From: a virus
Strand: one strand, 5' to 3'
IMG/VR virus record: IMGVR_UViG_3300029113_000006
Location: 1 to 57,109 of that record
Length of the DNA stretch: 57,109 bases
Shown: piece by piece, positions 1 through 57,109 of the stretch
Layout: the number at the start of each line of letters is the position of its first letter
Position numbering within the stretch: the stretch's first letter is position 1
Position numbers and translations under genes: made by a program
Notes under the pieces: model-generated
Seen by the model: the letters and a program-made list of their open reading frames with translations, nothing else
What the model was told of the DNA's origin: nothing
Database searches by the model: none

Positions 1-99
1 ATCTTATCCTGCGTGAAGTAGTCCATCATGCTGCGGAAGTTGGCGTTGCAGTTGTCCACGATGGCACGAGCGTTGTCTGCGATAGCCTGACGGGTAGCG
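1..99. repeat. Terminal overlap: 1-99 identical to 57011-57109 (circular assembly signature)
   Basis: Direct comparison of window ends; the minus-strand reading frame is preserved across the junction. Confidence 0.95.
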
Positions 100-686
100 C
101 AGTCCTGCTGTGCAATGGTGTACTTCAGGTCGCCGATGAGCTGCTTGTTTTCGCAGCAGCAAGATGCAAGCTGCGTCTGGATAGCGGTCTGACCCGCCTG
201 ACGTGCGTTGCCCTCCTGCATGATGGCAAGGCTGATGGCGTTGTCGCCGTTGGACACGCTGCGTTCCAGGCCGTTCACGAGCTGTGCGTTCTGGTAGCCA
301 AGCTGACAGATGGCGCTGTTCACGCCAGCAAAGCCGTTTGCAATGTTGGCGTTGAGGCCATTGATCTGTGCCAGCTGGTCATAGCCCAGAGAGCAGATAC
401 CGCTCTGAATGCCAGCCAGAGAACGGGAAGTGTCCTGCTGGTAGAAGCCCTCTGACAAAGCCGCACGAGTATCCGCGCCGCCCTGACCAGTTGCACCGGT
501 GCCCACCAGATAGGGGATGTAGCTGTTCATGCCGTTGTCACCGCCGTTCCGACCGTAGCCGTTTGTGCCCCAGCCGAAGATGATGGCGAGGATGATAACC
601 GCCCACAGACCTTCGTTGCCGAAGAATCCGCCGTTGTTATTGCCGCCGTCCTGCCCAGCCAGATAGCCAGTTGCAAAATCGTCCAT
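1..686 (-). CDS. Junction-spanning CDS, N-terminal 228 codons (ATG at 686; continues 57010->56827; 289 aa total): Gly/Asn-rich N-terminus, one TM helix, N/Q/A-rich region, CCC motif and C-terminal CCGC
   Basis: Hand translation MDDFATGYLAGQDGGNNNGGFFGNEGLWAVIILAIIFGWG...; AAAGGAG 7 nt upstream of the ATG; frame matches ORF 56827..57069 once the 99-bp overlap is removed. Confidence 0.7.
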   Translation of the reverse strand, partial: MDDFATGYLAGQDGGNNNGGFFGNEGLWAVIILAIIFGWGTNGYGRNGGDNGMNSYIPYLVGTGATGQGGADTRAALSEGFYQQDTSRSLAGIQSGICSLGYDQLAQINGLNANIANGFAGVNSAICQLGYQNAQLVNGLERSVSNGDNAISLAIMQEGNARQAGQTAIQTQLASCCCENKQLIGDLKYTIAQQDCATRQAIADNARAIVDNCNANFRSMMDYFTQDK

Positions 687-808
687 AACAAAACTCCTTT
701 CAGTTTTGCGTTATGCTATCCCACCGCCGTGTGCGATGGGCGAAGCCAAACAAAAGCGGTTTTTGTCAAGTCCGCAAAACTGAGAAGCGTTTCGCTTAGA
801 GGGATGCT

Positions 809-1060
809 TTATCGGGGCAGCGTCAGGTTCAGGGCGCTTGCCAGCTGGTTCAGGTCGATGCCGCGCTCTTTGGCGAGGTTCTGCGCCATCGTCCTGAGCT
901 GCGTTTCGTTTTTGCCCTGAATCAGGTTCAAGCCCTGCATGATAGGTGCGTTCTGCCCGCTCAACTGCTGGATAAGCCCCATTGGGTTCTGCCCCGCACG
1001 AGCAAGGTTTGCAAGCTGCATGATGGGACTATGCGTAATCACATCAAACGGAGAGGACAT
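809..1060 (-). CDS. Hypothetical 83-aa Q/N/L-rich protein (gene 2 of a five-gene accessory operon)
   Basis: ORF track; abuts the upstream gene (stop 1063, start 1060); no domain recognised. Confidence 0.6.
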   Translation of the reverse strand: MSSPFDVITHSPIMQLANLARAGQNPMGLIQQLSGQNAPIMQGLNLIQGKNETQLRTMAQNLAKERGIDLNQLASALNLTLPR

Positions 1061-1062
1061 TG

Positions 1063-1578
1063 TTATTCTCCTTTCTTCGCAGCGGCAGCGGGCTTAGAAA
1101 AGCTTTTCTGCCACTTTTCCAGTTCATCCAGCCTGTGGACGAGGGCGTTATACTCTTCAATGGGCACATACTGCTGTGTCGGTGCGGCGGTTTGCTGTGC
1201 CTGTTGTGCCTGCATCTGCCGCCACGCTTCCGGGCTGTAGAACTCCTGCACATAGGATTCGCAGGTGTCCGGGTTCAGCCGCTTGCAGTAGATCACACCG
1301 CTGCGCAAGTCTGGGCAGTAGGTCGGTCTACCGTACAGGTCAGACGGTATTGCAAGAAATTCCTCCCTGCTGGAAACAGGTCTGCCCAGCAGCCAACCGC
1401 CGTCCTGTACCGACTGCTGAACGGGCTGCTGCCCATTCATCGGCTGCGGACGCTGCTGTGCCTGCTGTATCTGCGTGTTCGGCAAGGGAGTTGCAAGCCC
1501 TACCGTGCCCATGCCACCGTACGGATTAACAGGCTGTTGCGGAACATAGGGCGCTCCGGGTGTCGGATAATAGCTCAT
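1063..1578 (-). CDS. Hypothetical 171-aa protein with Pro/Gln/Tyr-rich N-terminus and coiled-coil-like C-terminus (gene 1 of the five-gene operon)
   Basis: Start moved to ATG 1578, preceded by AAGGAGGG; MSYYPTPGAPYVPQQPVNPYGG... Confidence 0.65.
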   Translation of the reverse strand: MSYYPTPGAPYVPQQPVNPYGGMGTVGLATPLPNTQIQQAQQRPQPMNGQQPVQQSVQDGGWLLGRPVSSREEFLAIPSDLYGRPTYCPDLRSGVIYCKRLNPDTCESYVQEFYSPEAWRQMQAQQAQQTAAPTQQYVPIEEYNALVHRLDELEKWQKSFSKPAAAAKKGE

Positions 1579-1754
1579 AATACATCCCTCCTTGTGCATC
1601 CAGTGTACCGCATCAACAAAAAGCGAAGGACAACGAACGTCAAACGAAGGACAAAAAAGAAAAGCGCTTACACGGAAAAATCCGCATGAGCGCTTAAAGA
1701 TATAAATATACTTATATAAAATGATGCAAAAATAGAAAGTTTGAACGTTTTACT

Positions 1755-2057
1755 TTCAAAAAAATCCCCCCACTTTGCCTATAAAGTACCCCGCGTGAAA
1801 CGCAGGGCTTTGGCAAAGCAGGGGATTTTTTGTAAAATCAAGAGCGGAACCGCCCACAGGCAATGCCGCTCTCTACAAAGGCCGTAGCCTTTCAAGTCTA
1901 AAGGCGTCTCCCGCATGGTACGCACTATAAGTAGGCGGGCAGGAGACTGTTCAGCGCCGAATCTGGCGACTGCTTTTTTAATTCTCCGTTGAGCACGGAG
2001 TTAGCTCTTGGATGACCCGACCTAATGCGCATCGTTGAGAGGCCGGTCGGGTTTCCT
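1755..2057 (-). ncRNA. Candidate ~300-nt structured RNA or regulatory leader (promoter to intrinsic terminator) upstream of the five-gene operon
   Basis: Six or more GC-rich hairpins, mutually exclusive GCCUUU/AAAGGC/GCCUUU pairings, no ORF or RBS; bounded by an extended -10 and a T7-tailed hairpin. Confidence 0.4.
1758..1831. terminator. Long branched hairpin flanked by A7 and T7 runs (bidirectional intrinsic terminator)
   Basis: AAAAAAATCCCC...GGGGATTTTTT outer stem with nested CTTTGCC/GGCAAAG and CGCGT/ACGCAG stems. Confidence 0.6.
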
Positions 2058-2064
2058 TGGGTAT

Positions 2065-2073
2065 ATTATACCA
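2065..2073 (-). promoter_or_regulatory. Extended -10 promoter element TGGTATAAT (minus strand)
   Basis: Reverse complement of attataccа-region 'attatacca' reads TGGTATAAT; lies just downstream of the late-operon terminator. Confidence 0.45.
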
Positions 2074-2089
2074 CAAATCGTGTAAAAAG

Positions 2090-2121
2090 AAAAGCGGCAG
2101 ACCCGAAAGCCTGCCGCTTTT
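2090..2121. terminator. Intrinsic terminator ending the late/lysis/fibre operon
   Basis: AAAAGCGGCAG-acccgaaagc-CTGCCGCTTTT; T-run on the minus strand (ctgccgcttttcttttt). Confidence 0.7.
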
Positions 2122-2170
2122 GGATAACCAGAGCAAAAACTCCGACTAATCTCTAGACAAGATTAGTATA

Positions 2171-2404
2171 TCACGCATCCAGCATTTTGTAAATACCTTT
2201 CAGCCGGTAGCCTATCGCCGTCCGGCTGTAATGTGTCTGTGCTGCAATGTCCGGCAGCGGAAGCCGCTCAACGTACCGCAGTAAGGCTATCTTACGGTCT
2301 ACCCTCCCAAGCGGCGCACGTTTTATCACAGCTTTTATCTGTTCTGCATTAAGCCCTTGCAACGCTGGCGGAAAGACTACACGAGCCGCCGCCACAGGCA
2401 GCAC
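2171..2404 (-). CDS. Small HTH protein resembling sigma-70 region 4 / LuxR-type DNA-binding domain
   Basis: ...RKIALLRYVERLPLPDIAAQTHYSRTAIGYRLKGIYKMLDA; start uncertain because it overlaps the upstream ORF. Confidence 0.5.
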   Translation of the reverse strand: MLPVAAARVVFPPALQGLNAEQIKAVIKRAPLGRVDRKIALLRYVERLPLPDIAAQTHYSRTAIGYRLKGIYKMLDA

Positions 2405-2588
2405 CGAGCCAGAAGGGCTGCGGCAACTGTCCGGCGTTGCGCACCATTACGGTGACGTTACCGAGATGGTATGTTTTCGTGAGGTCGCGAAAACATGCGC
2501 AGACCATTTTCGTGACGTGCCGAAATTGCTCTTGTGCGGCGTACATTTTGTTGGTGTCAACAAAATGCTCGTATGTAGTGCTACTCAT
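2349..2588 (-). CDS. Hypothetical protein (C-terminal part may be out-of-frame overlap)
   Basis: ORF track; in an operon with flanking small genes. Confidence 0.4.
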   Translation of the reverse strand: MSSTTYEHFVDTNKMYAAQEQFRHVTKMVCACFRDLTKTYHLGNVTVMVRNAGQLPQPFWLGAACGGGSCSLSASVARA

Positions 2589-2592
2589 GGTT

Positions 2593-2799
2593 TTACTCCT
2601 TGCTATCCAAAACGATTACTGCGTACACGCGGAGGCTTTCCAGCTTTTTGATAACAGCCTTATAAGTTGCTTCCGTTGCGATGTGCGCGATGCGCTCCAG
2701 CTCGTTGTTCTCTTTTGATGCAGCGATAATTTCATCCGCAGATATGCGTTTCATGGATTCAATCAGATCGAGCAAATCTTCGATATTTACTGCGTTCAT
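2593..2799 (-). CDS. Hypothetical 68-aa protein
   Basis: ORF track, tightly packed. Confidence 0.5.
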   Translation of the reverse strand: MNAVNIEDLLDLIESMKRISADEIIAASKENNELERIAHIATEATYKAVIKKLESLRVYAVIVLDSKE

Positions 2800-2812
2800 G
2801 CGTTATGTCTCC

Positions 2813-3037
2813 TTACAGCGTGATTTCCTCAGCGTTTGCCTTGTCCTCCGCGTCCAGTGCGTCATAGTACGCCTGCGCAAGGGCTTCCACCTCTGCGATG
2901 TCATCTGCGGTCAGCAGTCCGTTGTCGTAGTGCATGTATGCTTTATCCAGCCAGAACGCAACATCGCGTCCTGCTGCAATTTCCCGCTTGATGGAGCGCA
3001 GAGTCAAATCGTGTCGGGCTTTGCCTTTGATTGCCAT
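2813..3037 (-). CDS. Hypothetical 74-aa protein downstream of the fibre gene
   Basis: ORF track; position typical of small fibre-associated proteins. Confidence 0.5.
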   Translation of the reverse strand: MAIKGKARHDLTLRSIKREIAAGRDVAFWLDKAYMHYDNGLLTADDIAEVEALAQAYYDALDAEDKANAEEITL

Positions 3038-3051
3038 ATGTATGTACCTCC

Positions 3052-5073
3052 TTATGTGTCGGTCATTGACGCTACTGCGTCCTCAAGGTCAGTAATGCGT
3101 TTGATGGGGTCTGCTCTGCCGGTAACGGTTGCACTGTTCGCGTCGGTCATCAGGGTGTTCACGCCGGGGAGGGCGGGGATAGGCTGTGCGCCTGTCGCGG
3201 TAAACGGCACCGGCTCTGCGAGCTTGTAGACGATTTGCACCGGAGTACCAGCGGCGTATTGAGCGGCGAGAAGCGCTTTCCACTCATCAAGTGCGTATTT
3301 TTTAGCCATTGCCGACCCAAGGTAGATATTGAAGGAGTCAACAAAAAGACTGTCACCACCATAATTGTAGCGATACAGAAAATGACTGCATACGCCATTT
3401 AACGGAATATTTATTTTAGTGGTTGCTCTGTCCAATACGATATAATTATCGTCTTTCTTCCAGTTTTCTTCTCCGGTTAATGTTAGGACATCGTATAGAT
3501 TTTGGCCCTCTCCCGTCACTGCGTCCACCTCGCCGCCGTAGATGGTGCGGGGCAGGGTCAGGATGGCGGTTTGGCCGGTGTAGGGGGTGTATTCGGTGGG
3601 GGCGGTGGTGCCAGGAACAACTTCGATTTGGAATTTGAAGTTGTTGAATACTGTATTTGCTCGCCAGCATTGCAGCATAAAAACAAGCTCGGTTTCTGCC
3701 AGCGCAGCATCGCTTGCAATATACGCATTAAGGTTTGTGCTGCGTGTATCACCACAGAAGTAACGATTATAATCCTGCGTGAACAGCGAATAGGCAAAAG
3801 TAATGCCGTCACCGCTTCCAAGAGAGGCACTGCCGCCCACCTTCTTGACGTACATGGTGTAGGTTTTTCCCGCAACCCAATGCAGCCGACACATTCCAAT
3901 TATGATATTGGCTTCGCGAGTTAATGCTCCGTTAAGCGTAATATTTTTTTCTGCGTCTACTGTTATTTTAACGCTTTCATGGGAATCATTTGTTCTTAAA
4001 AACTCAATAACATTCCCCCCGCACCGCTCCACGCTCACCGTCTCCCGCCCGGAAATAGGCCGGATATTGTCAGGGGACGGCTCACCGCTGCCATCCTGCG
4101 TCGGCTCCCAGCTCACCTTACAGCCCAGCGGATATCCCGCCACCGGGTAACACTGCACCGGGTTGCCGGTCTCGTCTAGCGGCGGGCAGAGCATATCCAC
4201 GATGTGCTTGCTACTCCATGCGTCGGTGCCGACTGTGGTGTCATCTATGACTGCTTTGGTCGCCAGCGCATCGCCGGTCACTTTAGCGTCAGCTGCCTTG
4301 CCGCTCTGGCTCAGGGTGTCGTCCACGGTGGCGTCTTTGCCGGGTGCGCCAGCAGGGCCCACCTCACCGGTCTCGCCCTTCTCGCCCTGCGGCCCCTGTT
4401 CACCACGAGGGCCAGTTTCACCCTGAGGGCCAGTGGATCCGGTAGCGCCTGTGGGGCCTTGTGGGCCTGTCTCACCCTGCGGGCCGATGGGGCCAGTGTC
4501 GCCTTTGTCACCCTTCTCGCCTTTGAAGTCACCAGCGGCAATGCCGTCCTTCAGCTCCTGTAAGCTGTCAGCGGCTTCCTGAGCGCTCTGAGCTGCATTG
4601 CCCGCACTGGTGGCTGCTTCACTGGCGGCGGTCTGCGCATTGGTCTTGGCCTGCTCTGCGGCGGTGGCATCTTTGTGCACGGCATCCATTAGCTGCTGCC
4701 ATGCAGGGGTGCCCGGTTCCGGCGTGGTGCCGTCCTCTGTGCCGCTGTTGGTGCTGACACGATACTGCAGGTCTGAGCTGGTCACGGTCTTGGTGCCGTC
4801 GCTTCCCTCAAAGGTGATGCACCCGGTGCCGGGCTGTGCGGTCACACTGGCTGGCACATCCAAATAACCGTCCACCACCAGCGAGGACGCCGGGTCTTTG
4901 CCGCCCGGGACGTGCCAGAAAGCCCGGATGGTCAGGCCCTCCCACTCGCCGGTGGCAGTGACGGAAAGGCGGTACACGCCCCGGTTTTTGGTGTAGCCAA
5001 AGCGCACCAGCTGCTCATAGCCCGGCACTTTGACGACGCCATTGGATGCGAGAGATACGCTTTGCTCGATCAT
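3052..5073 (-). CDS. Collagen-like tail fibre protein (673 aa)
   Basis: About 25 Gly-X-Y triplets ([28 protein letters not shown]...) followed by a globular C-terminal domain. Confidence 0.8.
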
Positions 5074-5076
5074 GGG

Positions 5077-5412
5077 TTACTCCTTGTTGATGGTAGGCTT
5101 CTTTTCTGCCAGTGCCTTCTTCATCAGGCTTACGGCCTTTTCAATCACCGCGTCAAGCACTTCATCCGTGATGATAGGCTTCAGCCATGCAGGGCAGGCC
5201 GCACGCAGCGCGTCAAAGACCTGCTTCTTTTTCTTTGCGCCCTGGCCGCTGCCCATGATGCTGTCCTCGGCCTTGCACACGAGGTCATAGGCCAGATCTT
5301 TGACAAGCTGCTTATAGCCCATGCGGATAGCGCCGACAGCCAAAGCCACAAAGCCGACGATAATAAGAACGATTGCGACGGGGGCGGGGATGAAATTAAG
5401 AATTGCTGCCAT
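5077..5412 (-). CDS. Holin (LL-H-like: N-terminal TM helix, charged C-terminus)
   Basis: MAAILNFIPAPVAIVLIIVGFVALAVGAI...; adjacent to the endolysin. Confidence 0.6.
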   Translation of the reverse strand: MAAILNFIPAPVAIVLIIVGFVALAVGAIRMGYKQLVKDLAYDLVCKAEDSIMGSGQGAKKKKQVFDALRAACPAWLKPIITDEVLDAVIEKAVSLMKKALAEKKPTINKE

Positions 5413-5785
5413 GTTTCGTTACTCCTTCTGTCAAATAGTTGTCAATTTCGGCCTTGCTTTTCTGCATGGCCTGAACGTTATTTCCGGTGAGCTGCGCTTC
5501 CAGCAAAGCACGCACGGCCTGCAGGGTTAGGCGGTTCACTTCGTCGATGTCTCCAAAGCGGCTCAAATCGCGGGAAAGTGCCGCTGTGTGCTGGGTATAG
5601 CCGGTTTCCAGTGCGCCAACACGCCGGTCAAGGTCGTCAAGGCGCTTGTTCTGCGCATCGTCGGGGGCCTGTGCCTTTTTGACGTACTTGTGGATGATGT
5701 CCAGCACCTTGTCGATGGTGATGGCCGCAGCGCACAGGCTGCCCAGGATGCCCAGCACCCACAGTAGAGCTTCTCTTTCGGTCAT
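5396..5785 (-). CDS. Membrane-anchored coiled-coil protein of the lysis cassette
   Basis: Start ATG 5785 overlaps the endolysin stop (ATGA); one TM helix (LLWVLGILGSLCAAAITI) followed by coiled coil. Confidence 0.5.
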   Translation of the reverse strand: MTEREALLWVLGILGSLCAAAITIDKVLDIIHKYVKKAQAPDDAQNKRLDDLDRRVGALETGYTQHTAALSRDLSRFGDIDEVNRLTLQAVRALLEAQLTGNNVQAMQKSKAEIDNYLTEGVTKHGSNS

Positions 5786-6468
5786 TTGCCCTCCCGGAGA
5801 CGGGTCAGGCCCTTCTTGCAAATGATCTTCGGGTAGTTGCGTGTGGTCACATTGAGGTCAACGTGACCGGAAATGCCCGGCACAGCGCCCTTGCTGGTGT
5901 GCTGGTGGGCGTTGTACTTAAAACTAACCTTGGGGGTCTTGCCGGTGTAGTCCGCCAGCCATACGTCCCACCGCCCTGCAAGCCTTGCCATGTCCAGATG
6001 GACGTTTGCGTAGCTCGTGTAGGTGTAGAGTTGGGCGAAGAAGCCCATCTTCTCAATCTGTTCCAGATGGTAGGCTGCCAGATTGGATAAGTTCCCATAG
6101 GGCATCCCGGCAAGAATCGGCGATTCCAGATCCACTGCCACCGGCATGGTCATCTCTTTCCCAACCAGGGTCTTCCGCAGCACGGCAAGCTCCCGGTTTG
6201 CCATCTCCTCACTGGTGGCGTTGGTGTAGTAGTATGCCCCCACATCCAGCCCAGCTGCCTTTGCGTTGGAATAGTTGCCCTCGAAGGTGGGGTCGATGTA
6301 GGGTACACCGTTGCGGCTCCCTACGGCCCGCAGCATCACGCCTTTGTAGCCTGCCGCTTTTACCTGCGCCCAGCCCTCCATTTTGATTTTTCCCTGCCAC
6401 CGGCTTACGTCGATGTAGCGGTAGGGCGGTGCTCCCGTCCACTCGGTCACCTCAGTCACAGATGCCAT
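5782..6468 (-). CDS. Endolysin, GH25 muramidase
   Basis: YIDVSRWQG..., VAVDLE, GAYYY motifs; AGGAGG precedes ATG 6468; the ORF stays open upstream to 6600. Confidence 0.85.
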   Translation of the reverse strand: MASVTEVTEWTGAPPYRYIDVSRWQGKIKMEGWAQVKAAGYKGVMLRAVGSRNGVPYIDPTFEGNYSNAKAAGLDVGAYYYTNATSEEMANRELAVLRKTLVGKEMTMPVAVDLESPILAGMPYGNLSNLAAYHLEQIEKMGFFAQLYTYTSYANVHLDMARLAGRWDVWLADYTGKTPKVSFKYNAHQHTSKGAVPGISGHVDLNVTTRNYPKIICKKGLTRLREGK

Positions 6469-6589
6469 TGTGTCCTCCTGTTCTGCCTGTTCTTCTGCCA
6501 AAGCGGCAAAGAACCGGCTCAAAAAGTTGAAAAGTGCGGTCAAAAATGTGTTGTTTATTGCGATCACCCCCAATGTCAAAGAGTAGGCA

Positions 6590-7660
6590 TTAAGTGCCAT
6601 GCGCGGCCTGGGTCTCGGTCAGCAGTTCGGCAAGGGTGGGATAGTGGTAGCCGGTGAATACAACCGATACAGTATTCATCGTATTGGTAAGGGTACATTC
6701 AAGACGTTTTTTGTCGGCCGAAAATAATACTGTGACCGTGAGACTTCCCGCGCTAGAAATGTGAGCTTCATATGTCATACCAGGGGTAAGATTAAAATCA
6801 GCTTCGTTTACGCGGAGGTTAACGTAATCTACACCGTCCTGAACGTTAATTGTCTCAGTTTTTCTCCTCCCAATCGTTGTTTTTCCGCTCCACACCAGCC
6901 GCGCCTCCGACTTTACCGCCACGGCGGCAGCGATCTTGTCATTGAGCGTTTTGGCGCTGAGGGTGCCGTCCGGGGCGATGTCCAGGTAGTCGCCCACCTT
7001 CACGCCGCCCAGCAAGGTAGCAGTGGCGGGGCGAAGGGGCATGTACTGCTCAAGCAGCTGCCTGATCTGGTTTTGCGTCAGGTAGTCTGACAGATCCACC
7101 TCTTTGCGGGTATCGACCCACGCGCCGGTGTCACCGTCCCACGTCCAAATGGTGTCCGTAGTACCAACGACTGCCCACCAGCCATTTTCGCCTATAGGAA
7201 CAGCGGCTTTCAGAGCTTCCGGCGTGGCGTACCACCCCTGTGCACCGATGGTGATGGTGCGGACCTGCTCAAAGTATTCTTTTGTGCCCTGCAAATAAAT
7301 AGCAGACTGAGATTCCGAACGCTTTGAATTGGTTTCGCTTGTCTTGGCAGCAGCAGCAGACAAAGCTGCATTTTCAGAGTCTGCTTTTACAATTGCAGAA
7401 ACGTCTTTTGCGGCATTTTTTGCAGCCTGTTCTGCTTTTGCACGTTCTTCCGCAGCGGAATTTGCCGCCGAAACGGCTTCCTCTTTTGCGTTGATGGCAC
7501 CTGCAACTGTACTCAGCTCATTTAAAGTGGATGCGTTGATTGGTGTGCCGTCCTTTATGGGCTCGTCGTTTCGGACGAGCGTTACAACTTCAGACGACCC
7601 ATCCTCATGGACTAACGTCCACCTGCCAGGATATTTTGATATGCGGTCTTCAAAAACCAT
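6590..7660 (-). CDS. Tail fibre / receptor-binding protein candidate
   Basis: 356 aa, Ala-rich coiled coil then beta-rich C-terminus; position after the tail-tip genes. Confidence 0.55.
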   Translation of the reverse strand: MVFEDRISKYPGRWTLVHEDGSSEVVTLVRNDEPIKDGTPINASTLNELSTVAGAINAKEEAVSAANSAAEERAKAEQAAKNAAKDVSAIVKADSENAALSAAAAKTSETNSKRSESQSAIYLQGTKEYFEQVRTITIGAQGWYATPEALKAAVPIGENGWWAVVGTTDTIWTWDGDTGAWVDTRKEVDLSDYLTQNQIRQLLEQYMPLRPATATLLGGVKVGDYLDIAPDGTLSAKTLNDKIAAAVAVKSEARLVWSGKTTIGRRKTETINVQDGVDYVNLRVNEADFNLTPGMTYEAHISSAGSLTVTVLFSADKKRLECTLTNTMNTVSVVFTGYHYPTLAELLTETQAAHGT

Positions 7661-8108
7661 ATTGGTCCTCCCCAGCCATGTATTCGCCAGAAAAAGTAAC
7701 GTAAGTTTTGGCGATCGATTCTATGTCTGACAAAATGCTTTCAAGTTGGTTCATTGTCTCGAATCCGAGCCTATCCATAGACGTCGGTGTCGGCGCAGTT
7801 TTGGCGTCTCCTGAGTTTTTAGAACGAATAGATTCGATATTTGACAGCCACCTAGCAGCATCCGACGTGGTAAGATACCCGTTTATGTTCCAGTCCGTCT
7901 TGACATCTACGTCCGCACCGAGAAGTGAAGCAAGCTCTGATATGCCGGTTTCTATTCTCGAAAAATCTCTGTAGTCAAGAGCCCCTTTCATACCGGAAAG
8001 CCACTCCGCTTTTTCCTCATCTGTCCAGGTCCCGTTCACGGCTTTGCCGTAAATGAACTTTAGGCGGTCAACATCGTCTTGGCTTCTGTCTGTAATCCAA
8101 ATCGCCAT
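7650..8108 (-). CDS. Tail-associated protein
   Basis: ORF track; lies between the tail-tip and fibre genes. Confidence 0.45.
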   Translation of the reverse strand: MAIWITDRSQDDVDRLKFIYGKAVNGTWTDEEKAEWLSGMKGALDYRDFSRIETGISELASLLGADVDVKTDWNINGYLTTSDAARWLSNIESIRSKNSGDAKTAPTPTSMDRLGFETMNQLESILSDIESIAKTYVTFSGEYMAGEDQYGF

Positions 8109-8117
8109 AGTCCCTCC

Positions 8118-10643
8118 TTAAAGCAAAATCTTTTTGCCGTTGCCGACTTTAGTCGTGGACGGAAGCGTGAAAGCAGGGCTGAACTTGTTAGAGCTCCAAG
8201 CATTGTACTGCTCTGTGAGGAAAAAAATCCTACCTGCACTAGACGTTCCAAGACTGTAAGTCCCAACGAGTTGGCCCACGATATGGTTTCCATCAAAATC
8301 TCGCAATGCAGGGGAACGTGACCATCTGCGGATAAGACGATTGACGGAATCATCATAAGACTGAACAAAAACATTTCGGGTTTGCTTTGGTAGTACAGAA
8401 CCTTCTTTTTTGAAAAATGGGTTACTGCCATTTACATAAACATCTGCGTTTTTGTCTTCCGGGTCAAACATCTCATAAATAGACGGGAGAAAAACACTGC
8501 GAGAAAGCGTTCTGATTTCCGTAGTGCTACCGCCTACCGTGTAATAGAAAGAGGTAAGTCCCATTGCGGACTTGACGGTATCGCTAAATCTGTTTGCGTA
8601 ATCTCCCTTCAACAGCCTGTCGATGGAGCTTCCGTCGTATGTATTGACGTGCGTCTGGTTCCACACTGTTTCAGCAAGAGGTTCTTTCCTGATAAGAAGT
8701 GTTCTTCCGGGACCATTTAAGCCAGGCTCATACTCATGTTTTGCAACAACAAACTCCACATCCGCACCACTTTCTTGAATGTAAACAGACGATCCTTCCG
8801 GCATATCCGACAAAGACGGAGCCTGACTGATAACGTTGCACTTTGCAGATACGGAAGATACGAAGGCTGTGACTACGGCATCTCCACTGGAAGCAAAAGA
8901 AATGTCGCAAGCAGAAACGCCGCCTTTATTGGAAACCACGGAAATGGAAACAACGCCGGGAGGAGATGCTTCCCATCCGATTGCTGGGGAATCCTCTGAG
9001 GAAGGAACAAGCGTTGCGGTTAGCCGAACGGTCTCTCCAGGAGCCACAAAAACGGAACCCTTGTCAAGTCTAAGGGCACTCGCGCTTTCCACCATATATC
9101 CTTCCATCGTCCCTTTAAAACAGCCATTAAATGTATACTTGGCATCCGTAACGAGAACGTTCGATGCATATCCAAACTGATGGTTTGCTCTAACAAAAGA
9201 CAACGCATCAATATGGGGGCTTGCACGAAATTCCAAGTTTACCTTTCTTCTGTTAGAAAGAAGTGCGTATGTTTCGGTCAACGCATTTTTTGCGCTAGAA
9301 GATACAGATTTCGATATAAGCGGATTGTTGATGCTTTGGGTCGCTCCGTTCCCACTAGATCCGGCTGGATAAAAAACGGATTCGCCGCCAACCTTGCACG
9401 ATACGTTTTTTATTTTTGTCGAAAACGTTATTTCTGGGTATTTAAAGCTATTCAAAAGCGATATTTCCTCGATACCAGACCTCGTGACTGGAACAAGAGG
9501 GACACGTTCAATGTGAATGACCCCATCTCTGGATTGGTAAAGAGCCATCCCGGCTGCGTTTGCGGCAAGCTGAAGGACGTCTGCGTTTTTGTAGGAAGAA
9601 GTATCGGAGGAAATGTCGCAAGAATAGTTCTTTAATTCTTCCGAAATTTCGTAAGATATTCCGGAAACATCCAGAAGTTCCAACGCATCAAAGCACATCT
9701 GATAAAGCGTTCCGCTCGTGTGCCCAGTATAGATGGAATCTTGGAGGAAAGACAAAGCGTCCCTGGCATCAAACGACGCCGTTATGCCATTTGCCGGAAT
9801 TGTCCATCCAGAAAGAAAGAACTTTCCTCCGTCAATCCATTCGATTGTATCGCCCATGTCCATGCCGTACTGAACCGAAATCTCTTGACGTTCATAAAGA
9901 TACTTGTAAAGTCCACCTGGATTCACGGGGTTCCAGCGTTGTTCGGAGTTGTCAACAGAAAACGAAACGGAATCTTTGGAAAGCTGCCCAGAAATCGGGT
10001 CGCGTTTTGATTCATGCGTATAAGAAAGCAAATCCGCTTTGCTAAATTGGACACGCAGACCAAATTCAACTTGTTCTACTCTAGCTCTACGGCCTTGGAT
10101 GCACCATTCCAAAATTTCAAGGGTAATTGAATCATACCCAGAAATCTCAAAATCTACAGAGGATTCAACCGACTGGTTATCGTCAACTTGTTTTGACGCA
10201 ACGAGCTCCTTTCCGCTATAAGCCGCCAACCTAAAAGATTTTGCAAATTCATTTAAAGCAGACGACCATATGATTGTAACCCCTGGGATTTTTTCAGAGT
10301 GCAGTTTGCTAAAAGAGAAAGTGATAATCGGATGGTTTGCATCAGAAACGCAATCCATGCTTACATATCCGGTATTCTCGTAAGGCTCCGAATCCGGGAC
10401 CAAAATCTTACTTCCATCAAGGAGCCATAAATTGGGTTCTCCGGTGGCATAGCAGCTGGAATGAGCAGAATCTAGGTTGGTGACTGACGAAGTGTCACTG
10501 AACAAAGCCTGGCTAGAGGAACTAGCGATTGCGTCCGTTTGTGCTTTATCGTCAGAAGCATGGTAAGTGATACGAACAAACATCTCAGGAACAAGCGTTT
10601 TGTTATACTCGTCAAGCCACTTGTCGGAAGGCTGAAAGTTCAT
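8118..10643 (-). CDS. Tail tip / Tal-like minor structural protein (841 aa)
   Basis: Size and position two genes after the tape measure; Ig-like segment near residue 550. Confidence 0.6.
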   Translation of the reverse strand: MNFQPSDKWLDEYNKTLVPEMFVRITYHASDDKAQTDAIASSSSQALFSDTSSVTNLDSAHSSCYATGEPNLWLLDGSKILVPDSEPYENTGYVSMDCVSDANHPIITFSFSKLHSEKIPGVTIIWSSALNEFAKSFRLAAYSGKELVASKQVDDNQSVESSVDFEISGYDSITLEILEWCIQGRRARVEQVEFGLRVQFSKADLLSYTHESKRDPISGQLSKDSVSFSVDNSEQRWNPVNPGGLYKYLYERQEISVQYGMDMGDTIEWIDGGKFFLSGWTIPANGITASFDARDALSFLQDSIYTGHTSGTLYQMCFDALELLDVSGISYEISEELKNYSCDISSDTSSYKNADVLQLAANAAGMALYQSRDGVIHIERVPLVPVTRSGIEEISLLNSFKYPEITFSTKIKNVSCKVGGESVFYPAGSSGNGATQSINNPLISKSVSSSAKNALTETYALLSNRRKVNLEFRASPHIDALSFVRANHQFGYASNVLVTDAKYTFNGCFKGTMEGYMVESASALRLDKGSVFVAPGETVRLTATLVPSSEDSPAIGWEASPPGVVSISVVSNKGGVSACDISFASSGDAVVTAFVSSVSAKCNVISQAPSLSDMPEGSSVYIQESGADVEFVVAKHEYEPGLNGPGRTLLIRKEPLAETVWNQTHVNTYDGSSIDRLLKGDYANRFSDTVKSAMGLTSFYYTVGGSTTEIRTLSRSVFLPSIYEMFDPEDKNADVYVNGSNPFFKKEGSVLPKQTRNVFVQSYDDSVNRLIRRWSRSPALRDFDGNHIVGQLVGTYSLGTSSAGRIFFLTEQYNAWSSNKFSPAFTLPSTTKVGNGKKILL

Positions 10644-10658
10644 GAATGACCACCTCTC

Positions 10659-11027
10659 TTAAACTTCAACGAGGCTGAGAGCTGCTCCTACCCACCCCAT
10701 AACGTTTCCGTTGGACGGAGACCTCCTCCACATTCCAGCAGTTCTATCGGAGACGTACATCTGCCTTGTCGTGTAACTTGCTGTCGCCTGGTTATAAAAC
10801 CGAACAGTGCAGTAAAAGTTTGTGGTGAACGGCCCGATAATGTCTGCCCACTGTCTTGCGGTAAGATAGTTCCATTTTAGGGAAATCTTCGCAACATCGT
10901 GCCGCACCACAGACCCAACGACTTTGCCTTGTACGTTTCGTCCAGAATCGACTATAGTGCTTGTTGTAGCGTCGTAGGAGGAAGGCTCAGGCAGCTCTCT
11001 GCCATTTACTGTGACGAGAGATTGCAT
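10659..11027 (-). CDS. Small distal tail protein candidate
   Basis: First gene after the tape measure. Confidence 0.45.
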   Translation of the reverse strand: MQSLVTVNGRELPEPSSYDATTSTIVDSGRNVQGKVVGSVVRHDVAKISLKWNYLTARQWADIIGPFTTNFYCTVRFYNQATASYTTRQMYVSDRTAGMWRRSPSNGNVMGWVGAALSLVEV

Positions 11028-11042
11028 AAAACGTAAACCTCC

Positions 11043-14000
11043 TTAGTAGCTGTAAACTTCGTTTCCCATAATCTGGAACCCACGCTCAGATTGCCGTTTC
11101 TCAACGGACGCAGTGATTTGCTTACCATCAAGGTAAATCTTGAGCTCTTTCCCTCCGGTAAGCTCGTCTCCGTACCGCTGGAAGATGTCAAGGAATGCGT
11201 TATAACACCCATCGTGGACGGCACTACGGAGTTCTGCGGAGCTCGCTCCGCTATTGGAAGAACTTGGGTAATAACTACCGGAAGATGTATTGGAGCCATT
11301 GGCGGAATCATAATCGCTCGTGCCAGGGTAGCTCGAGTAGTTATTGTCTACGGACGGGCTGGAGCTTGTTCCGTACTTTCCAACAAGCGTTCCGACAATT
11401 CCTGCGATGGCTGCTGCAATTGCAACGCCGCCAGCGATCATGATGACACCAGTTGGGATGCCAAGAGATGTCAAGACGCTGCCGATCGTCTGCAAGATGC
11501 CCATAAATGCAGCTCCAATTTGACCGATAAGCCCGGCAATGCCAGCGATGATAGACGGGAACTGACTTAAAACGCCAGAAGAAAGGCCAATACTAATCGC
11601 CTTGCCGGATGCCGAGATTGGTCCGATCAGAGAAGAAAACGAGGACGCAATTTTACTTCCGAGACCGACGACCTGCGTGGAGATTTCGCCAAACTTGGAT
11701 GTAATTCCATCCAAAATGTTCTTTCCGACGAGTTTTGCAGAAGAAAATACTTTGGAACCAACGGTTTTAAGAGCACTGGTGAGATTGGAAACCAAGTCGG
11801 AAGCATAAGACTTGACCTGTTTTCGGTTCTCTTCCCCCATTGCCTTCCAGATGATGGCAGCTGTGTTTTCGGCGACGGTTTGGATATCGCCTTTCTTGAC
11901 CGCATCAATCATGCCCTTAATCGTTCCGATAAAATCATTCTTCAGCCCGTTGTCGATTTCATTCCACTTTGCGTCGAACGTATTGACCATGTTATCAACA
12001 AAGCCATTCGCAACGTCTGCGCCATAGTCAATCATCTCGTTGCCCTTCTGCTGAACAGCGTTTGCCAGATTGGTCATAGCTTGTTCAACGTAAGGAAGTG
12101 CTGCAGTGATACCGTTTGCAAGACCTTGGTCGATAAATTCACCAAAGCGCTCAAATAGAGCGGAGGGAGAATGAATTTCAGTATCGGTCGTGAACTTGTC
12201 AATGATAGCTTTGGCAAGATTTGCCGCAGCGCCTTTTGCAGTTTCAATGCCGCTTTTGATACCATTTACGAGGCCCTGCCAAATGTTTTTGCCTGCTTCA
12301 AACATTTTGGAAGGAAGAGAAACAATAGCATTTGCAACGGCTGTTACCATATCGGAAGCAGCTTTTGCGGCATCTTTTGCCCACGTTTTGATATCATCGA
12401 TAAATCCACGAACAGCTCTCGCACCGTTTTCGACGTGTTCATCGAGATGTACGAACCATGTAACAACATCCTTTACCCAATTGATAAGGTCAGCAAAACC
12501 AAGAACCGCCTTTTCGATGAAGTTACCGTTCATTTGAATATCAAGACGGTCGGTTTCACTCACTCCATTGGTAATCCATCCGACAAACACTCCAACATCG
12601 TGAATCAGCTGAGCAATGCCCATGACGGCATTCTCGATGAAATTACCGTTCATCTGTAAGTCAAGCCTATCGGTTTCGGAAACACCGTTCTGAATCCATC
12701 CAATAAAAATTGCGAAATCATTGATAAGGTTTCCGATGGCTGTAATTGCGTTACCTACAAAATCAGCAACTTTTTCGCCCATAGACTTGAAAGCGTTGAA
12801 CCAGTCCGTTTCCATCTCAAAAGATTCTTTTTGGCTTTCGCTACCAAGGCCACGAACTGCAACAGTGATAGCTTCAAAACCAAGAACAGCAAGACCGGCT
12901 ACAGGATGGCCACTAACAATAAGACCGATGCCCATAAGTGTTGTGATTAAATCGCCAACATCAAGATCAAGGTCTTTTACAACGTCAGAGATTGTTTCGA
13001 ACGCAGAAGAAATGCCCTCCTGCCAACTTTCTGGAATGAGATTCCAGATTACTTGCTTTAAGTTGGAAAAAGACTCTTTCAGGTATTTGATGGATTCTCC
13101 GAGTTTTCCATCTGTAAGCGATATATTCCAACCCTGCCTAAGCCCTTCCGCAGCAAGGTAAATCATAGCTCGAACACGTTCAAGGCCTTTTCGGAACGCC
13201 TCACTGTTTTGGTATAGGTCAACAAAACGAGCGACCATGATGCCAACAGCGACAGCTGCTCCCATAATGGGAGACTTCCAAAGTTTGAGAATGCCCTCAA
13301 TCAAGGTTCCGTCGCCTTTGATTTTGCTAAGAGCATCCATCAAAGCGTTGCCAATAGCCCACGTTGCAAATCCGGCAGCGATACCAGCAACCAAAGGAGC
13401 CAACTTTTCCAATTTCGCTTTGACTTCATCAATCGTCGTACCGATGTAGTCCTTGAACATATCGTAGCCGGACAGGTCTACATCGCCTAAGATATTGCCA
13501 GCAGATGCACCGCCGCCAGAGCCGGAGCTTCCTTGCGTAGGGTCAATGATGTTGAGTTCATCAAAGCCCATCGTGTAGTCCTTGAGGGCTTTGGTAGCTT
13601 TCTTTGTCGAATCGGCCGTGTTATCCATTGCGTCACCGATGCCGCCAACGCTGTCAGCGCTTTTAGTGAAATCAGTAAACACGACCTTCACGCCCATTAG
13701 CTTTGCCACCCACTCAACAAACTCTCGAATGAGCTGAACAGCGGCAATCAGCGGGGGGAGAATGGCTTTCAGGGCAGGGTAGAGCAGAGATCCAACAGAC
13801 TTTGCCAGCATATCCAGCTGGGCTTTCAGAATCTTAATCTGGTTCGCAGGACTTTGGATGGTCTGTGCAAGGTTGCCCTGCACATTGGCAGTCTGCTTCA
13901 TAATGGCAATGTAACGCAGAACCGCTTTATCTGCCTGGGACAGGCTAGAGACTTGCTTGTTAAAGCCCAAGGCAAGAAGTTCCTGCTGCAACCGCGCCTG

Positions 14001-15077
14001 AGACAGGTCAACGCCAAGACGGCGAATAGGTTCAATCTCGCCAGAGATAGCAGAGGACATTGCGGTAAAGGTTTCGGCAACATCCTTGTTCCAATAAGAA
14101 CCCTCATCATAGGCAAGCTGGGTTAAATTCTTAGAAAGAACGTAAGCCTTGTCGCTAGCCAAACCAAACGAAGTGCCTAAGCTCTGGATGGTAGCCATGT
14201 AGGTCATCGCTTTGGTCGGGTCAACGCCAAGTAAGCCCTGCATCTTGCTAATGAGTGTATCGGCTTCACCGCTCAAATTGCCCATAGCATTATGAAACAG
14301 GTCTGTTGCTTCATAGAAGTCGTTGAACTTTGCAACAGCATTGCCAAGATACTCAGCAATAGCTTTCAGCGAAACCAGCTTTGCCATGTTTCGCATAAAA
14401 CCGCTCATCTGGTTAGACAGGCTGAGATAACTTTTTTTCTGCCGTTCGTTGGCAGCCGTCACACGGTTTGCCTGTGTGACCACTTTGCTCAACTGCGACG
14501 GCAGCTTTGCAAAGGCGTTGCCAACCTTGTCAAGCTGCGAAGCAAGCGGAGTGAGAGCAGTAGAGATTTTATTGCAGGAATCCGAGAAAGCATCAAGGTC
14601 AGCTGCTTTCAGCTTTTCGGACAGGTCAGGGATTTTCCCGATGGCGTTGACTGCGCTTCCGATCGCCTTCAGCCCGGAAGCGTCCAGAATGGACAGGGGA
14701 GCCATTGCGTTTGTCAGTTCAGTAATGCTGTCGGACATGGAGTAGAAGTCCACGCCATTCAAGCCGGACACGGCAGCAGGGATTTTCTTGATGGCGTTAA
14801 CAACGCTGTTAATGCTTTTCACACTGCCGGAAAAGTTTGCGTTGCCGATGCCATTCAGAAAATTCGTGATGTTGTCCAGCCCAGACAGGCCAGTGGATGC
14901 CTGTTTCAGCGCAGAAATGGAAGCGGACAGCTTGTCAAGGCTGTTCACAACCTTCGTGACGTTGCCCTTTGTACGCAAATTAGAAATGGCGGTAGCGAGC
15001 TTGTCGATATTAAGCTCCGCACCCTGCGATTCCGCAGAAATCTCTACGGATAAGCTCGTAATATCAACATCAGCCAT
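11043..15077 (-). CDS. Tape measure protein (about 1344 aa)
   Basis: Length, helical/TM-rich composition, position after the G/GT chaperones; ATG 15077 overlaps the GT stop. Confidence 0.9.
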   Translation of the reverse strand: MADVDITSLSVEISAESQGAELNIDKLATAISNLRTKGNVTKVVNSLDKLSASISALKQASTGLSGLDNITNFLNGIGNANFSGSVKSINSVVNAIKKIPAAVSGLNGVDFYSMSDSITELTNAMAPLSILDASGLKAIGSAVNAIGKIPDLSEKLKAADLDAFSDSCNKISTALTPLASQLDKVGNAFAKLPSQLSKVVTQANRVTAANERQKKSYLSLSNQMSGFMRNMAKLVSLKAIAEYLGNAVAKFNDFYEATDLFHNAMGNLSGEADTLISKMQGLLGVDPTKAMTYMATIQSLGTSFGLASDKAYVLSKNLTQLAYDEGSYWNKDVAETFTAMSSAISGEIEPIRRLGVDLSQARLQQELLALGFNKQVSSLSQADKAVLRYIAIMKQTANVQGNLAQTIQSPANQIKILKAQLDMLAKSVGSLLYPALKAILPPLIAAVQLIREFVEWVAKLMGVKVVFTDFTKSADSVGGIGDAMDNTADSTKKATKALKDYTMGFDELNIIDPTQGSSGSGGGASAGNILGDVDLSGYDMFKDYIGTTIDEVKAKLEKLAPLVAGIAAGFATWAIGNALMDALSKIKGDGTLIEGILKLWKSPIMGAAVAVGIMVARFVDLYQNSEAFRKGLERVRAMIYLAAEGLRQGWNISLTDGKLGESIKYLKESFSNLKQVIWNLIPESWQEGISSAFETISDVVKDLDLDVGDLITTLMGIGLIVSGHPVAGLAVLGFEAITVAVRGLGSESQKESFEMETDWFNAFKSMGEKVADFVGNAITAIGNLINDFAIFIGWIQNGVSETDRLDLQMNGNFIENAVMGIAQLIHDVGVFVGWITNGVSETDRLDIQMNGNFIEKAVLGFADLINWVKDVVTWFVHLDEHVENGARAVRGFIDDIKTWAKDAAKAASDMVTAVANAIVSLPSKMFEAGKNIWQGLVNGIKSGIETAKGAAANLAKAIIDKFTTDTEIHSPSALFERFGEFIDQGLANGITAALPYVEQAMTNLANAVQQKGNEMIDYGADVANGFVDNMVNTFDAKWNEIDNGLKNDFIGTIKGMIDAVKKGDIQTVAENTAAIIWKAMGEENRKQVKSYASDLVSNLTSALKTVGSKVFSSAKLVGKNILDGITSKFGEISTQVVGLGSKIASSFSSLIGPISASGKAISIGLSSGVLSQFPSIIAGIAGLIGQIGAAFMGILQTIGSVLTSLGIPTGVIMIAGGVAIAAAIAGIVGTLVGKYGTSSSPSVDNNYSSYPGTSDYDSANGSNTSSGSYYPSSSNSGASSAELRSAVHDGCYNAFLDIFQRYGDELTGGKELKIYLDGKQITASVEKRQSERGFQIMGNEVYSY
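12489..12728 (-). repeat. Tandem 2 x 120-bp (40-aa) duplication inside the tape measure gene
   Basis: ...FIGWIQNGVSETDRLDLQMNGNFIENAV... / ...FVGWITNGVSETDRLDIQMNGNFIEKAV... Confidence 0.8.
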
Positions 15078-15504
15078 CACTACCACCATCACTTTCCATC
15101 ATAGAGAACATCATTCTCTTGATTTGCTCCTGCGCCTCAACTGCGCGTTGGTATTCATACTCGTCTTTCTCCTTTTGAGTAAGGGGAAGCGGTCTATCCA
15201 TATACTTGATGGGCTTAGACCCTTTCTTACGGAACATATTGCCAACCGTAGAGGAAAGCGCAGATGCCATGTAAAAGCCGTTTCTCCACGCTTCTGTGTT
15301 GGCTCTGCGTTCCCGCAGCTCCTCTGCGTCACGGTAGACCTTCGCCAGCCAGACATCGCCGTACCAAAACTGGTCGTAGGTCATGCCGATGGAAATGTAA
15401 TAGGCTTCTACATCGTGGAACAGCTTAGAGAAAGAGAATGGCTCTTCCTCTCCGTCCGTTTCCTGAGATTGTGCGGTTACACAATCTCCCACGTTGCGTT
15501 TTTT
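15070..15504 (-). CDS. gpT-like extension reached by -1 frameshift (G-T fusion reads 15824->15070)
   Basis: After slipping at A_AAA_AAC the -1 frame reads ...AKKRNVGDCVTAQSQETDG..., which is the ORF 15070..15492 product. Confidence 0.6.
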   Translation of the reverse strand, partial: KKRNVGDCVTAQSQETDGEEEPFSFSKLFHDVEAYYISIGMTYDQFWYGDVWLAKVYRDAEELRERRANTEAWRNGFYMASALSSTVGNMFRKKGSKPIKYMDRPLPLTQKEKDEYEYQRAVEAQEQIKRMMFSMMESDGGSDG

Positions 15505-15824
15505 GCGGTCTTGTCCTCAGTGTCAGTTGCCAGCAGAGACTTGGAAGCGTCCATGAACATCTCAAGCAGCGCAGCCATCAGCTCTTCCTTCTCGTCGATG
15601 TGGGCAAACATTTCGTCCACGACTTTACGCTTGATGCCACGATTCCGGGCGATAAACGCGCCGTAGAACAGGGCGCGGGAGTTGGACAGCAGGTTGGTCA
15701 TCTGGGTGTACTGGCCAATCTGAAAGCCTGCACGTTCGGTAGCTTCCACGCTGTCACGGGTAAAAGTCAGTTCGTAAATATTCTTGCCATCGGGGGAATG
15801 AAAATTGATAACCTTTGCAGCCAT
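15477..15824 (-). CDS. Tail assembly chaperone (gpG-like)
   Basis: 115 aa between the major tail protein and tape measure; slippery site near its 3' end. Confidence 0.7.
   Translation of the reverse strand: MAAKVINFHSPDGKNIYELTFTRDSVEATERAGFQIGQYTQMTNLLSNSRALFYGAFIARNRGIKRKVVDEMFAHIDEKEELMAALLEMFMDASKSLLATDTEDKTAKNATWEIV
15498..15504 (-). promoter_or_regulatory. -1 programmed ribosomal frameshift heptamer A_AAA_AAC
   Basis: Zero-frame codons GCA AAA AAC lie 6 codons before the G stop; canonical X_XXY_YYZ pattern. Confidence 0.65.
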
Positions 15825-15848
15825 AATAAATGCTCTCCTTTATAAATA

Positions 15849-15882
15849 GGGGCAGAACCAAATCCGATGTTCAGTTCTGCCC
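15849..15882 (-). terminator. Intra-operon hairpin after the major tail gene (attenuator candidate)
   Basis: GGGGCAGAAC...GTTCTGCCC stem in the 84-bp gap. Confidence 0.4.
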
Positions 15883-15908
15883 GGTTTGATTGATTTGATT
15901 TTTGCGGT

Positions 15909-16346
15909 TTAGCCGCCGTTGACAGTCAGGGTCTCGCTGAACTCAGGCTTCTTTGTGAAGATGCAGTTGATGGTCATTTCCACAACCTCGTCCACGCCGA
16001 AGCCGGACAAACCAACCTGATGCATACCCTGCCAAGAAAAGCCGGAGCCGTCCTGCATTTTCAGGGCGTAATACTTCACAGTGTTGCTCTCGGAAGTCTC
16101 ATCGTAGCCAGCTTCCTTGACCTTCTTGTAGTCAGTCTTATTGTAGTTGGCAGTAAAGGACTTGGTGTCACTCTGGATAATGCCAAAGATGTTGACCTGC
16201 ATGGGGTCAGACAAGGTGGTGGCATCCAGAAGGTTTGGCTCAGAAATCAGGTCGGGCACATCCTTAATGTCGCACAGCTTCGTCAGAGCGGTTGCGCTGT
16301 CGCCACAGTACAGGGTGGTATTCAGACCGGAGATAGCAGTACTCAT
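15909..16346 (-). CDS. Major tail protein
   Basis: 145 aa, immediately upstream of the chaperone pair. Confidence 0.65.
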   Translation of the reverse strand: MSTAISGLNTTLYCGDSATALTKLCDIKDVPDLISEPNLLDATTLSDPMQVNIFGIIQSDTKSFTANYNKTDYKKVKEAGYDETSESNTVKYYALKMQDGSGFSWQGMHQVGLSGFGVDEVVEMTINCIFTKKPEFSETLTVNGG

Positions 16347-16361
16347 AGAATGTTTACCTCC

Positions 16362-16763
16362 TTAGTTTCGGTAAATCATTCCGTCCTCTCCGATTGTTGC
16401 CCCATAGCTGCAATCAATCCGATAGACGGAATTGTTGTACAGCCCATTCAACGGGGCAAACGATTTTCGATAGAAATTGAGCGGTTCCAATACAGAATCC
16501 ACGATTCCAACGATGGAACGTGCTTCTGCAATGCGTCCGCTGGTTTTGTTGGAATATACACGCACACGAATGGAAACAGCGGCGTACTTGCTTCGGCTGG
16601 CAGAATCACGATGAACCGGGAGGTTGCTGTTTTCCTCTATCAGCACACAGGGAAACTTTTTGACATTGCTGTCATTGATTTCACCAGTAACGAAAATGCC
16701 GGGCACTTGCTTTCGCAGTTCTTTGGCAACGGACGTGAAGATAGAATTGAAATAATCAATCAA
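16362..16763 (-). CDS. Tail completion / neck protein
   Basis: Gene order. Confidence 0.45.
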   Translation of the reverse strand: MIDYFNSIFTSVAKELRKQVPGIFVTGEINDSNVKKFPCVLIEENSNLPVHRDSASRSKYAAVSIRVRVYSNKTSGRIAEARSIVGIVDSVLEPLNFYRKSFAPLNGLYNNSVYRIDCSYGATIGEDGMIYRN

Positions 16764-17287
16764 CTATTCCATACCTCCCTCCACGTTGCTTCTACTTGAG
16801 AAGCCATTTCTTCAACAGCCCCCCACATAGCCATAGCCGGTTCGTTGCCGCTGGTGTAGTTCAACTGACCTTTGCCATCAACCTGCTTAACAGGCGTGCC
16901 AGCGTTGCCAGATTCGCCGTAGTAGTACCAACGCTTGTGTTGTCCGTTCCCCTTGCCGTATGTTCCGTGTTCGCCAACTCCATCAGGAAGTTCGCCGCCA
17001 TAAGCGGAATGAGATACGCCAGTACCGAACTCAATGAACGCAACCGCTTTCCCGTGAGCTACAATTGCAAAGCCATTAGATGTCTGTACAGGGTCACGCT
17101 CAACTGTGACATCGTTGTCGCCAGCGTACTGTGCATTAGCAAACCTAACTGTTGCAACGTCAATGCCCTTTTGAGCCAATGCCCGCGCAAACTCCTGTGC
17201 TTTTTGATTCAGGGTGGTCTTGTACTCCTGTATCTGACGTTCCGCATCACGAAGTCCGGCATCGCTCAACCTCACTTTAATTTTCAC
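16760..17287 (-). CDS. Head-tail joining protein (HK97 gp10-like)
   Basis: Gene order; MKIKVRLSDAGLRDAERQ... N-terminus typical of this class. Confidence 0.5.
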   Translation of the reverse strand: MKIKVRLSDAGLRDAERQIQEYKTTLNQKAQEFARALAQKGIDVATVRFANAQYAGDNDVTVERDPVQTSNGFAIVAHGKAVAFIEFGTGVSHSAYGGELPDGVGEHGTYGKGNGQHKRWYYYGESGNAGTPVKQVDGKGQLNYTSGNEPAMAMWGAVEEMASQVEATWREVWNS

Positions 17288-17651
17288 TTGCAGCCACCTC
17301 TTTCAGCGCATACAACGTGTCCGTGATATGCTCTGCGACCTTGACCACAATGTAATTGAAGGGCTTTGAAACGTCCGTCTGAAACCAGACGTGCGTACCT
17401 TCATAAAGCGGTGTGTTGCGCTTTTTGCTGGATGAGCTGACAACATAGCTGTAATCCGTGAACACCCCAAAAGGGCTTGCTTCCGCAGAACCAGTAGGCG
17501 GGCTGACGTTCAGAATCAGCTTTGCAGGGTCACTCCACGTCTGCGATGTCTCGCCAGTTTCGTTTCCCCATTCGTCCACAACAGGCGTTTTCTCGCCAAC
17601 AGGGTTCGAGTACCACAGCGGGCGCTTGTCCAGCGGGCTTCCATTGAACAT
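17277..17651 (-). CDS. Head closure protein
   Basis: Gene order; start overlaps the upstream stop. Confidence 0.45.
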   Translation of the reverse strand: MFNGSPLDKRPLWYSNPVGEKTPVVDEWGNETGETSQTWSDPAKLILNVSPPTGSAEASPFGVFTDYSYVVSSSSKKRNTPLYEGTHVWFQTDVSKPFNYIVVKVAEHITDTLYALKEVAASEN

Positions 17652-17995
17652 CAGCCGATAACACCTACTCTCGGAACAACTTCATTCAGCAGGGACTGCG
17701 CCACATCGGAGCTTTCCCACACACGAGTGATGCCGTTGTTGGTATAGCTCGTCTGTCCATTTGCGCCGATGTGGTTGTACAGTTCCGCTGCAATGCGTAT
17801 CTGCAACGACTGATACTGCAAGGGCAGCTCGTCCGGTCTGTTGCCGAAGGGGTAGCCCTGTGCAAATATCTTGTCTTTAGCGAAATCAAGCAGCAGGTCG
17901 AAAAGTGGGTAGTCTTCGTCCGTGATTTCACGGTCAAGTGCAGGAGCAATGTACTGCCCCAGCTTGACTGCCGCTTCAGAATACTGGTCTCCCAT
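17651..17995 (-). CDS. Head-tail connector (gp6-like)
   Basis: Start moved to ATG 17995; first gene after the capsid. Confidence 0.5.
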   Translation of the reverse strand: MGDQYSEAAVKLGQYIAPALDREITDEDYPLFDLLLDFAKDKIFAQGYPFGNRPDELPLQYQSLQIRIAAELYNHIGANGQTSYTNNGITRVWESSDVAQSLLNEVVPRVGVIG

Positions 17996-18023
17996 GCTGA
18001 TTTCTTCCTTTCCCATTAGTAGG

Positions 18024-19100
18024 TTAGTAAGCCTTGATGCAGTACACAGCGTCCATGCGCTCAAAGGACGGCAGGACGATTTCAGAAGCATAGACATTGG
18101 CATTGACCGGATGAACGGTCAGCTCGGTGGTAATGGCAACGCCGGTGTTCACGATGGACACGGATGCGCCAGACTGACCGGACAGCAGGTCGGCTTCCTC
18201 AGGGGTAGTGCCGTACCAAGTGCTGCCCAGAGCGCCGGAAGGAGCAACCACTACCATGCCATCGGGCAGATACTTCTCACTTGCGCTGTACTGGTCTGCC
18301 TTGAACATCTTGTCGTACAGATGAATGGTCAGCCCAGTTGCGGACTCGATAATCTGCCGTGCTTCGGCATCCAGCAGAACGGCATTTGCCTTTGCAGTGA
18401 CCGTCATGAACCGATTCTTCACCTCATCCGCAGCAATCATGTTGCGGAAGGTGGCGGTGTTCATGTACACCTCAGTTACGACCTCGCCAACGCTTGCCAG
18501 AACAGCGTCCTTTGCGGCGTTCAGGTCTGCAATGGGTGTGGCGGTGGTGACGTTCCACTTAGACTTTGCGGCAGAAACTTCCTTGTAGTTAGTAGACTTC
18601 CAAGTGCCGTCCGGGTCGTAATTGTAGGTGTAGTTCACGCCGTTTGCCTTGATGGTGATGCCGGGAACACCATTGATGGGAGCAAGCAGCTGCCAGATCA
18701 TGCGCTCAGGAACGATACGTGCGCCAGTGATAAGCTGCGCGGTGTCATCGTACAGACGGTTCATCACGTCACGAGCATAAGGGTCGTTGCTGTCCAGAAC
18801 ACGCAGGATTTCCTGACGGTCTTTCTCGCCCAGATGGTAGCCCTCACGGAAGAACGGCATCTCAGTCTCATCAAACTTGAAGCCCTCACGGATGCGGAAC
18901 GTAGCCTTTGCGTCAAATGCGCTGGGCATCAGGGAAACGCCAACGCCCTTGTGACCACGCAGCCACTTCAGGTCGAGACCCGCCTTCTTCTTTGCGGGGA
19001 ACAGTGCGTCAGATGCAAAAGGCATCGCATTGGTGGGGTCGTTCGTCCAATAGGCGGCAATCGCAGCCGGGGCAAAGACTTCCTTAAGATTCAGTGCCAT
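18024..19100 (-). CDS. Major capsid protein (lambda gpE-like family)
   Basis: 358 aa; MALNLKEVFAPAAIAAYW... pattern; strong AGGAGG; follows the scaffold and decoration genes. Confidence 0.8.
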   Translation of the reverse strand: MALNLKEVFAPAAIAAYWTNDPTNAMPFASDALFPAKKKAGLDLKWLRGHKGVGVSLMPSAFDAKATFRIREGFKFDETEMPFFREGYHLGEKDRQEILRVLDSNDPYARDVMNRLYDDTAQLITGARIVPERMIWQLLAPINGVPGITIKANGVNYTYNYDPDGTWKSTNYKEVSAAKSKWNVTTATPIADLNAAKDAVLASVGEVVTEVYMNTATFRNMIAADEVKNRFMTVTAKANAVLLDAEARQIIESATGLTIHLYDKMFKADQYSASEKYLPDGMVVVAPSGALGSTWYGTTPEEADLLSGQSGASVSIVNTGVAITTELTVHPVNANVYASEIVLPSFERMDAVYCIKAY

Positions 19101-19116
19101 GTTGTTTTACCTCCTA

Positions 19117-19485
19117 TTAAGCGTTCACGCTGATGTTGTCACGGCAGAAAATGCCGGGGACGGCGGTCTTAAGTGCCTTGATTGCGTCAGCGTCAAAGGT
19201 GAAGCTGGAACTTGCTGCCGCCTTCTTGGTGTCGATAACACCACGAATCAGCAGGGAAGCATTGGGGTTTTCTGCCGGGTCAACGTCATAAAGCAGAATG
19301 CCGTCAGCGTTGATGGTCTTAGAACCAGTTTCGCCAGCAGCAACAGCTTTCTTGCCAGCCAGCGTCATAGGATAGCCAGCCTTAACCGCAGCAGTTTCGG
19401 TCACGGTAAAGGGAATGGCGGTGTAGTCATTGGAAGCAAGGATGGTATCGTTGATTCCGTTGACCGTGTTTCGGGTAAACTTCAT
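19117..19485 (-). CDS. Head decoration-like protein
   Basis: Start moved to ATG 19485 (AAGGAGG); 122 aa between the scaffold and capsid genes. Confidence 0.45.
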   Translation of the reverse strand: MKFTRNTVNGINDTILASNDYTAIPFTVTETAAVKAGYPMTLAGKKAVAAGETGSKTINADGILLYDVDPAENPNASLLIRGVIDTKKAAASSSFTFDADAIKALKTAVPGIFCRDNISVNA

Positions 19486-19498
19486 GTTTTCCTCCTTA

Positions 19499-20080
19499 TT
19501 AATGGAAAGCACTCATTGCGTCACTCGATGCCTTAGAAGCATTGGCATTCTGCTGTGCAAGGCTCTTAGCAAACGCCACGCCTTCGCTGTCAGAATTGCC
19601 ACCGCCGTTTGCACCCGGAGGCGTGGGCATACCCTTCAGCAGGGAAGCCTTGTATGCGGTGTCATGGGCGGTCATAAACTCCGACTGGAACTTAAACACC
19701 TTGTCCATGTCGCCGTCTGCCAGTGCAGATGCAGCCTTGCCAGCCAGTTCAGCGTCATAACCCTGTGCAACGAACTTCTCACGGTAGGATGCAAGGGTCT
19801 TTTCCTTGACGAGGTTCTCCTTGTCAGCAGTCAGGGCTTCAATCTGCTTCTGCATCTCTGCCAGCTTGTCAGCCTGTTCCTGTGCGGCATTCTCGTCATC
19901 GGTGCGCTTTGCTTTGAGCTGCTTCTTGTACTCGGCAGCTTCGCCGTTGGCTTTCGTCACGGCGTTGCGCAGCTTCTCGACCTCTGCGTTGGGGTCTGCA
20001 ACCTTTTCCAGCGCAGAAATGATTTCATCGGCGGTCATGCCATCTTTGTAAGCATCACCAAGCAACACATTGAGTTTCAT
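19499..20080 (-). CDS. Scaffolding protein
   Basis: Start at ATG 20080 (AGGAGG); charged coiled coil. Confidence 0.65.
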   Translation of the reverse strand: MKLNVLLGDAYKDGMTADEIISALEKVADPNAEVEKLRNAVTKANGEAAEYKKQLKAKRTDDENAAQEQADKLAEMQKQIEALTADKENLVKEKTLASYREKFVAQGYDAELAGKAASALADGDMDKVFKFQSEFMTAHDTAYKASLLKGMPTPPGANGGGNSDSEGVAFAKSLAQQNANASKASSDAMSAFH

Positions 20081-20172
20081 ATCGTTAATTTCCTCCTGCG
20101 TTTTTTTACCGTTGCTTCCCTGCAACGCTGCGAAATTTGTATCCCGGCTTCCCTGCCGGAATATGCAAAGGG

Positions 20173-21681
20173 TTATTCACCCTCTGTTTCTTTATTGGTG
20201 CTGTCAGCCTGTCCGTCTAATGTTTTGTTGACGTTAACAACTTGTTCAGGCTTCGGCTTCTGTGGTTTCGGAGCTTTGCCGTCCTCACCCAGCTTGCCAG
20301 CGGCAATCAGGAAGGGCTTGCTCATTTCATAAGCAGCCTGCGGGTCAGGGAACAGACCGGGCGTAGTGAACGCCAACTGAGGGTCAATGCTCTGACTGAG
20401 CATCTGTGCAAAAATCTGAACCTTGCTTTGCTGATTGTCGTACTGACGGCGGGGCAGCTTGATGTTGATGTCACTTGCCATCAGCTTAGAACCAGCCGTA
20501 TCACGCAGGATTTTCAGCATCACAGACAGGCTTTGGCGTTCCGAGAACTTGAACATATTCTCGTACTGCTGCGCCCTTGCTTCAGTGTGATTCCAGCCGT
20601 TGCGGACGATAACTGCGCCCACGTTGTCAGACGTTGCGTTCTCACTGCCAGTTGCACTAGGCATGGCAGTCAGGCTACGGTACACGTTTAACATGGAATC
20701 AAGCAAGGTCTGGCTCTGCTGCTGGTCAAGCTCGTTTGCAATCTGTGAGACAGAAGCAGGCAGACCAGCGGTAGACTTCAGACACATTGCGCCCAGTTCC
20801 TTGACCTTGTTGAGCGCATCCTCGTCCACAAGGCAGTTCGTAAACACCATGATGGACTGGATGAACTGCGCCACACCGTCCAGACGATTGCTTTCCAGGT
20901 CGTTGATGGAATCCAGAACAGGGATAGCCGGTTCAAACAGACCCATACGCTCCGGGTTGAGCTTGTATTCGACCATCGGTAGCATTCCAAGGGAGTGGTT
21001 TTCCGATTTCGTAACCTTGCCATTGTCGATTTCAAAGTACTGGTTCGGCGTATACACGCAAATCAGGTCGTTCAGGTCATTCTGATAATTGCGTGGGATG
21101 TGCAGCACGTTGGCGATGGGCTTGTGCCCAATACCGGAGTTGTAAATCACATACGCCATATCCGGGTCGGGAACATCCACCAGCAGGGGCGTTTCGTCCG
21201 GGTAGTTGCCGTTGTACCCCTTGTCAGGAAGAACAATGCGGTATCCCTGTCCGCACTCTAACATCCACTGCCAGAGCCGCCGATCAAGCGCGTCCTTGCC
21301 CTCATACTGCAAAGCATTTGACAGGCGGGCGATTTCCTCACCGTCACCTATTGCCGTTTCAGACCGCACATAAGAGCAGGGAGTGCCACTCATGTAACCT
21401 GTGTAGAAACCCACGCATTCATTGGCATGGTTCTCTACAATGCGATTGGTGATTTCAGCGTGGTACTCCTTTGTGCGGAGGAGGACAGGCTGGCTACCCA
21501 AGTAGTAGTTGTGCAGAAAGCGAATCTCGTTCTTGTTCAGCAGATGAATAGGCTCTGCCTTGCCCATGACCACTTTCAGCACATTTGCTTGATTGATTTC
21601 TGTTTCCGGCGTTTCAATCGGTCTACGTCCGGTCAACGGCTCATTCAAAAAACCGTCAACAATCATCTGATACTCAGCCAT
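20173..21681 (-). CDS. Portal protein
   Basis: 502 aa from ATG 21681 (AAGGAGG); lies between the terminase region and scaffold. Confidence 0.8.
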   Translation of the reverse strand: MAEYQMIVDGFLNEPLTGRRPIETPETEINQANVLKVVMGKAEPIHLLNKNEIRFLHNYYLGSQPVLLRTKEYHAEITNRIVENHANECVGFYTGYMSGTPCSYVRSETAIGDGEEIARLSNALQYEGKDALDRRLWQWMLECGQGYRIVLPDKGYNGNYPDETPLLVDVPDPDMAYVIYNSGIGHKPIANVLHIPRNYQNDLNDLICVYTPNQYFEIDNGKVTKSENHSLGMLPMVEYKLNPERMGLFEPAIPVLDSINDLESNRLDGVAQFIQSIMVFTNCLVDEDALNKVKELGAMCLKSTAGLPASVSQIANELDQQQSQTLLDSMLNVYRSLTAMPSATGSENATSDNVGAVIVRNGWNHTEARAQQYENMFKFSERQSLSVMLKILRDTAGSKLMASDINIKLPRRQYDNQQSKVQIFAQMLSQSIDPQLAFTTPGLFPDPQAAYEMSKPFLIAAGKLGEDGKAPKPQKPKPEQVVNVNKTLDGQADSTNKETEGE

Positions 21682-21767
21682 GTGTTCCTCCTTTCCGGCA
21701 AAATAAAAAGCGCAGCAAGACAAACCTGTTAAGGTCTATCTCACTGCGCCAAAAGTGCGCCTTAAAC

Positions 21768-22133
21768 TTATTTTTGATATATGAAAATCGATTTAGGCTT
21801 CCACTGAGAAATTCTTTCAGATATATCTTTTACGTGAATATATCCCAAAGAAATCATTTTATTTTTGCTGTTTTCACCAGCGGTTAAAATTGATGCAAGA
21901 GCCAAATCCCCGTGTCCACAACAAGAATTTATTGTATTAACTCCCTTTGATTTTAAACTCAATAATTCATCTTCAAGACACAAATCGCAGCAAAACCCAT
22001 ATCGAGTTTTTACGCAACATTTATATTCTCCAATTTTTGAACTACCACAAAACTTTTTTGCGTTTTCTAAATCAAGAGAACTAATCTTTCCGCTTTCAAA
22101 AAGAGCAGTTATATTTTCTTCCAACACACACAT
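21768..22133 (-). CDS. Cys/His-rich 121-aa protein of unknown function in an AT-rich island
   Basis: KCCVKTRYGFCCDLC...NSCCGHG; local GC about 30% against about 50% for the genome. Confidence 0.5.
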   Translation of the reverse strand: MCVLEENITALFESGKISSLDLENAKKFCGSSKIGEYKCCVKTRYGFCCDLCLEDELLSLKSKGVNTINSCCGHGDLALASILTAGENSKNKMISLGYIHVKDISERISQWKPKSIFIYQK

Positions 22134-22147
22134 AACGTTGTCCTTTT

Positions 22148-22330
22148 TTACCTTTCAGGAGAATGAATTATTTTAACCCACCCTTCTTTTGTATCCCCTT
22201 CAATAACCCCCTTGCATCTGTCGCACTTGAAATGGTATCGTCCGTCTACTTCACCAAGATAGCGATTGCAGCGGACGTTCTTATAGATGGGATTCTGCCT
22301 GATACAAGGGCAACAGATTCTAACTAGCAT
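22148..22330 (-). CDS. Zinc-ribbon-like 60-aa protein in an AT-rich island
   Basis: CPC...CDRC pairs; AAAGGAG RBS. Confidence 0.5.
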   Translation of the reverse strand: MLVRICCPCIRQNPIYKNVRCNRYLGEVDGRYHFKCDRCKGVIEGDTKEGWVKIIHSPER

Positions 22331-22499
22331 GAGCGCTCCTTTCGCTGAATTTCTGGAAACAGGCTGTTGAGCACAGACCTGTCAGAAGCTACTGGGAAAC
22401 TATTCGCACTTCCAGCCGTGCTATTCTTCGCCCGAAGAAAACCATTGCAGCCTTTACATTCAGTTGTCGGACAGACGTAAAACGGGTAAGCTGCAATTT

Positions 22500-22577
22500 T
22501 GGTGCTGCATAATGGATTTGAACCAATGTATGCCCGGTTATGAGCCGGATGCTCTAGCCTGACTGAGCTAATGCAAC
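22500..22577 (-). tRNA. tRNA with CAT anticodon (Met/fMet or Ile2), CCA encoded
   Basis: Hand fold: GTTGCAT/ATGCAGC acceptor, TAGCTCAGTCAGGCTAGAGCA D-arm, TCCGG-CTCATAA-CCGGG, GGTTCAAATCC T-loop, ACCA. Confidence 0.8.
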
Positions 22578-22704
22578 ATAGAAGCCCGGCTTGATTGGTT
22601 AACCGCTGCTCTTTGCAATGTCATGCCTAAACATTACATTGAGAGCCGGGAATAGCGGTGGAGGTTTTGGAGAATAAGTCCATGCAAAGCTAGGTAGTTG
22701 GTTG

Positions 22705-22785
22705 TGCTGCGTAACGGAATCGAACCGTTGCTTGCCAGACGTGGGGGAGACAGACTGGCATTCCCCAAACAATTGGAAACGCAAC
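22705..22785 (-). tRNA. tRNA-like element with non-canonical anticodon arm (pseudo or atypical tRNA)
   Basis: Acceptor GTTGCGT/ACGCAGC and T-arm AACGG-TTCGATT-CCGTT are good, but GCCAG/CTGGC encloses a 16-nt loop and the D-arm is poor. Confidence 0.4.
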
Positions 22786-22930
22786 ATATAAAGCCCGGTG
22801 AAGGAAAAAGAGTGAGAAAGCCTCCACCGGTGAAAGGAGGAATATGCTTGTTGACACGCACGCGAGTAAAATGACAAAACCCCGCGTGCAAGCTATTCCT
22901 TTAAGGGAAGCTGCAAAACTTCCTGCGTAC

Positions 22931-22960
22931 ATTATAAGCCTTGTCAAGTGGTGAAATCAA
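22931..22960 (-). promoter_or_regulatory. Sigma-70-type promoter TTGATT-18-TATAAT driving the tRNA/RNA island
   Basis: Reverse complement of 22931..22960. Confidence 0.45.
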
Positions 22961-22999
22961 ATAAATAGACCCAGCGAACACAATATATTGTGTTTTTAA

Positions 23000-24667
23000 T
23001 CAAAAAGGCCTCTTGACAGGCTCAATTTTACTGATTCCGTTGTACAATTCATCGGCAAGCTGTGCCAGACTATCCGGTGCGTCATCGTGCGGAACTTTAC
23101 CAAGCTGCGTGAACATCGTTACCTGTTCCATGAATGCCTTGTACTCTTTCGACTGGTGCTTCTCGTCAAGGAAGTAGAACCGCTTGATGTCCGGCGCATA
23201 CTGGATGATTCTGGATAACTTGCTTTGACCACTTGGCGCACGTTGGCTGCGGACAGAGCAGTGATAGCCTTGCTGCCGGAGCTGGCTGTCTACCACGTCA
23301 CAATATTCATCGCCGCCGTTGTTGGCTTCGCCACGCACCACGTTGATTTTATGCTGGATGATTTTGCCCACGACTTCCGGTCTGGTCACGGTCTTGTCGC
23401 CGTTATTGAACACAAGGTCGGGGATGAACACAGCATCGCCGTACACATAAGCAATAGGACAGGCGGTGAAGTCCCCGCCACCCCATGCAATATCCATGAC
23501 CATGAGCTTGCGATCGGGTTCACCATCAGGCAGCACGCCGTTATAATACCATAGTTCATCGGCAGGGAACAGCAAGCCTTCACGCACATAAGGCTTGCCC
23601 ATGTACTTTGCCCACCATGTTGCATCGTCAATGCTGGCTTTCATGTCTGCATAGTAGGCATCGTCAAATCCCACGCCGTAGTCATAATTGAAATTGCTGT
23701 GTCCGTTCTCATCCACAGCGGGAATCACCCGGAATCTGTACTTTGGATTGTCTGCGTACTGGTTCTGGATGCGCCCCAAAGGGTCAAGCACGTTCCAGCG
23801 TGTGCCGACCATCAGCTCCAATGCGCCTTGCTTTTTACGGTCTTTTAGCTGGTTTAGGTAGGCATCGTACTTGTTGTTCAGACGCTCAACGTTCAGACTT
23901 TCTTCCAAATCCTCAATCAAGTCATCGCTGTACAGAACGCCGCCCTCGCCGATTTCAACAGCACCTGTCAGCGTACCGCCAATGGAGCGGCAAGTCAAAG
24001 TGGGAAAACGCTTTTTACGGTTCAGGTCAACGCTTTCGTCCTTTGCGCTCTTATCTACAAGCTGAACGTCAGGGAAGATTTTCCCCCAATTATAAGTCAC
24101 GGGGTCAGTGATGATAGACAGCACTTCGCCGTAGAAGCCGTTGGTCAGCTTGTCAGAATGTCCGCTCATAACCGATGCAACGTCAGGGCGGTTGCCCATC
24201 AGCCATGTGATAAAAAATATACAGAGCGTACTTTTTCCAGTTCTCGGGGGCTGGCTGACCCCAAGAAATTCTACACGATGGAAAAACAAGTCCTCTAGGT
24301 CACGAACCAACGTCAAAAGCACTTTTCTTCTCGGCTGATAGAACTTCTTTTCCGGCGCACGGTTCCATTCAAGGTAGATGCAATAGCTGTCAAATACATC
24401 CTTTGCTTCAAACAGGTACGTTCGGCTGATAATATCATAGACCTTTGCCACGTCCTCGCCTGTTTTCATCTTGCCCATCATGGCTGCACAGACAGAGCGC
24501 AGCTCCCCAGAGTATTTGTAGGTATCGAACCGCTTGTCTTGCGGCAGAGCATCTCTAAGGTTCACGACCGCCTGAAACCAGTCCTCATAGACCTGTGCTT
24601 CGGTCGGATTCTGCTTTGCATACGCTTTGATGCTGTCAATGATGGCGATACACTGTTTTGACTGCAT
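23000..24667 (-). CDS. terL: Terminase large subunit
   Basis: Walker A-like PPRTGKST, ATPase plus nuclease size; start ATG 24667 is preferred over the TTG at 24757. Confidence 0.9.
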   Translation of the reverse strand: MQSKQCIAIIDSIKAYAKQNPTEAQVYEDWFQAVVNLRDALPQDKRFDTYKYSGELRSVCAAMMGKMKTGEDVAKVYDIISRTYLFEAKDVFDSYCIYLEWNRAPEKKFYQPRRKVLLTLVRDLEDLFFHRVEFLGVSQPPRTGKSTLCIFFITWLMGNRPDVASVMSGHSDKLTNGFYGEVLSIITDPVTYNWGKIFPDVQLVDKSAKDESVDLNRKKRFPTLTCRSIGGTLTGAVEIGEGGVLYSDDLIEDLEESLNVERLNNKYDAYLNQLKDRKKQGALELMVGTRWNVLDPLGRIQNQYADNPKYRFRVIPAVDENGHSNFNYDYGVGFDDAYYADMKASIDDATWWAKYMGKPYVREGLLFPADELWYYNGVLPDGEPDRKLMVMDIAWGGGDFTACPIAYVYGDAVFIPDLVFNNGDKTVTRPEVVGKIIQHKINVVRGEANNGGDEYCDVVDSQLRQQGYHCSVRSQRAPSGQSKLSRIIQYAPDIKRFYFLDEKHQSKEYKAFMEQVTMFTQLGKVPHDDAPDSLAQLADELYNGISKIEPVKRPF

Positions 24668-24772
24668 AAAAAAATAGGCACCCCCTACCTGAAAATGTAA
24701 AGAGTGCCTACAACTGCACAAAAATTGAATATTCGGTTTTATTTTAGTTGCGGACAATGTCAGCTGAAAATA

Positions 24773-24880
24773 TCACATGACGCACCTCGCAACCACAACC
24801 ACAATGAAGAACCCGGTAAGCAGTCCAACGACTGCCCCCGCAAGCCAGTCATACGAGTTTCTGTTGTTCCACTTATCCAT
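24773..24880 (-). CDS. 35-aa single-TM peptide (below ORF-track cutoff)
   Basis: MDKWNNRNSYDWLAGAVVGLLTGFFIVVVVARCVM; GGAG RBS. Confidence 0.4.
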   Translation of the reverse strand: MDKWNNRNSYDWLAGAVVGLLTGFFIVVVVARCVM

Positions 24881-24936
24881 AGGCTCTTGCTCCTTTCGCC
24901 TGTTCTGTTCAGCAATCCGACACCATGTCTGGCGGG

Positions 24937-25326
24937 TCAAATAATGTTCGCTTGCTCATCAAGCCACGTTTCGCGGTCAAGTCTTTCCTTCTTTTCGATT
25001 AAGGTAGGAGTAAACGTTTTATCGCTCTTCCATCCAGCGTATTTCTTAAAATACGCAAGATAATCTTCTGCTATTGCGGGAATGCTTTCCAAAATAAATG
25101 TAAGAAGAGCAACTCTCATTTGCCGCTTAAACGTTTCGGAAGGGCCTTCTTTCTTGAAATCAAAAAATATGTTTTCATCATAAAACAAAACATTGCATTT
25201 CTTAGATTGGCATTCCAGCATAAAGGAAGTAAAATCTTTGCAGTTTACAAAATCGAAAACCGAACGAAATGTCAAATCTGCATCTTTTTTGATAAAATCC
25301 CAATAAAACGGTTTTTGCTTTTCCAT
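24937..25326 (-). CDS. Hypothetical 129-aa protein (AT-rich)
   Basis: ORF track; downstream of the resolvase. Confidence 0.5.
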   Translation of the reverse strand: MEKQKPFYWDFIKKDADLTFRSVFDFVNCKDFTSFMLECQSKKCNVLFYDENIFFDFKKEGPSETFKRQMRVALLTFILESIPAIAEDYLAYFKKYAGWKSDKTFTPTLIEKKERLDRETWLDEQANII

Positions 25327-25418
25327 GTTGTTCTCCTTTTCTCTTGCCTGTTGGAGAAAAAAATGGTATACTGTGGTTGCACCATTCTTTTTCCTGTTTT
25401 GATGAAGTTGGTGTACTC

Positions 25419-26075
25419 TTAGCGGTGGCTTGTGGTTGGGCTGCCGCTATTTTTATTTGCGTATCTTTCGACACGCTCATACCAAGTGGATTTCCCTATG
25501 CCAAGCTGCTTGCAGCACTCTTTTACAGTGATTTCGCCTTTTTTCTGTTGTTTTAATAGGCTTTCAAACTGCTGCTCGTCAACTTGCTTTTCCTGTCTTC
25601 CGAAGCTACGGCCTGTTCTGGCCGACACTCTCTTGCCATCAACAATAGGCATGGCAGCTATGCCCTCCGCCTGACGTTGCTTGGTTTTTTTGCGTTCCTG
25701 TTCAGCTACTGCGCCCAAAACCTCAATAAGGATGTTGTTTACCATTTCCAGCACCCACGTCTGGTCTTGGAAGTCAATAAGCGTGGTCGGAATGTCGAGA
25801 ATGCGAACAATCACGCCTTTTTCTTTGAACCATTGAAGTTCTCGCTTCATTTCGTCTTTGTCACGCCCGAATCGGTCAAATTCCTTGACGATGACTTCAT
25901 CCCCAGCCTTGACAGTCTCTTTCAATCGTTTATACTGCGGACGGTCAAAGCTGCTGCCTGTCATTTTATCACAAAATACGTTCTCGTCCGGGATGTCAAA
26001 CCGATCTCGTGCGATTTTAAGCTGTCTTGCAAGATTTTGCTCTTTGCTCGACACTCTCGCTAAGAAATAACGCAT
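25419..26075 (-). CDS. Small serine recombinase (resolvase/invertase family)
   Basis: MRYFLARVSSKEQNLARQ... catalytic Ser motif; C-terminal HTH (GKSTWYERV); about 218 aa. Confidence 0.85.
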   Translation of the reverse strand: MRYFLARVSSKEQNLARQLKIARDRFDIPDENVFCDKMTGSSFDRPQYKRLKETVKAGDEVIVKEFDRFGRDKDEMKRELQWFKEKGVIVRILDIPTTLIDFQDQTWVLEMVNNILIEVLGAVAEQERKKTKQRQAEGIAAMPIVDGKRVSARTGRSFGRQEKQVDEQQFESLLKQQKKGEITVKECCKQLGIGKSTWYERVERYANKNSGSPTTSHR

Positions 26076-26087
26076 TGCAATCACCCG

Positions 26088-26333
26088 TTACTTGTCAATT
26101 TTGATTTTATAAGAGTATTCATCCAGTTCCTTCGTGGTTTTCGGCCTAAGAATGACTTCGTAATCCAGTGCTTCTGCAAATTCGCATAATTTTTTCACAG
26201 ACATATTGTTGCCCTTCAAACGTTCTCCAACGCCAGAAGCAGACTTGTAACCCATATCGTTAGCAAGAACTTCCATCGTTTTAGGAGGGCGGCTCTTAAT
26301 CATAATGTCTTTAATGATTTCGGTGACAGTCAT
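26088..26333 (-). CDS. HTH (XRE/Cro-like) regulator upstream of the resolvase
   Basis: Start ATG 26333 lies downstream of the predicted promoter; MTVTEIIKDIMIKSRPPKTMEVLANDMGYKSASGV... Confidence 0.55.
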   Translation of the reverse strand: MTVTEIIKDIMIKSRPPKTMEVLANDMGYKSASGVGERLKGNNMSVKKLCEFAEALDYEVILRPKTTKELDEYSYKIKIDK

Positions 26334-26374
26334 TTTAATTTCCCCTTTCTTATAACGGCTCTTTTTCTGTATCC

Positions 26375-26403
26375 ATGTTACCATGTTTTCATGGAAATGT
26401 CAA
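26375..26403 (-). promoter_or_regulatory. Candidate promoter TTGACA-17-TAACAT for the HTH-resolvase operon
   Basis: Reverse complement of 26375..26403. Confidence 0.35.
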
Positions 26404-26431
26404 GCGTTTATTTTTATATATTATATAAATA

Positions 26432-26463
26432 TACTCTAGTATGTATAAATACATACTAGAGTA
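26432..26463. repeat. Perfect inverted repeat, 14-bp arms with a 4-nt spacer (TACTCTAGTATGTA taaa TACATACTAGAGTA)
   Basis: Read directly; sits between divergent promoters. Confidence 0.9.
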
Positions 26464-26560
26464 GTATAAAGGTGTTTACTTAGTTAATCACAATCGTGTA
26501 GAAAATTTTCTATAATAAGGAGTAATTCTGCCAAACTTTATTTCCATAAAACTTTGGGTA

Positions 26561-26589
26561 TTGACAAGAATATTTTCACGCTTTATACT
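26561..26589 (+). promoter_or_regulatory. Promoter TTGACA-17-TATACT
   Basis: Read directly; lies inside the ORF-track N-terminal extension of 26554..26796. Confidence 0.5.
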
Positions 26590-26616
26590 TGTTCCAGCGA
26601 AAGCGAGGTGATAGGC

Positions 26617-26796
26617 TTGGCAAGACGAGCAGAAACCTCGGAACGTGATAAGCTGCGCATGATAAGCACCCGGCTTACTGAGAGCCAGATCGCGAGCATG
26701 GAGAGCAGCGCAAAGGCATTGGGCATCTCAAAGGTCGATGTTATCCGCATGGGTATCGAGTGGGTGGCATCCTACGTTGAGAACATCAAGGCATAA
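26617..26796 (+). CDS. Ribbon-helix-helix (Arc/CopG-like) protein, 59 aa
   Basis: TTG start after GAGGTG; ...MISTRLTESQIASMESSAKALGISKVDVIRMGIEWV. Confidence 0.5.
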   Translation: MARRAETSERDKLRMISTRLTESQIASMESSAKALGISKVDVIRMGIEWVASYVENIKA

Positions 26797-26950
26797 AAAA
26801 ATAAGCTACCAGCGGAACTTTGGACGGCAACGCTGATAGCTTATCCACATCACGAAACGAGAACCTGCAACCACCAAGGGGGCAGTCTCCCTTTTCGGAA
26901 TCTATTATACCAAAAAGGGCTGCTCTCCGCAAGAGTTAGGAGCAAAAAAC

Positions 26951-27109
26951 ATGAACTTTCCCACGACAACCGAAGAATTTCTGAAAACTCTCGCCAACGG
27001 CAAAGAGCCGACCAGCGAGGACAGGGAGTACGCAGAAGCTCTGGGCAAGCTGTCCGAACTGAATTACCGGGCAGGGTACGAAGCTGGAGTGACCAAAAAT
27101 AATGGCTGA
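26951..27109 (+). CDS. 52-aa hypothetical protein (below ORF-track cutoff)
   Basis: AGGAG RBS; MNFPTTTEEFLKTLANGKEPTSEDREYAEALGKLSELNYRAGYEAGVTKNNG. Confidence 0.45.
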   Translation: MNFPTTTEEFLKTLANGKEPTSEDREYAEALGKLSELNYRAGYEAGVTKNNG

Positions 27110-27186
27110 GTTTTGTGCAAAACGTAGAAAGTGGTTTGTCAAGATGAACGAACACTAAATGTTGTGTTTCGTTGGTCTATTTCCGC

Positions 27187-27215
27187 TTGACTTTACTACA
27201 TTTTGCAATTACACT
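27187..27215 (+). promoter_or_regulatory. Candidate promoter TTGACT-17-TACACT
   Basis: Read directly. Confidence 0.4.
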
Positions 27216-27245
27216 TAATGCACCTCAAAGAAAGGAGATGAAAAC

Positions 27246-27419
27246 ATGGCAAGAAGTCCCTACATCGAAGCATACCGCCATCAGGTAGCCGTTGGCTTTA
27301 CTGATCGTCAGTATGAGTTGCTGGTGGAGCACTGCAAGAAGTGCCGCGTGTCACTGTCACAGGCCGTCCGCGATGCCTACCTTGAGAAGTACCCCATGCC
27401 CGATGAAAACGAAAAATGA
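27246..27419 (+). CDS. Second ribbon-helix-helix protein, 57 aa (below ORF-track cutoff)
   Basis: AAAGGAG RBS; MARSPYIEAYRHQVAVGFTDRQYELLVEHCKKCRVSLSQAVRDAYLEKY... Confidence 0.5.
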   Translation: MARSPYIEAYRHQVAVGFTDRQYELLVEHCKKCRVSLSQAVRDAYLEKYPMPDENEK

Positions 27420-27538
27420 TACGTCCGCTGCTGTCTGCAAACTTTAGCGAACGTATCATGTAAACCCTGAGAGAAGCATTCTCTCGCCGTTATTATAGCA
27501 GAAAATTGCTTCTCTCACAAGTGAAAAGGAGCTTTTTA

Positions 27539-28333
27539 ATGCAACTTTCTTTGTCTGAGAACATCAAAATCTTCAACAACGCCGAGTTTGGCGAAATCCG
27601 CGTCATGCTCATTGACGATGACCCTTGGTTTGTTGGCAAGGACATTGCCGCAGCACTTGGGTACGTCAACACGAAAGACGCTCTTGCAAAGCACGTTGAC
27701 GAGCAAGATAAGCGTCAGGGAGATGGGGTAGCGTTTTGCGACCCCATGGGTAGAGAACAGCATCCGACCATCATCAACGAATCCGGCCTATACAGTCTGA
27801 TTTTCAGTAGCAAGCTGGAAAGCGCACAGCGGTTCAAGCACTGGGTCACTCACGAGGTCTTGCCGTCCATTCGCAAGCATGGGATGTACATGACCGACAA
27901 CCTGTTGGAGACGGCTATTGCCAACCCGGACTTTGTGATCGGGCTGATTCAAAACATGAAGGCCGAGAAGGAAAAGAGTGCAGCATTGCAGATGCAGAAC
28001 AAGCAGCTCTACGAGAAGAACGAAGAGATGCAGCCTAAGGCGGACTACTTCGATGACCTTGTGGCATGGAACTTGGCTGTTTGTTTCCGTGGAACGGCAA
28101 AGGAACTGCGTATTCCTGAACGCAAGTTCATCCAATCGCTTATTGAAGATGGTTACATTTACCGTGACAAAAACAGAAATCTCCTGCCGAAAGCTGGCAA
28201 AGGTGACGAACTGTTTGTCGTTAAGGAATTTCTCAATCGGAAGAATAAGCATGGCGGTTTGCAGACCAGAGTAACGCCGAAAGGCCGTGAGACGTTCCGT
28301 CTGCTCTATGCAAGCATCCGCAAAAACGGATAA
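27539..28333 (+). CDS. Antirepressor (Bro-N domain plus KilAC-like C-terminus)
   Basis: FNNAEFGEIRVMLIDDDPWFVGKDIAAALGY... Bro-N signature; start ATG 27539 after AAAGGAG. Confidence 0.8.
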   Translation: MQLSLSENIKIFNNAEFGEIRVMLIDDDPWFVGKDIAAALGYVNTKDALAKHVDEQDKRQGDGVAFCDPMGREQHPTIINESGLYSLIFSSKLESAQRFKHWVTHEVLPSIRKHGMYMTDNLLETAIANPDFVIGLIQNMKAEKEKSAALQMQNKQLYEKNEEMQPKADYFDDLVAWNLAVCFRGTAKELRIPERKFIQSLIEDGYIYRDKNRNLLPKAGKGDELFVVKEFLNRKNKHGGLQTRVTPKGRETFRLLYASIRKNG

Positions 28334-28371
28334 GTAACGCTTTCTAAAAATTTAGAAAGCGAAAATAGAAA

Positions 28372-28408
28372 AGCCAGTGGTTAGAGAGCATCTAGCCGCT
28401 GGCTTTTT
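28372..28408. terminator. Bidirectional terminator between convergent genes
   Basis: AGCCAGTGG...CCGCTGGCTTTTT. Confidence 0.65.
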
Positions 28409-28419
28409 ATGTTATACGA

Positions 28420-29046
28420 TTATTCCTCTACGAGGTCTGCGTACTTGACTTCAATGCGGGGCAGTTCATCGGTGGTGCTGGTCAATGCTCTGGTGATTTT
28501 TTCAAGCCCGGTGAACTCACCATAGACGGTGATAATATCATCTTCCAGAATCTTCACAGCATCGCCGCCACGCTTATCCAGCATATAATACTCGTCATCG
28601 GCATAGAATCCGTATCCGCTGTTGTCGGTGTAGGTTCTCCATGCTTTTTCGCTGCCGGAGAAGTTTGCATCAATAATCTGCGAGACCTTTACCTTGACTA
28701 CAATCTTGGTGTCCTCATACTTTTCGGGATAGCGGCACAGCTCCTTATAGTCCACAGTCTGGCACTCTGCTTTGTAATCGTCCTCGCTGATTTCAGGTAC
28801 AACAGATGCAACGGAAGAAGCGGTCGATGCACTTGCCTTCGTTGCCTTACTGCTGCTTGCAGAGCTGTCAGAGCTACTACCAGAGCCGCCAATGGCAGAC
28901 AGAACAATCAGAACGATAATTGCGATGAACCACCAGCGCTTGTAGATGGGCGGCTTGTTTTTACCGCCACACTGAGGGCAGACCTTTGCACTTGCGGCAA
29001 TCTCTGCGCCACAGTGCTTACATGTTGTCATTTTATTTTTAGCCAT
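28420..29046 (-). CDS. Zinc-ribbon membrane protein with extracellular domain (superinfection-exclusion candidate)
   Basis: CKHCG...CPQCG, TM helix WWFIAIIVLIVLSAIG, Ser-rich linker. Confidence 0.65.
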   Translation of the reverse strand: MAKNKMTTCKHCGAEIAASAKVCPQCGGKNKPPIYKRWWFIAIIVLIVLSAIGGSGSSSDSSASSSKATKASASTASSVASVVPEISEDDYKAECQTVDYKELCRYPEKYEDTKIVVKVKVSQIIDANFSGSEKAWRTYTDNSGYGFYADDEYYMLDKRGGDAVKILEDDIITVYGEFTGLEKITRALTSTTDELPRIEVKYADLVEE

Positions 29047-29548
29047 TGTAGATTCCTCCCTTTCAAGGCTTGTAAGGCAAGTATAGCACAGAACACAGAC
29101 CCTTTGTAGGGGTCTTTTTGTTTTTGCGCGGAATTTTTGAGATTGACAATAGTGGGTGGGGGTGTTTTGTGCAGAAAAGAGGGGGTGGGCAGGAAGTAAA
29201 AACGCCTTTTTTATTTTGGAGATTTTTCGCGCTACTCACCGGGCGGGGCTGGGTGGCGGCTATATACCCCGCCGGTGGAGACCCCAGCGCCCCAGCGCAC
29301 CCGGACGGCCTGCACATCACAGGCAGCAGGGCAGGCCGTGCCAGAACCAGGGCAGACAAGTACCAGGGCATACCGCCGCCCAAACGCTGGACACGCTGCA
29401 CCGGTCTGCACTCGATACCAGACAGGCCACGCAGGGCAGATCGTAACGGTGCGGGACGTTGAAGAGCGTGGAGTGTGTCCGGCAAACTACACTTTTTCGG
29501 ATACAAAATATTTTCCACGCAAACGTGTATAAGTGTTGCCTGTGCAAC

Positions 29549-29576
29549 TTGACTTTTCCATGGATTCATGTATAAT
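29549..29576 (+). promoter_or_regulatory. Strong promoter TTGACT-16-TATAAT for the AT-rich cassette
   Basis: Read directly; overlaps the ORF-track start at 29568, arguing for the downstream ATG 29655. Confidence 0.6.
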
Positions 29577-29654
29577 ATAATCAGAACACGAAAACATGGA
29601 AACATGGAAACAAAATCAACCACAATACCGTTACAAAACAGGAGGATAAAAACC

Positions 29655-30269
29655 ATGAAAACCACAAACAACATTCTTTACCTTGAGTGCCGCGGCTGCT
29701 ACTTTTTTGCAAATGAGCCTAGCAACAATCTGTCCGACGTTGGTAACTACCGAGTGGGAGTATACAAGCACCGAATTGCAGCAAAAGACGGACGTTCTTA
29801 TATTTTGGAGTTTGGTGGCTATGACAGAAAAGAAATGCTGTATACATCACCGAAAACCGGAAAGCCCTTGAAGCGCCCCAAATACGAAGTAATAAAAAAT
29901 GCACTGCATATTAGCACAGAGTTTGAAACGCAAGAAAACGGCTATAAAACATCATGGAGAAATTGCAAGCTTGAAAAAGAAATGCACGACAAAAAAGCAT
30001 ATCTTTTCACAAAAGCCGATATTTTGAAGGCCGTAAACGATATTAGCATAAAGCAATATACCAAAATTGTGCTGCTGTCAAATGAAAGCATCGCCGACAG
30101 TCTGCCAGCAATTTATAAACTTGGCGGATACCGTGAAAAAGGCATCCTTGACAGCCTTGTTGAAGTAAAAACAAAGCAGTACACAAAAGATTATCATGTA
30201 TATACCTTTATCGCTGAAAACGGCGACACGTTCGACTATGAAGCACTTAGCAATAGAATAACAGGGTAA
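29655..30269 (+). CDS. Hypothetical 204-aa protein
   Basis: AGGAGG RBS; no motif recognised. Confidence 0.6.
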   Translation: MKTTNNILYLECRGCYFFANEPSNNLSDVGNYRVGVYKHRIAAKDGRSYILEFGGYDRKEMLYTSPKTGKPLKRPKYEVIKNALHISTEFETQENGYKTSWRNCKLEKEMHDKKAYLFTKADILKAVNDISIKQYTKIVLLSNESIADSLPAIYKLGGYREKGILDSLVEVKTKQYTKDYHVYTFIAENGDTFDYEALSNRITG

Positions 30270-30284
30270 CAGGAGGGCAAAACA

Positions 30285-30380
30285 ATGATTACTCTTGACT
30301 TTTCCCAGTGGGCCGCCCTCTGGTACGTTGGCGGCATGATCTCCGGCGCACTGGTTATGATCGTATTTCTTAACAGCTAA
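30285..30380 (+). CDS. 31-aa TM peptide (below ORF-track cutoff)
   Basis: AGGAGG RBS; MITLDFSQWAALWYVGGMISGALVMIVFLNS. Confidence 0.45.
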   Translation: MITLDFSQWAALWYVGGMISGALVMIVFLNS

Positions 30381-30396
30381 TAAGGAGGATAAAACA

Positions 30397-30660
30397 ATGA
30401 CTGAATTTGAAGAAAAGGTAAACGAATATCGCGAAAATAAGCGGCTTTTGGAAGAGCTGGAAGCAATGAACGAAAGCATTAAAGCAGATATTATCTGCAT
30501 GATGCAGGGCGCGCCTGAGATGGCGCAGGGTACAGCAAAAGCCATTTACAAGGATGTGCAAAGCGTACGGCTAGATAGCAAGCTTTTGAAGACGCTGCAC
30601 CCTGATGTGTATGCCGAATGCAGCAGCAAAACCACCTACAAGCGTTTTAGCGTGGTATAA
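30397..30660 (+). CDS. Hypothetical 87-aa protein
   Basis: AAGGAGG RBS; ORF track. Confidence 0.6.
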   Translation: MTEFEEKVNEYRENKRLLEELEAMNESIKADIICMMQGAPEMAQGTAKAIYKDVQSVRLDSKLLKTLHPDVYAECSSKTTYKRFSVV

Positions 30661-30886
30661 GGGGGTGCAAGCTGTGATACTATCCGCACTTCTGTTTTTC
30701 TTCTGGTTTTTCTCTGCACTTTTCAAGGCCAGTAAATGACCAGATCGGACACTTTAGCGGGGCTGCACCGTAAAGCAACCCCGCCCCAGCCCAAAAGGGC
30801 AAAAATATTTTTGCAAGTCCTGTTTTTGGGGCCTGCGATATGATATACTGTAAAAAAGGGCAAAAGCTCGGAAAGAAGATGGCAAA

Positions 30887-31336
30887 ATGACAAGATTTGA
30901 AATTGACCGCTTGGAAGAGGCTTTCCAATATCTTGAGGACAAACTTAATCACAGGTATGAATATTTGATCAAAAATGGCACGCCAGAGCAAAAAGAAATC
31001 GTAAAGAAAAAAATTAAAAGAGTTTTAATTGATTATAACGACGTGAAAAGGACGCTGAACAATTTTGGTTTCTTCACTGAGGACGAAAATAACACCACTT
31101 ATAATGAAAAATATTTCGCAGATCCTACGATTGACCACGTTTACACCTTCCGCGTTGTGTGGTCTGGTTTCGTAGAAAGCGAAGGCTTTCCCGGTGAAAA
31201 TGAGGAAAATTTTGTTCAGAACGGGCACACAAAAGAAGAAGCACAACATTTTTTAGAATCGCATCTTCTTTTTGAGCACTGCACCGACAAAAATTTCAAA
31301 ATCAAAGAAATTACTTTACTTTATCAAAATGCATAA
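30887..31336 (+). CDS. Hypothetical 149-aa protein
   Basis: ORF track; followed by a terminator. Confidence 0.55.
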   Translation: MTRFEIDRLEEAFQYLEDKLNHRYEYLIKNGTPEQKEIVKKKIKRVLIDYNDVKRTLNNFGFFTEDENNTTYNEKYFADPTIDHVYTFRVVWSGFVESEGFPGENEENFVQNGHTKEEAQHFLESHLLFEHCTDKNFKIKEITLLYQNA

Positions 31337-31343
31337 TTCTCAA

Positions 31344-31374
31344 CCCCGCCCACGCTGGCGGGGCTTTTCTTTTG
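31344..31374 (+). terminator. Intrinsic terminator of the cassette
   Basis: CCCCGCC-cacgct-GGCGGGGCTTTTCTTTT. Confidence 0.7.
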
Positions 31375-32806
31375 CCTTGTATCGACACGGTGCAGGGCTT
31401 TTATTTTTATCAGGCTACAATACAGCCGCATACAAGCGTTTACAGCGCGTTTTGTTCAGTTAATGCAGTTATACCACCAACACCGCAAAACAGCGCACAG
31501 GGCTTTACAGGTGCGTTTCCGGCAATTTGACCCATTCCACCGCATATAATACCAGACCGGCAAAAGCGGATATAACGCCGCCTGCGCCGTGCTGGAGCAC
31601 ATCACAGCGCTGCAGCACCTCCAGCGCATACCAGATACCAGACGCCGCGCCGGACGCTATACAGGTTATAATAAGGTATATAAGGGTGCAGCATACCGCA
31701 AACCATGCCAGCCCGGCGGGGTCAGCTCCTACCGTGTGCGGATCGCTGGCAAGTGCTGCACCCGGCGCACCTGCTGAGGGGTCAGCGCCTCCACCTGTAC
31801 CGGGTCAGCCCGGCGGCGGTCTCGATACTTCCCACGCCTGGCTAAATCCCTGGCGCCGGATTAGCCAGGCATTAGCCCGGCACACGTCCGGTATTATGTT
31901 TTCTTCCTGGCACGGGCGGCGCGGAACAACTGGCGGCTATCGCCGCATCTCTTTTCGGGCTTTCGCCCGATAACCAATAGAGGTCAGCAATAGTCGCAGC
32001 GTTCCGGCTGAGATAGTCGTAGCTAATAGTCGTAGTTTCTCCCGGCGGATAGTCGTGGAATAGTCGTAAAGTCGTCAGACGACCGCCGTTTGAAAGTCCT
32101 ATATATAGTATAACAACGAGCTGTTCGGTGATAGTCGCAGAGTAATAGTCGTAGCATTTTCTTGAGAATCATCGTCAAATAGTCGTGTATTTTTTGTGTG
32201 AAATAGTCGTTTGCCTTTTAGGAGAAGGGAGGTGCGATAGTCGCTAAGTCGTCCGACACCCCCAAAATCAATAGATGTCAAGACACCTGTCAATTTTAAT
32301 CCCAATCGCATTACCTCAAAATCTTTAACAATCGTACTTATTATAATAGTCGCAGACAATTACTCAATTTTTTTAACTATTATTCTGCTAAAATAGTCGT
32401 ATCATCCAATTCGGTTCGTTCTCCTCTGATTTAATTACCGACAGCCACAATCATATCATACCAATCAACTAGGATTATTCATTCGGCAAATACCTCAATG
32501 CTTTTAACTATCCAATAAGACTATCCGACTGGTCAGTCGCTTTTAATCTGTAATCAACCGCTCATACAGCTATGCAACATTTCTACATATTCAACCGACC
32601 ACAAAATGAAGTCAATTCTCCATGTCTGAAATAGTCGTAGACCATCCACCAGTCCGAATCTCACGCCAGTTCTTGCCTACGGTCTGCTCTGCTGGCTAAG
32701 GGTGTGGCTTTGGAGATAGAGGGTTGTAGGGGGGAAGAACCTTTGCAAAAAGCATTTAGTTGTCATTTTCAGTTGTCGCAGTTGTTGCACCATTTTGGCG
32801 TGGGGG

Positions 32807-32908
32807 CCTCAAACAATTTATTTGTTTGAGGGGGGGAGTTAGGGGGATTATAAGGGGTAATAGGGGTTGTAGGGGAAAGAGGGGGAAGAAAGGGGGGAAG
32901 ATTGGATG
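32807..32908 (+). other. 10-bp-stem hairpin followed by a C-free 94-nt tract with seven G4-G7 runs (G-quadruplex/R-loop-prone)
   Basis: CCTCAAACAA-tttat-TTGTTTGAGG, then GGGGGGGagttaGGGGG...GGGGGG; no C from 32815 to 32908. Confidence 0.85.
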
Positions 32909-32946
32909 CAAACGCATCATGTGCATCCATTCGCATGCAAACGCAT
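32906..32946. repeat. Two exact ATGCAAACGCAT boxes 29 bp apart, flanking GCATCCATTCGCAT (origin-like)
   Basis: Read directly; related boxes lie at 35423..35494. Confidence 0.8.
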
Positions 32947-33141
32947 CACGTTAATAGTCGTAGCCATATCAGCTCAAACGCCACTCGATCAAGACGGCTC
33001 CTACTCAAAATAAGACCTTGCCATTTTCTCCCGATAAATAACAAGAGAAAAAAGCACGGAATAGTCGCAGAGGGTAGTTTTACCACCTGATACCATTCCA
33101 TGCTTTCTAATACAGTAGTTTTGTAGCCGCACGAGCTAAGA

Positions 33142-33444
33142 TTAGATATTCTTGGCTTCTCTTGCCTTACGCAAACGCTCTGCCAGTGCTTCACGCTGCT
33201 CTTCGCTGATCTTACGAGTGACAGGTGACCGGAACTTCACAAGACGTTTCGGCATCGAATAGGTCTTGGATTCCTTGCACAGCTTGGCAGACAGATCCGC
33301 CATAAACTTGTATGTGTCTGGGAACTGCTCACAGAGCTTGTCCAGCTTGCGAATGTAAACCGGGTCTGCCGTGTAGATTTCTGCGGTATCTTCCGCTGCG
33401 TTGAAGTTGATGATAGTCTCACGTTCGATGTTGGTGAGTGCCAT
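33142..33444 (-). CDS. Hypothetical 100-aa protein (last gene of the early operon)
   Basis: ORF track. Confidence 0.55.
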   Translation of the reverse strand: MALTNIERETIINFNAAEDTAEIYTADPVYIRKLDKLCEQFPDTYKFMADLSAKLCKESKTYSMPKRLVKFRSPVTRKISEEQREALAERLRKAREAKNI

Positions 33445-33585
33445 AGTTGTTTTTCTCCTGTATTTTGTGTAGTGAAAAATATTTATGGGGTTCAGACGGT
33501 AACTTTATCGCCTAAACCCTGTTATCTGTTTTTCTTGCCTATTCTACTGTGACGATACGAGCGAAGAAGCGATGCTAGGCTACTA

Positions 33586-33861
33586 TCACTCAATCGCTTC
33601 GTATGTTTTCTCGAAAATGTCAGGTTTACACGGGTAGATTTCGCCATTTACACCACGAATGATATAATCGCCAGTCCTCGCAATCATAGTCCCTTCAAGC
33701 GTTTTAATCTCGCACCACGCAGGGTCATTGTGAAACTTTCCGAAGTCATGCGTAATAATATCATTGCTACTTACTGCATCCCAGAACCAATCTTCTCCAA
33801 CGAGACCTCGTGCATTGAGCTTGAATGCCTCGATAACAACTGGTTTCTTGCGATATTTCAT
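33586..33861 (-). CDS. Small conserved phage protein (PGDYG-like 'TGDYI' motif)
   Basis: Start ATG 33861 after GAGAGGAG; MKYRKKPVVIEAFKL... Confidence 0.5.
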   Translation of the reverse strand: MKYRKKPVVIEAFKLNARGLVGEDWFWDAVSSNDIITHDFGKFHNDPAWCEIKTLEGTMIARTGDYIIRGVNGEIYPCKPDIFEKTYEAIE

Positions 33862-33877
33862 GTTTATTCTCCTCTCG

Positions 33878-35101
33878 TTACATCCACACGCATTCTTTGA
33901 ACTGCTGTGTTTCCATCTGGAACGTAATGTCCAGTGACCCCACGTTGCCCTCTTTGTTCTTCTCAAGCGCAAAGTGATAATGCTGCTCTGGTCGTTTTTT
34001 CGTGGTCACGTTCTGTGCCAGCAGGATAATTGCATCTGCGTCCTGCTCGATCTGTCCGCTCTCTCGCAGGTCTGCGGCAGTCGGTGGGATACCCGCTCTT
34101 GCGGTTTCTCGATTGAGCTGCGCAAGAGCTACCACAAGCGTTCCTGTGGACTGTGCGAACTCATGCAGTGCCATGCTGATTTCTGTGACGGCACTGTATC
34201 GGTCTTTCGCTCCGGCTTGATGAATAAGCTGCAAATAGTCGATGAACACCACTTTTGCTTGCATCCTGATGGACTGCGTTCTAATCCATCCAACGCTCTT
34301 ACCAGCAGCGGAGCGAACGAACAGCGGATATTTCTTGATGGCTGCTAGTCGGTCAAGTTCGTTAATGCTGACGGTCTTGTTTTTGACCGTATGCAACGGT
34401 ACGCCTAGCTGGTTTGCTATGATACGAGCATAGAGTGTATCCGGGTCTGTCTCTAGGCTGAAATACGCCACCTTGCGTCCGTTCTTGGCTATTTCACAGG
34501 CAAGTTGCAGAGACAGAGCGGTCTTACCAGCAGACGGTCTTCCGCCGATCACAACGAAGTTTCCCGGCACAAGATGCAAGTTGTTATCCAGCACTCTGAG
34601 CCCTGTGCTGATATACTCCGGCTTATCATCCAGCTTGCGGATGTAATTGTCTATGCCATCGCACATCGGAATGAAATCGCTTCTCTCGTTGTGCAGGTTG
34701 ATGGCTTCGCCTAGCTGCTCATAGATGCCTGTCAGGTCTGCATACCTTGTCGAGCCATCAACGATTTTGAACGCAATCTCTCTGGCTCTGGATAACGCTG
34801 CCTGTTCCTTGACGATTCCAGCCCATCCAAGCATCATGTCATGGGTGACATTGCGGATGAACTCTGCGCCAAAGGCATCTAGGCATTCACCCATTGCTTT
34901 CTTGCAGTTATCGTACCGCCCCATGACTTCTACCGGGTTCCATTTGTCGTTGTGTTCCCAATAACCACGAATGGCAGCGAATGTATCACGCAGTTCTGGG
35001 CAAAAATCGTCGATTTTAAGGTCTTGTAGCACATCGGCGTATTCCGAGAACGTGAGGACTGCTCCCAGCAGGATGTATTGGGTTTGATTTTCAATATTCA
35101 C
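33878..35101 (-). CDS. dnaB: Replicative DNA helicase DnaB
   Basis: GGRPSAGKTALSLQLA Walker A, IDYLQLI, 407 aa. Confidence 0.9.
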   Translation of the reverse strand: MNIENQTQYILLGAVLTFSEYADVLQDLKIDDFCPELRDTFAAIRGYWEHNDKWNPVEVMGRYDNCKKAMGECLDAFGAEFIRNVTHDMMLGWAGIVKEQAALSRAREIAFKIVDGSTRYADLTGIYEQLGEAINLHNERSDFIPMCDGIDNYIRKLDDKPEYISTGLRVLDNNLHLVPGNFVVIGGRPSAGKTALSLQLACEIAKNGRKVAYFSLETDPDTLYARIIANQLGVPLHTVKNKTVSINELDRLAAIKKYPLFVRSAAGKSVGWIRTQSIRMQAKVVFIDYLQLIHQAGAKDRYSAVTEISMALHEFAQSTGTLVVALAQLNRETARAGIPPTAADLRESGQIEQDADAIILLAQNVTTKKRPEQHYHFALEKNKEGNVGSLDITFQMETQQFKECVWM

Positions 35102-35766
35102 CGCAGAAAGTCTCCCTCGTCAGGCAATTCAGCCATAGTTTGCTGATAGCCACCGTTCCAGTCCTTCACGTTGCGCATCCAGTTCCGTGCAGCAGCTTTC
35201 CAGTCTTTCATAGGCGACTTGCCGACTTTCCAGCCATTTGCCGTGAAGTGGTCAACAAACCGCTCTGCTTCCAGTCCGCCGTATCCCTTTTCGGAAAAGT
35301 AGGATTTGGCTTGCTCGATAGTCGGTGCCTTGAAGCGTTTGACTTCGTTGGTATTTTTCTTTTCACATTTTTCTTTTTTATCAGATTCAGATACAGAATC
35401 AGATACAGATAAGGCATCGTTCGCATCCATTTGCATATTTTTCATACCAGTGCATGCGTTTGCATCATTGGTATGCGTTTGTATGCATTTGCATTTTTCG
35501 TCGTTCCAACGCTTATTTGCACTCCGTCTGTTTTTCTTGATTCGCTCCTGTCTTTTCTGTGCATTCATATCATCGAACGCCTTAACAACTTTCCAGAGCA
35601 TCCGCATAGCACGGTCGTTGTCGTATGCTGGCTCAAGTCCAGTCTCAACGTAGTGTGCGTAGTTGCGGACGAATGCTCCAAATTCCTCGTCTGTCAGCTC
35701 GTTCATCGCATGGACGTGTTCCAGCAGAAGAATCATTGATGTTCTCGGCTTGCGTTCCTGCTCCAT
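35098..35766 (-). CDS. Replisome organizer / DnaD-like replication protein
   Basis: Start ATG 35766 (AAGAGGA); N-terminal organizer-like region and a C-terminal ...FVDHFTANGWKVGKSPMKDWKAAARNW motif; directly upstream of dnaB. Confidence 0.6.
   Translation of the reverse strand: MEQERKPRTSMILLLEHVHAMNELTDEEFGAFVRNYAHYVETGLEPAYDNDRAMRMLWKVVKAFDDMNAQKRQERIKKNRRSANKRWNDEKCKCIQTHTNDANACTGMKNMQMDANDALSVSDSVSESDKKEKCEKKNTNEVKRFKAPTIEQAKSYFSEKGYGGLEAERFVDHFTANGWKVGKSPMKDWKAAARNWMRNVKDWNGGYQQTMAELPDEGDFLR
35423..35494. repeat. Cluster of ATGC-N4-GCAT boxes inside the organizer gene (candidate lytic origin)
   Basis: GCATCCATTTGCAT, ATGCGTTTGCAT, ATGCGTTTGTAT, ATGCATTTGCAT. Confidence 0.6.
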
Positions 35767-35768
35767 AT

Positions 35769-35951
35769 TCAATCCTCTTTGTAGCGTTTGTTCCATGCTT
35801 CGACAGCTTTTTCCTTGCCAAATGTTGCAGAAGTACTCACCCCGCATTTTCCGCAGACTACCCAACTAGCCATGTCAACGTTAAGTGGATGAATCACTTT
35901 TACAGTCGGCGGTTCCGCACCGCAGAACGGGCATCTCTTGAGTTCTGTCAC
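35769..35951 (-). CDS. Lar-like restriction-alleviation zinc-ribbon protein
   Basis: CPFCG...CGKCG...AVEAWNKR pattern; GTG start. Confidence 0.5.
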   Translation of the reverse strand: MTELKRCPFCGAEPPTVKVIHPLNVDMASWVVCGKCGVSTSATFGKEKAVEAWNKRYKED

Positions 35952-36124
35952 TTTCTAAATCCCTCTCTCGTTCTCGTGATTCGCTTATGCGCCTTGATAG
36001 GCCTTGTGCCTTTGCCGTATACTGGGCGGATATGTTTTGCCTTGATGTACCCGCAAGGCGGCTTCGGCCCGAAGTCGAAAAGGCTCAAGTCCATAATGAT
36101 GATGCCAAACTTTTTGTTCGTCAT
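35948..36124 (-). CDS. 58-aa basic protein (below ORF-track cutoff)
   Basis: AAGGAGG RBS; MTNKKFGIIIMDLSLFDFGPKPPCGYIKAKH... Confidence 0.5.
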   Translation of the reverse strand: MTNKKFGIIIMDLSLFDFGPKPPCGYIKAKHIRPVYGKGTRPIKAHKRITRTREGFRK

Positions 36125-36126
36125 AC

Positions 36127-36378
36127 TTAGGCCTCCTTTGGTGGCTCTGGCATATACGCCCAGTGCGTCACTTGTGCGTACTTTTCGCCAAATTCGCTTT
36201 TCTCGAAATTGTAGTATCCTTCGTAGGTGTCAGTCCAGCATCGACCATTCCAAACCGCCTCAAACACTTCTGGCTTGTCTCCAATAAGGGTTTGCATAGA
36301 GACAAGCACCGCATCGCAATCGCTAGGTGGAAGTCCTTCTTTTTTAATGGAGTGCCAAACAACTTTGCTTTCGCTCAT
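36127..36378 (-). CDS. DUF551-like protein
   Basis: ...VTHWAYMPEPP C-terminal signature. Confidence 0.55.
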   Translation of the reverse strand: MSESKVVWHSIKKEGLPPSDCDAVLVSMQTLIGDKPEVFEAVWNGRCWTDTYEGYYNFEKSEFGEKYAQVTHWAYMPEPPKEA

Positions 36379-36387
36379 AGTGTTCTC

Positions 36388-36621
36388 CTATACCATCGGG
36401 AACGCCATCCAATCCGTCACTGTCACACCTTCCGGCAGTCTCTCGCCTATCTCGTCCCAGAACTGACCGTCTGCGTAACAGCCGAGAAAGTACGCTGTTG
36501 GCGAGATTCCTCGCAACATTTTTCCATCTTTATCACGCCACGTTGTCTTAGTCGCAAGCAACAAAGGCTGCGTCCGCTCTCGTGGCGGCTCGCTTGCTGG
36601 ATGCCAAAGTGTGTTAGCCAT
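36388..36621 (-). CDS. DUF551-like protein
   Basis: WHPASEPP...VTDWMAFP. Confidence 0.45.
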   Translation of the reverse strand: MANTLWHPASEPPRERTQPLLLATKTTWRDKDGKMLRGISPTAYFLGCYADGQFWDEIGERLPEGVTVTDWMAFPMV

Positions 36622-36636
36622 TATCCGATACCCCGC

Positions 36637-37020
36637 TTACGGATTGTAGGTGAGAACGAAGTTTTGTAACTGCTGCGGCAAGATGTTGATTTCGTAATGA
36701 TACTTGTCCACGTCAGAACCGCTCAAATCCTCCACAATGTACATTGTGTACTCGTTAAGATAGACGTAATGCTTTTTGTATGTGCCATCGGGCAATTCAA
36801 TAGTCACCACAAGTTCATTGTTGCTGTTATTGGAAATGTCCATGTTCCCGATTATTTCAAGCATCGGCGTATCAGTTCTTGCATTAACAACAGACAATCT
36901 GCGAGTGACGTTGAAATTCTTTGCCTGCTGCGAAATATTGTGATTCACACGAGATGCTTCTGTGCATCCGCACAATGCGATAGATGCCGCCAATGCTACA
37001 GATAAAATTGCTTTCTTCAT
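36637..37020 (-). CDS. Lipoprotein
   Basis: MKKAILSVALAASIALCGC lipobox. Confidence 0.7.
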   Translation of the reverse strand: MKKAILSVALAASIALCGCTEASRVNHNISQQAKNFNVTRRLSVVNARTDTPMLEIIGNMDISNNSNNELVVTIELPDGTYKKHYVYLNEYTMYIVEDLSGSDVDKYHYEINILPQQLQNFVLTYNP

Positions 37021-37496
37021 TGTTCTTTTCTCCCTTCAATCTCCTTACAAACCGCCTTGTAGAACGCATCCCACGTCTCATAGTCGCAGGAATCGCCAAA
37101 GTCAAAACCAGTCCGCTTTCGCTCTGCAATGTCACGCTCAAAGCAATCAAGCGTCTTGTCCGTCAGCTCCGGCAGAAGCGAGATGATATATCTGCATACA
37201 AGGCTAGGCATATATGACCGTCTGCCCAAGCAGTAGCGGACGGCGCAGTTGCAGACAGCTCCGAAGTCATCACTGGCGGGGTCTACCATACCTTTGGGAG
37301 CATCTGACCTCAAATCGTCCACACTGCATTCAAGAGCTTCTGCAAACTTTGCCAGCCGCGTTTCCTTCTTTACGCCACGCTTTTGCTTTTCAACGGCACT
37401 GACATACGCATTGGTTGTTCCAATCATCCTCGCAACGTCTTTTTGCTTGATGCCAAGTTCAAGCCTACGCTTCCTGATTTTTTCTCCTGCTGTCAT
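37017..37496 (-). CDS. XRE-family HTH protein with extra C-terminal domain
   Basis: IRKRRLELGIKQKDVARMIGTTNAYVSAVE... Confidence 0.7.
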   Translation of the reverse strand: MTAGEKIRKRRLELGIKQKDVARMIGTTNAYVSAVEKQKRGVKKETRLAKFAEALECSVDDLRSDAPKGMVDPASDDFGAVCNCAVRYCLGRRSYMPSLVCRYIISLLPELTDKTLDCFERDIAERKRTGFDFGDSCDYETWDAFYKAVCKEIEGRKEQ

Positions 37497-37498
37497 TT

Positions 37499-37723
37499 TT
37501 ATACCCCTGCCTTGTACATTGCATACAAGAACCCAAAACCAATCAAAAAAATGATGATATGGAGAACCGCATCTGCGAGAATCTTTTGCTTTTCACCGGA
37601 AATTTCTCGCAAAAAGCCATTCCATATAATAATGTTCTCAACAAGAAACACCATTCCGCATACAATCGTTCCGACCATGAAAGATGCTAAAACCACTATC
37701 ATCCCGTCTATGATATTGCCCAT
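37499..37723 (-). CDS. Small membrane protein (two TM helices)
   Basis: Start chosen at ATG 37723; hydrophobic segments. Confidence 0.4.
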   Translation of the reverse strand: MGNIIDGMIVVLASFMVGTIVCGMVFLVENIIIWNGFLREISGEKQKILADAVLHIIIFLIGFGFLYAMYKAGV

Positions 37724-37955
37724 TTTCCCTTTTCTCCCATTCTTTGCATCCACGTTCATCCCACACGAAGTCTGCAACGTGTTCTGACTGGTCGTTCACG
37801 CACACGCCCTCCGGTTCTGCGTACCATTTGCAAGAGCCACAGGACGGCTCAGATTTGTTCTTGCAGGATTCTGCTGTGCATCGGATAGCCTTACCAGCAA
37901 AGAACCGCTTGATGCCCATGCAAGAGCAATGTTCGGTGGTACAGTAGAAGTTCAT
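37638..37955 (-). CDS. Cys-rich protein
   Basis: MNFYCTTEHCSCMG...CGSCKW...; the 3' end overlaps the next ORF. Confidence 0.4.
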   Translation of the reverse strand: MNFYCTTEHCSCMGIKRFFAGKAIRCTAESCKNKSEPSCGSCKWYAEPEGVCVNDQSEHVADFVWDERGCKEWEKRENGQYHRRDDSGFSIFHGRNDCMRNGVSC

Positions 37956-38185
37956 TTCTCTATCTCCTTCCATCCGATAAACTCACATAAACCAACAGTG
38001 TTGTTGGCGCAACGATGAATGAGGACTTTATCGCTTATTTTGAATTTTTCGATAAACCCAATTTTACTTTCTTCCATTTCGTTTTCAAACATCCAATCAA
38101 CAATGTCTTTGTCGATTCTGACATCGCCTTCGTCCGTCATAGTCGCAAAGCACTGTTTGCATCTGTAAAGAGCACACTTTTTCAT
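37952..38185 (-). CDS. Hypothetical 77-aa protein
   Basis: ORF track. Confidence 0.45.
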   Translation of the reverse strand: MKKCALYRCKQCFATMTDEGDVRIDKDIVDWMFENEMEESKIGFIEKFKISDKVLIHRCANNTVGLCEFIGWKEIEK

Positions 38186-38394
38186 TATATCTGCCCTCTA
38201 TTTCTCCTTCTGTTGGCATTGAACCGCCCGATCACTCGTTTATATTCTTCATAGCACTCCGGGCATAGGTCTCCTGTGTCCCTGCGCCATGCCCAGTCCT
38301 TGAAGTATTCGTCAGGGTTCATCATCCTACAGCCCAGAACCGCTCCGCAGCGGTCGCATACTCGCTTGTGGTAGATTCCTCTGTCAGTCTGCAT
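38185..38394 (-). CDS. Zinc-ribbon protein
   Basis: CDRCG...CPEC. Confidence 0.45.
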   Translation of the reverse strand: MQTDRGIYHKRVCDRCGAVLGCRMMNPDEYFKDWAWRRDTGDLCPECYEEYKRVIGRFNANRRRNRGQI

Positions 38395-39179
38395 TATTCA
38401 TCCTCCCCTACGTCCTTAAACAGGACTTCTTTGTCTGCTTTCCAGTCTTTGATTTTGCACGGAATGTCCGTGCCGGGTACGGTCTTTTTCAGCCCGTCCA
38501 TCTGCCAGATGTTCCATGAGATGATAGCGGCCATGTTGCGAACCTTCCCAGCGTCAGGCTCTATGCCGAACAGCCACTTAAAGTTCTCTCGCCATGTCAG
38601 GAGCATATTTGCTCTTGCAAGCAACAGACTGTCACCCTGCCACTCATAGCCGTATGTAGTCGTCGCTGCGTCCTCTGCCACATCGTGCCATGTCCAGACA
38701 TTCCAATCAAACCAGTTGTTTACACATTTCAGTTTGCGGTCAAACAGTCCTTTCCGCCTTGGTACTGGAATTTTTTTGCCTGTTACCGTGTCGTATCGGT
38801 TCACAAGGAATGGTGCTTCTCCGCAGGTGATTTCAAGGACTGTCGAATGGATGTACTTGATAGGCTCTTTCTTCATATCGGGCATCGCACCGTTTTCTTC
38901 GCCCATGTCTATCATCTTTTCGCAGACATAAGAAGAAGTGAAAACCTCTGCTTTTGCTTTGGTTCTCTTCTTCTGCTCATCCAGACGCTTGAGAACTCGT
39001 GGCACTGGCGGGCATTTCTTGATTTGTTCTAACGTGATTTCATCCGCAAAGCCCGCACCCAGTTCAGGCGGTGGCTCTGTCGCCCAGATGATGTTTTTGC
39101 CGGTCGTACGGTCTTTCAGCAAGATAAACAGCGCCGCTGACAGAATCGGGTCGGAGAAATCAACCAACCGTTGTTTCAT
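38394..39179 (-). CDS. N6-methyltransferase-like protein without a recognisable catalytic (D/N)PP(Y/F) motif
   Basis: AEVFTSSYVCEKMID and VLEITCGEAPFLV resemble the TP..V / EP.CG.G.FL AdoMet-site motifs; no NPPY or DPPY seen. Confidence 0.4.
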   Translation of the reverse strand: MKQRLVDFSDPILSAALFILLKDRTTGKNIIWATEPPPELGAGFADEITLEQIKKCPPVPRVLKRLDEQKKRTKAKAEVFTSSYVCEKMIDMGEENGAMPDMKKEPIKYIHSTVLEITCGEAPFLVNRYDTVTGKKIPVPRRKGLFDRKLKCVNNWFDWNVWTWHDVAEDAATTTYGYEWQGDSLLLARANMLLTWRENFKWLFGIEPDAGKVRNMAAIISWNIWQMDGLKKTVPGTDIPCKIKDWKADKEVLFKDVGEDE

Positions 39180-39927
39180 TTTCCGCTACCTCTCTGTACT
39201 CCACGTCAATCCCCTTCGGCAAAGCCGTCTGGTACTTCTGGGCCAACTGCTCTGCGCTTTGGGCATCGCCCAACGGCTGCTCAGGCGGCGCAACGGTGAC
39301 TTCCACGTTGTCACGCATACCAAAGTAGTTCTTGGCTCGGAAAATCCATTCTGCCGGGTTCTCCTGACCGTACATACCGTTGTACGCCCACATGGACTGC
39401 ATTTGCAGAATTAGCTTCAAGATGTACTTCTGCTGCAAGCTGTCGTCACGGCGTTTGCCTGTCATAATCTGTCTCAGGCTAGGCCATTCGATGCCCAACA
39501 CCAGTGCAATCCATTCCACCACAGGGGAGATTCTGGCTTCGATGCAAGCGTCAAAAAAGAAGTCAAGACGTTGCTGCACTTCAATCGGGTTGTTCATGTC
39601 CACGCTCGGAAGGTCGCCAAAATATTTGGCCGCAATCATGCCGACAACTTTCTTGTCCTCTTCATCACCAATTCTTGACTGCAAATCTCCTGTGTTCATC
39701 ATCTTCAGCTTCTCGATAGCCAACTCCTGTTGTTCTTTCACTTTTTTACTCACCTGTGAGCGGATAGATTTCCGCTTGTTAAGCATCTGTTGCTTCTTCT
39801 TCTCTCGCTCTTTCTCACGCTTCGCAGCGGCTTGCTCTTTTGCCTTTTGCGCCCGCTTCTCACGCTTTTTCTTTTCAGCTTCGGTCAGCGGCGGTCTGCC
39901 ACGACCACGCTTCGGGGGTGTTGCCAA
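39160..39927 (-). CDS. Terminase small subunit-like protein
   Basis: KRGRGRPP N-terminus, ...FFFDACIEARISPVVEWIALVLGI... and ...WIFRAKNYFGMRDNVEV motifs typical of Firmicutes-phage terS; TTG start after GAGGTG. Confidence 0.5.
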   Translation of the reverse strand: MATPPKRGRGRPPLTEAEKKKREKRAQKAKEQAAAKREKEREKKKQQMLNKRKSIRSQVSKKVKEQQELAIEKLKMMNTGDLQSRIGDEEDKKVVGMIAAKYFGDLPSVDMNNPIEVQQRLDFFFDACIEARISPVVEWIALVLGIEWPSLRQIMTGKRRDDSLQQKYILKLILQMQSMWAYNGMYGQENPAEWIFRAKNYFGMRDNVEVTVAPPEQPLGDAQSAEQLAQKYQTALPKGIDVEYREVAENETTVG

Positions 39928-39933
39928 GAGTTA

Positions 39934-40098
39934 TCACCTCTTCATTTTCGTTTCGATTTTATCCAGCTCGGTTGCAATCCACCAGATAGAACAGCAGTTG
40001 TCCAACTGCCGCCACCAAGCGCACTTTTCTTTCTCGCATACGCACCGACCAAGCGGATTGCTGGTCATCTTCATCGGACAGTAAAGTTCATTATCCAT
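39934..40098 (-). CDS. 54-aa Cys/Trp-rich protein (below ORF-track cutoff)
   Basis: MDNELYCPMKMTSNPLGRCVCEKEKCAWWRQLDNCCSIWW... Confidence 0.45.
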   Translation of the reverse strand: MDNELYCPMKMTSNPLGRCVCEKEKCAWWRQLDNCCSIWWIATELDKIETKMKR

Positions 40099-40101
40099 TG
40101 G

Positions 40102-40293
40102 TTATTCCCCGTTCATTTCATAACATTTGCTTTCGTTATCGTTGAGTCCCAAACACCAAGCTAACTCGGAAGCAATTTTCTGATAAATGCCTTTGGCGTT
40201 AAGCTCAGTTTCGGATTTCGCACAGCCGCTATAAAGACCATACAGAAAAGCTAGTCTTTCACGCCCTACCATGTTAATTTCCTGAATCATCAT
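40102..40293 (-). CDS. Hypothetical protein
   Basis: Start moved to ATG 40293. Confidence 0.4.
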   Translation of the reverse strand: MMIQEINMVGRERLAFLYGLYSGCAKSETELNAKGIYQKIASELAWCLGLNDNESKCYEMNGE

Positions 40294-40472
40294 TTCCACC
40301 CCATCACAACAGCCGTACAAACAACCAGACACACGTTGATGAACGCCCATACGAGCATTGCTTGCTGTTTTTCAAACAGGTTGTCTACCATGTCCTTGAT
40401 TGTCCGTTCAGACTGAACCACTACCGCCAGCAGGACTAAGCAGACCAGCCAGCGGGTTACAAATTCAAACAT
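40290..40472 (-). CDS. Two-TM membrane protein
   Basis: ORF track; hydrophobic N- and C-termini. Confidence 0.45.
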   Translation of the reverse strand: MFEFVTRWLVCLVLLAVVVQSERTIKDMVDNLFEKQQAMLVWAFINVCLVVCTAVVMGWK

Positions 40473-40584
40473 TGTTATCCTCCATCAAATCGTCCATGCT
40501 CAACTGACCGCTGATGTTGTCGTCTTCCATCCACCAGTGAAAAACGTCCATTCCAGTTTACCGCACAGAGGGCAGTTCCCGAAT

Positions 40585-40905
40585 TTATTCATCCGACCGC
40601 TCCTTTGCTTCAAGGCGAGATAGCCAGCGGTCGAGCTTTTTTGTGATGGCAATTTGGTATTCTTCGTCAAGCTCCACGAGTTGGAACACGCCTTTATCAT
40701 CCCAAAGCTGGTCAAAGGCAACGTTAACGTCTGCCCATTCTTCGTGCAAATTCGCTTCGCATTCCGCAATGCTCTTCGGTGTCGGGTTCGTGCCATCCAG
40801 CGCCCGGCGCGGTTTCAACGCTGCCTGTGCCAGTTCGGATGCTTCTTCTGCCAACTGCGCCAAGATTTCGGTCTTGGGCAAAATGTCTGAAATTTTCTTA
40901 CTCAC
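40585..40905 (-). CDS. MazG-like nucleotide pyrophosphohydrolase domain protein
   Basis: GTG start after GGAG; ILAQLAEEASELAQAALK...EEWADV. Confidence 0.45.
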   Translation of the reverse strand: MSKKISDILPKTEILAQLAEEASELAQAALKPRRALDGTNPTPKSIAECEANLHEEWADVNVAFDQLWDDKGVFQLVELDEEYQIAITKKLDRWLSRLEAKERSDE

Positions 40906-40918
40906 TCCTGTTCTCCTT

Positions 40919-41287
40919 TCAGTCGATGTACCGCCATGCAACGATTTTGGAATCGCTTGCAACCCATTCTCCACTACTTTGAAACCAACGCTTGTCTGCG
41001 TACTTGCGATATGCAAGGTCAAGGTCGCCGTTTTCAAACTTTATTTCGACAGCTTCACCGCATTGCGGTTGAACATTCATGCTGTTCCACTCGTTTTTGT
41101 TTCCAGTGTCGGGCTTCTGTTCATTAGGTGTTAGCCAGTCGTTCAGCTTTGCCATGCAAGAGGGACAAAGAAGAATGTCCCACCCTTCTTCCCCGTTAAT
41201 TATTGGCCGAACTTCAATTTTCCTATTCATTTTGTTCCATTCTTCAAGCGTAAACGTTTCGCCACACCTATTGCATACCATTGCCAT
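40919..41287 (-). CDS. Zinc-ribbon protein
   Basis: CNRCG...CPSC. Confidence 0.45.
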   Translation of the reverse strand: MAMVCNRCGETFTLEEWNKMNRKIEVRPIINGEEGWDILLCPSCMAKLNDWLTPNEQKPDTGNKNEWNSMNVQPQCGEAVEIKFENGDLDLAYRKYADKRWFQSSGEWVASDSKIVAWRYID

Positions 41288-41804
41288 GCTCTTTCTCCAA
41301 TCTCTTCAGCAGCCCATCCACGTCATACCGCCAATGGACACGCAGCCTTTTTGCTTCGACCTCTATCCCCTCTTGCTCTGCCCACTGCCAAGGGATGCTC
41401 TTGCGGCTCTCGTTGTAGCGGAACGCCAGAACCTTGCTAGCAGGGATTGCAAAGGTGCGGTTGACCGCCCTGTAATTGACTATCACATGGGCGGTCTGAC
41501 CGCTGTACCCCATTGCTTCCACCATGTCAGTGATGTGCTTTTCCTTGCGGTATTTGCACTTTGCCTTGTCGTACTTGCCGAACACCTTTTCCAGAGGGAT
41601 AGAGGGCGTTTCGATTGTTTTCAGCTCAAACAGGTGGTTCATCGGGTATCGGTACACAAGGAAGTCGCAGATGTTGTCGATGGAAAAGGATAGGTTTTCG
41701 TTGCCGCCGTAGTAGGTTGCAGCACTGTCTTTCAGACGGTAGCACCACGCATCGGATGGAACGGACGCTTTGAAATCTGCTTCAAATTGCTTGCCGGTGT
41801 TCAT
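41268..41804 (-). CDS. RecU-like Holliday junction resolvase (PD-(D/E)xK)
   Basis: GKQFEADF...DFLVYRYPMNHLFELKT. Confidence 0.55.
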   Translation of the reverse strand: MNTGKQFEADFKASVPSDAWCYRLKDSAATYYGGNENLSFSIDNICDFLVYRYPMNHLFELKTIETPSIPLEKVFGKYDKAKCKYRKEKHITDMVEAMGYSGQTAHVIVNYRAVNRTFAIPASKVLAFRYNESRKSIPWQWAEQEGIEVEAKRLRVHWRYDVDGLLKRLEKEHGNGMQ

Positions 41805-41992
41805 GCGTTATCCTCGATTTTTTTGGCTTCTCTAATACGCAGCCGAGAAAGTTCGCTATTTGCATATCGCAGTTGCCAACTACCAAACCAGCCTTTGTGA
41901 ACAAGTTTTCCGGCGCAGTAAACAAACTCCTGCTTCATCAAATCATCAAGCGAAACGATGTAACAGCCCGGCTTGTACTTTCTTTTATTCAT
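41801..41992 (-). CDS. Hypothetical 63-aa protein
   Basis: ORF track. Confidence 0.4.
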   Translation of the reverse strand: MNKRKYKPGCYIVSLDDLMKQEFVYCAGKLVHKGWFGSWQLRYANSELSRLRIREAKKIEDNA

Positions 41993-42010
41993 CTTCGTTC
42001 ACTTCTAAAT

Positions 42011-42286
42011 TCATGGAATATGAGTTGCTTTGTCAGCAGGCTTTTCCATTTCCTTCATAATCCGTTTGTGTTCTTCAGTAGTCATGTTGTTTGGAAAGAA
42101 ACACCTGTCAACAATTTCAAACGGCTCAACATAATGGTCAAGGACATCTCTCGCTTCTTCTCGTGCCTTTTTAGCACACAGTTCGATGTAATCATCTTCC
42201 GTCATGTTGTAGTCGGTAATGCAATCAACAACCGAAGAAAACCGACACAGCAAGCCATTAGGCTGCCTTGCAATAAACGCTCCCAT
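42011..42286 (-). CDS. Hypothetical 91-aa protein
   Basis: ORF track. Confidence 0.45.
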   Translation of the reverse strand: MGAFIARQPNGLLCRFSSVVDCITDYNMTEDDYIELCAKKAREEARDVLDHYVEPFEIVDRCFFPNNMTTEEHKRIMKEMEKPADKATHIP

Positions 42287-42293
42287 TTATTCT

Positions 42294-42644
42294 TTACTCC
42301 TCATCATCGTTCGTAATTTTTGGAATCGGCATCCAGAGCCTAACCTTTCCACGGTTATTTTCTTCTGTCCACTTTCCATCCTTAAACTCCCTCGTTGAAA
42401 CACAATCGTTCCAACGCCAAAATTTGTATACGGCAAAGTAGATTCCGTCTTTTTGCGGTTGTGAATCTTTTACGCTAATCCATCTTTGAGATAGATTCAC
42501 TGTTGGTAGTTCTTTCAGATGTTCAAGCTCGCTTTTCCACGCATCAGCAGACGGAAACCGAATGCCAACTTCATCTCGCTTTGCCAGATTGATAAGCCTA
42601 GTTAGGTACTTTTCCAGCGGTTCGATGTCAACAAGCCTGCTCAT
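42294..42644 (-). CDS. DUF551-like protein
   Basis: WISVKDSQP...VRLWMPIPK. Confidence 0.5.
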   Translation of the reverse strand: MSRLVDIEPLEKYLTRLINLAKRDEVGIRFPSADAWKSELEHLKELPTVNLSQRWISVKDSQPQKDGIYFAVYKFWRWNDCVSTREFKDGKWTEENNRGKVRLWMPIPKITNDDEE

Positions 42645-42859
42645 TCTCTCTCACCTCTAAATTCGCTTCCGAGATACCGCTTCTTACCACGCTCCCGGTG
42701 CTTGTCCTCATAGTCACGGTGGTACACGCTCTGGCTGTGGTTCAGCTCATACACGAATGCTTTGCGCTCCTCGAGGTCTTTCTTCTCTGCCTTGTACTTC
42801 TCGCAAGTGTCGTGGCAAGCTGTGCAGCGTAATTTGCAGTTGAGACAACAGGTAATCAT
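42641..42859 (-). CDS. Cys-rich 72-aa protein
   Basis: Start at internal ATG 42859, overlapping the methyltransferase stop; MITCCLNCKLRCTACHDTCEKY... Confidence 0.45.
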   Translation of the reverse strand: MITCCLNCKLRCTACHDTCEKYKAEKKDLEERKAFVYELNHSQSVYHRDYEDKHRERGKKRYLGSEFRGERE

Positions 42860-44259
42860 TCTTCGCCGAATCTCCTTTTTGTAACGGCAATGGGAAACTC
42901 TTCGATTTCGGAAGCCCATCGTGCCGTACCGTTTCCATAGGTCTTTTGCCAGACAAGTGGGAAGCCGCCTATACCGTCGAACAGGCTTCCTAGCGTGGCA
43001 TTTGTACTTAAATAGGGCTTCATCTTCTGTGCAATCCAGAACCATTGCGGTAGAGCAATGCTGTTTCCGAGTGCCTTGTAACGTGGGCTGTCAGCATACT
43101 TATGCTTCTTGCCTTTGCTGTCCGTCCATTCTCCAATGTCCGTCCATCCGTCCGGGTAGCCTTGTAGCCGTTCGCATTCAACAGGTGTCAGACGGCGAAC
43201 AATCCAACGGATAGCTTTTTCTGCAATCAGACACTCGCTGCCATTGCCGATGTTCCCGGCTTTTGCTTTCAAGGTTGAGCATTTGTCGCTTTCTTTGTAG
43301 TGACTGAAAGACTGTTCATTAAAGGTTTCGCGTTCGATTGCAATGGCCGTGTAGTCTGTGATTCTGTTTTCGTGGTCGCCCGTAATTGTTGGCACTATTT
43401 TGCCATCGCCGTTTCCGCGAGCATCATAAACAACAGGCTGAAACAATGTCTGGTCTTGGAGTGTTGAAAGCGTTGCGCTTTTTTCGGTTTGTACCAGAGC
43501 ACCTTTACCACCACCGGCGCATCCACTACGGATTTTCAGGGTGTAGGCTGCAGGTTCTGTGCATCGAGTCGAAGTCTCTCGATGGTCTGACTCCAATACT
43601 CGTCCAATTCCTTCTCTTCCAGACCTTCTTGTTCCTTCACTTTCTGCACCACCTGTGACAGAGTTCCTGGATTCCACCATTCGATCATATCCAGCAACGC
43701 TTGCTTCAGGAGTTCGGGCAAAGGTTTTCCACGCCGGGATGCTCTCACAAGAATTCCCTGACATGCTCGTGCGCTCAAATAGAATTTCTGAGGCACGTTG
43801 TCCTCCAAAATCTGCGACAAGAGCGATTCTTTTACGGCGTTGGGGGACTCCCCAATATTGAGCGTCAAGCTGTCTCCATGCCAAAGACCATCCGTTTCCG
43901 GCGATTGCTCCGGATTTGCTCCATCTGCCCCCCCTACCCGAAGGTCGAGGAATTGAAGCATCTGGTTGTTCCACGCTGGCAAGTTCTTCCAGCACGGCTC
44001 TGAAATCTTCTCCTCCGTTGGAACTGAATGCTCCGGGCACGTTTTCCCAAACAGCGAAAGTTGGATACATTCCATTGGTGGCTGTCCTCATTTCCTTAAT
44101 GATTCTTGCGGCATCCAAAAACAGCACGGAACGGTTGTCGTCAAATCCAAGCCTTTTCCCCGCCATAGACAAGCCCTGGCAAGGACTGCCGAACGTAATG
44201 CAATCCACCGGCTCTATCTTGTCGCCGTGAATCTTTGTGATGTCGCCCAAGTGTTTCAT
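42856..44259 (-). CDS. DNA (cytosine-5)-methyltransferase, circularly permuted (motifs IV-X followed by I-II)
   Basis: GSPCQ (aa 24-28), ENV (72-74), QRR (140-142), RLTPVECERLQGYPDGW (356-372), GNS (398-400), then LFDGIGGF (426-433) and ASEIE (449-453) at the C-terminus. Confidence 0.85.
   Translation of the reverse strand: MKHLGDITKIHGDKIEPVDCITFGSPCQGLSMAGKRLGFDDNRSVLFLDAARIIKEMRTATNGMYPTFAVWENVPGAFSSNGGEDFRAVLEELASVEQPDASIPRPSGRGGRWSKSGAIAGNGWSLAWRQLDAQYWGVPQRRKRIALVADFGGQRASEILFERTSMSGNSCESIPAWKTFARTPEASVAGYDRMVESRNSVTGGAESEGTRRSGREGIGRVLESDHRETSTRCTEPAAYTLKIRSGCAGGGKGALVQTEKSATLSTLQDQTLFQPVVYDARGNGDGKIVPTITGDHENRITDYTAIAIERETFNEQSFSHYKESDKCSTLKAKAGNIGNGSECLIAEKAIRWIVRRLTPVECERLQGYPDGWTDIGEWTDSKGKKHKYADSPRYKALGNSIALPQWFWIAQKMKPYLSTNATLGSLFDGIGGFPLVWQKTYGNGTARWASEIEEFPIAVTKRRFGEE
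43536..44075 (-). other. 179-codon ORF in the +1 frame, wholly inside the methyltransferase gene (possible overlapping gene)
   Basis: Longest same-strand alternate-frame ORF in the window; the C-terminal half is protein-like (LSQILEDNVPQKFYLSARACQGILVRASRRGKPLPELLKQAL...). Confidence 0.3.
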
Positions 44260-44312
44260 CTTTCCAAACGCCCGTCCAGCCAGATAGCGCAGCTCTTATA
44301 TAAGGTAGGCGA

Positions 44313-44561
44313 TCAGTCCGTTTTGTCTTTGCAAGCTTGTTTACAGGCTTCGCATTTATGAAACGGCTTATCAAGCCAGCACTCAAACAAAAGACATTTA
44401 GGAAGGTCAAATTCCATAGGAGCCTTTCTTCCGTGTGTTCTGTTTCTTCGGACGTGATAATGGCAAGCCATTACATATCCATCAACATCCTCTCCGTATG
44501 CACAACTTGTTGCATCAGGTGAAACCATGTGCTTAACATTGATTTCGATTTCTTTTCTCAT
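44313..44561 (-). CDS. Cys-rich 82-aa protein
   Basis: ORF track. Confidence 0.45.
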   Translation of the reverse strand: MRKEIEINVKHMVSPDATSCAYGEDVDGYVMACHYHVRRNRTHGRKAPMEFDLPKCLLFECWLDKPFHKCEACKQACKDKTD

Positions 44562-44599
44562 CTTATCACTCTTTCTGAAATTTACGTTGATGCGTTATT

Positions 44600-45160
44600 T
44601 TAAAATGGCAAATCTTCACTGTCCTGAATTACGGCAAAGTCGCCGGTATCAGGCGAAGAACCAGACCCACCAGCCAGCGTTTTCTTCGGTCTGACCTCAT
44701 AGTCACCGGAACGAATCTTGTCAACACTGGTGAAACGGTCAACGACAAGCTTCGTCTTGATGTTCCCATCGTTACCCATGTATTCTTCCTCACGGAGAAC
44801 CACACCGACCAGCTTGCCACGCAGGGTCTTTTCATCGTTATTGAACTTATAACCGGGATTGGACTGCTCCACAGCGGTGATAAAGCCCTTGAAGAACGGC
44901 AGTGCCTTTTCCTTATAGCTCTTGATGGTCTTGCCGCCCCATGCCCACTCGCCCGGATTCAGCTTGCCACGCTCGATAAGGGAAGCGGTCTGCTCGCGCC
45001 AGTATCCCTTGAACTCGCCCTCTGCGACTTCCCACTCGATGTTCAGACGCTCCTTTGCGGATTCGTCCGTTGCCTTGCAGATACCGGCAACATAGCCGCC
45101 AACAGGCAAGTCACGGCGCTCGGTAGCTTCCTGTACGTCATTCCAGTTGATGTTCTTCAT
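44600..45160 (-). CDS. DUF669-like protein (partner of Sak4-type recombinases)
   Basis: Position next to the ATPase; MKNINWNDVQEA...GGYVAGI... Confidence 0.55.
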   Translation of the reverse strand: MKNINWNDVQEATERRDLPVGGYVAGICKATDESAKERLNIEWEVAEGEFKGYWREQTASLIERGKLNPGEWAWGGKTIKSYKEKALPFFKGFITAVEQSNPGYKFNNDEKTLRGKLVGVVLREEEYMGNDGNIKTKLVVDRFTSVDKIRSGDYEVRPKKTLAGGSGSSPDTGDFAVIQDSEDLPF

Positions 45161-45163
45161 CTG

Positions 45164-45796
45164 TTACTCTCCTTTGTTATCCGGCTGAACCGGGATGTTG
45201 TAATACTCACGGATGGTCTTGTCTACGACTGCGAGGTCGTTCTCGATCAGCGCATCGTTGAACATCCCCAAAGGGGTTTTCACGGTGTCCATCCCATCAT
45301 TGCGAGTGCTGAACAGGTATCGCCCATCCTGCACAACAGTTTTCAGAACGATGGTGAAGTACCCTTCCACGCAGACCTTTTCGTCCAACATTTTTCCGAC
45401 AGTTTTGAATTTGTCTCCACCATTTTCTCCGCATTCGCTGTGCCCGAAAAAGTAGACCACCACATCGTCCGGCAGCTCCTTCGCCCGCATCAGCAGGGCG
45501 TTGAAGTTGGCTGCCATGTCGGTGAACTTCTGGTATCCGGCGACCTTTGCGTTCCGCATGAACTCGCCGGTCATAAGGTAGGTGGCATCATCAATGACGA
45601 TGGACTTACGCTTGGTGCTGTGGATTGCGACATCAATCTTGCCGTAATCATTGGTAATGTACGTTTTCATGCTGCTTCGGAACGGCAGCGGCTTGCCAAG
45701 CACGTTGATAACCGCTACCTGTTCCGGGTCAAAGTTCCGAAGCGAAGCGGATTTTCCGCTGCCGGAATGACCATAGACCATTACTAATACTGCCAT
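45164..45796 (-). CDS. AAA/RecA-like ATPase (Sak4-like recombination protein)
   Basis: VMVYGHSGSGKS Walker A; about 210 aa. Confidence 0.7.
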   Translation of the reverse strand: MAVLVMVYGHSGSGKSASLRNFDPEQVAVINVLGKPLPFRSSMKTYITNDYGKIDVAIHSTKRKSIVIDDATYLMTGEFMRNAKVAGYQKFTDMAANFNALLMRAKELPDDVVVYFFGHSECGENGGDKFKTVGKMLDEKVCVEGYFTIVLKTVVQDGRYLFSTRNDGMDTVKTPLGMFNDALIENDLAVVDKTIREYYNIPVQPDNKGE

Positions 45797-45865
45797 TTTT
45801 CTTTCCTTTCTTCGGCTTTATTAGGCTTCATTGTTCTTACTTTGGCTTAATACGGCTGTACAAAA

Positions 45866-46060
45866 TCAACCAGCCATCAGTTCTGCCAACTGTGCACGGA
45901 GGTCTTTCAGCTCCGCTTCTCTGTCCTCAATCTCAGACTGCAAGTCCTCAATCGCTGCCAGCCGGTCAGCTTTTTTGGCTTCTGTCATCTGCTCGTTGGT
46001 CATAAAGTACACGCCGTCCTCCGGCTCTGTCACGCCACCGAATCTGTCAAGGTTAATCAT
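45866..46060 (-). CDS. 64-aa coiled-coil protein
   Basis: Start ATG 46060 after GAGGGAG. Confidence 0.4.
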   Translation of the reverse strand: MINLDRFGGVTEPEDGVYFMTNEQMTEAKKADRLAAIEDLQSEIEDREAELKDLRAQLAELMAG

Positions 46061-46247
46061 CTTTTGGTCTCCCTCTCTTGCGCTCCTCTTTGATTTGCAG
46101 TGCGCTGTACCACTGGTCTTTGTCAATCTCGATGGTAGACCACCGATGGTTACAGACAAGACACTTTTTTCTGCGAACGATACTGTCGTGGTCAGACCGG
46201 CTGTCAACCGTTGTAATGTTGTCACTACCGCACATCGGGCACTTCAT
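46053..46247 (-). CDS. NrdR-like zinc-ribbon protein lacking an ATP-cone
   Basis: MKCPMCGSDNITTVDSRSDHDSIVRRKKCLVCNHRWSTIE. Confidence 0.5.
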   Translation of the reverse strand: MKCPMCGSDNITTVDSRSDHDSIVRRKKCLVCNHRWSTIEIDKDQWYSALQIKEERKRGRPKDD

Positions 46248-46507
46248 CAAGCATCCCTCCACTCGTTCGTGTGGTTGGCAACACGCTTGATTTTCCGGGG
46301 CTCGCGTTCACTGCGTTCTTCCTCTTCGGCGCTAACAGCCAGCGCACACAGAACGATAGCCGTTGCCAGCAGACCGCAAGATACAATCACCCAGCCGAAC
46401 ATCTGCGCGGTGGTCTGACAGCCCTGAATCGTGTCACCGCACCCGACTGCTGCAATTGCCACGACAAGACCGATCATGGACAATGCTGTTCCTTTCAAAG
46501 TTTTCAT
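46247..46507 (-). CDS. Membrane protein
   Basis: Two hydrophobic segments. Confidence 0.45.
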   Translation of the reverse strand: MKTLKGTALSMIGLVVAIAAVGCGDTIQGCQTTAQMFGWVIVSCGLLATAIVLCALAVSAEEEERSEREPRKIKRVANHTNEWRDA

Positions 46508-46704
46508 TGGTTCTCCTTTTTGCTGCCAAAATTAAAAATCCATCCGGTTGCCATTACAGCGGCTGCCACAATGATTCCCCATGTACCTTTTGCTCCGACC
46601 AGTAGCTCAACAAGATGTACCAGCCACAGGTTCAAAAGGAACGCTGCAAGAATCAACGCCAGAACGATGCCCCAGATCAGGGCGATTTCCACGAAAATTT
46701 TCAT
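46504..46704 (-). CDS. Membrane protein
   Basis: Two hydrophobic segments. Confidence 0.45.
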   Translation of the reverse strand: MKIFVEIALIWGIVLALILAAFLLNLWLVHLVELLVGAKGTWGIIVAAAVMATGWIFNFGSKKENQ

Positions 46705-46781
46705 CTTTATCCTTTCTTCGAATGCGTTCCAGCCGTTCTTTCTCCCGGCTGTGCCATCTGATTTCTCGTTTGCCGTAGTAC

Positions 46782-47054
46782 TTACCGTTCATAGGTCAGC
46801 TCTCCTGACGCAAGCATCCGTGATACTTCGCCGTAGTGTTTGCCGAGCTTGTCAGCAAGCGCTTGAACTTCTCCGATAGACGGAAACGTCTTTTCTAGCT
46901 TCTTTTTTCCTTTCTGTTTGATTTTGCGCGCTGCCTTCTTGCGCTCCCTGTTACGCTCTTTGTCAACCTTGCGCTTGCATTCTGAACAGTACTTTCTTGT
47001 CGGTCTGACAACGCCAAGATACAGACCGCAGCGCTCACAGTACTTTTCTTCCAT
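46782..47054 (-). CDS. Zinc-ribbon / basic protein
   Basis: CERCG...CSECK. Confidence 0.5.
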   Translation of the reverse strand: MEEKYCERCGLYLGVVRPTRKYCSECKRKVDKERNRERKKAARKIKQKGKKKLEKTFPSIGEVQALADKLGKHYGEVSRMLASGELTYER

Positions 47055-47216
47055 GCTGCATCTCCTCTTTCAGTCTGGTTTCCCGATTGTGGCGTTCAAA
47101 GCACTGGTTGATAGATTTCTCCATCCACAGCACCTTGTTGGCATCGTTTCGTGACACGCCAGCTGCCATCGCCAGCTTCAGTCTGCGCTTGCGGCTTTGC
47201 GCCCTGCGAAAATTCG

Positions 47217-47609
47217 TCACCAGCACTCACCAGCCTTTTTGATGATGAACGCAGGCACGTCTTCGCCGGTAGTCCGGCACAGGCAGACACACTTGGCAAC
47301 CCAAGTATCAAAAGAAGCAGAAGGGATGCAGCACGTTGCATTTCTCTTAAAGCTTTCATTATCCGGTTTACTAAGCCAAACAGAAAGCGCCTTGTAGTCA
47401 TACGCTTCCGTGACTCTGCACCATTCGATGCTATACCCATCCAAACACAGTCGGTTCATAATACGCATTGCCGTAAGCTTTGCGCTGGCGAGTTCCGCTG
47501 CTGTCCACTTGAGTTTGTCCGCTTCGTAGGCCTTGACCGCCTCGTCAATGGCAAACTTCGCATCGTCCGGGCGCTCTAGGTCTACCTTTAAGGTGATAAT
47601 CTGTTCCAT
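47217..47609 (-). CDS. Hypothetical 130-aa protein
   Basis: ORF track. Confidence 0.5.
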   Translation of the reverse strand: MEQIITLKVDLERPDDAKFAIDEAVKAYEADKLKWTAAELASAKLTAMRIMNRLCLDGYSIEWCRVTEAYDYKALSVWLSKPDNESFKRNATCCIPSASFDTWVAKCVCLCRTTGEDVPAFIIKKAGECW

Positions 47610-47611
47610 GT

Positions 47612-48361
47612 TCAGTCCTCCGCTTTCTGGATTTTCTTTGCTTTCAAGAAGAGGTTTACGAAGTAGACTTGGCCGCGACCGGAAATCTTAGGAGTGCGGT
47701 TAATGGAAATGTGGTCGCTGTGTTGAATCGTGGTCTCTTTGATTTCAAACAGCCCCATCTCCATACTACGCTGCGTAGGCAAGTTGTAGTCGCTTCGTTT
47801 CGGGTCTTTAATGAGGTAGCCGTTCTTTCGCATCCAGTCGAACAAACGGTTCTGTCCGATGTTAATGCCATTTTGCGAAAGCAGCTTTGCAAGCTCACCA
47901 ACGAGAATGGATTTTTTGCTTGCTGAAACTGCGTCAGCGAAAAGCGCTTTCGGCTTCATGGTTTCAATCTGCTTGTCCTTCTCTTCCAGCTCTTCGTGCG
48001 CTGCGATCAGCGCAGTTGCAAGGAGATGCGAGCGGGTGAGCTGCGGCTGTTCTGTCAGTTTCTTTTCCATTTCGTTGAACGCTGCAATGTACTTGAGCTT
48101 CCACTCAAGAGCAGCCTTGCCGGTAAAGCCCATAGCCAGCAGGGTGAAACCGTCACGGTTCATCAGGTAAGCCCTCTGTTCCCTGCCGTAGCTGTCCGGC
48201 GCTGTGGTTTCAAAGAACATCTCCCCAAAATTGGGGACATCTTTTTTGATTGCATCGATGTCACGCATCACATGATCGTGACGCTTTTCAAAGTTCTCGG
48301 CAATCTGGCGGCTGGATGCTACCGGTTCGCCGCTTTGCATAGATAAGACAATGTCGCTCAT
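47612..48361 (-). CDS. Rha-family regulator fused to a KilAC-type antirepressor domain
   Basis: SSRQIAENFEKRHDHVMRDID... (Rha) and a C-terminal KilAC-like region. Confidence 0.7.
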   Translation of the reverse strand: MSDIVLSMQSGEPVASSRQIAENFEKRHDHVMRDIDAIKKDVPNFGEMFFETTAPDSYGREQRAYLMNRDGFTLLAMGFTGKAALEWKLKYIAAFNEMEKKLTEQPQLTRSHLLATALIAAHEELEEKDKQIETMKPKALFADAVSASKKSILVGELAKLLSQNGINIGQNRLFDWMRKNGYLIKDPKRSDYNLPTQRSMEMGLFEIKETTIQHSDHISINRTPKISGRGQVYFVNLFLKAKKIQKAED

Positions 48362-48555
48362 TTTCCCTCTCTTTCATTCAACAGCTCTTCCAGAGCTTCT
48401 CTCACCTTAGCTTCCGCATTTTTAGGCTCACGCTTACCGTTCAGGATTTTTCCCAAGTATTCCGGTGCGCATCCCATTTTTGCAGCAAGCTCTCTGATTT
48501 CGATGTTGTTAACGTGAAGCGTTCCCACAACATCGCCTGTCCACTTAGGAAGCAA
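48358..48555 (-). CDS. Cro-like HTH regulator, first gene of the early operon
   Basis: TTG start after AAAGGAG; divergent from the CI-like gene. Confidence 0.6.
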   Translation of the reverse strand: MLPKWTGDVVGTLHVNNIEIRELAAKMGCAPEYLGKILNGKREPKNAEAKVREALEELLNEREGK

Positions 48556-48572
48556 ATTTTTTCTCCTTTCTT

Positions 48573-48750
48573 GTTCTAGTACTTGAACTTTTTGAAAGAA
48601 TATGATAATATTATGGTGTCAAGCAAAAACATTATCGAACGTTCTTCTATTTGTTCAAAGCCTTTAATTTGTTCTACCGATTGAACTCGGTATCTTTATT
48701 AAAGCACAAGTGGTAGAACTTTTCAAGTGTTTTTGTTCAAGTGGTAGAAC
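48573..48750. promoter_or_regulatory. Genetic-switch region with four 16-bp operators GTTCTAnnnnTTGAAC
   Basis: 48573-88 GTTCTAGTACTTGAAC; 48671-86 GTTCTACCGATTGAAC; 48704-19 and 48735-50 inverted (..CAAGTGGTAGAAC); plus-strand promoter TTGAAC-17-TAATAT at 48583-48611. Confidence 0.6.
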
Positions 48751-48785
48751 TTTGTCATCTTGTACAAGCACTGGGGGTAAGTTTT

Positions 48786-49121
48786 GTGTTTTTTGACAAT
48801 TTCGTAAAACTATGCGAAGAAAAGGGAGTAAAGCCGTCTCGTGCTTTAACCGATGCAGGCGTTCCAAGATCTGCTTATAGCTATTGGAGAAGGGAAGCTG
48901 GCATCGGGAACGATGCAAAGCCGACAAACCAAAACGCCGTAAAGCTTGCTCAGTACTTTGACGTTACTGTGGATTACCTTCTCACTGGCGACCGAAAAGA
49001 AAACCCGCCTCAGCAGCCGCAAAGTGAAGTCGATGCAGCAGTGGAGCGGATTAGAAGAAAACTTGAATCTATGCCGACAGCGCAGCGTGAAGCGCTGATG
49101 AACCTGATCGAGAAGATGTGA
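48786..49121 (+). CDS. CI-like XRE-family repressor
   Basis: GTG 48786 is preferred because operator 4 covers the ORF-track start; ...SYWRREAG...AVKLAQYFDVTVDYLLTG. Confidence 0.65.
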   Translation: MFFDNFVKLCEEKGVKPSRALTDAGVPRSAYSYWRREAGIGNDAKPTNQNAVKLAQYFDVTVDYLLTGDRKENPPQQPQSEVDAAVERIRRKLESMPTAQREALMNLIEKM

Positions 49122-49274
49122 GGTAAGATTTTGTATTACTTGTTGTGCGGCTGTGCCTTTTGCTTTTGGTTCATGCAGGCCTTGTTAAAAGGCAATGACC
49201 GTGTACTATATGGAAACGGCAGAAAATATCGTTACCGTAAAAGAAAGAATCACTGGTTTTAAGCGAGGTGGAAG

Positions 49275-49748
49275 ATGAAAAAACACAGCAAAGAAGAGCT
49301 TCTTAACGATAAGAGCAGCCGCATGGGTGCAAGGTTTATGTACTCATTCGGAATGGCTTTCATTGTGTTTTCCTTTCTTCTCCTGATGTATTCAACCACT
49401 GCCTTTATCATTTGTATGGCGGTTGGTCTGTTTTTGTTCTTTAAGGGAAAAAAGGAATACAATCTTTTTCTGGAGAAAAATAAGCTAAAGCAGAAAATGC
49501 ACAAAACGCCTGTAAAAGCAAAGATTGTCGCTTCTGGGGTTAGTAAGAAAGCAGGAAGCGCTGCTGTTCGTACAGCGGTCGGCGGTGCTGTTGGTGGGCT
49601 TCCCGGAGCCATTTATGGCTCTGCTACTGCAAAATCTAAAGCCGACGTGACGTTCTATGTTACCTACGAGGACGGGCACAAGGCATCCGAAACCGTAAGC
49701 GTAAATTCTTCTAGGTTCAATGAGCTAATGAAAGTCTGTGAAGATTAA
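49275..49748 (+). CDS. Membrane protein co-transcribed with the repressor (exclusion candidate)
   Basis: Two TM helices; Gly/Ala-rich segment. Confidence 0.55.
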   Translation: MKKHSKEELLNDKSSRMGARFMYSFGMAFIVFSFLLLMYSTTAFIICMAVGLFLFFKGKKEYNLFLEKNKLKQKMHKTPVKAKIVASGVSKKAGSAAVRTAVGGAVGGLPGAIYGSATAKSKADVTFYVTYEDGHKASETVSVNSSRFNELMKVCED

Positions 49749-49762
49749 CCCGGTAAAATAAA

Positions 49763-49806
49763 AACCCCTTGTGCCGGGCTGGTGTAGCTCTGGGCAAGGG
49801 GTTTTC
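49763..49806. terminator. Bidirectional terminator
   Basis: AACCCCTTG...CAAGGGGTTTT. Confidence 0.7.
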
Positions 49807-49808
49807 TG

Positions 49809-49910
49809 TTATTCCAGGTCTAAGACTTGCTCCGCTACCGGAATCTTTTCAGGATGTTCTAGTAGCCATGCGATAAACCTGTCAATCTTAGCTCTTTCTT
49901 GTTCGCTCAT
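49809..49910 (-). CDS. 33-aa protein (below ORF-track cutoff)
   Basis: GGGAGGA RBS; MSEQERAKIDRFIAWLLEHPEKIPVAEQVLDLE; own promoter. Confidence 0.4.
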   Translation of the reverse strand: MSEQERAKIDRFIAWLLEHPEKIPVAEQVLDLE

Positions 49911-49957
49911 TGTAGCATATCCTCCCGATCAGTAAATACGAATGTTCATTTGATACG

Positions 49958-49985
49958 ATTATACATCTTCCAGTTGTACAGTCAA
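49958..49985 (-). promoter_or_regulatory. Promoter TTGACT-16-TATAAT
   Basis: Reverse complement of 49958..49985. Confidence 0.5.
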
Positions 49986-50101
49986 TACAATTTGAACAAC
50001 TTCGCAAAAATCGAACGTTTTCTTTGCATCCGTTACTTTGCATCGGGAAAGCCACGAGCGTTCAAGTCAAAAGGGACAACGCCTATCCATCTTTCCTCCA
50101 A

Positions 50102-50308
50102 TCACAGCTCTACGAGCTGCCCGTCAATGCGTTCGATGTTATCTGCCGGGTCGCGCCCATCGTCTAAAGCGGCTACGGCACGTTCTAGGATGCCTTTCAC
50201 TTCGAGGTAAGCATCTTTATCAGCTTCGTACCTAGAAAGGCTCAGGACAAGCTCCAGCGTCCGTCTACGAGCGTATGGAATAATCAGAGCATCTACGGTT
50301 CGGTTCAT
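50102..50308 (-). CDS. Hypothetical 68-aa protein
   Basis: ATG 50308 after GGAGG. Confidence 0.45.
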   Translation of the reverse strand: MNRTVDALIIPYARRRTLELVLSLSRYEADKDAYLEVKGILERAVAALDDGRDPADNIERIDGQLVEL

Positions 50309-50418
50309 TAGCTTTCCTCCCATGGTTCAGGTGTGTGTGGCTGCCCATCGGTAACGCTGGCAGGCATTCCATCGATGATTGGCATACGTTCATGGTTCCA
50401 GATTACAGTTTCTTTCAT
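50308..50418 (-). CDS. 36-aa protein
   Basis: MKETVIWNHERMPIIDG...; the stop overlaps the next start. Confidence 0.3.
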   Translation of the reverse strand: MKETVIWNHERMPIIDGMPASVTDGQPHTPEPWEES

Positions 50419-50560
50419 TTTGTGTTTCCTTTCTATTTGGAATTTTTTGACAATACAGTTATAACACAAGCTGCTGTTGGTTCTCCATAGCAGCTTTTTC
50501 CATTTTTTGGCTTGTCGAATCCGGCAGTTTTGCAGAATTTTGTTGAAAGGGCGTGAATTT

Positions 50561-51154
50561 ATGGATGAATATTTGGTAAGAACGGCCAAAGCATTAGAGA
50601 TGGCACGGATGCGTTCCGGCTTGAGCCAGCAGAAGTTGGCGGCAAAGATGGGTGTAAATCGTGGCACGATAGCAAATTGGGAGCAAGGTCTGGCAGCCAT
50701 CTCCCTGCCGATGGCTATGCGCTGGTTCACCTGCTGCGGCGTATCAGTGGCTCGATACATGGACGCTTGCGTTCATCCGGGACTACTTGAGCACCTTGAG
50801 GATGACCTTTCCGATTTGGAGAAACGGAAAATTCTCATAGATGCTATGATGGAGTGCTCCTCCTATGAGATAGATGCCTTACTGTACATCCGGTACGGTG
50901 ATCACGGTTCAGACCACATCGGTGTGTTGACGGAGATTCTGGCAAATCTTCACACGCCGTTGAAGGACAGGGTCGCTGTCTGCCGGATGGTGTCTGGTAG
51001 CTATGAGATGGCACAGGCTACCGGAACAGACCCAGACCCGAACGGAACCGCCCCAAAGATGGAAATTCTCTATCAGGCGCAGGATGCTGGAACGGAAGCT
51101 GCTATGAAGTCCAACGATTCCTATACTGTGAATCCAAATAATATAAGCGGCTGA
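50561..51154 (+). CDS. XRE-family HTH regulator with C-terminal domain, upstream of the plasmid-type origin
   Basis: SGLSQQKLAAKMGVNRGTIANWEQG. Confidence 0.65.
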   Translation: MDEYLVRTAKALEMARMRSGLSQQKLAAKMGVNRGTIANWEQGLAAISLPMAMRWFTCCGVSVARYMDACVHPGLLEHLEDDLSDLEKRKILIDAMMECSSYEIDALLYIRYGDHGSDHIGVLTEILANLHTPLKDRVAVCRMVSGSYEMAQATGTDPDPNGTAPKMEILYQAQDAGTEAAMKSNDSYTVNPNNISG

Positions 51155-51196
51155 TTGTCGAATTATCGAAGTTTTTGAGGTATACAGGGGGACGCG

Positions 51197-51740
51197 CTCC
51201 ACTTTTTGTACACAATAGACCTGTTATAAATATAGTTTTAGGTTGTCATTTTGTCCCCCATAGAATCGTAAATGGTGGATTTTTGCGGATGTAATTAACG
51301 GACTTTCGTAAAATTTTAGTTCATCAAAGAGTGACTTGTCAATTCGTCCCCTATTGGTGTAATTGCACTCCATTTTCTGTACACGATAGAACCGTCAGGT
51401 AGATTATAGGGCTTGATGGACGTTTCTTATTCAGCAAAAGATCAGCAAAAGAAGTTGTCGTTTTCCACAATCTGCCCGTTGAAGAGAAGAAATTGTTGAA
51501 AATGTATCGTCGCCACTATTTGATGATGATTATTTATCTCTTGTTTATCTCTTGTTTATATATATAGTAAGAACGTGTACAAAAAGTGGAGCATTGTGTA
51601 CATAAAGTGGAGTAACGTGTACAAGAAGTGGATGGTATCGTGTACAAAAAGTGGAGTAACGTGTACAGAATGTGGAAGTCGATTGTTGAAAAATAATTGT
51701 GTACAGAATCATTGACGTGTACACGATACAGTGGTATAAT
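51197..51740. repeat. Iteron origin: 5 direct 17-bp iterons (21-23 bp phasing), 2 degenerate copies, 2 inverted distal copies, AT-rich 11-bp tandem repeat
   Basis: GTGTACAAAAAGTGGAG at 51575 and 51640, variants at 51596, 51617, 51661, 51699, 51717; inverted at 51197 and 51368; TTATCTCTTGT x2 at 51534-55. Confidence 0.85.
51712..51740 (+). promoter_or_regulatory. rep promoter TTGACG-17-TATAAT overlapped by the last iteron
   Basis: Read directly. Confidence 0.55.
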
Positions 51741-51765
51741 AGGGTGGAAGAAATGAGGTGATGCA

Positions 51766-52860
51766 ATGCCAGAATTGACAGGAAACAACCTTGTCGAAAA
51801 GAGCAAGGCATTGGTTTGGGCGAAGTTTACGGACTACACAGCAGGCGAGCTTCGGCTGCTTGAGGTCTATCTGAGCCGTATCAATCCGAGAGACCCCGAA
51901 AGCTCCAACGTGTCGTTTACGCTGGCTGAATATTGCAAGCTGCTGGATTTGAAGCTCAATTCAAAGAACTTGAAGTCTCAGGTTAAGCACTTTTTGGGCA
52001 ACGTGGTTTCAGTGCCATTGAATGCAGATGGAACAGAATATGTGATGTATCCGCTGTTCACAAAGGCAGAGGTCAAATTCAATCGAGAATCCTTGTCCTA
52101 TGACGTTTCAATCAACTGTAATCCTGACTTGCGGCCTGTGTTTTTCGACATTGCAAGAAGCGGTTACGTCAAATACCGTCTGCGCTATACGATTGGGATG
52201 AAGCAGCAAGCATCTATTCTGATGTACAGCATGATTCGAGATTGGATGAATCGCTCTCTAACATCGAACAAGATTGGTTTGAAGCAGTTGCGTGACCACT
52301 TGGGGGCAAACGATGCAAGTTATGACGACTTCCGAGCTTTACGCCGCAGAGTTCTTGAACCAGCAGTGGAAGAGATCAGCAATGTTTCAGACATTGTCGT
52401 TGACTTTGAAAAGATTTGCACAGGGCGAAAGGTAGTAGCAGTTGAGTTCCGATTCGGGTACAAATCCAAGCAGCCCGTCATAGATGCCGATTCTAGCGAG
52501 GTTGATTGTGAGACGGCTAATTCCAAGCCGGAAATCAAAAAAGCTGCCAGAAAGCCCCGCACAAGCGGATACGAAGGGTACGACTGGTCTGTGTGCGATG
52601 CGCTGTCGGTTCAAGAGTGTATCGAGGTCGCAAAGGTAGTTGAGGTAAAGATGATGGAAGAGCATCCATCTATTAAGCTACCAAAGCGGAGAGATGCAGT
52701 CTACGACATTGTAAAGGCCGCGTGTGCAGATATTCTTTCAATCAACCGTGACCCTTGGCCTGACCATCCGAAGCGGTATCTGATTGGTAGCTTGAAGAAA
52801 GACGGCGCGATTGAAGAGTATCTTCCGGCATTTTATGAGATTGACGCACTGCAAAAGTAA
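51766..52860 (+). CDS. Plasmid-type replication initiator (Rep_3/RepB-like winged-helix family)
   Basis: NNLVEKSKALVWAKF..AGELRLLEVYLSRI... N-terminal pattern; iterons immediately upstream. Confidence 0.7.
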   Translation: MPELTGNNLVEKSKALVWAKFTDYTAGELRLLEVYLSRINPRDPESSNVSFTLAEYCKLLDLKLNSKNLKSQVKHFLGNVVSVPLNADGTEYVMYPLFTKAEVKFNRESLSYDVSINCNPDLRPVFFDIARSGYVKYRLRYTIGMKQQASILMYSMIRDWMNRSLTSNKIGLKQLRDHLGANDASYDDFRALRRRVLEPAVEEISNVSDIVVDFEKICTGRKVVAVEFRFGYKSKQPVIDADSSEVDCETANSKPEIKKAARKPRTSGYEGYDWSVCDALSVQECIEVAKVVEVKMMEEHPSIKLPKRRDAVYDIVKAACADILSINRDPWPDHPKRYLIGSLKKDGAIEEYLPAFYEIDALQK

Positions 52861-52893
52861 TCAGACATAGAAAATAAAAGAAAGAGTGATAAA

Positions 52894-53673
52894 ATGGCAA
52901 AAATTATAGCTGTCGCCAACCAGAAGGGCGGCACAGGAAAGACTACCACAAGCACCTGTCTGGCTGGTGCGTTGCAGTTGCTTGGCAAGAAAGTCCTGCT
53001 GGTGGACTGCGATGCCCAGTGCAACGCAACGGACACTTACGGCGCACAGACAGAGGATGTATGTACCCTGTTTGATGTGATGACCCGGCAGGGTACGGTA
53101 GAGGAAGGAATCCAGCACTGTGAAGCGGGTGACATTCTGCCGTCTGACAACGCATTGAAGGACATTGACGAGCAGCTTGTCCGGGACATGGGCAAGAACT
53201 TCCGGCTGCGAGAAGCTCTTGAAAGCGTGTCTGAGCAGTACGATTACATTGTGCTGGACACTCCCCCGCAGCTTGGTCTTGCGCTTGTGAACGCACTGAT
53301 CGCCGCCAACAGCATCATTGTGCCCATCACAGCAGACCGATACGCACTGGCTGGTTTGAGCCAGCTTTCGCAGACCATCGGCGATGTTCGCAGATATTTC
53401 AATCCGACTTTGAAGATTGAAGGTCTGCTTCTGAACCAGTACAAGAGCCGTGAGAACTTGTCCAAAGAGGTTGTGGAGCAGCTTCCTGTGATTGCACAGA
53501 GCATGGGAACAACCCTGCTGGATGTGAAGATTAGACCGTCTATGGGCGTTCGTAAGGCACAGGCAGAGCGCCACAGCCTGTTTAGTGGCGACACGGCAAA
53601 GAGTACCAGCGCAGAGGATTTCAAGGCTTTGGCGAAGATGATTGTGGAGGGTGACAACAATGAGAATGATTGA
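52894..53673 (+). CDS. parA: ParA/Soj-family partition ATPase
   Basis: Deviant Walker A: IAVANQKGGTGKTT. Confidence 0.9.
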   Translation: MAKIIAVANQKGGTGKTTTSTCLAGALQLLGKKVLLVDCDAQCNATDTYGAQTEDVCTLFDVMTRQGTVEEGIQHCEAGDILPSDNALKDIDEQLVRDMGKNFRLREALESVSEQYDYIVLDTPPQLGLALVNALIAANSIIVPITADRYALAGLSQLSQTIGDVRRYFNPTLKIEGLLLNQYKSRENLSKEVVEQLPVIAQSMGTTLLDVKIRPSMGVRKAQAERHSLFSGDTAKSTSAEDFKALAKMIVEGDNNEND

Positions 53674-53926
53674 TAAAGAAGCACTGCTAGAAAGGCTTGA
53701 TTTGTTTATTTGCGAGTATGACAGAATGGATCAAGAAGAAGCGATAGAAGCAATAAGAACCGTGATTAAAGCCGTCAAAATGATGCCAGAAACCCGGCAC
53801 TCAAAGTGGGTTAGAACAAAAAACTTGATTATATCTTACAAATGTTCTATTTGCGGATATGAAACAGAAGTTGCACAAATGAGATATTGCCCGAACTGTG
53901 GCGCACGGATGGAGAATGTGAAATGA
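53660..53926 (+). CDS. Zinc-ribbon protein
   Basis: CSICG...CPNCG. Confidence 0.45.
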   Translation: MRMIDKEALLERLDLFICEYDRMDQEEAIEAIRTVIKAVKMMPETRHSKWVRTKNLIISYKCSICGYETEVAQMRYCPNCGARMENVK

Positions 53927-54495
53927 AATCAACCAGCAAAAAATCCACAGGTTTGCTTGGCGGGTTTGATTTTCAGCCTATTTTTTCGGAACAGCAATTA
54001 AGCCGAAGTGAGCCAAAGGAAGAAGAAGTAAGCCAAACAAAGCCGAATAATGCCGAACGAGAGTTAATTAAGCCTAGTGATGCCAGAGACAGCCATGCAC
54101 AGCCGAGTGAAGCAGAATTAAGCAGTATTAAGCCGAAGCAAGCCAAAGACAGCGAAACACAGCCGAACAATGCCATAGTCAGCGAAAGTAAGCCAAAGAA
54201 GTTGAAACAGGCGAAAGAAGTTCAACGTCTTATCGAACAAGGCAATGTTCCCGGCGCACTAGCCGAAGCTGGTCTGACAAAGAAAAAAATCCCGATGCCG
54301 GAATCGCATCAAGGTGTTGCAAGTGGCGATGGCAAGCGTTCAAAGCGCATTACCATCCTTATGAGCGAGGAAGAGCGCAAGTACATCAACCGTGAAGCCA
54401 GACGGCATGGAATGACGATTGGACAGTTCGTGTACGCTCTGGCAGTTGCGGCGGCAGAGGGAAAGATTGAGTTGGAGGATTTCTTGGAGGATTGA
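53923..54495 (+). CDS. Repeat-rich protein with a C-terminal ribbon-helix-helix (ParG/omega-like centromere-binding candidate)
   Basis: KRITILMSEEERKYINREARRHGMTIGQFVYAL. Confidence 0.5.
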   Translation: MKSTSKKSTGLLGGFDFQPIFSEQQLSRSEPKEEEVSQTKPNNAERELIKPSDARDSHAQPSEAELSSIKPKQAKDSETQPNNAIVSESKPKKLKQAKEVQRLIEQGNVPGALAEAGLTKKKIPMPESHQGVASGDGKRSKRITILMSEEERKYINREARRHGMTIGQFVYALAVAAAEGKIELEDFLED

Positions 54496-54498
54496 CGT

Positions 54499-54996
54499 AT
54501 GATTGCTTATAGACCTTGTCGTGGTTCGTTGAAAAACGCTCTAAAAGAAACAAGAGTGTTTCGCAACGAATACCAAATGAAGCAGAGAATCGCAAATGAA
54601 TGGAACCTAACCTGTGGAAGAAAAGAATTGAATCCAGATAATATCATAATTTCACAAAACGAATATTCTGATTACAAGAGCGGGTGGCAGAGAGTTCGCG
54701 ATGTTTACATTACGAAAATCGGAAGTAGGAGCCTTATTGATGAGTTAGGAGCGGTACAATGCATTGGATATTGTTCGTATGATATTTCAAACGCCCCTAA
54801 AATTGGACAGTGGATAAACGTAAAGAACGAGATGCCAGACGAATATAATCCATACGTTATCGGATTTAGCCAAGACGAGTTTGACGTTGAGATTGTTGGA
54901 TACGAGCAGGATTTTGGCGAGTGGCGAGATAAAAGCGGAAAACCGCACAATGTTACATATTGGATGCCATTGCCTGAACCGCCTGTAAAATATTGA
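54499..54996 (+). CDS. DUF551-like C-terminal domain protein
   Basis: ...VTYWMPLPEPP. Confidence 0.5.
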   Translation: MIAYRPCRGSLKNALKETRVFRNEYQMKQRIANEWNLTCGRKELNPDNIIISQNEYSDYKSGWQRVRDVYITKIGSRSLIDELGAVQCIGYCSYDISNAPKIGQWINVKNEMPDEYNPYVIGFSQDEFDVEIVGYEQDFGEWRDKSGKPHNVTYWMPLPEPPVKY

Positions 54997-55015
54997 AATA
55001 ACAAAGGGGCAATAT

Positions 55016-55246
55016 ATGGAAAATTTCTATTGGGTCAAAATCCAGTACGATGATGACAAAAAATGCAGACACTTTCAAGCTCCGTTCGTGTTGTTTGCGA
55101 ACAGCAAAGAGGAAGCAAAAGCAAGAATTGAGAGAGAAGTTCCCGGCAAGTTTTCCATTGTCAGTGTGGTAGAACTCGACAAGAGCCTTGTAATCACTCC
55201 GCAAGATTTGTTTGACATGAGGTCAAAATCAACACTTTGGGAATGA
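55016..55246 (+). CDS. Hypothetical 76-aa protein
   Basis: ORF track plus RBS. Confidence 0.5.
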   Translation: MENFYWVKIQYDDDKKCRHFQAPFVLFANSKEEAKARIEREVPGKFSIVSVVELDKSLVITPQDLFDMRSKSTLWE

Positions 55247-55256
55247 GGAAAAGATT

Positions 55257-55670
55257 ATGCGCACATACAAGACACACAAGCGCAGGAGCAAAGAGGAGCA
55301 AGCTAAAATCGACGCAGAGGTAGCAAAACGGAAAGCGAAGCTGGCTGAAAAGTACAATACTGACACGCAGTATTACAAGGGTATTCCTGTTGAGCTGATT
55401 GTAAGAGAGGACTACGGTTGCTACAAAGCAAAGCGTTTCAAAATCAACGGTAGTAATCAAAACGTGTGGATTCCAAACTGCTATCTTGAAGATGACGGAA
55501 CAATTAAGACAAATATGAACATTGATTTTGTATTTCGTAAGTCTGTAAACCAGTTAAATAAAGCGGGAATCACGCAAGCGATTATTGGTATCAAACGTAA
55601 AATGCCGGAAGAAGATGTGCCAAATCTTAAAAGCACTATGCAAAAAATCGGAGATACCGGAACTTGCTAA
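55257..55670 (+). CDS. Hypothetical 137-aa basic protein
   Basis: ORF track plus RBS. Confidence 0.5.
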   Translation: MRTYKTHKRRSKEEQAKIDAEVAKRKAKLAEKYNTDTQYYKGIPVELIVREDYGCYKAKRFKINGSNQNVWIPNCYLEDDGTIKTNMNIDFVFRKSVNQLNKAGITQAIIGIKRKMPEEDVPNLKSTMQKIGDTGTC

Positions 55671-55676
55671 AGAACA

Positions 55677-55712
55677 AACCCCTGTGCAACCAATCAAGGC
55701 TGTACAGGGGTT
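55677..55712. terminator. Bidirectional terminator between convergent operons
   Basis: AACCCCTGT...ACAGGGGTT. Confidence 0.65.
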
Positions 55713-55717
55713 CTGTT

Positions 55718-56356
55718 TTACTTATCAGCAATGCAATCCCAGTAGAGATACGCCTTACCATCTGCGGCATCTGCGTCCTCAAGGAACGCCTTTGCCATGT
55801 CAGCGTAGAAGCCCGGGGTGTCAACGGACTGGCGCTTTGCGACCTGACAATAATCCGAGTACATCATGTTCATAACAGCCCAGAAATCGTTCGGGTCACA
55901 AGTGATATTACGCTGTTTGGCAACGTCCTGCGTCTGTTCCAGCGTCCAGTGACAGCCTTTCGTACCGTCAGCATTTACCATGCTGTCGCACCATTCCTCT
56001 GCTTCATCGTGGGTGAGGTGCTGGCGTGGCATCTTGATGGAGCGGCTGTCCGCACCGCCATGTTCGTACTGCCCAGACCGCTTGTCCCAGTCTCCGTTCT
56101 GCGAAAAGCCAATTTGCGGCATTCTGCGCCCATTCTCTACGTCAGGGTAGCGGGGGATAGGGTAGGGGTCAATGTAGCGGTTCTCCTCCTGCGGATAGTA
56201 AGGATGGCGGTCATTGCCGTTTTCCAGCTTACGCAGACGGCGTTCCAGCTCACGTTCCCTGCGGTCACGCTCTTCCTCAAGGCGGTCACGTTCCGGCTCA
56301 CGGTCTTTGTCGTGTTCACGGAGCATCATCATGCGGCGAAAATTGTTCTTGCCCAT
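55718..56356 (-). CDS. 212-aa protein with a hyper-charged R/E/D plus Tyr/Pro-rich N-half and a globular C-half (operon gene 5)
   Basis: AGGAGG RBS; ...DREPERDRLEEERDRRERELERRLRKL... Confidence 0.6.
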   Translation of the reverse strand: MGKNNFRRMMMLREHDKDREPERDRLEEERDRRERELERRLRKLENGNDRHPYYPQEENRYIDPYPIPRYPDVENGRRMPQIGFSQNGDWDKRSGQYEHGGADSRSIKMPRQHLTHDEAEEWCDSMVNADGTKGCHWTLEQTQDVAKQRNITCDPNDFWAVMNMMYSDYCQVAKRQSVDTPGFYADMAKAFLEDADAADGKAYLYWDCIADK

Positions 56357-56369
56357 AATCTATACCTCC

Positions 56370-56741
56370 TCAAGAAATGGACGCAGGCGCACCGGCGTGG
56401 GAGCGGCAGAAGCAGCCAAGATACTTGAACGTGCCGGTGCCGGTTGCGGACGTTGCCACACGGGTAGCGTAGCGGGTGCGGGTGTGGATACTCTCGGCGG
56501 TCGCCTGAGCGCAGTTGCAGTCGGTCAGAGGGTATGCGGTCGTGCCTGCACCGATGGTGATGACCACAGGTGCGTTGATGGTAGTCGTGTCCGGCAAGCT
56601 CTGGGCAACGACAATGCAATACTTTTCGCCGTTCTGGTATGCGCCAGCAGGGATGTTGATGGTCAGAGTATCGTCGGCAAACGTGACTGCCTGACTGATG
56701 ACCAAGTGCGGGCAGAGTTTGCAGCTTGTTTTGCAAGCCAT
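56370..56741 (-). CDS. 123-aa Cys-rich protein (operon gene 4)
   Basis: MACKTSCKLCPH...CNC...CFC; AGGAGG RBS. Confidence 0.6.
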   Translation of the reverse strand: MACKTSCKLCPHLVISQAVTFADDTLTINIPAGAYQNGEKYCIVVAQSLPDTTTINAPVVITIGAGTTAYPLTDCNCAQATAESIHTRTRYATRVATSATGTGTFKYLGCFCRSHAGAPASIS

Positions 56742-56753
56742 AGTGTTTTCCTC

Positions 56754-56791
56754 CTAAAAAATCAGGGGCAGAGGTGTCTTACCCCTGCCCC
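56754..56791 (-). terminator. Intra-operon intrinsic terminator or attenuator between genes 3 and 4
   Basis: GGGGCAG...CTGCCCC followed by a T6 run on the minus strand. Confidence 0.5.
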
Positions 56792-56826
56792 GATGGTTCA
56801 CCCGGTGTTATCGGGGAGTGTGTAGG

Positions 56827-57109
56827 TTAGCAGCCGCAGCAGTTCACGCCCACGTTGGGGTTTGCCACCTGATAAGCGGGAATCGGACGAGGATTGACCC
56901 GGTTCAGGATGGTATCGGTCTGCTGGGACATCACGGTGGTCAGAAGCGCATTCTGACGATCCTGAGAAGCGGCGAACTTCAGGCTCTGGTTCTCAGCGGT
57001 CAGAGTGGCAATCTTATCCTGCGTGAAGTAGTCCATCATGCTGCGGAAGTTGGCGTTGCAGTTGTCCACGATGGCACGAGCGTTGTCTGCGATAGCCTGA
57101 CGGGTAGCG
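56827..57109 (-). CDS. C-terminal part of the junction-spanning 289-aa CDS (same gene as 1..686; 57011-57109 duplicates 1-99)
   Basis: ORF 56827..57069 stays open upstream to the window end; ends ...NPNVGVNCCGC. Confidence 0.7.
   Translation of the reverse strand, partial: ATRQAIADNARAIVDNCNANFRSMMDYFTQDKIATLTAENQSLKFAASQDRQNALLTTVMSQQTDTILNRVNPRPIPAYQVANPNVGVNCCGC

Follow-up and report, generated by a model that had tools for sequence, protein, structure and literature searches.

P1, a circular plasmid prophage of E. coli, uses an iteron-controlled initiator with extra control iterons, partition of the ParA type and immunity based on a repressor plus an antirepressor. Its dimers are resolved by Cre/lox, which is encoded near the packaging genes, and the phage has a separate lytic replicon. 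Here we analyzed a stretch of 57,109 nt of viral DNA (the window), whose overall logic is like that of P1; no sequence relationship between the two was detected. P1 is a myovirus of Proteobacteria with a genome of 94 kb, whereas the window represents a 57-kb siphovirus-like phage. P1 pairs a large type Ia ParA with an HTH ParB and uses a tyrosine recombinase, whereas the window encodes a short ParA with an adaptor tailed by a ribbon-helix-helix (RHH) and a serine recombinase. In type Ib systems, such as ParF-ParG of TP228 and delta-omega of pSM19035, a short deviant-Walker-A ParA is likewise followed by an adaptor whose N-terminal tail is flexible and whose C-terminus forms an RHH, the latter being putative in the window. 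Unlike these systems, whose adaptors have about 70-76 aa, the window has an adaptor of 190 aa with a 10-aa repeat linker, a small variable ORF between parA and the adaptor gene, and no repeat array upstream of parA. The replicon shares with classical Rep_3 plasmids (pPS10, F RepE, pSC101, and R6K) a WH1+WH2 initiator, ~22-bp tandem iterons, an A+T-rich region, a candidate site resembling a DnaA box, and half-iterons that lie inverted across the promoter of rep. In contrast to those plasmids, it is embedded in a phage genome and has upstream inverted copies of two iteron specificities in every lineage. Small cryptic Rep_3 plasmids and plasmid-like Rep-ParA contigs of gut Clostridia have related initiators and, on Oscillospiraceae contigs, a cassette of Rep, ParA, and an RHH-tailed protein, with no phage genes in the stretches compared. 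By TerL, the closest named phage is Clostridium phage Maintenon (ON453900; host [Clostridium] innocuum; 52% identity), whose genome (57,045 bp) is similar in size to that of the window. A tyrosine integrase adjoins the repressor at the end of the linear Maintenon record, whereas the window has a replication and partition (rep-par) module instead, and no Rep_3 or ParA annotation was present in the 50 kb of Maintenon inspected. The position of the Maintenon integrase appears to correspond to that of the rep-par module. The phage-plasmid lifestyle is already known; the very common phage family studied here is not described as having it.

We consider it probable that a temperate siphovirus-like phage is represented by its whole circular genome in the window and that its prophage is kept as a low-copy circular plasmid. 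The unit genome is a circle of 57,010 bp, and the 99-bp junction claimed in an initial annotation of this DNA is exact:

1..99, no strand: end overlap closing the assembly, an exact copy of 57011-57109

The genes for virion, packaging and lysis, initially described as a complete siphovirus late module, are present. Profile scans identified TerL, an SPP1-type portal, a Phage_cap_E capsid, tail proteins and a GH25 lysin; the tape measure (1349 aa) is putative, being called from size and position with a sole Pfam match that is weak and unrelated, and the holin match is weak, under the gathering score. The same annotation had reported no integrase. In agreement, tyrosine and large-serine recombinase families (PF00589, PF07508) had no match among the scanned gene-model proteins of at least 55 aa, a set that left out three short or probably spurious ORFs as well as antisense shadow ORFs, and a six-frame comparison of the window with the Maintenon integrase revealed no similarity. 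Lack of an integrase is typical of phage-plasmids, though not obligatory. Since no integrase was found and a complete cassette for plasmid replication and partition is present, the phage most likely persists as a free circular plasmid. The features of this cassette are:

50561..51154, plus strand: XRE-family regulator of 197 aa, N-terminal HTH and C-terminal domain (HTH_3, E 3e-10)
51197..51384, minus strand: conserved block with four iteron copies in inverted orientation, arranged A' B' B' A'
51461..51469, plus strand: DnaA-box-like TTTTCCACA, 8/9 positions
51533..51559, plus strand: A+T-rich 11-mer repeats, TTTATCTCTTG x2.5, candidate DNA-unwinding element
51575..51677, plus strand: five tandem iterons of type A, core GTGTACAAAAAGTGGAG, 21-23-bp spacing
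51696..51740, plus strand: region of the rep promoter, TTGACG-17-TATAAT (51712-51740)
51766..52860, plus strand: Rep_3 family initiator with WH1 and WH2, 364 aa (Rep3_N E 2.9e-17, Rep3_C E 1.2e-15)
52894..53673, plus strand: ParA partition ATPase, short type, 259 aa (AAA_31 E 2.6e-54, CbiA E 2.8e-24)
53642..53926, plus strand: small zinc-ribbon ORF between parA and the adaptor gene
53923..54495, plus strand: putative centromere-binding adaptor, RHH-tailed, 190 aa
53996..54195, plus strand: about 20 tandem 10-bp units (AAnnAAGCCr) within the adaptor gene

An XRE regulator, an iteron origin, a Rep_3-like initiator, a deviant-Walker-A ParA and an RHH-tailed protein had all been proposed on the plus strand, and each was recovered there, on the strand of the repressor, with the RHH match weaker than those of Rep_3 and ParA. 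In Rep, the Rep3_N (residues 10-157) and Rep3_C (172-230) matches both exceed the gathering score. The protein also matches PHROG 4402 ('replication initiation protein'), and it is matched under the same name by 622 PLSDB plasmids. The iteron core has seven matches in the window vs. 0.18 expected, a number reached by none of 100 shuffles. These comprise the five tandem iterons, an array that is unique within the 57 kb, and two matches in inverted orientation (51197-51213 and 51368-51384), which are the A' copies of the conserved block; its B' copies lie at 51242-51259 and 51335-51352. Half-iterons at 51696-51708 and 51714-51726 flank the -35 element of the rep promoter and form a candidate autorepression operator. 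The layout of promoter and half-iterons is shared by relatives L038 and L042, a perfect DnaA box (TTATCCACA, 9/9) occurs at the equivalent place in L038, and the XRE regulator is kept at the same place in relatives. When Rep alleles were compared, a 58%-identical Rep was found to go with type B repeats (GGGGGACAAAATGACAAG) at the same locus, together with matching promoter half-sites, and a 50%-identical Rep retained type A iterons; Rep and iterons co-vary between lineages. The A' B' B' A' block is present with both specificities in every lineage, irrespective of the Rep allele and tandem iterons, and the spacers between its copies have diverged among lineages. From its sequence, the block is a candidate copy-control (handcuffing) locus or centromere.

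The deviant Walker A motif of ParA (KGGTGKT, residues 11-17) is readable from the sequence, and the protein has no N-terminal HTH, the AAA_31 match beginning at residue 2. Although the adaptor ORF extends over 53887-54495, the ATG at 53923 is the likely true start, giving the 190 aa that relatives have. The adaptor consists of a basic N-terminal peptide (MKSTSKKSTGLLGG), a linker of six 10-aa repeats whose copy number differs between strains, and a C-terminal ribbon-helix-helix. When isolated, the C-terminal 53 aa gave a NikA-like match of 28.0 bits against a gathering score of 27, followed by two further RHH families; the top PDB profile matches of the adaptor were CopG, ParG (1P94), and Arc, at only E~0.16. 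Resting on such short, low-scoring matches, the RHH assignment is putative. The slot of the zinc-ribbon ORF varies in relatives, holding 50-143 aa and, in some, DUF551. Two candidates for the centromere are available, namely the A' B' B' A' block and the 10-bp array within the adaptor gene, which may instead be a slippage-prone linker.

The repressor is the first gene of a rightward, lysogeny-side block that also contains the maintenance module, and the module lies on the other side of the switch from the early genes. The switch and the phage-type replication genes comprise:

48358..48555, minus strand: Cro-like HTH protein that opens the leftward early operon (HTH_3 match in this segment of a concatenated query)
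48741..49121, plus strand: CI-like repressor with an RstR/DicA-type HTH (NCBIfam phage_RstR, E 8.7e-7)
33878..35101, minus strand: replicative helicase of the DnaB type, early operon (DnaB_C E 2e-51)
35098..35865, minus strand: DUF6291 protein, whose gene overlaps the dnaB start (Pfam DUF6291 and a PHROG of unknown function only)
35454..35495, minus strand: three GATGCAAACGCAT-like repeats clustered within the DUF6291 gene, candidate lytic origin
32905..32946, plus strand: second GATGCAAACGCAT-like cluster, in the opposite orientation, non-coding, downstream of dnaB

The Cro-like gene diverges from the RstR-like repressor gene, as expected from the CI/Cro-type switch that had been claimed. The leftward early operon encodes an antirepressor, a Sak4 recombinase, a methylase, the DUF6291 protein and DnaB, and runs into the late genes; in all, the genome has two antirepressor genes. 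Of the replication pair initially assigned to this operon, the DnaB helicase is solid, whereas the 'replisome organizer' matched only DUF6291 and the PHROG of unknown function. The DUF6291 protein may be a phage initiator or organizer. A second replication system made up of DnaB, the DUF6291 protein and the clustered repeat motif is partly supported, with the role of initiator assigned by inference.

A small serine resolvase had also been annotated, and it was identified within the following region:

25419..26084, minus strand: small serine recombinase of the resolvase/invertase type (Resolvase PF00239, E 2.6e-22)
26088..26384, minus strand: small protein w/o assigned family, upstream of the recombinase and co-transcribed with it
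26432..26463, no strand: perfect 32-bp palindrome, TACTCTAGTATGTAT-AA-ATACATACTAGAGTA, with a 2-bp AA core

The catalytic serine lies in the motif ARVSSKEQ, which can be read from the sequence. The small upstream protein belongs to a swappable recombinase cassette, and a 29%-identical recombinase allele in relatives comes with a different perfect palindrome. Lying beside the resolvase gene and co-varying with it, the palindrome is a candidate crossover site or operator.

From the gene families, iterons, circular assembly and population pattern observed here, we infer how plasmid maintenance might proceed. Lysogens would express the plus-strand block on the repressor side. Rep would bind the five tandem iterons beside the A+T-rich, DnaA-box-like region, leading to theta replication, and would repress its own promoter via the half-iterons around the -35 element, while the upstream inverted iterons probably limit copy number. 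ParA and the RHH-tailed adaptor would segregate the copies; the RHH dimer of the adaptor is predicted to bind a repeat array and the basic N-terminal peptide to activate ParA. Dimers may be resolved by the small serine recombinase at the palindrome beside its own gene. Upon induction, the leftward early operon would take over, leading to the late genes.

Relatives are abundant in human-gut metagenomes, where they occur as stand-alone contigs of 55-64 kb with differing start points. The rep-par module was kept in all 34 places examined in detail. Twenty-nine of these were on stand-alone contigs (54.9-64.2 kb) that differed in the position of the gene, and none of the 34 neighbourhoods contained host genes near the module. 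Similarly, the TerL gene was found at different offsets in two 55,428-bp contigs from sister samples. No contig >200 kb occurred among 808 collection blocks with one exact adaptor variant or among 130 blocks for a 90%-identical Rep variant; an integrated copy was thus absent from every place examined. The family also has a handful of over-length contigs (70.9, 77.0, and 85.1 kb in IMG/VR; 76.8, 78.1, 93.8, 104.6, and 118.7 kb elsewhere), covered here over less than their full length, and one of them (L034) runs into DNA w/o likeness to any sequence compared. No close relative was found among PLSDB plasmids or GTDB species representatives, the latter also having no close Rep; a lysogen is therefore not known. 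Taken together, the plasmid-type replicon, the co-variation of Rep and iterons, the partition genes, the failure to find an integrase, the circular assembly with its stand-alone relatives and the position of the module on the repressor's strand support the phage-plasmid interpretation put forward in the initial annotation.

It could be argued that the window is instead a lytic or pseudolysogenic phage in which Rep_3 and the iterons form a normal early theta origin w/o a stable plasmid prophage, and in which ParA and the adaptor function in a transient carrier state or in another way. Initiators like Rep_3 are found in phages, as the PHROG match indicates, any actively replicating phage, e.g., a virulent one, would also yield host-free circular contigs, and the genome collections searched (PLSDB and GTDB species representatives) gave no lysogen. 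However, we regard this explanation as unlikely. Both a repressor/Cro switch and a pair of antirepressor genes are present, the rep-par block is on the repressor side with a separate DnaB module in the early operon, and the allelic Rep/iteron types at one locus recall plasmid incompatibility groups. Moreover, partition genes (for the ATPase and the adaptor) together with a resolvase cassette are sensible only for inheritance through cell division.

Chromosomal integration via a missed route seems very unlikely. It would require integration by the small serine recombinase, by an Xer-type enzyme of the host or by a recombinase that the scans did not recognise, and Rep/Par would be leftover or accessory. 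Prophages integrated in abundant gut bacteria are routinely assembled together with long stretches of flanking host DNA, yet host genes were missing from the 34 inspected neighbourhoods and contigs >200 kb from the 808 and 130 blocks. The serine recombinase does have a candidate single crossover site, and a few family contigs exceed unit length, but we know of no small resolvase/invertase-type enzyme that acts as a phage integrase, and the rep-par module is intact and conserved rather than decayed. Also very unlikely, finally, is a plasmid with a defective, non-infectious prophage remnant. Virion production is predicted here from genes, but the late module is complete and intact (with a putative tape measure and a weak holin match) and highly conserved, TerL being at least 96% identical over hundreds of variants, and IMG/VR and GenBank list the relatives as viral genomes.

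A further suggestion can be made, which we hold tentatively and with considerable doubt. The maintenance module might be more than a borrowed cassette, having a dual-specificity iteron control locus and a centromere inside the adaptor gene. If so, the A' B' B' A' block could keep the module functional with either Rep allele once recombination has occurred or, alternatively, could titrate the initiator of a competing phage-plasmid in the same cell, and would represent a built-in incompatibility or exclusion device between phage strains. The centromere may be the 20-unit, 10-bp-periodic array, which would tie the length polymorphism of the adaptor to centromere size.

Related replication and partition genes were also found outside phages. 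The next-nearest Rep cluster, which is the nearest non-phage one, lies on plasmid-like contigs of ~3.3-3.6 kb, and identities of 36-43% were obtained between Rep and the initiators encoded on ~3.5-kb contigs and on a 6.9-kb plasmid from Mediterraneibacter gnavus. A 29-kb Oscillospiraceae isolate contig carries a cassette of Rep, ParA (41% identity), and an RHH-tailed protein, in that order. A similar pair, ParA followed by an RHH-tailed protein, is present on Oscillospiraceae contig L016.

The element is, judging from its sequence, most likely a phage-plasmid. The initial annotation had proposed this lifestyle, and our analysis supports it through the replicon, the lack of integrase matches and the lack of integrated copies in the data reachable. 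All five elements that had been named for the plus-strand module at 50561-54495 were recovered, each where it had been placed.

Elements of the rep-par module
50561-51154, plus strand, XRE regulator (HTH_3, E 3e-10)
51575-51677, five tandem iterons with the core GTGTACAAAAAGTGGAG
51766-52860, plus strand, Rep (Rep3_N, E 2.9e-17; Rep3_C, E 1.2e-15)
52894-53673, plus strand, ParA (AAA_31, E 2.6e-54; KGGTGKT legible at residues 11-17)
53923-54495, plus strand, RHH-tailed adaptor, the putative centromere-binding partner of ParA (190 aa)

The start of the adaptor was set at the ATG at 53923 by comparison with relatives, which gives the length of 190 aa. Its last 53 residues alone matched a NikA-like family at 28.0 bits (cut-off 27), and the next two matches were also RHH families. 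When a small adaptor profile was compared with the PDB, a CopG-family protein, ParG (1P94) and Arc topped the list, at an E-value of only about 0.16; a phmmer search of the PDB with the adaptor found nothing. Most relatives carry an extra ORF of 79-94 aa between rep and parA (two in some; e.g., 11114-11365 of L001, a stretch from a relative's contig), and the one tested had no family match; in the window, the rep-parA gap is 33 bp only. Strains also differ in the repressor, the antirepressor and the ORF that lies between parA and the gene for the adaptor.

The predicted origin has the arrangement of a textbook iteron origin. The GTGTACAAAAAGTGGAG motif occurs seven times in the window, always within 51197-51677, vs. 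0.18 occurrences expected, and both A+T-rich 11-mer repeats and a DnaA-box-like TTTTCCACA lie upstream of the tandem iterons. Downstream of the iterons lies TTGACG-17-TATAAT (51712-51740), the best promoter candidate in this region, with half-iterons on its flanks. Half-iterons flanking the rep promoter are the usual layout for autorepression.

Three lines of evidence indicate that this Rep/iteron replicon is probably functional and plasmid-like. Rep matches 622 PLSDB plasmids annotated as 'replication initiation protein', with the best match in a 6.9-kb plasmid of Mediterraneibacter gnavus, and the nearest non-phage Rep cluster (43% identity) is found on contigs of 3.3-3.6 kb. Rep and iterons also co-vary among relatives: those with a 58%-identical Rep have 22-bp repeats, GGGGGACAAAATGACAAG, at the equivalent position and half-sites (GGGGGAC/GTCCCCC) around their own -35 element, while a third lineage, with a 50%-identical Rep, retains GTGTACA-type iterons with an inverted pair over the promoter. 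A cassette of Rep, ParA (41% identity) and RHH-tailed protein, in that order, was found both in an Oscillospiraceae isolate, on a contig of 29 kb, and in Clostridium sp. CAG:964, and a resolvase and Rep pair is present in an Anaerotignum MAG. At the DNA level, the 4.2-kb module matched nothing in PLSDB. Its matches among phage records were limited to two faecal contigs without annotation, and the close matches there were exclusively unannotated "Bacteriophage sp." contigs. When GTDB genomes were scanned with a profile of Rep, none of the species representatives had a close relative; the best matches, in MAG contigs of Faecalibacterium and Anaerotignum, were 39-41% identical.

The first 99 bases of the window are identical to the last 99 and we therefore regard the record as a circular assembly with a unit of 57,010 bp. 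Its predicted layout, based on gene calls and family matches, is that of a temperate tailed phage.

Principal phage genes outside the rep-par module
5782-6600, minus strand, GH25 lysin (late operon)
11043-15092, minus strand, putative tape measure protein of 1349 aa, assigned by size and position (late operon)
18024-19100, minus strand, Phage_cap_E capsid protein (late operon)
20173-21723, minus strand, SPP1-type portal (late operon)
23000-24757, minus strand, large terminase, TerL (late operon)
25419-26084, small serine recombinase
48358-48555, minus strand, Cro-like HTH protein, first gene of the early operon
48741-49121, plus strand, RstR/DicA-like repressor, opening the plus-strand block that includes the rep-par module

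Tail proteins and a putative holin (a weak match) are also encoded in the minus-strand late operon. Beyond the Cro-like gene, the early operon encodes a Rha/ANT antirepressor, a Sak4 annealing protein, a C5 methylase, a Holliday-junction resolvase, a DUF6291 protein and DnaB, and the plus-strand block faces it across a gap of 185 bp. A toxin-antitoxin pair was sought among the small ORFs that lie on the minus strand between the repressor and XRE genes, with no family match. Serglycin matches in the family scans were rejected as artefacts of the GS linkers joining the proteins. Other features include a tRNA-Met (CAT) gene between the terminase and portal genes (22500-22577, minus strand), a DUF3800-VIII RNA downstream of the tail-fibre genes (1764-1827, minus strand; 70.4 bits, Rfam gathering score 40.2) and a RAGATH-5 RNA in a mixed-strand accessory region (30745-30795, plus strand; 60.3 bits, Rfam gathering score 50). 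A 289-aa Gly/Gln-rich protein with the C-terminal end CCGC (56827-57109 continuing at 100-686, minus strand) and a DUF7841 protein (55718-56356) are placed between the maintenance block and the lysis genes and are kept in all relatives.

In agreement with the earlier statement that no integrase could be found, no tyrosine or large-serine recombinase was matched in a Pfam scan of gene-model proteins of at least 55 aa (minus three short or probably spurious ORFs) or in PHROG and NCBIfam scans of the proteins lacking a Pfam assignment. A six-frame comparison of the window with the integrase of Maintenon, a Clostridium phage of 57,045 bp that is the nearest cultured relative (TerL 52% identical), likewise found nothing. 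Unlike the window, Maintenon carries an integrase gene that adjoins its repressor gene, at one end of the linear record, a spot that we tentatively read as analogous to that of the rep-par module. If the two spots correspond, the difference between these phages would be a module swap.

In metagenomes of the human gut, the family of the window phage and its relatives appears to have a very high prevalence, with at least 492 relatives in IMG/VR and thousands of terminase homologues, the best 120 of which are all at least 96% identical. An integrated copy was sought among these relatives, and there was no sign of one in the data reachable. The order of the rep-par module is kept in all 34 relatives examined in detail, and 29 of the 34 are stand-alone contigs, 54.9-64.2 kb long, in which the offset of the gene differs; the offset of the TerL gene also differs between two sister-sample contigs of 55,428 bp. 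One exact adaptor variant occurred in 808 collection blocks, the longest contig being 50-200 kb in 327 of them and above 200 kb in none, and a contig of more than 200 kb was similarly absent from all 130 blocks with a 90%-identical Rep. The best 80 of the at least 492 IMG/VR relatives are mostly 52-62 kb. The caveat on non-integration is a handful of family contigs of 70-119 kb. They include the IMG/VR records IMGVR_UViG_3300045988_059198 (85,140 bp), 3300029211_000009 (76,952 bp) and 3300045988_058719 (70,880 bp) and two contigs of 118.7 and 93.8 kb. A 104.6-kb ENA scaffold (ERZ28623810 scaffold_61, 104,563 bp) departs from the family sequence at the dnaB position (L034, the stretch taken from it, 1-1510), and the non-family DNA, seen for 1.5 kb, includes a DUF7666 gene and is unlike the other sequences compared; this scaffold may represent a chimera, a dimer or host flanking DNA. 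Part of the length variation among relatives is due to cargo such as a six-gene plus-strand insertion with a GerE/HTH-like gene near the lysis region of a 62-kb relative (L039 17068-19479).

Two replication systems had been proposed in the initial annotation. DnaB is certain, but the 'replisome organizer' label is unproven because the protein encoded upstream of DnaB matches DUF6291 only: Pfam gave nothing else even at E <= 1, there was no match among PDB sequences, and no similarity to the annotated initiator of Maintenon was found. The window has five matches of GATGCAAACGCAT, all within a pair of 42-bp clusters bracketing DUF6291 and dnaB, and one of these clusters is inside the DUF6291 gene. 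Phage initiators often carry their own origin inside the gene. We infer that a separate lytic replicon is likely. Some relatives have a RepA_N (PF06970) plasmid-type initiator just after dnaB (1634-2347 of both L035 and L034), which the window lacks at that place. The recombination module is also swapped among strains, with Sak4 and a 186-aa partner in the window (44600-45796) and ERF and SSB in some relatives (L001 2300-3313).

Just upstream of the serine recombinase operon is a palindrome of 32 bp (26432-26463), perfect and with AA as its 2-bp core; no other palindrome in the window has arms of 13 bp or more. In relatives whose recombinase allele is 29% identical, the matching spot has a different, equally perfect palindrome (L030 8445-8474), and this co-variation of palindrome and allele supports a role for the recombinase in dimer resolution. 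An invertase role was rejected as first choice on the basis of that single palindrome: inversion requires two sites, and one palindrome per genome would fit resolution better. The recombinase cassette lies directly upstream of the packaging genes. In P1, lox-cre adjoins pac and also helps to circularise incoming DNA, an arrangement that the window cassette appears to recall.

In a lysogen, the repressor-side block would supply iteron-controlled theta replication, the ParA/RHH pair would mediate partition, and dimers would be resolved by the serine recombinase. This logic is shared with P1, although the two elements have no detectable sequence in common; the window parts are of the Rep_3 iteron family, the type Ib ParA/RHH kind and the small serine recombinases. 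Phage-plasmids are an established class, with many found in gut and environmental data (bioRxiv 10.1101/2025.02.07.636470; PMC13221032), and are reported to be common, but as a rule to be recognised only when they resemble one of a few reference elements (bioRxiv 10.1101/2025.02.07.636470). Gut phage genomes are reported to behave mostly as temperate, although many are without recognisable lysogeny genes (PMC11463441). No description of the window phage family was found in the literature searched. If the window phage lives as a plasmid prophage in a Clostridia host that is still uncultured, it would be a concrete, abundant case of integrase-free gut lysogeny, one that integrase-based lifestyle predictors would label "virulent" and that prophage finders seeking chromosomal insertions would miss.

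Between the XRE gene and the origin, four inverted iterons, arranged A' B' B' A', are present at 51197-51384, where A' is an inverted type A iteron and B' an inverted iteron of the other specificity, type B. The iteron of the other lineage is matched by the B' copies (two in the window vs. 0.05 expected). Among 82 distinct sequences upstream of rep, 69 have precisely this arrangement ahead of five type A iterons; in the six whose tandem iterons are type B, both A' copies are always retained, and type A lineages still retain B'. Since both motif types are kept in all Rep lineages while the spacers between them have strongly diverged, both seem to be under selection whichever Rep allele is present. 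If the phage-plasmid interpretation is true, the Rep alleles and iteron blocks would constitute a natural system in which to study incompatibility between co-circulating phage strains.

Inside the adaptor gene, about 20 tandem 10-bp units (AAnnAAGCCr) occupy 53996-54195. At a lag of 10 nt, the array has an identity of 0.60, as high as at 30 nt, vs. 0.33 in synonymous recodings (z 7.7; 0 of 5000), so that the periodicity of the DNA is far above what the protein requires. Third-position variability is 0.065 in the array vs. 0.122 in the rest of the gene, a difference that is suggestive only, as the 13 relatives compared are very similar. Adaptor lengths in the population go in 10-aa steps (150, 160, 170 and 190), and the array may be an intragenic centromere or a slippage-prone linker.

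What the first reader, a model, noticed from the sequence alone, without database searches (positions are those of the whole stretch)
55718..57109. Five-gene operon of low-complexity, Cys-rich and membrane proteins unlike any standard phage module (continues at 1..1578)
The transcription order is 1578->1063, 1060->809, 686->1/57010->56827, 56741->56370 and 56356->55718. The products are:
- a P/Q/Y-rich protein of 171 aa;
- a Q/N/L-rich protein of 83 aa;
- a 289-aa protein with a Gly/Asn-rich tiny-TM N-terminus plus CCC and CCGC motifs;
- a 123-aa protein starting MACKTSCKLC;
- a 212-aa protein whose N-half is almost pure R/E/D with Tyr/Pro motifs.

The operon has its own structured leader, an internal attenuator (56754-56791) and a terminal terminator. 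It lies outside the late operon. The compositions recall spore-coat or envelope-assembly proteins of Clostridia rather than virion, lysis or replication proteins. I recall similar uncharacterised proteins in Clostridia genomes but cannot name a family. It may be a lysogenic-conversion or self-assembling surface system.
Basis: partly seen in the sequence, partly recalled or inferred. Interest (0 to 1): 0.75.

Follow-up and report, generated by a model that had tools for sequence, protein, structure and literature searches.

The report
Conserved orphan membrane cassette in gut phages
The five odd-looking genes are real and belong to a gene cassette of unknown function, kept in the same order in many gut phages between the lysis genes and the lysogeny genes; none of its proteins resembles anything studied, so it is a good lead, not a solved system.

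Summary
The window is a circular 57,010-bp phage-plasmid with a 99-bp end overlap. The five minus-strand genes (171, 83, 289, 123 and 212 aa) are as described. Each has a Shine-Dalgarno site, and four of them gave pN/pS of 0.07-0.09 over 48-69 relatives (P1 gave one usable pair).

They form their own transcription unit:
- a terminator, an extended -10 promoter and a ~480-nt leader holding an Rfam DUF3800-VIII hairpin;
- a hairpin with a U-run between genes 3 and 4;
- a terminal hairpin.

In 78 diverse loci the order small HTH - P1 - (P2) - P3 - P4 - P5 is kept. P4 and P5 each come in two unrelated forms. Endolysin and holin genes are common upstream, and integrase or ImmA-like genes downstream. 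P3, P5 and a gene in the P4 position also occur in a crAss-like phage and a Bacteroides phage.

Only P5 has a Pfam match (DUF7841). Searches of NCBIfam, PADLOC and PDB found nothing significant.

The spore-coat analogy, an Ena-like fibre, a lysis enzyme and a spanin are not supported. The best reading is an independently transcribed accessory cassette that builds a membrane-tethered, cysteine-rich complex on the cytoplasmic side. Its function is unknown; superinfection exclusion or envelope modification is my leading guess.

The parts
2171..2404 (-). Small sigma-70 region-4 / GerE-type HTH protein (about 77 aa; the start codon is uncertain). It is the first recurring member of the cassette and lies upstream of the terminator.
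   Evidence: Pfam Sigma70_r4_2 E = 0.0019. NCBIfam sigma70-ECF E = 0.0013. It matches the HTH family profile built from related loci at E = 3e-15. An HTH gene precedes P1 in about 50 of the 78 loci. pN/pS 0.31.
2090..2121 (-). Intrinsic terminator that closes the upstream (late/HTH) transcription unit.
   Evidence: 14-bp stem followed by a T-run. Folds at -22.3 kcal/mol, z -5.7.
2065..2073 (-). Extended -10 promoter element TGGTATAAT, the likely start of the cassette transcript (leader of about 480 nt).
   Evidence: Read directly from the sequence. The consensus scan did not list it because the -35 hexamer is weak. Its activity is inferred, not shown.
1764..1827 (-). DUF3800-VIII RNA motif: a long hairpin flanked by an A-run and U7, in the leader.
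   Evidence: Rfam RF03075, 70.4 bits against a gathering score of 40.2, full length. The 81-nt stretch 1835..1755 around it folds at -41.9 kcal/mol, z -7.3. It was not found in 10 divergent related loci, so it is specific to this lineage and is not a core part of the cassette.
1662..1695 (-). Second leader hairpin, followed by UUUUCUUUU (terminator- or attenuator-like).
   Evidence: Folds at -19.7 kcal/mol, z -5.2.
1063..1578 (-). P1, 171 aa: P/Q/Y-rich disordered N-terminus, a small conserved domain, and a C-terminal helix.
   Evidence: ORF with an AAGGAGG ribosome-binding site. phrog_21718 E = 1e-9, the same family as the Butyrivibrio virus Ceridwen gene at 1e-29. Present in 70 of 78 loci.
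809..1060 (-). P2, 83 aa: Q/N/L-rich helical protein with a C-terminal ...AKERGIDLNQL... motif. Its start lies 3 nt after the P1 stop, so the two may be translationally coupled.
   Evidence: ORF with a Shine-Dalgarno site. Detected in 44 of 78 loci, with a median P1-P2 gap of -4 nt. pN/pS 0.07.
1..686 (-). P3, the 5' two-thirds of the gene (it continues across the circular junction).
   Evidence: Join shown. Window bases 1-99 duplicate 57011-57109.
56827..57109 (-). P3, the 3' part. The whole protein is 289 aa: an acidic Gly/Asn-rich N-tail, one transmembrane helix, two long helices, an invariant CCC, and a PxPAYxVxNP...CGC-type tail.
   Evidence: phrog_16490 E = 4e-40. More than 7,470 relatives, none with a Pfam domain or a name. 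2,504 clusters at 50% identity. The AF2 model has long helices at 85-145 and 151-267, but mean pLDDT is only 47. The transmembrane helix is present in 77 of the 78 representative P3 ORFs. pN/pS 0.09.
56765..56791 (-). Hairpin with U6 between P3 and P4 (internal attenuator or partial terminator).
   Evidence: 11-bp stem with 8 GC pairs and a T-run. The 85-nt P3-P4 intergenic stretch folds at -31.7 kcal/mol, z -3.3. A hairpin with a T-run recurs in 32 of 61 P3-P4 gaps against 7 of 41 P2-P3 gaps.
56370..56741 (-). P4, 123 aa: all-beta protein with 8 cysteines and an N-terminal CxxxCxxC.
   Evidence: 1,670 relatives, the top 120 at 63% identity or more. C7, C10, C42 and C77 are invariant. AF2 gives a beta fold of eight strands at pLDDT 67. 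No PDB match. BFVD matches are to uncharacterised phage proteins, with weak matches to the C-terminal domains of tail-fibre proteins.
55718..56356 (-). P5, 212 aa: R/E/D/Y/P-rich disordered N-half plus a DUF7841 C-terminal domain. Its start is 14 nt after the P4 stop.
   Evidence: Pfam DUF7841 E = 5e-26. In crAss-like phages the homologue lies next to the P3 homologue. pN/pS 0.08.
55673..55717 (-). Terminal hairpin directly after the P5 stop codon, shared with the convergent plus-strand gene 55257..55670.
   Evidence: Folds at -26 kcal/mol, z -3.5. The U-run is weak, so it is a hairpin or possibly a bidirectional terminator.

Best explanation
This is a self-contained accessory cassette carried by temperate and some virulent phages of gut bacteria. 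It is transcribed separately from the late operon, in the way 'morons' are.

Its recurring members are a small sigma-region-4/GerE-type HTH, P1, P2, P3, P4 and P5.

Inferred mechanism:
- P3 inserts in the cytoplasmic membrane through its single N-terminal helix. Its short acidic Gly/Asn-rich tail faces outside.
- Its roughly 230-aa helical, cysteine-rich domain faces the cytoplasm and probably oligomerises as a coiled coil.
- That domain acts as a tether for the cysteine-rich beta protein P4. Contact could be through thiol or metal-mediated bonds involving the invariant CCC and the CGC-type tail.
- The low-complexity partners also attach: P1 (P/Q/Y-rich), P2 (Q/N-rich) and P5 (R/D/E/Y-rich plus DUF7841).
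- The hairpin with a U-run between P3 and P4 would make P1-P3 more abundant than P4-P5.

The complex would act at the membrane of the infected or lysogenic cell. It is not part of the virion and not a lysis enzyme. My leading guess for its role is blocking superinfection or otherwise modifying the cell envelope.

Shown: gene reality, operon structure, conserved synteny, genomic position, absence of known homologues.
Inferred: topology, complex formation, function.
For: Real genes:
- Shine-Dalgarno sites before all five.
- pN/pS 0.07-0.09 for P2-P5 over 48-69 pairs; one pair for P1.

Own transcription unit:
- Terminator, extended -10 promoter, structured leader, internal hairpin with a U-run, terminal hairpin.

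Conserved order HTH-P1-(P2)-P3-P4-P5 in 78 loci with P3 below 80% identity:
- P1 in 70; P4a in 33 or P4b in 40; P5a in 20 or P5b in 51.
- Gap pattern: P1/P2 and P4/P5 abut or overlap. HTH-P1 and P3-P4 are spaced and enriched for a hairpin with a T-run.

Position and distribution:
- Endolysin and holin Pfam families are the commonest hits among the two ORFs upstream: Amidase_2 7, PG_binding_1 5, Phage_holin_4_1 4, Phage_holin_5_2 2, CHAP 4 of 137 ORFs.
- Integrase, ImmA-like (Peptidase_M78) and Rha/Bro families are common downstream.
- The cassette lies next to recombination genes in C. perfringens phage XP41-N3, and P3 does so in Bacteroides phage C3_41T2LP. It was never seen inside a head or tail module.
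- It occurs in phages assigned to Clostridia, Negativicutes and Bacteroidales hosts, and in crAss-like phages.

Topology and partners:
- The P3 transmembrane helix is near-universal. Its N-flank has 213 D/E against 36 K/R.
- The P1, P2, P4 and P5 sequences I read show no N-terminal hydrophobic leader.
- Cysteines are invariant in P3 and in both P4 types.
- A crAss-like protein carries DUF7841 and also aligns structurally with the P4 model. This is weak evidence linking P4 and P5 (rank 19, E = 0.013).
Against: - There is no experimental or homology-based evidence for any function.
- Topology rests only on charge bias and the absence of export signals.
- The P3 model is poor (pLDDT 47), and no multimer modelling was possible.
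- Known superinfection-exclusion systems are one or two proteins, not five or six.
- The cassette also sits in apparently virulent phages, so it need not be a lysogeny-expressed moron.
- P4a is the most conserved member, which fits a structural polymer as well as it fits a tethered partner.
- The promoter was read by eye and not tested.
Confidence: 0.4

Rival explanations
1. Virion accessory fibre. P3 would be a trimeric coiled-coil shaft and P4 a separately encoded distal knob, with P1, P2 and P5 acting as assembly chaperones. The fibre would be added to heads or tails late in infection.
For: - P3 is predicted as long helices and is N/Q-rich like trimeric fibre stalks.
- Other annotators labelled homologues 'viral fiber' or 'spike protein'.
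- The P4 model weakly resembles the C-terminal domains of predicted tail-fibre and receptor-binding proteins in BFVD (E 3e-4 to 1e-2, TM about 0.45).
- The cassette follows the late genes on the same strand.
Against: - P3 has a near-universal, strongly hydrophobic transmembrane helix.
- The cassette is never inside a head or tail module. In XP41-N3 it lies next to recombination genes, as does P3 in C3_41T2LP.
- A terminator and its own promoter separate it from the late operon.
- P4a is the most conserved member (63% identity or more over the top 120 hits), the opposite of a receptor-binding tip.
- The PDB fold search found no fibre domain.
Confidence: 0.15
2. Lysis accessory or regulator. The cassette would be a membrane complex that times or completes host lysis, for example as an antiholin-like regulator or an envelope-disruption factor working with the neighbouring holin and endolysin.
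For: - Holin and endolysin families are the commonest hits immediately upstream, as in crAss-like cr1_1 and Ceridwen.
- BhlA-like small membrane ORFs are inserted in the cassette in L073 and XP41-N3 (identified by eye only).
- P3 is a single-pass membrane protein.
Against: - The window already has a full holin and GH25 endolysin pair.
- No cassette protein hits a holin, spanin or hydrolase family.
- The window cassette is a separate transcription unit behind a terminator.
- The same cassette serves phages of monoderm and diderm hosts, unlike spanins.
- Five conserved proteins with long disordered regions are not typical of lysis control.
Confidence: 0.15
3. Self-assembling cysteine-rich, low-complexity material. 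The proteins would form a condensate or a redox-crosslinked matrix. Tyr/Gln-rich P1 and Arg/Asp/Tyr-rich P5 would co-assemble on the P3 scaffold. The material would organise phage processes at the membrane, or embed released particles once thiols oxidise outside the anaerobic gut.
For: - Compositions: P1 is Q/P/G/Y-rich, P5 is R/E/D/Y-rich, and P3 and P4 hold 10 and 8 Cys, including runs of two or three adjacent cysteines (CC, CCC) and a CGC-type tail.
- The disordered regions are kept across both P5 types.
- All 80 genome hits come from gut or rumen bacteria.
- Unrelated proteins can replace P4 and P5, which suggests that bulk properties matter more than a specific fold.
Against: - This is inferred purely from composition.
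- Strong purifying selection acts on the whole proteins, and P4a is tightly conserved, which points to specific folds and contacts.
- No precedent is known in tailed phages of this size.
Confidence: 0.1
4. One reading: spore-coat or exosporium-like proteins of Clostridia that convert the spore or cell surface of the lysogen.
For: - Cys-rich and Q-rich compositions recall CotY/ExsY/CdeC and GerQ. A collagen-like protein is encoded nearby (5073..3052).
- Many carriers are assigned to spore-forming Clostridia.
- The cassette sits in the usual moron position.
Against: - No Pfam or NCBIfam hit to any coat or exosporium family.
- P4 does not match Ena or any other solved structure, and the P4b profile finds nothing in PDB, BclA included.
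- P3, DUF7841 proteins and a gene in the P4 position occur in crAss-like and Bacteroides phages, whose hosts do not sporulate.
- No sporulation-type promoter was looked for or seen.
Confidence: 0.05

Closest known systems
Phage 'morons' and lysogenic-conversion cassettes (for example HK97 gp15, or the toxin genes between the lysis module and the attachment site in Staphylococcus and Streptococcus prophages)
   Same: It occupies the same position between the lysis and lysogeny modules. It has its own promoter-like element and flanking terminators. It is mosaic and can be exchanged between unrelated phages. It encodes a membrane protein.
   Different: It has five or six co-conserved genes instead of one or two. 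It shows no homology to any characterised moron. Parts of it also occur in crAss-like and apparently virulent phages, next to recombination genes in two of them.
Membrane-anchored superinfection-exclusion proteins (T4 Imm/Sp, lactococcal Sie2009, TP-J34 Ltp, HK97 gp15)
   Same: P3 is a single-pass membrane protein, phage-encoded and non-structural, in an accessory locus. These comparisons rest on my knowledge of those systems, not on a test made here.
   Different: There is no sequence or fold similarity. Those systems are single small proteins. Here a long Cys-rich helical domain comes with four soluble partners.
N-terminally anchored cytoplasmic coiled-coil organisers (phi29 p16.7, bacterial EzrA)
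   Same: The architecture inferred for P3 is the same: a short outside tail, one transmembrane helix and a long cytoplasmic helical domain that recruits partners at the membrane.
   Different: There is no homology (PDB profile search). P3 has invariant cysteine clusters and a Gly/Asn-rich tail that those proteins lack. The topology is not proven.
Bacillus cereus endospore appendage subunits (Ena, DUF3992) and exosporium proteins (BclA, ExsY/CotY)
   Same: P4 is a small beta protein of about 120 aa with an N-terminal cysteine cluster. Cys-rich partners and a collagen-like gene lie nearby.
   Different: No Pfam DUF3992 or BclA hit. No Foldseek match to solved structures. The cassette also occurs in phages of non-sporulating hosts.
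Pfam DUF7841
   Same: The C-terminal half of P5 is a clear member (E = 5e-26). The crAss-like homologue scores 1.7e-39.
   Different: The family has no known function, and a full-text search found no paper mentioning it. Here it is fused to an R/E/D/Y-rich disordered region. In most related cassettes the unrelated P5b family takes its place.
Rfam DUF3800-VIII RNA (Weinberg et al. 2017, PMC5737381)
   Same: Full-length match, with all but the outermost base pair standard, well above the gathering score.
   Different: The motif was defined by its association with DUF3800 genes. None was found among about 45 window proteins scanned. Here it sits in the leader of an unrelated operon and looks like a terminator hairpin. 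It is absent from 10 divergent cassettes.

Membership tests
Moron-type autonomous accessory unit | Own promoter and terminator(s), separate from the neighbouring operon | tested here: met
   Upstream terminator 2121..2090, extended -10 at 2073..2065, terminal hairpin 55717..55673. Promoter activity itself was not tested.
Moron-type autonomous accessory unit | Located between conserved modules (lysis and lysogeny) and present or absent independently of them | tested here: met
   Lysis families are the commonest hits upstream, and integrase, ImmA-like and Rha families are common downstream. The cassette occurs in unrelated phage backbones, including crAss-like phages.
Moron-type autonomous accessory unit | Expressed from the prophage | not testable with these tools
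   Needs RNA-seq or proteomics of lysogens.
Ena / DUF3992 endospore appendage subunit | DUF3992 jellyroll domain detectable by profile or by fold | tested here: not met
   No Pfam hit. No PDB sequence hit. The best Foldseek E-value against PDB was 0.28, and none of the 50 matches listed is an Ena structure. The model's pLDDT is only 67, so this negative is moderate, not absolute.
Spore coat / exosporium proteins (CotY/ExsY, CdeC, GerQ, BclA) | Sequence membership in the families, and restriction to spore-formers | tested here: not met
   No Pfam or NCBIfam hits. The P4b profile finds nothing in PDB. Homologues occur in crAss-like and Bacteroides phages.
Holin / endolysin lysis cassette | A holin family or peptidoglycan hydrolase domain, and being the phage's only such genes | tested here: not met
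   No such domains in P1-P5. A separate GH25 endolysin and Holin_LLH-type holin lie at 6600..5077.
Spanins | A diderm host, and an inner-membrane spanin paired with a lipoprotein outer-membrane spanin (lipobox) | tested here: not met
   I saw no lipobox-type signal in the partner sequences I read. The window uses strong Shine-Dalgarno sites, typical of Bacillota. The same cassette is found in Butyrivibrio and C. perfringens phages.
Known anti-phage defence systems (PADLOC) | A match to a defence-system protein model | tested here: not met
   No hit below E = 0.004, and none credible.
Pfam DUF7841 | Score above the Pfam gathering threshold | tested here: met
   91.7 bits against a cut-off of 25.2, covering P5 residues 109-202.
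Rfam DUF3800-VIII | Covariance-model score above the gathering threshold | tested here: met
   70.4 bits against 40.2, model positions 1-64 of 64.
Rfam DUF3800-VIII | Association with a DUF3800 gene | tested here: not met
   No DUF3800 domain among the window proteins scanned. Not every ORF was scanned.
Virion structural protein | Encoded in a head or tail module and present in particles | tested here: inconclusive
   The gene position argues against it. Presence in particles cannot be tested here.

The most novel reading that the evidence does not exclude
The cassette builds a new kind of phage-made cellular structure. A membrane-tethered coiled-coil scaffold (P3) would carry thiol or metal-linked beta subunits (P4). 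Around it, Tyr/Gln-rich (P1) and Arg/Asp/Tyr-rich (P5) disordered proteins would co-assemble into a condensate or a redox-hardening matrix. This would be a trait of phages of gut anaerobes across bacterial phyla, and it could affect superinfection, virion assembly sites or particle survival outside the gut.
Probability: 0.12. Interest if true: 0.85.

Novelty: categorically new. Interest (0 to 1): 0.62.

Why it matters
P3 alone has 2,504 clusters at 50% identity (E up to 0.001) in a library of 1.84 billion representatives. The cassette is carried by very abundant human-gut phage-plasmids: about 70 near-identical IMG/VR genomes. It is also carried by prophages assigned to Lachnospiraceae, Oscillospiraceae, Ruminococcus and Blautia, and parts of it by crAss-like phages.

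A five-to-six-gene module kept in one order across such different phages, under strong purifying selection and with no characterised relative, probably performs a common and unrecognised task in phage-host biology in the gut.

Three cultured carriers make it directly testable: Butyrivibrio virus Ceridwen, C. perfringens phage XP41-N3 and Bacteroides phage C3_41T2LP.

If the function turns out to be ordinary, such as an exclusion system or an assembly aid, the result would still annotate thousands of 'hypothetical' gut-phage genes.

Tried and rejected
- Lysis cassette. I first suspected this from the position after the tail genes. I rejected it once the GH25 endolysin and holin were found at 6600..5077.
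- Ena-like (DUF3992) fibre subunit for P4. I predicted the structure (pLDDT 67). Foldseek against PDB gave nothing (best E = 0.28), and the profile search of PDB gave nothing.
- BclA/C1q-like knob for the alternative P4b family. This was an impression by eye. There were no Pfam, NCBIfam or PDB profile hits.
- P4a and P4b as distant homologues. hhalign gave probability 0.5%, so they are unrelated replacements.
- P2 fused to the N-terminus of P3 in Bacteroides phages. This was another impression by eye. The P2 profile does not match those N-termini.
- A conserved RNA in the long HTH-P1 spacer across loci. The nucleotide similarity among 43 leaders came, in the loci I inspected, from a protein gene: the ~125-aa family with a D-C...H...D motif. 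The DUF3800-VIII hairpin is absent from 10 divergent loci.
- Known defence systems: no PADLOC hits.
- PDB profile searches for P1, P3, P5a, P5b and the 125-aa family returned only coiled-coil noise.
- The P3 structure model is too poor (pLDDT 47) for a fold search, so none was run.
- Literature searches for DUF7841 and for DUF3800-VIII returned no papers.
- The search with the DUF7841 domain returned only close relatives and no informative fusions.
Full report
**1. What is in the sequence**

The first 99 bases of the window repeat at its end, so the genome is a 57,010-bp circle.
- P1: 1578..1063, 171 aa.
- P2: 1060..809, 83 aa.
- P3: 686..1 joined to 57010..56827, 289 aa.
- P4: 56741..56370, 123 aa.
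- P5: 56356..55718, 212 aa.

The described compositions are correct:
- P1 residues 1-66 are Q 20%, P 17%, G 14%.
- P3 residues 1-70 are G 29% and N 11%, with one hydrophobic helix. P3 has 10 Cys, including CCC and a C-terminal CCGC.
- P4 has 8 Cys and starts MACKTSCKLC.
- P5 residues 1-105 are R 19%, E 13%, D 10%.

Each ORF has an AGGAG-type ribosome-binding site 6-9 nt upstream. Against close relatives, pN/pS is 0.07-0.09 at pS 0.24-0.36 for P2-P5 over 48-69 pairs each. P1 gave one ungapped pair with the same value. These are real genes under strong purifying selection.

**2. Transcription signals**

- A strong terminator (2121..2090; -22.3 kcal/mol, z -5.7) follows a small sigma-region-4-type HTH gene (2404..2171).
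- It overlaps an extended -10 element, TGGTATAAT (2073..2065).
- The roughly 480-nt leader holds a 64-nt hairpin that matches Rfam DUF3800-VIII over its full length (70.4 bits against a threshold of 40.2). The surrounding 81 nt fold at -41.9 kcal/mol, z -7.3. The hairpin is flanked by an A-run and U7. A second hairpin with a U-run follows.
- Between P3 and P4 lies an 11-bp GC-rich hairpin followed by U6 (56791..56765).
- A hairpin (-26 kcal/mol) abuts the P5 stop codon and faces a convergent gene.

**3. Genome context**

The phage has the following on the minus strand, from about 26 kb down to 3 kb:
- an ordinary late operon;
- its own GH25 endolysin (6600..5782) and holin (5412..5077);
- a collagen-repeat protein (5073..3052).

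On the other side of the cassette lie Rep3, ParA, a NikA-like protein and DUF551. Elsewhere there are DnaB, a C5 methylase, Rha/ANT and a serine resolvase. This is a phage-plasmid-type genome. The five genes are therefore neither the lysis cassette nor part of a head or tail module.

**4. Homology**

- Only P5 has a Pfam domain: DUF7841, E = 5e-26.
- PHROGs places P3 in phrog_16490 and P1 in phrog_21718, both of unknown function.
- NCBIfam, PADLOC and phmmer or profile searches of all PDB sequences gave nothing significant for any member.
- P3 has more than 7,470 relatives with no name and no Pfam domain. It has 2,504 clusters at 50% identity. All are stand-alone proteins of about 130-340 aa.
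- P4 has 1,670 relatives. The top 120 are at least 63% identical.

**5. Structure**

- P4 was modelled at pLDDT 67 as an all-beta fold.
- It matched nothing in PDB (best E = 0.28).
- In BFVD it matched uncharacterised phage proteins. It weakly matched the C-terminal domains of predicted tail-fibre proteins. It also matched a crAss-like protein that carries DUF7841.
- P3 was modelled poorly (pLDDT 47), as one transmembrane helix plus two long helices.

**6. Comparative genomics: the main result**

tblastn showed P3 and P5 homologues side by side in crAss-like phages, and P3 homologues in Butyrivibrio virus Ceridwen, C. perfringens phage XP41-N3 and Bacteroides phage C3_41T2LP.

I collected 168 loci from IMG/VR, GTDB genomes and GenBank phages. 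I reduced the first 162 to 78 whose P3 proteins share less than 80% identity. I then built iterative profiles for each neighbouring gene. The order HTH - P1 - (P2) - P3 - P4 - P5 recurs throughout:
- P1 in 70 of 78 loci.
- P2 in 44.
- P4 in one of two forms: P4a in 33, P4b in 40. The two are unrelated by hhalign.
- P5 in one of two forms: P5a (DUF7841) in 20, P5b in 51.
- About half of the loci add a ~125-aa protein with invariant D-C...H...D residues.

Spacing is conserved too:
- P1/P2 and P4/P5 abut or overlap.
- The HTH-P1 gap has a median of 480 nt. It holds a hairpin with a T-run in 41 of 49 loci.
- The P3-P4 gap has a median of 88 nt. It holds a hairpin with a T-run in 32 of 61 loci, against 7 of 41 for P2-P3 gaps (p = 4e-4).

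Among the two ORFs upstream of the cassette, the commonest Pfam families are endolysin and holin families. Downstream they are integrase, ImmA-like metallopeptidase, Rha, Bro and HTH_3. That is the position where temperate phages of Gram-positive hosts usually carry lysogenic-conversion genes. In XP41-N3 the cassette sits next to recombination genes, as does P3 in C3_41T2LP.

**7. Host**

- All 80 genome hits are from gut or rumen bacteria. Most are Clostridia. A few bins are Bacteroidales, Negativicutes or Bacilli.
- The closest bin to this phage is labelled 'Clostridiales bacterium' (L083).
- A 91%-identical DUF7841 domain is labelled Segatella hominis in RefSeq.
- The pervasive Shine-Dalgarno sites favour a Bacillota host.

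**8. Interpretation**

The data show an autonomous, widely shared accessory cassette.

That it acts as a membrane-tethered cytoplasmic complex is an inference, drawn from four points:
- the near-universal P3 transmembrane helix;
- its acidic N-flank, with 213 D/E against 36 K/R;
- the absence of an evident export signal on the partner sequences I read;
- the invariant cysteines in P3 and in both P4 types.

Function remains unknown. I rank the possibilities in this order:
1. a cell-membrane role such as superinfection exclusion or envelope modification;
2. virion fibre, equal with lysis accessory;
3. a self-assembling matrix;
4. the spore-coat analogy, which the crAss-like and Bacteroides phage occurrences and the negative family tests argue against.

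**9. Limits**

- There are no expression or proteomic data and no multimer modelling.
- The P3 model is poor.
- The promoter was read by eye.
- MAG host labels are unreliable.
- The hairpin counts use a crude detector with an internal control only.

Noticed in passing
window 51766-54996 (+), with 35101..33878, 44259..42856, 48361..47612 and 26084..25419 (-): The genome looks like a phage-plasmid. It has Rep3 initiator, ParA, NikA-like RHH and DUF551 genes beside a full tailed-phage gene set, plus DnaB, a C5 cytosine methylase, Rha/ANT and a serine resolvase. No tyrosine integrase was seen.
   Followed up: partly
window 30745-30795 (+): Rfam RAGATH-5 (a ribozyme-class candidate RNA) matches at 60.3 bits against a threshold of 50.
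   Followed up: no
window 1764-1827 (-): A DUF3800-VIII RNA motif sits in the cassette leader, but no DUF3800 gene was found among the window proteins scanned. It looks like a terminator hairpin flanked by an A-run and a U-run. It is absent from 10 divergent cassettes.
   Followed up: partly
window 5073..3052 and 686..56827; proteins P0054 and P0068: Public proteins join the N-terminus of the collagen-like protein to the C-terminal half of P3. They are either natural ~4.4-kb deletion variants that remove HTH, leader, P1 and P2, or assembly chimeras.
   Followed up: no
window 55718-56356; P0255 (WP_440486375.1); locus L083: Host assignments conflict. A 91%-identical DUF7841 domain is labelled Segatella hominis in RefSeq, while the nearest genome bin is 'Clostridiales bacterium' and the window uses strong Shine-Dalgarno sites throughout.
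   Followed up: partly
L002 3713-4090 and 35 other loci (for example L095 2743-3117): A ~125-aa protein family with invariant D-C, R, A, H and D residues, arranged like a papain or transglutaminase triad, accompanies the cassette in 36 of 78 loci. It mostly lies between HTH and P1. It has no Pfam or PDB hit and is absent from this window.
   Followed up: partly
L073 10729-10950; L168 5785-5985: Small membrane plus coiled-coil ORFs that look BhlA-like are inserted inside the cassette in two phages. The resemblance was judged by eye only and was not tested against Pfam.
   Followed up: no
L167 7699-7932 and 7994-8395 (Bacteroides phage C3_41T2LP): In this Bacteroides phage an R/D/E/Y-rich peptide (78 aa) and a weak DUF7841-like domain (E = 4e-4) are separate adjacent genes. 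In the window's P5 they form one protein.
   Followed up: partly
window 2349-2588 (-) against 2171-2404 (-): The HTH ORF has no good start codon or ribosome-binding site, and it overlaps a 79-aa ORF in another frame by 56 nt. This could be a frameshift, a mis-called start or a sequencing error.
   Followed up: no
window 22500-22577 (-): A tRNA-Met gene lies inside the late region, between the terminase and portal genes.
   Followed up: no
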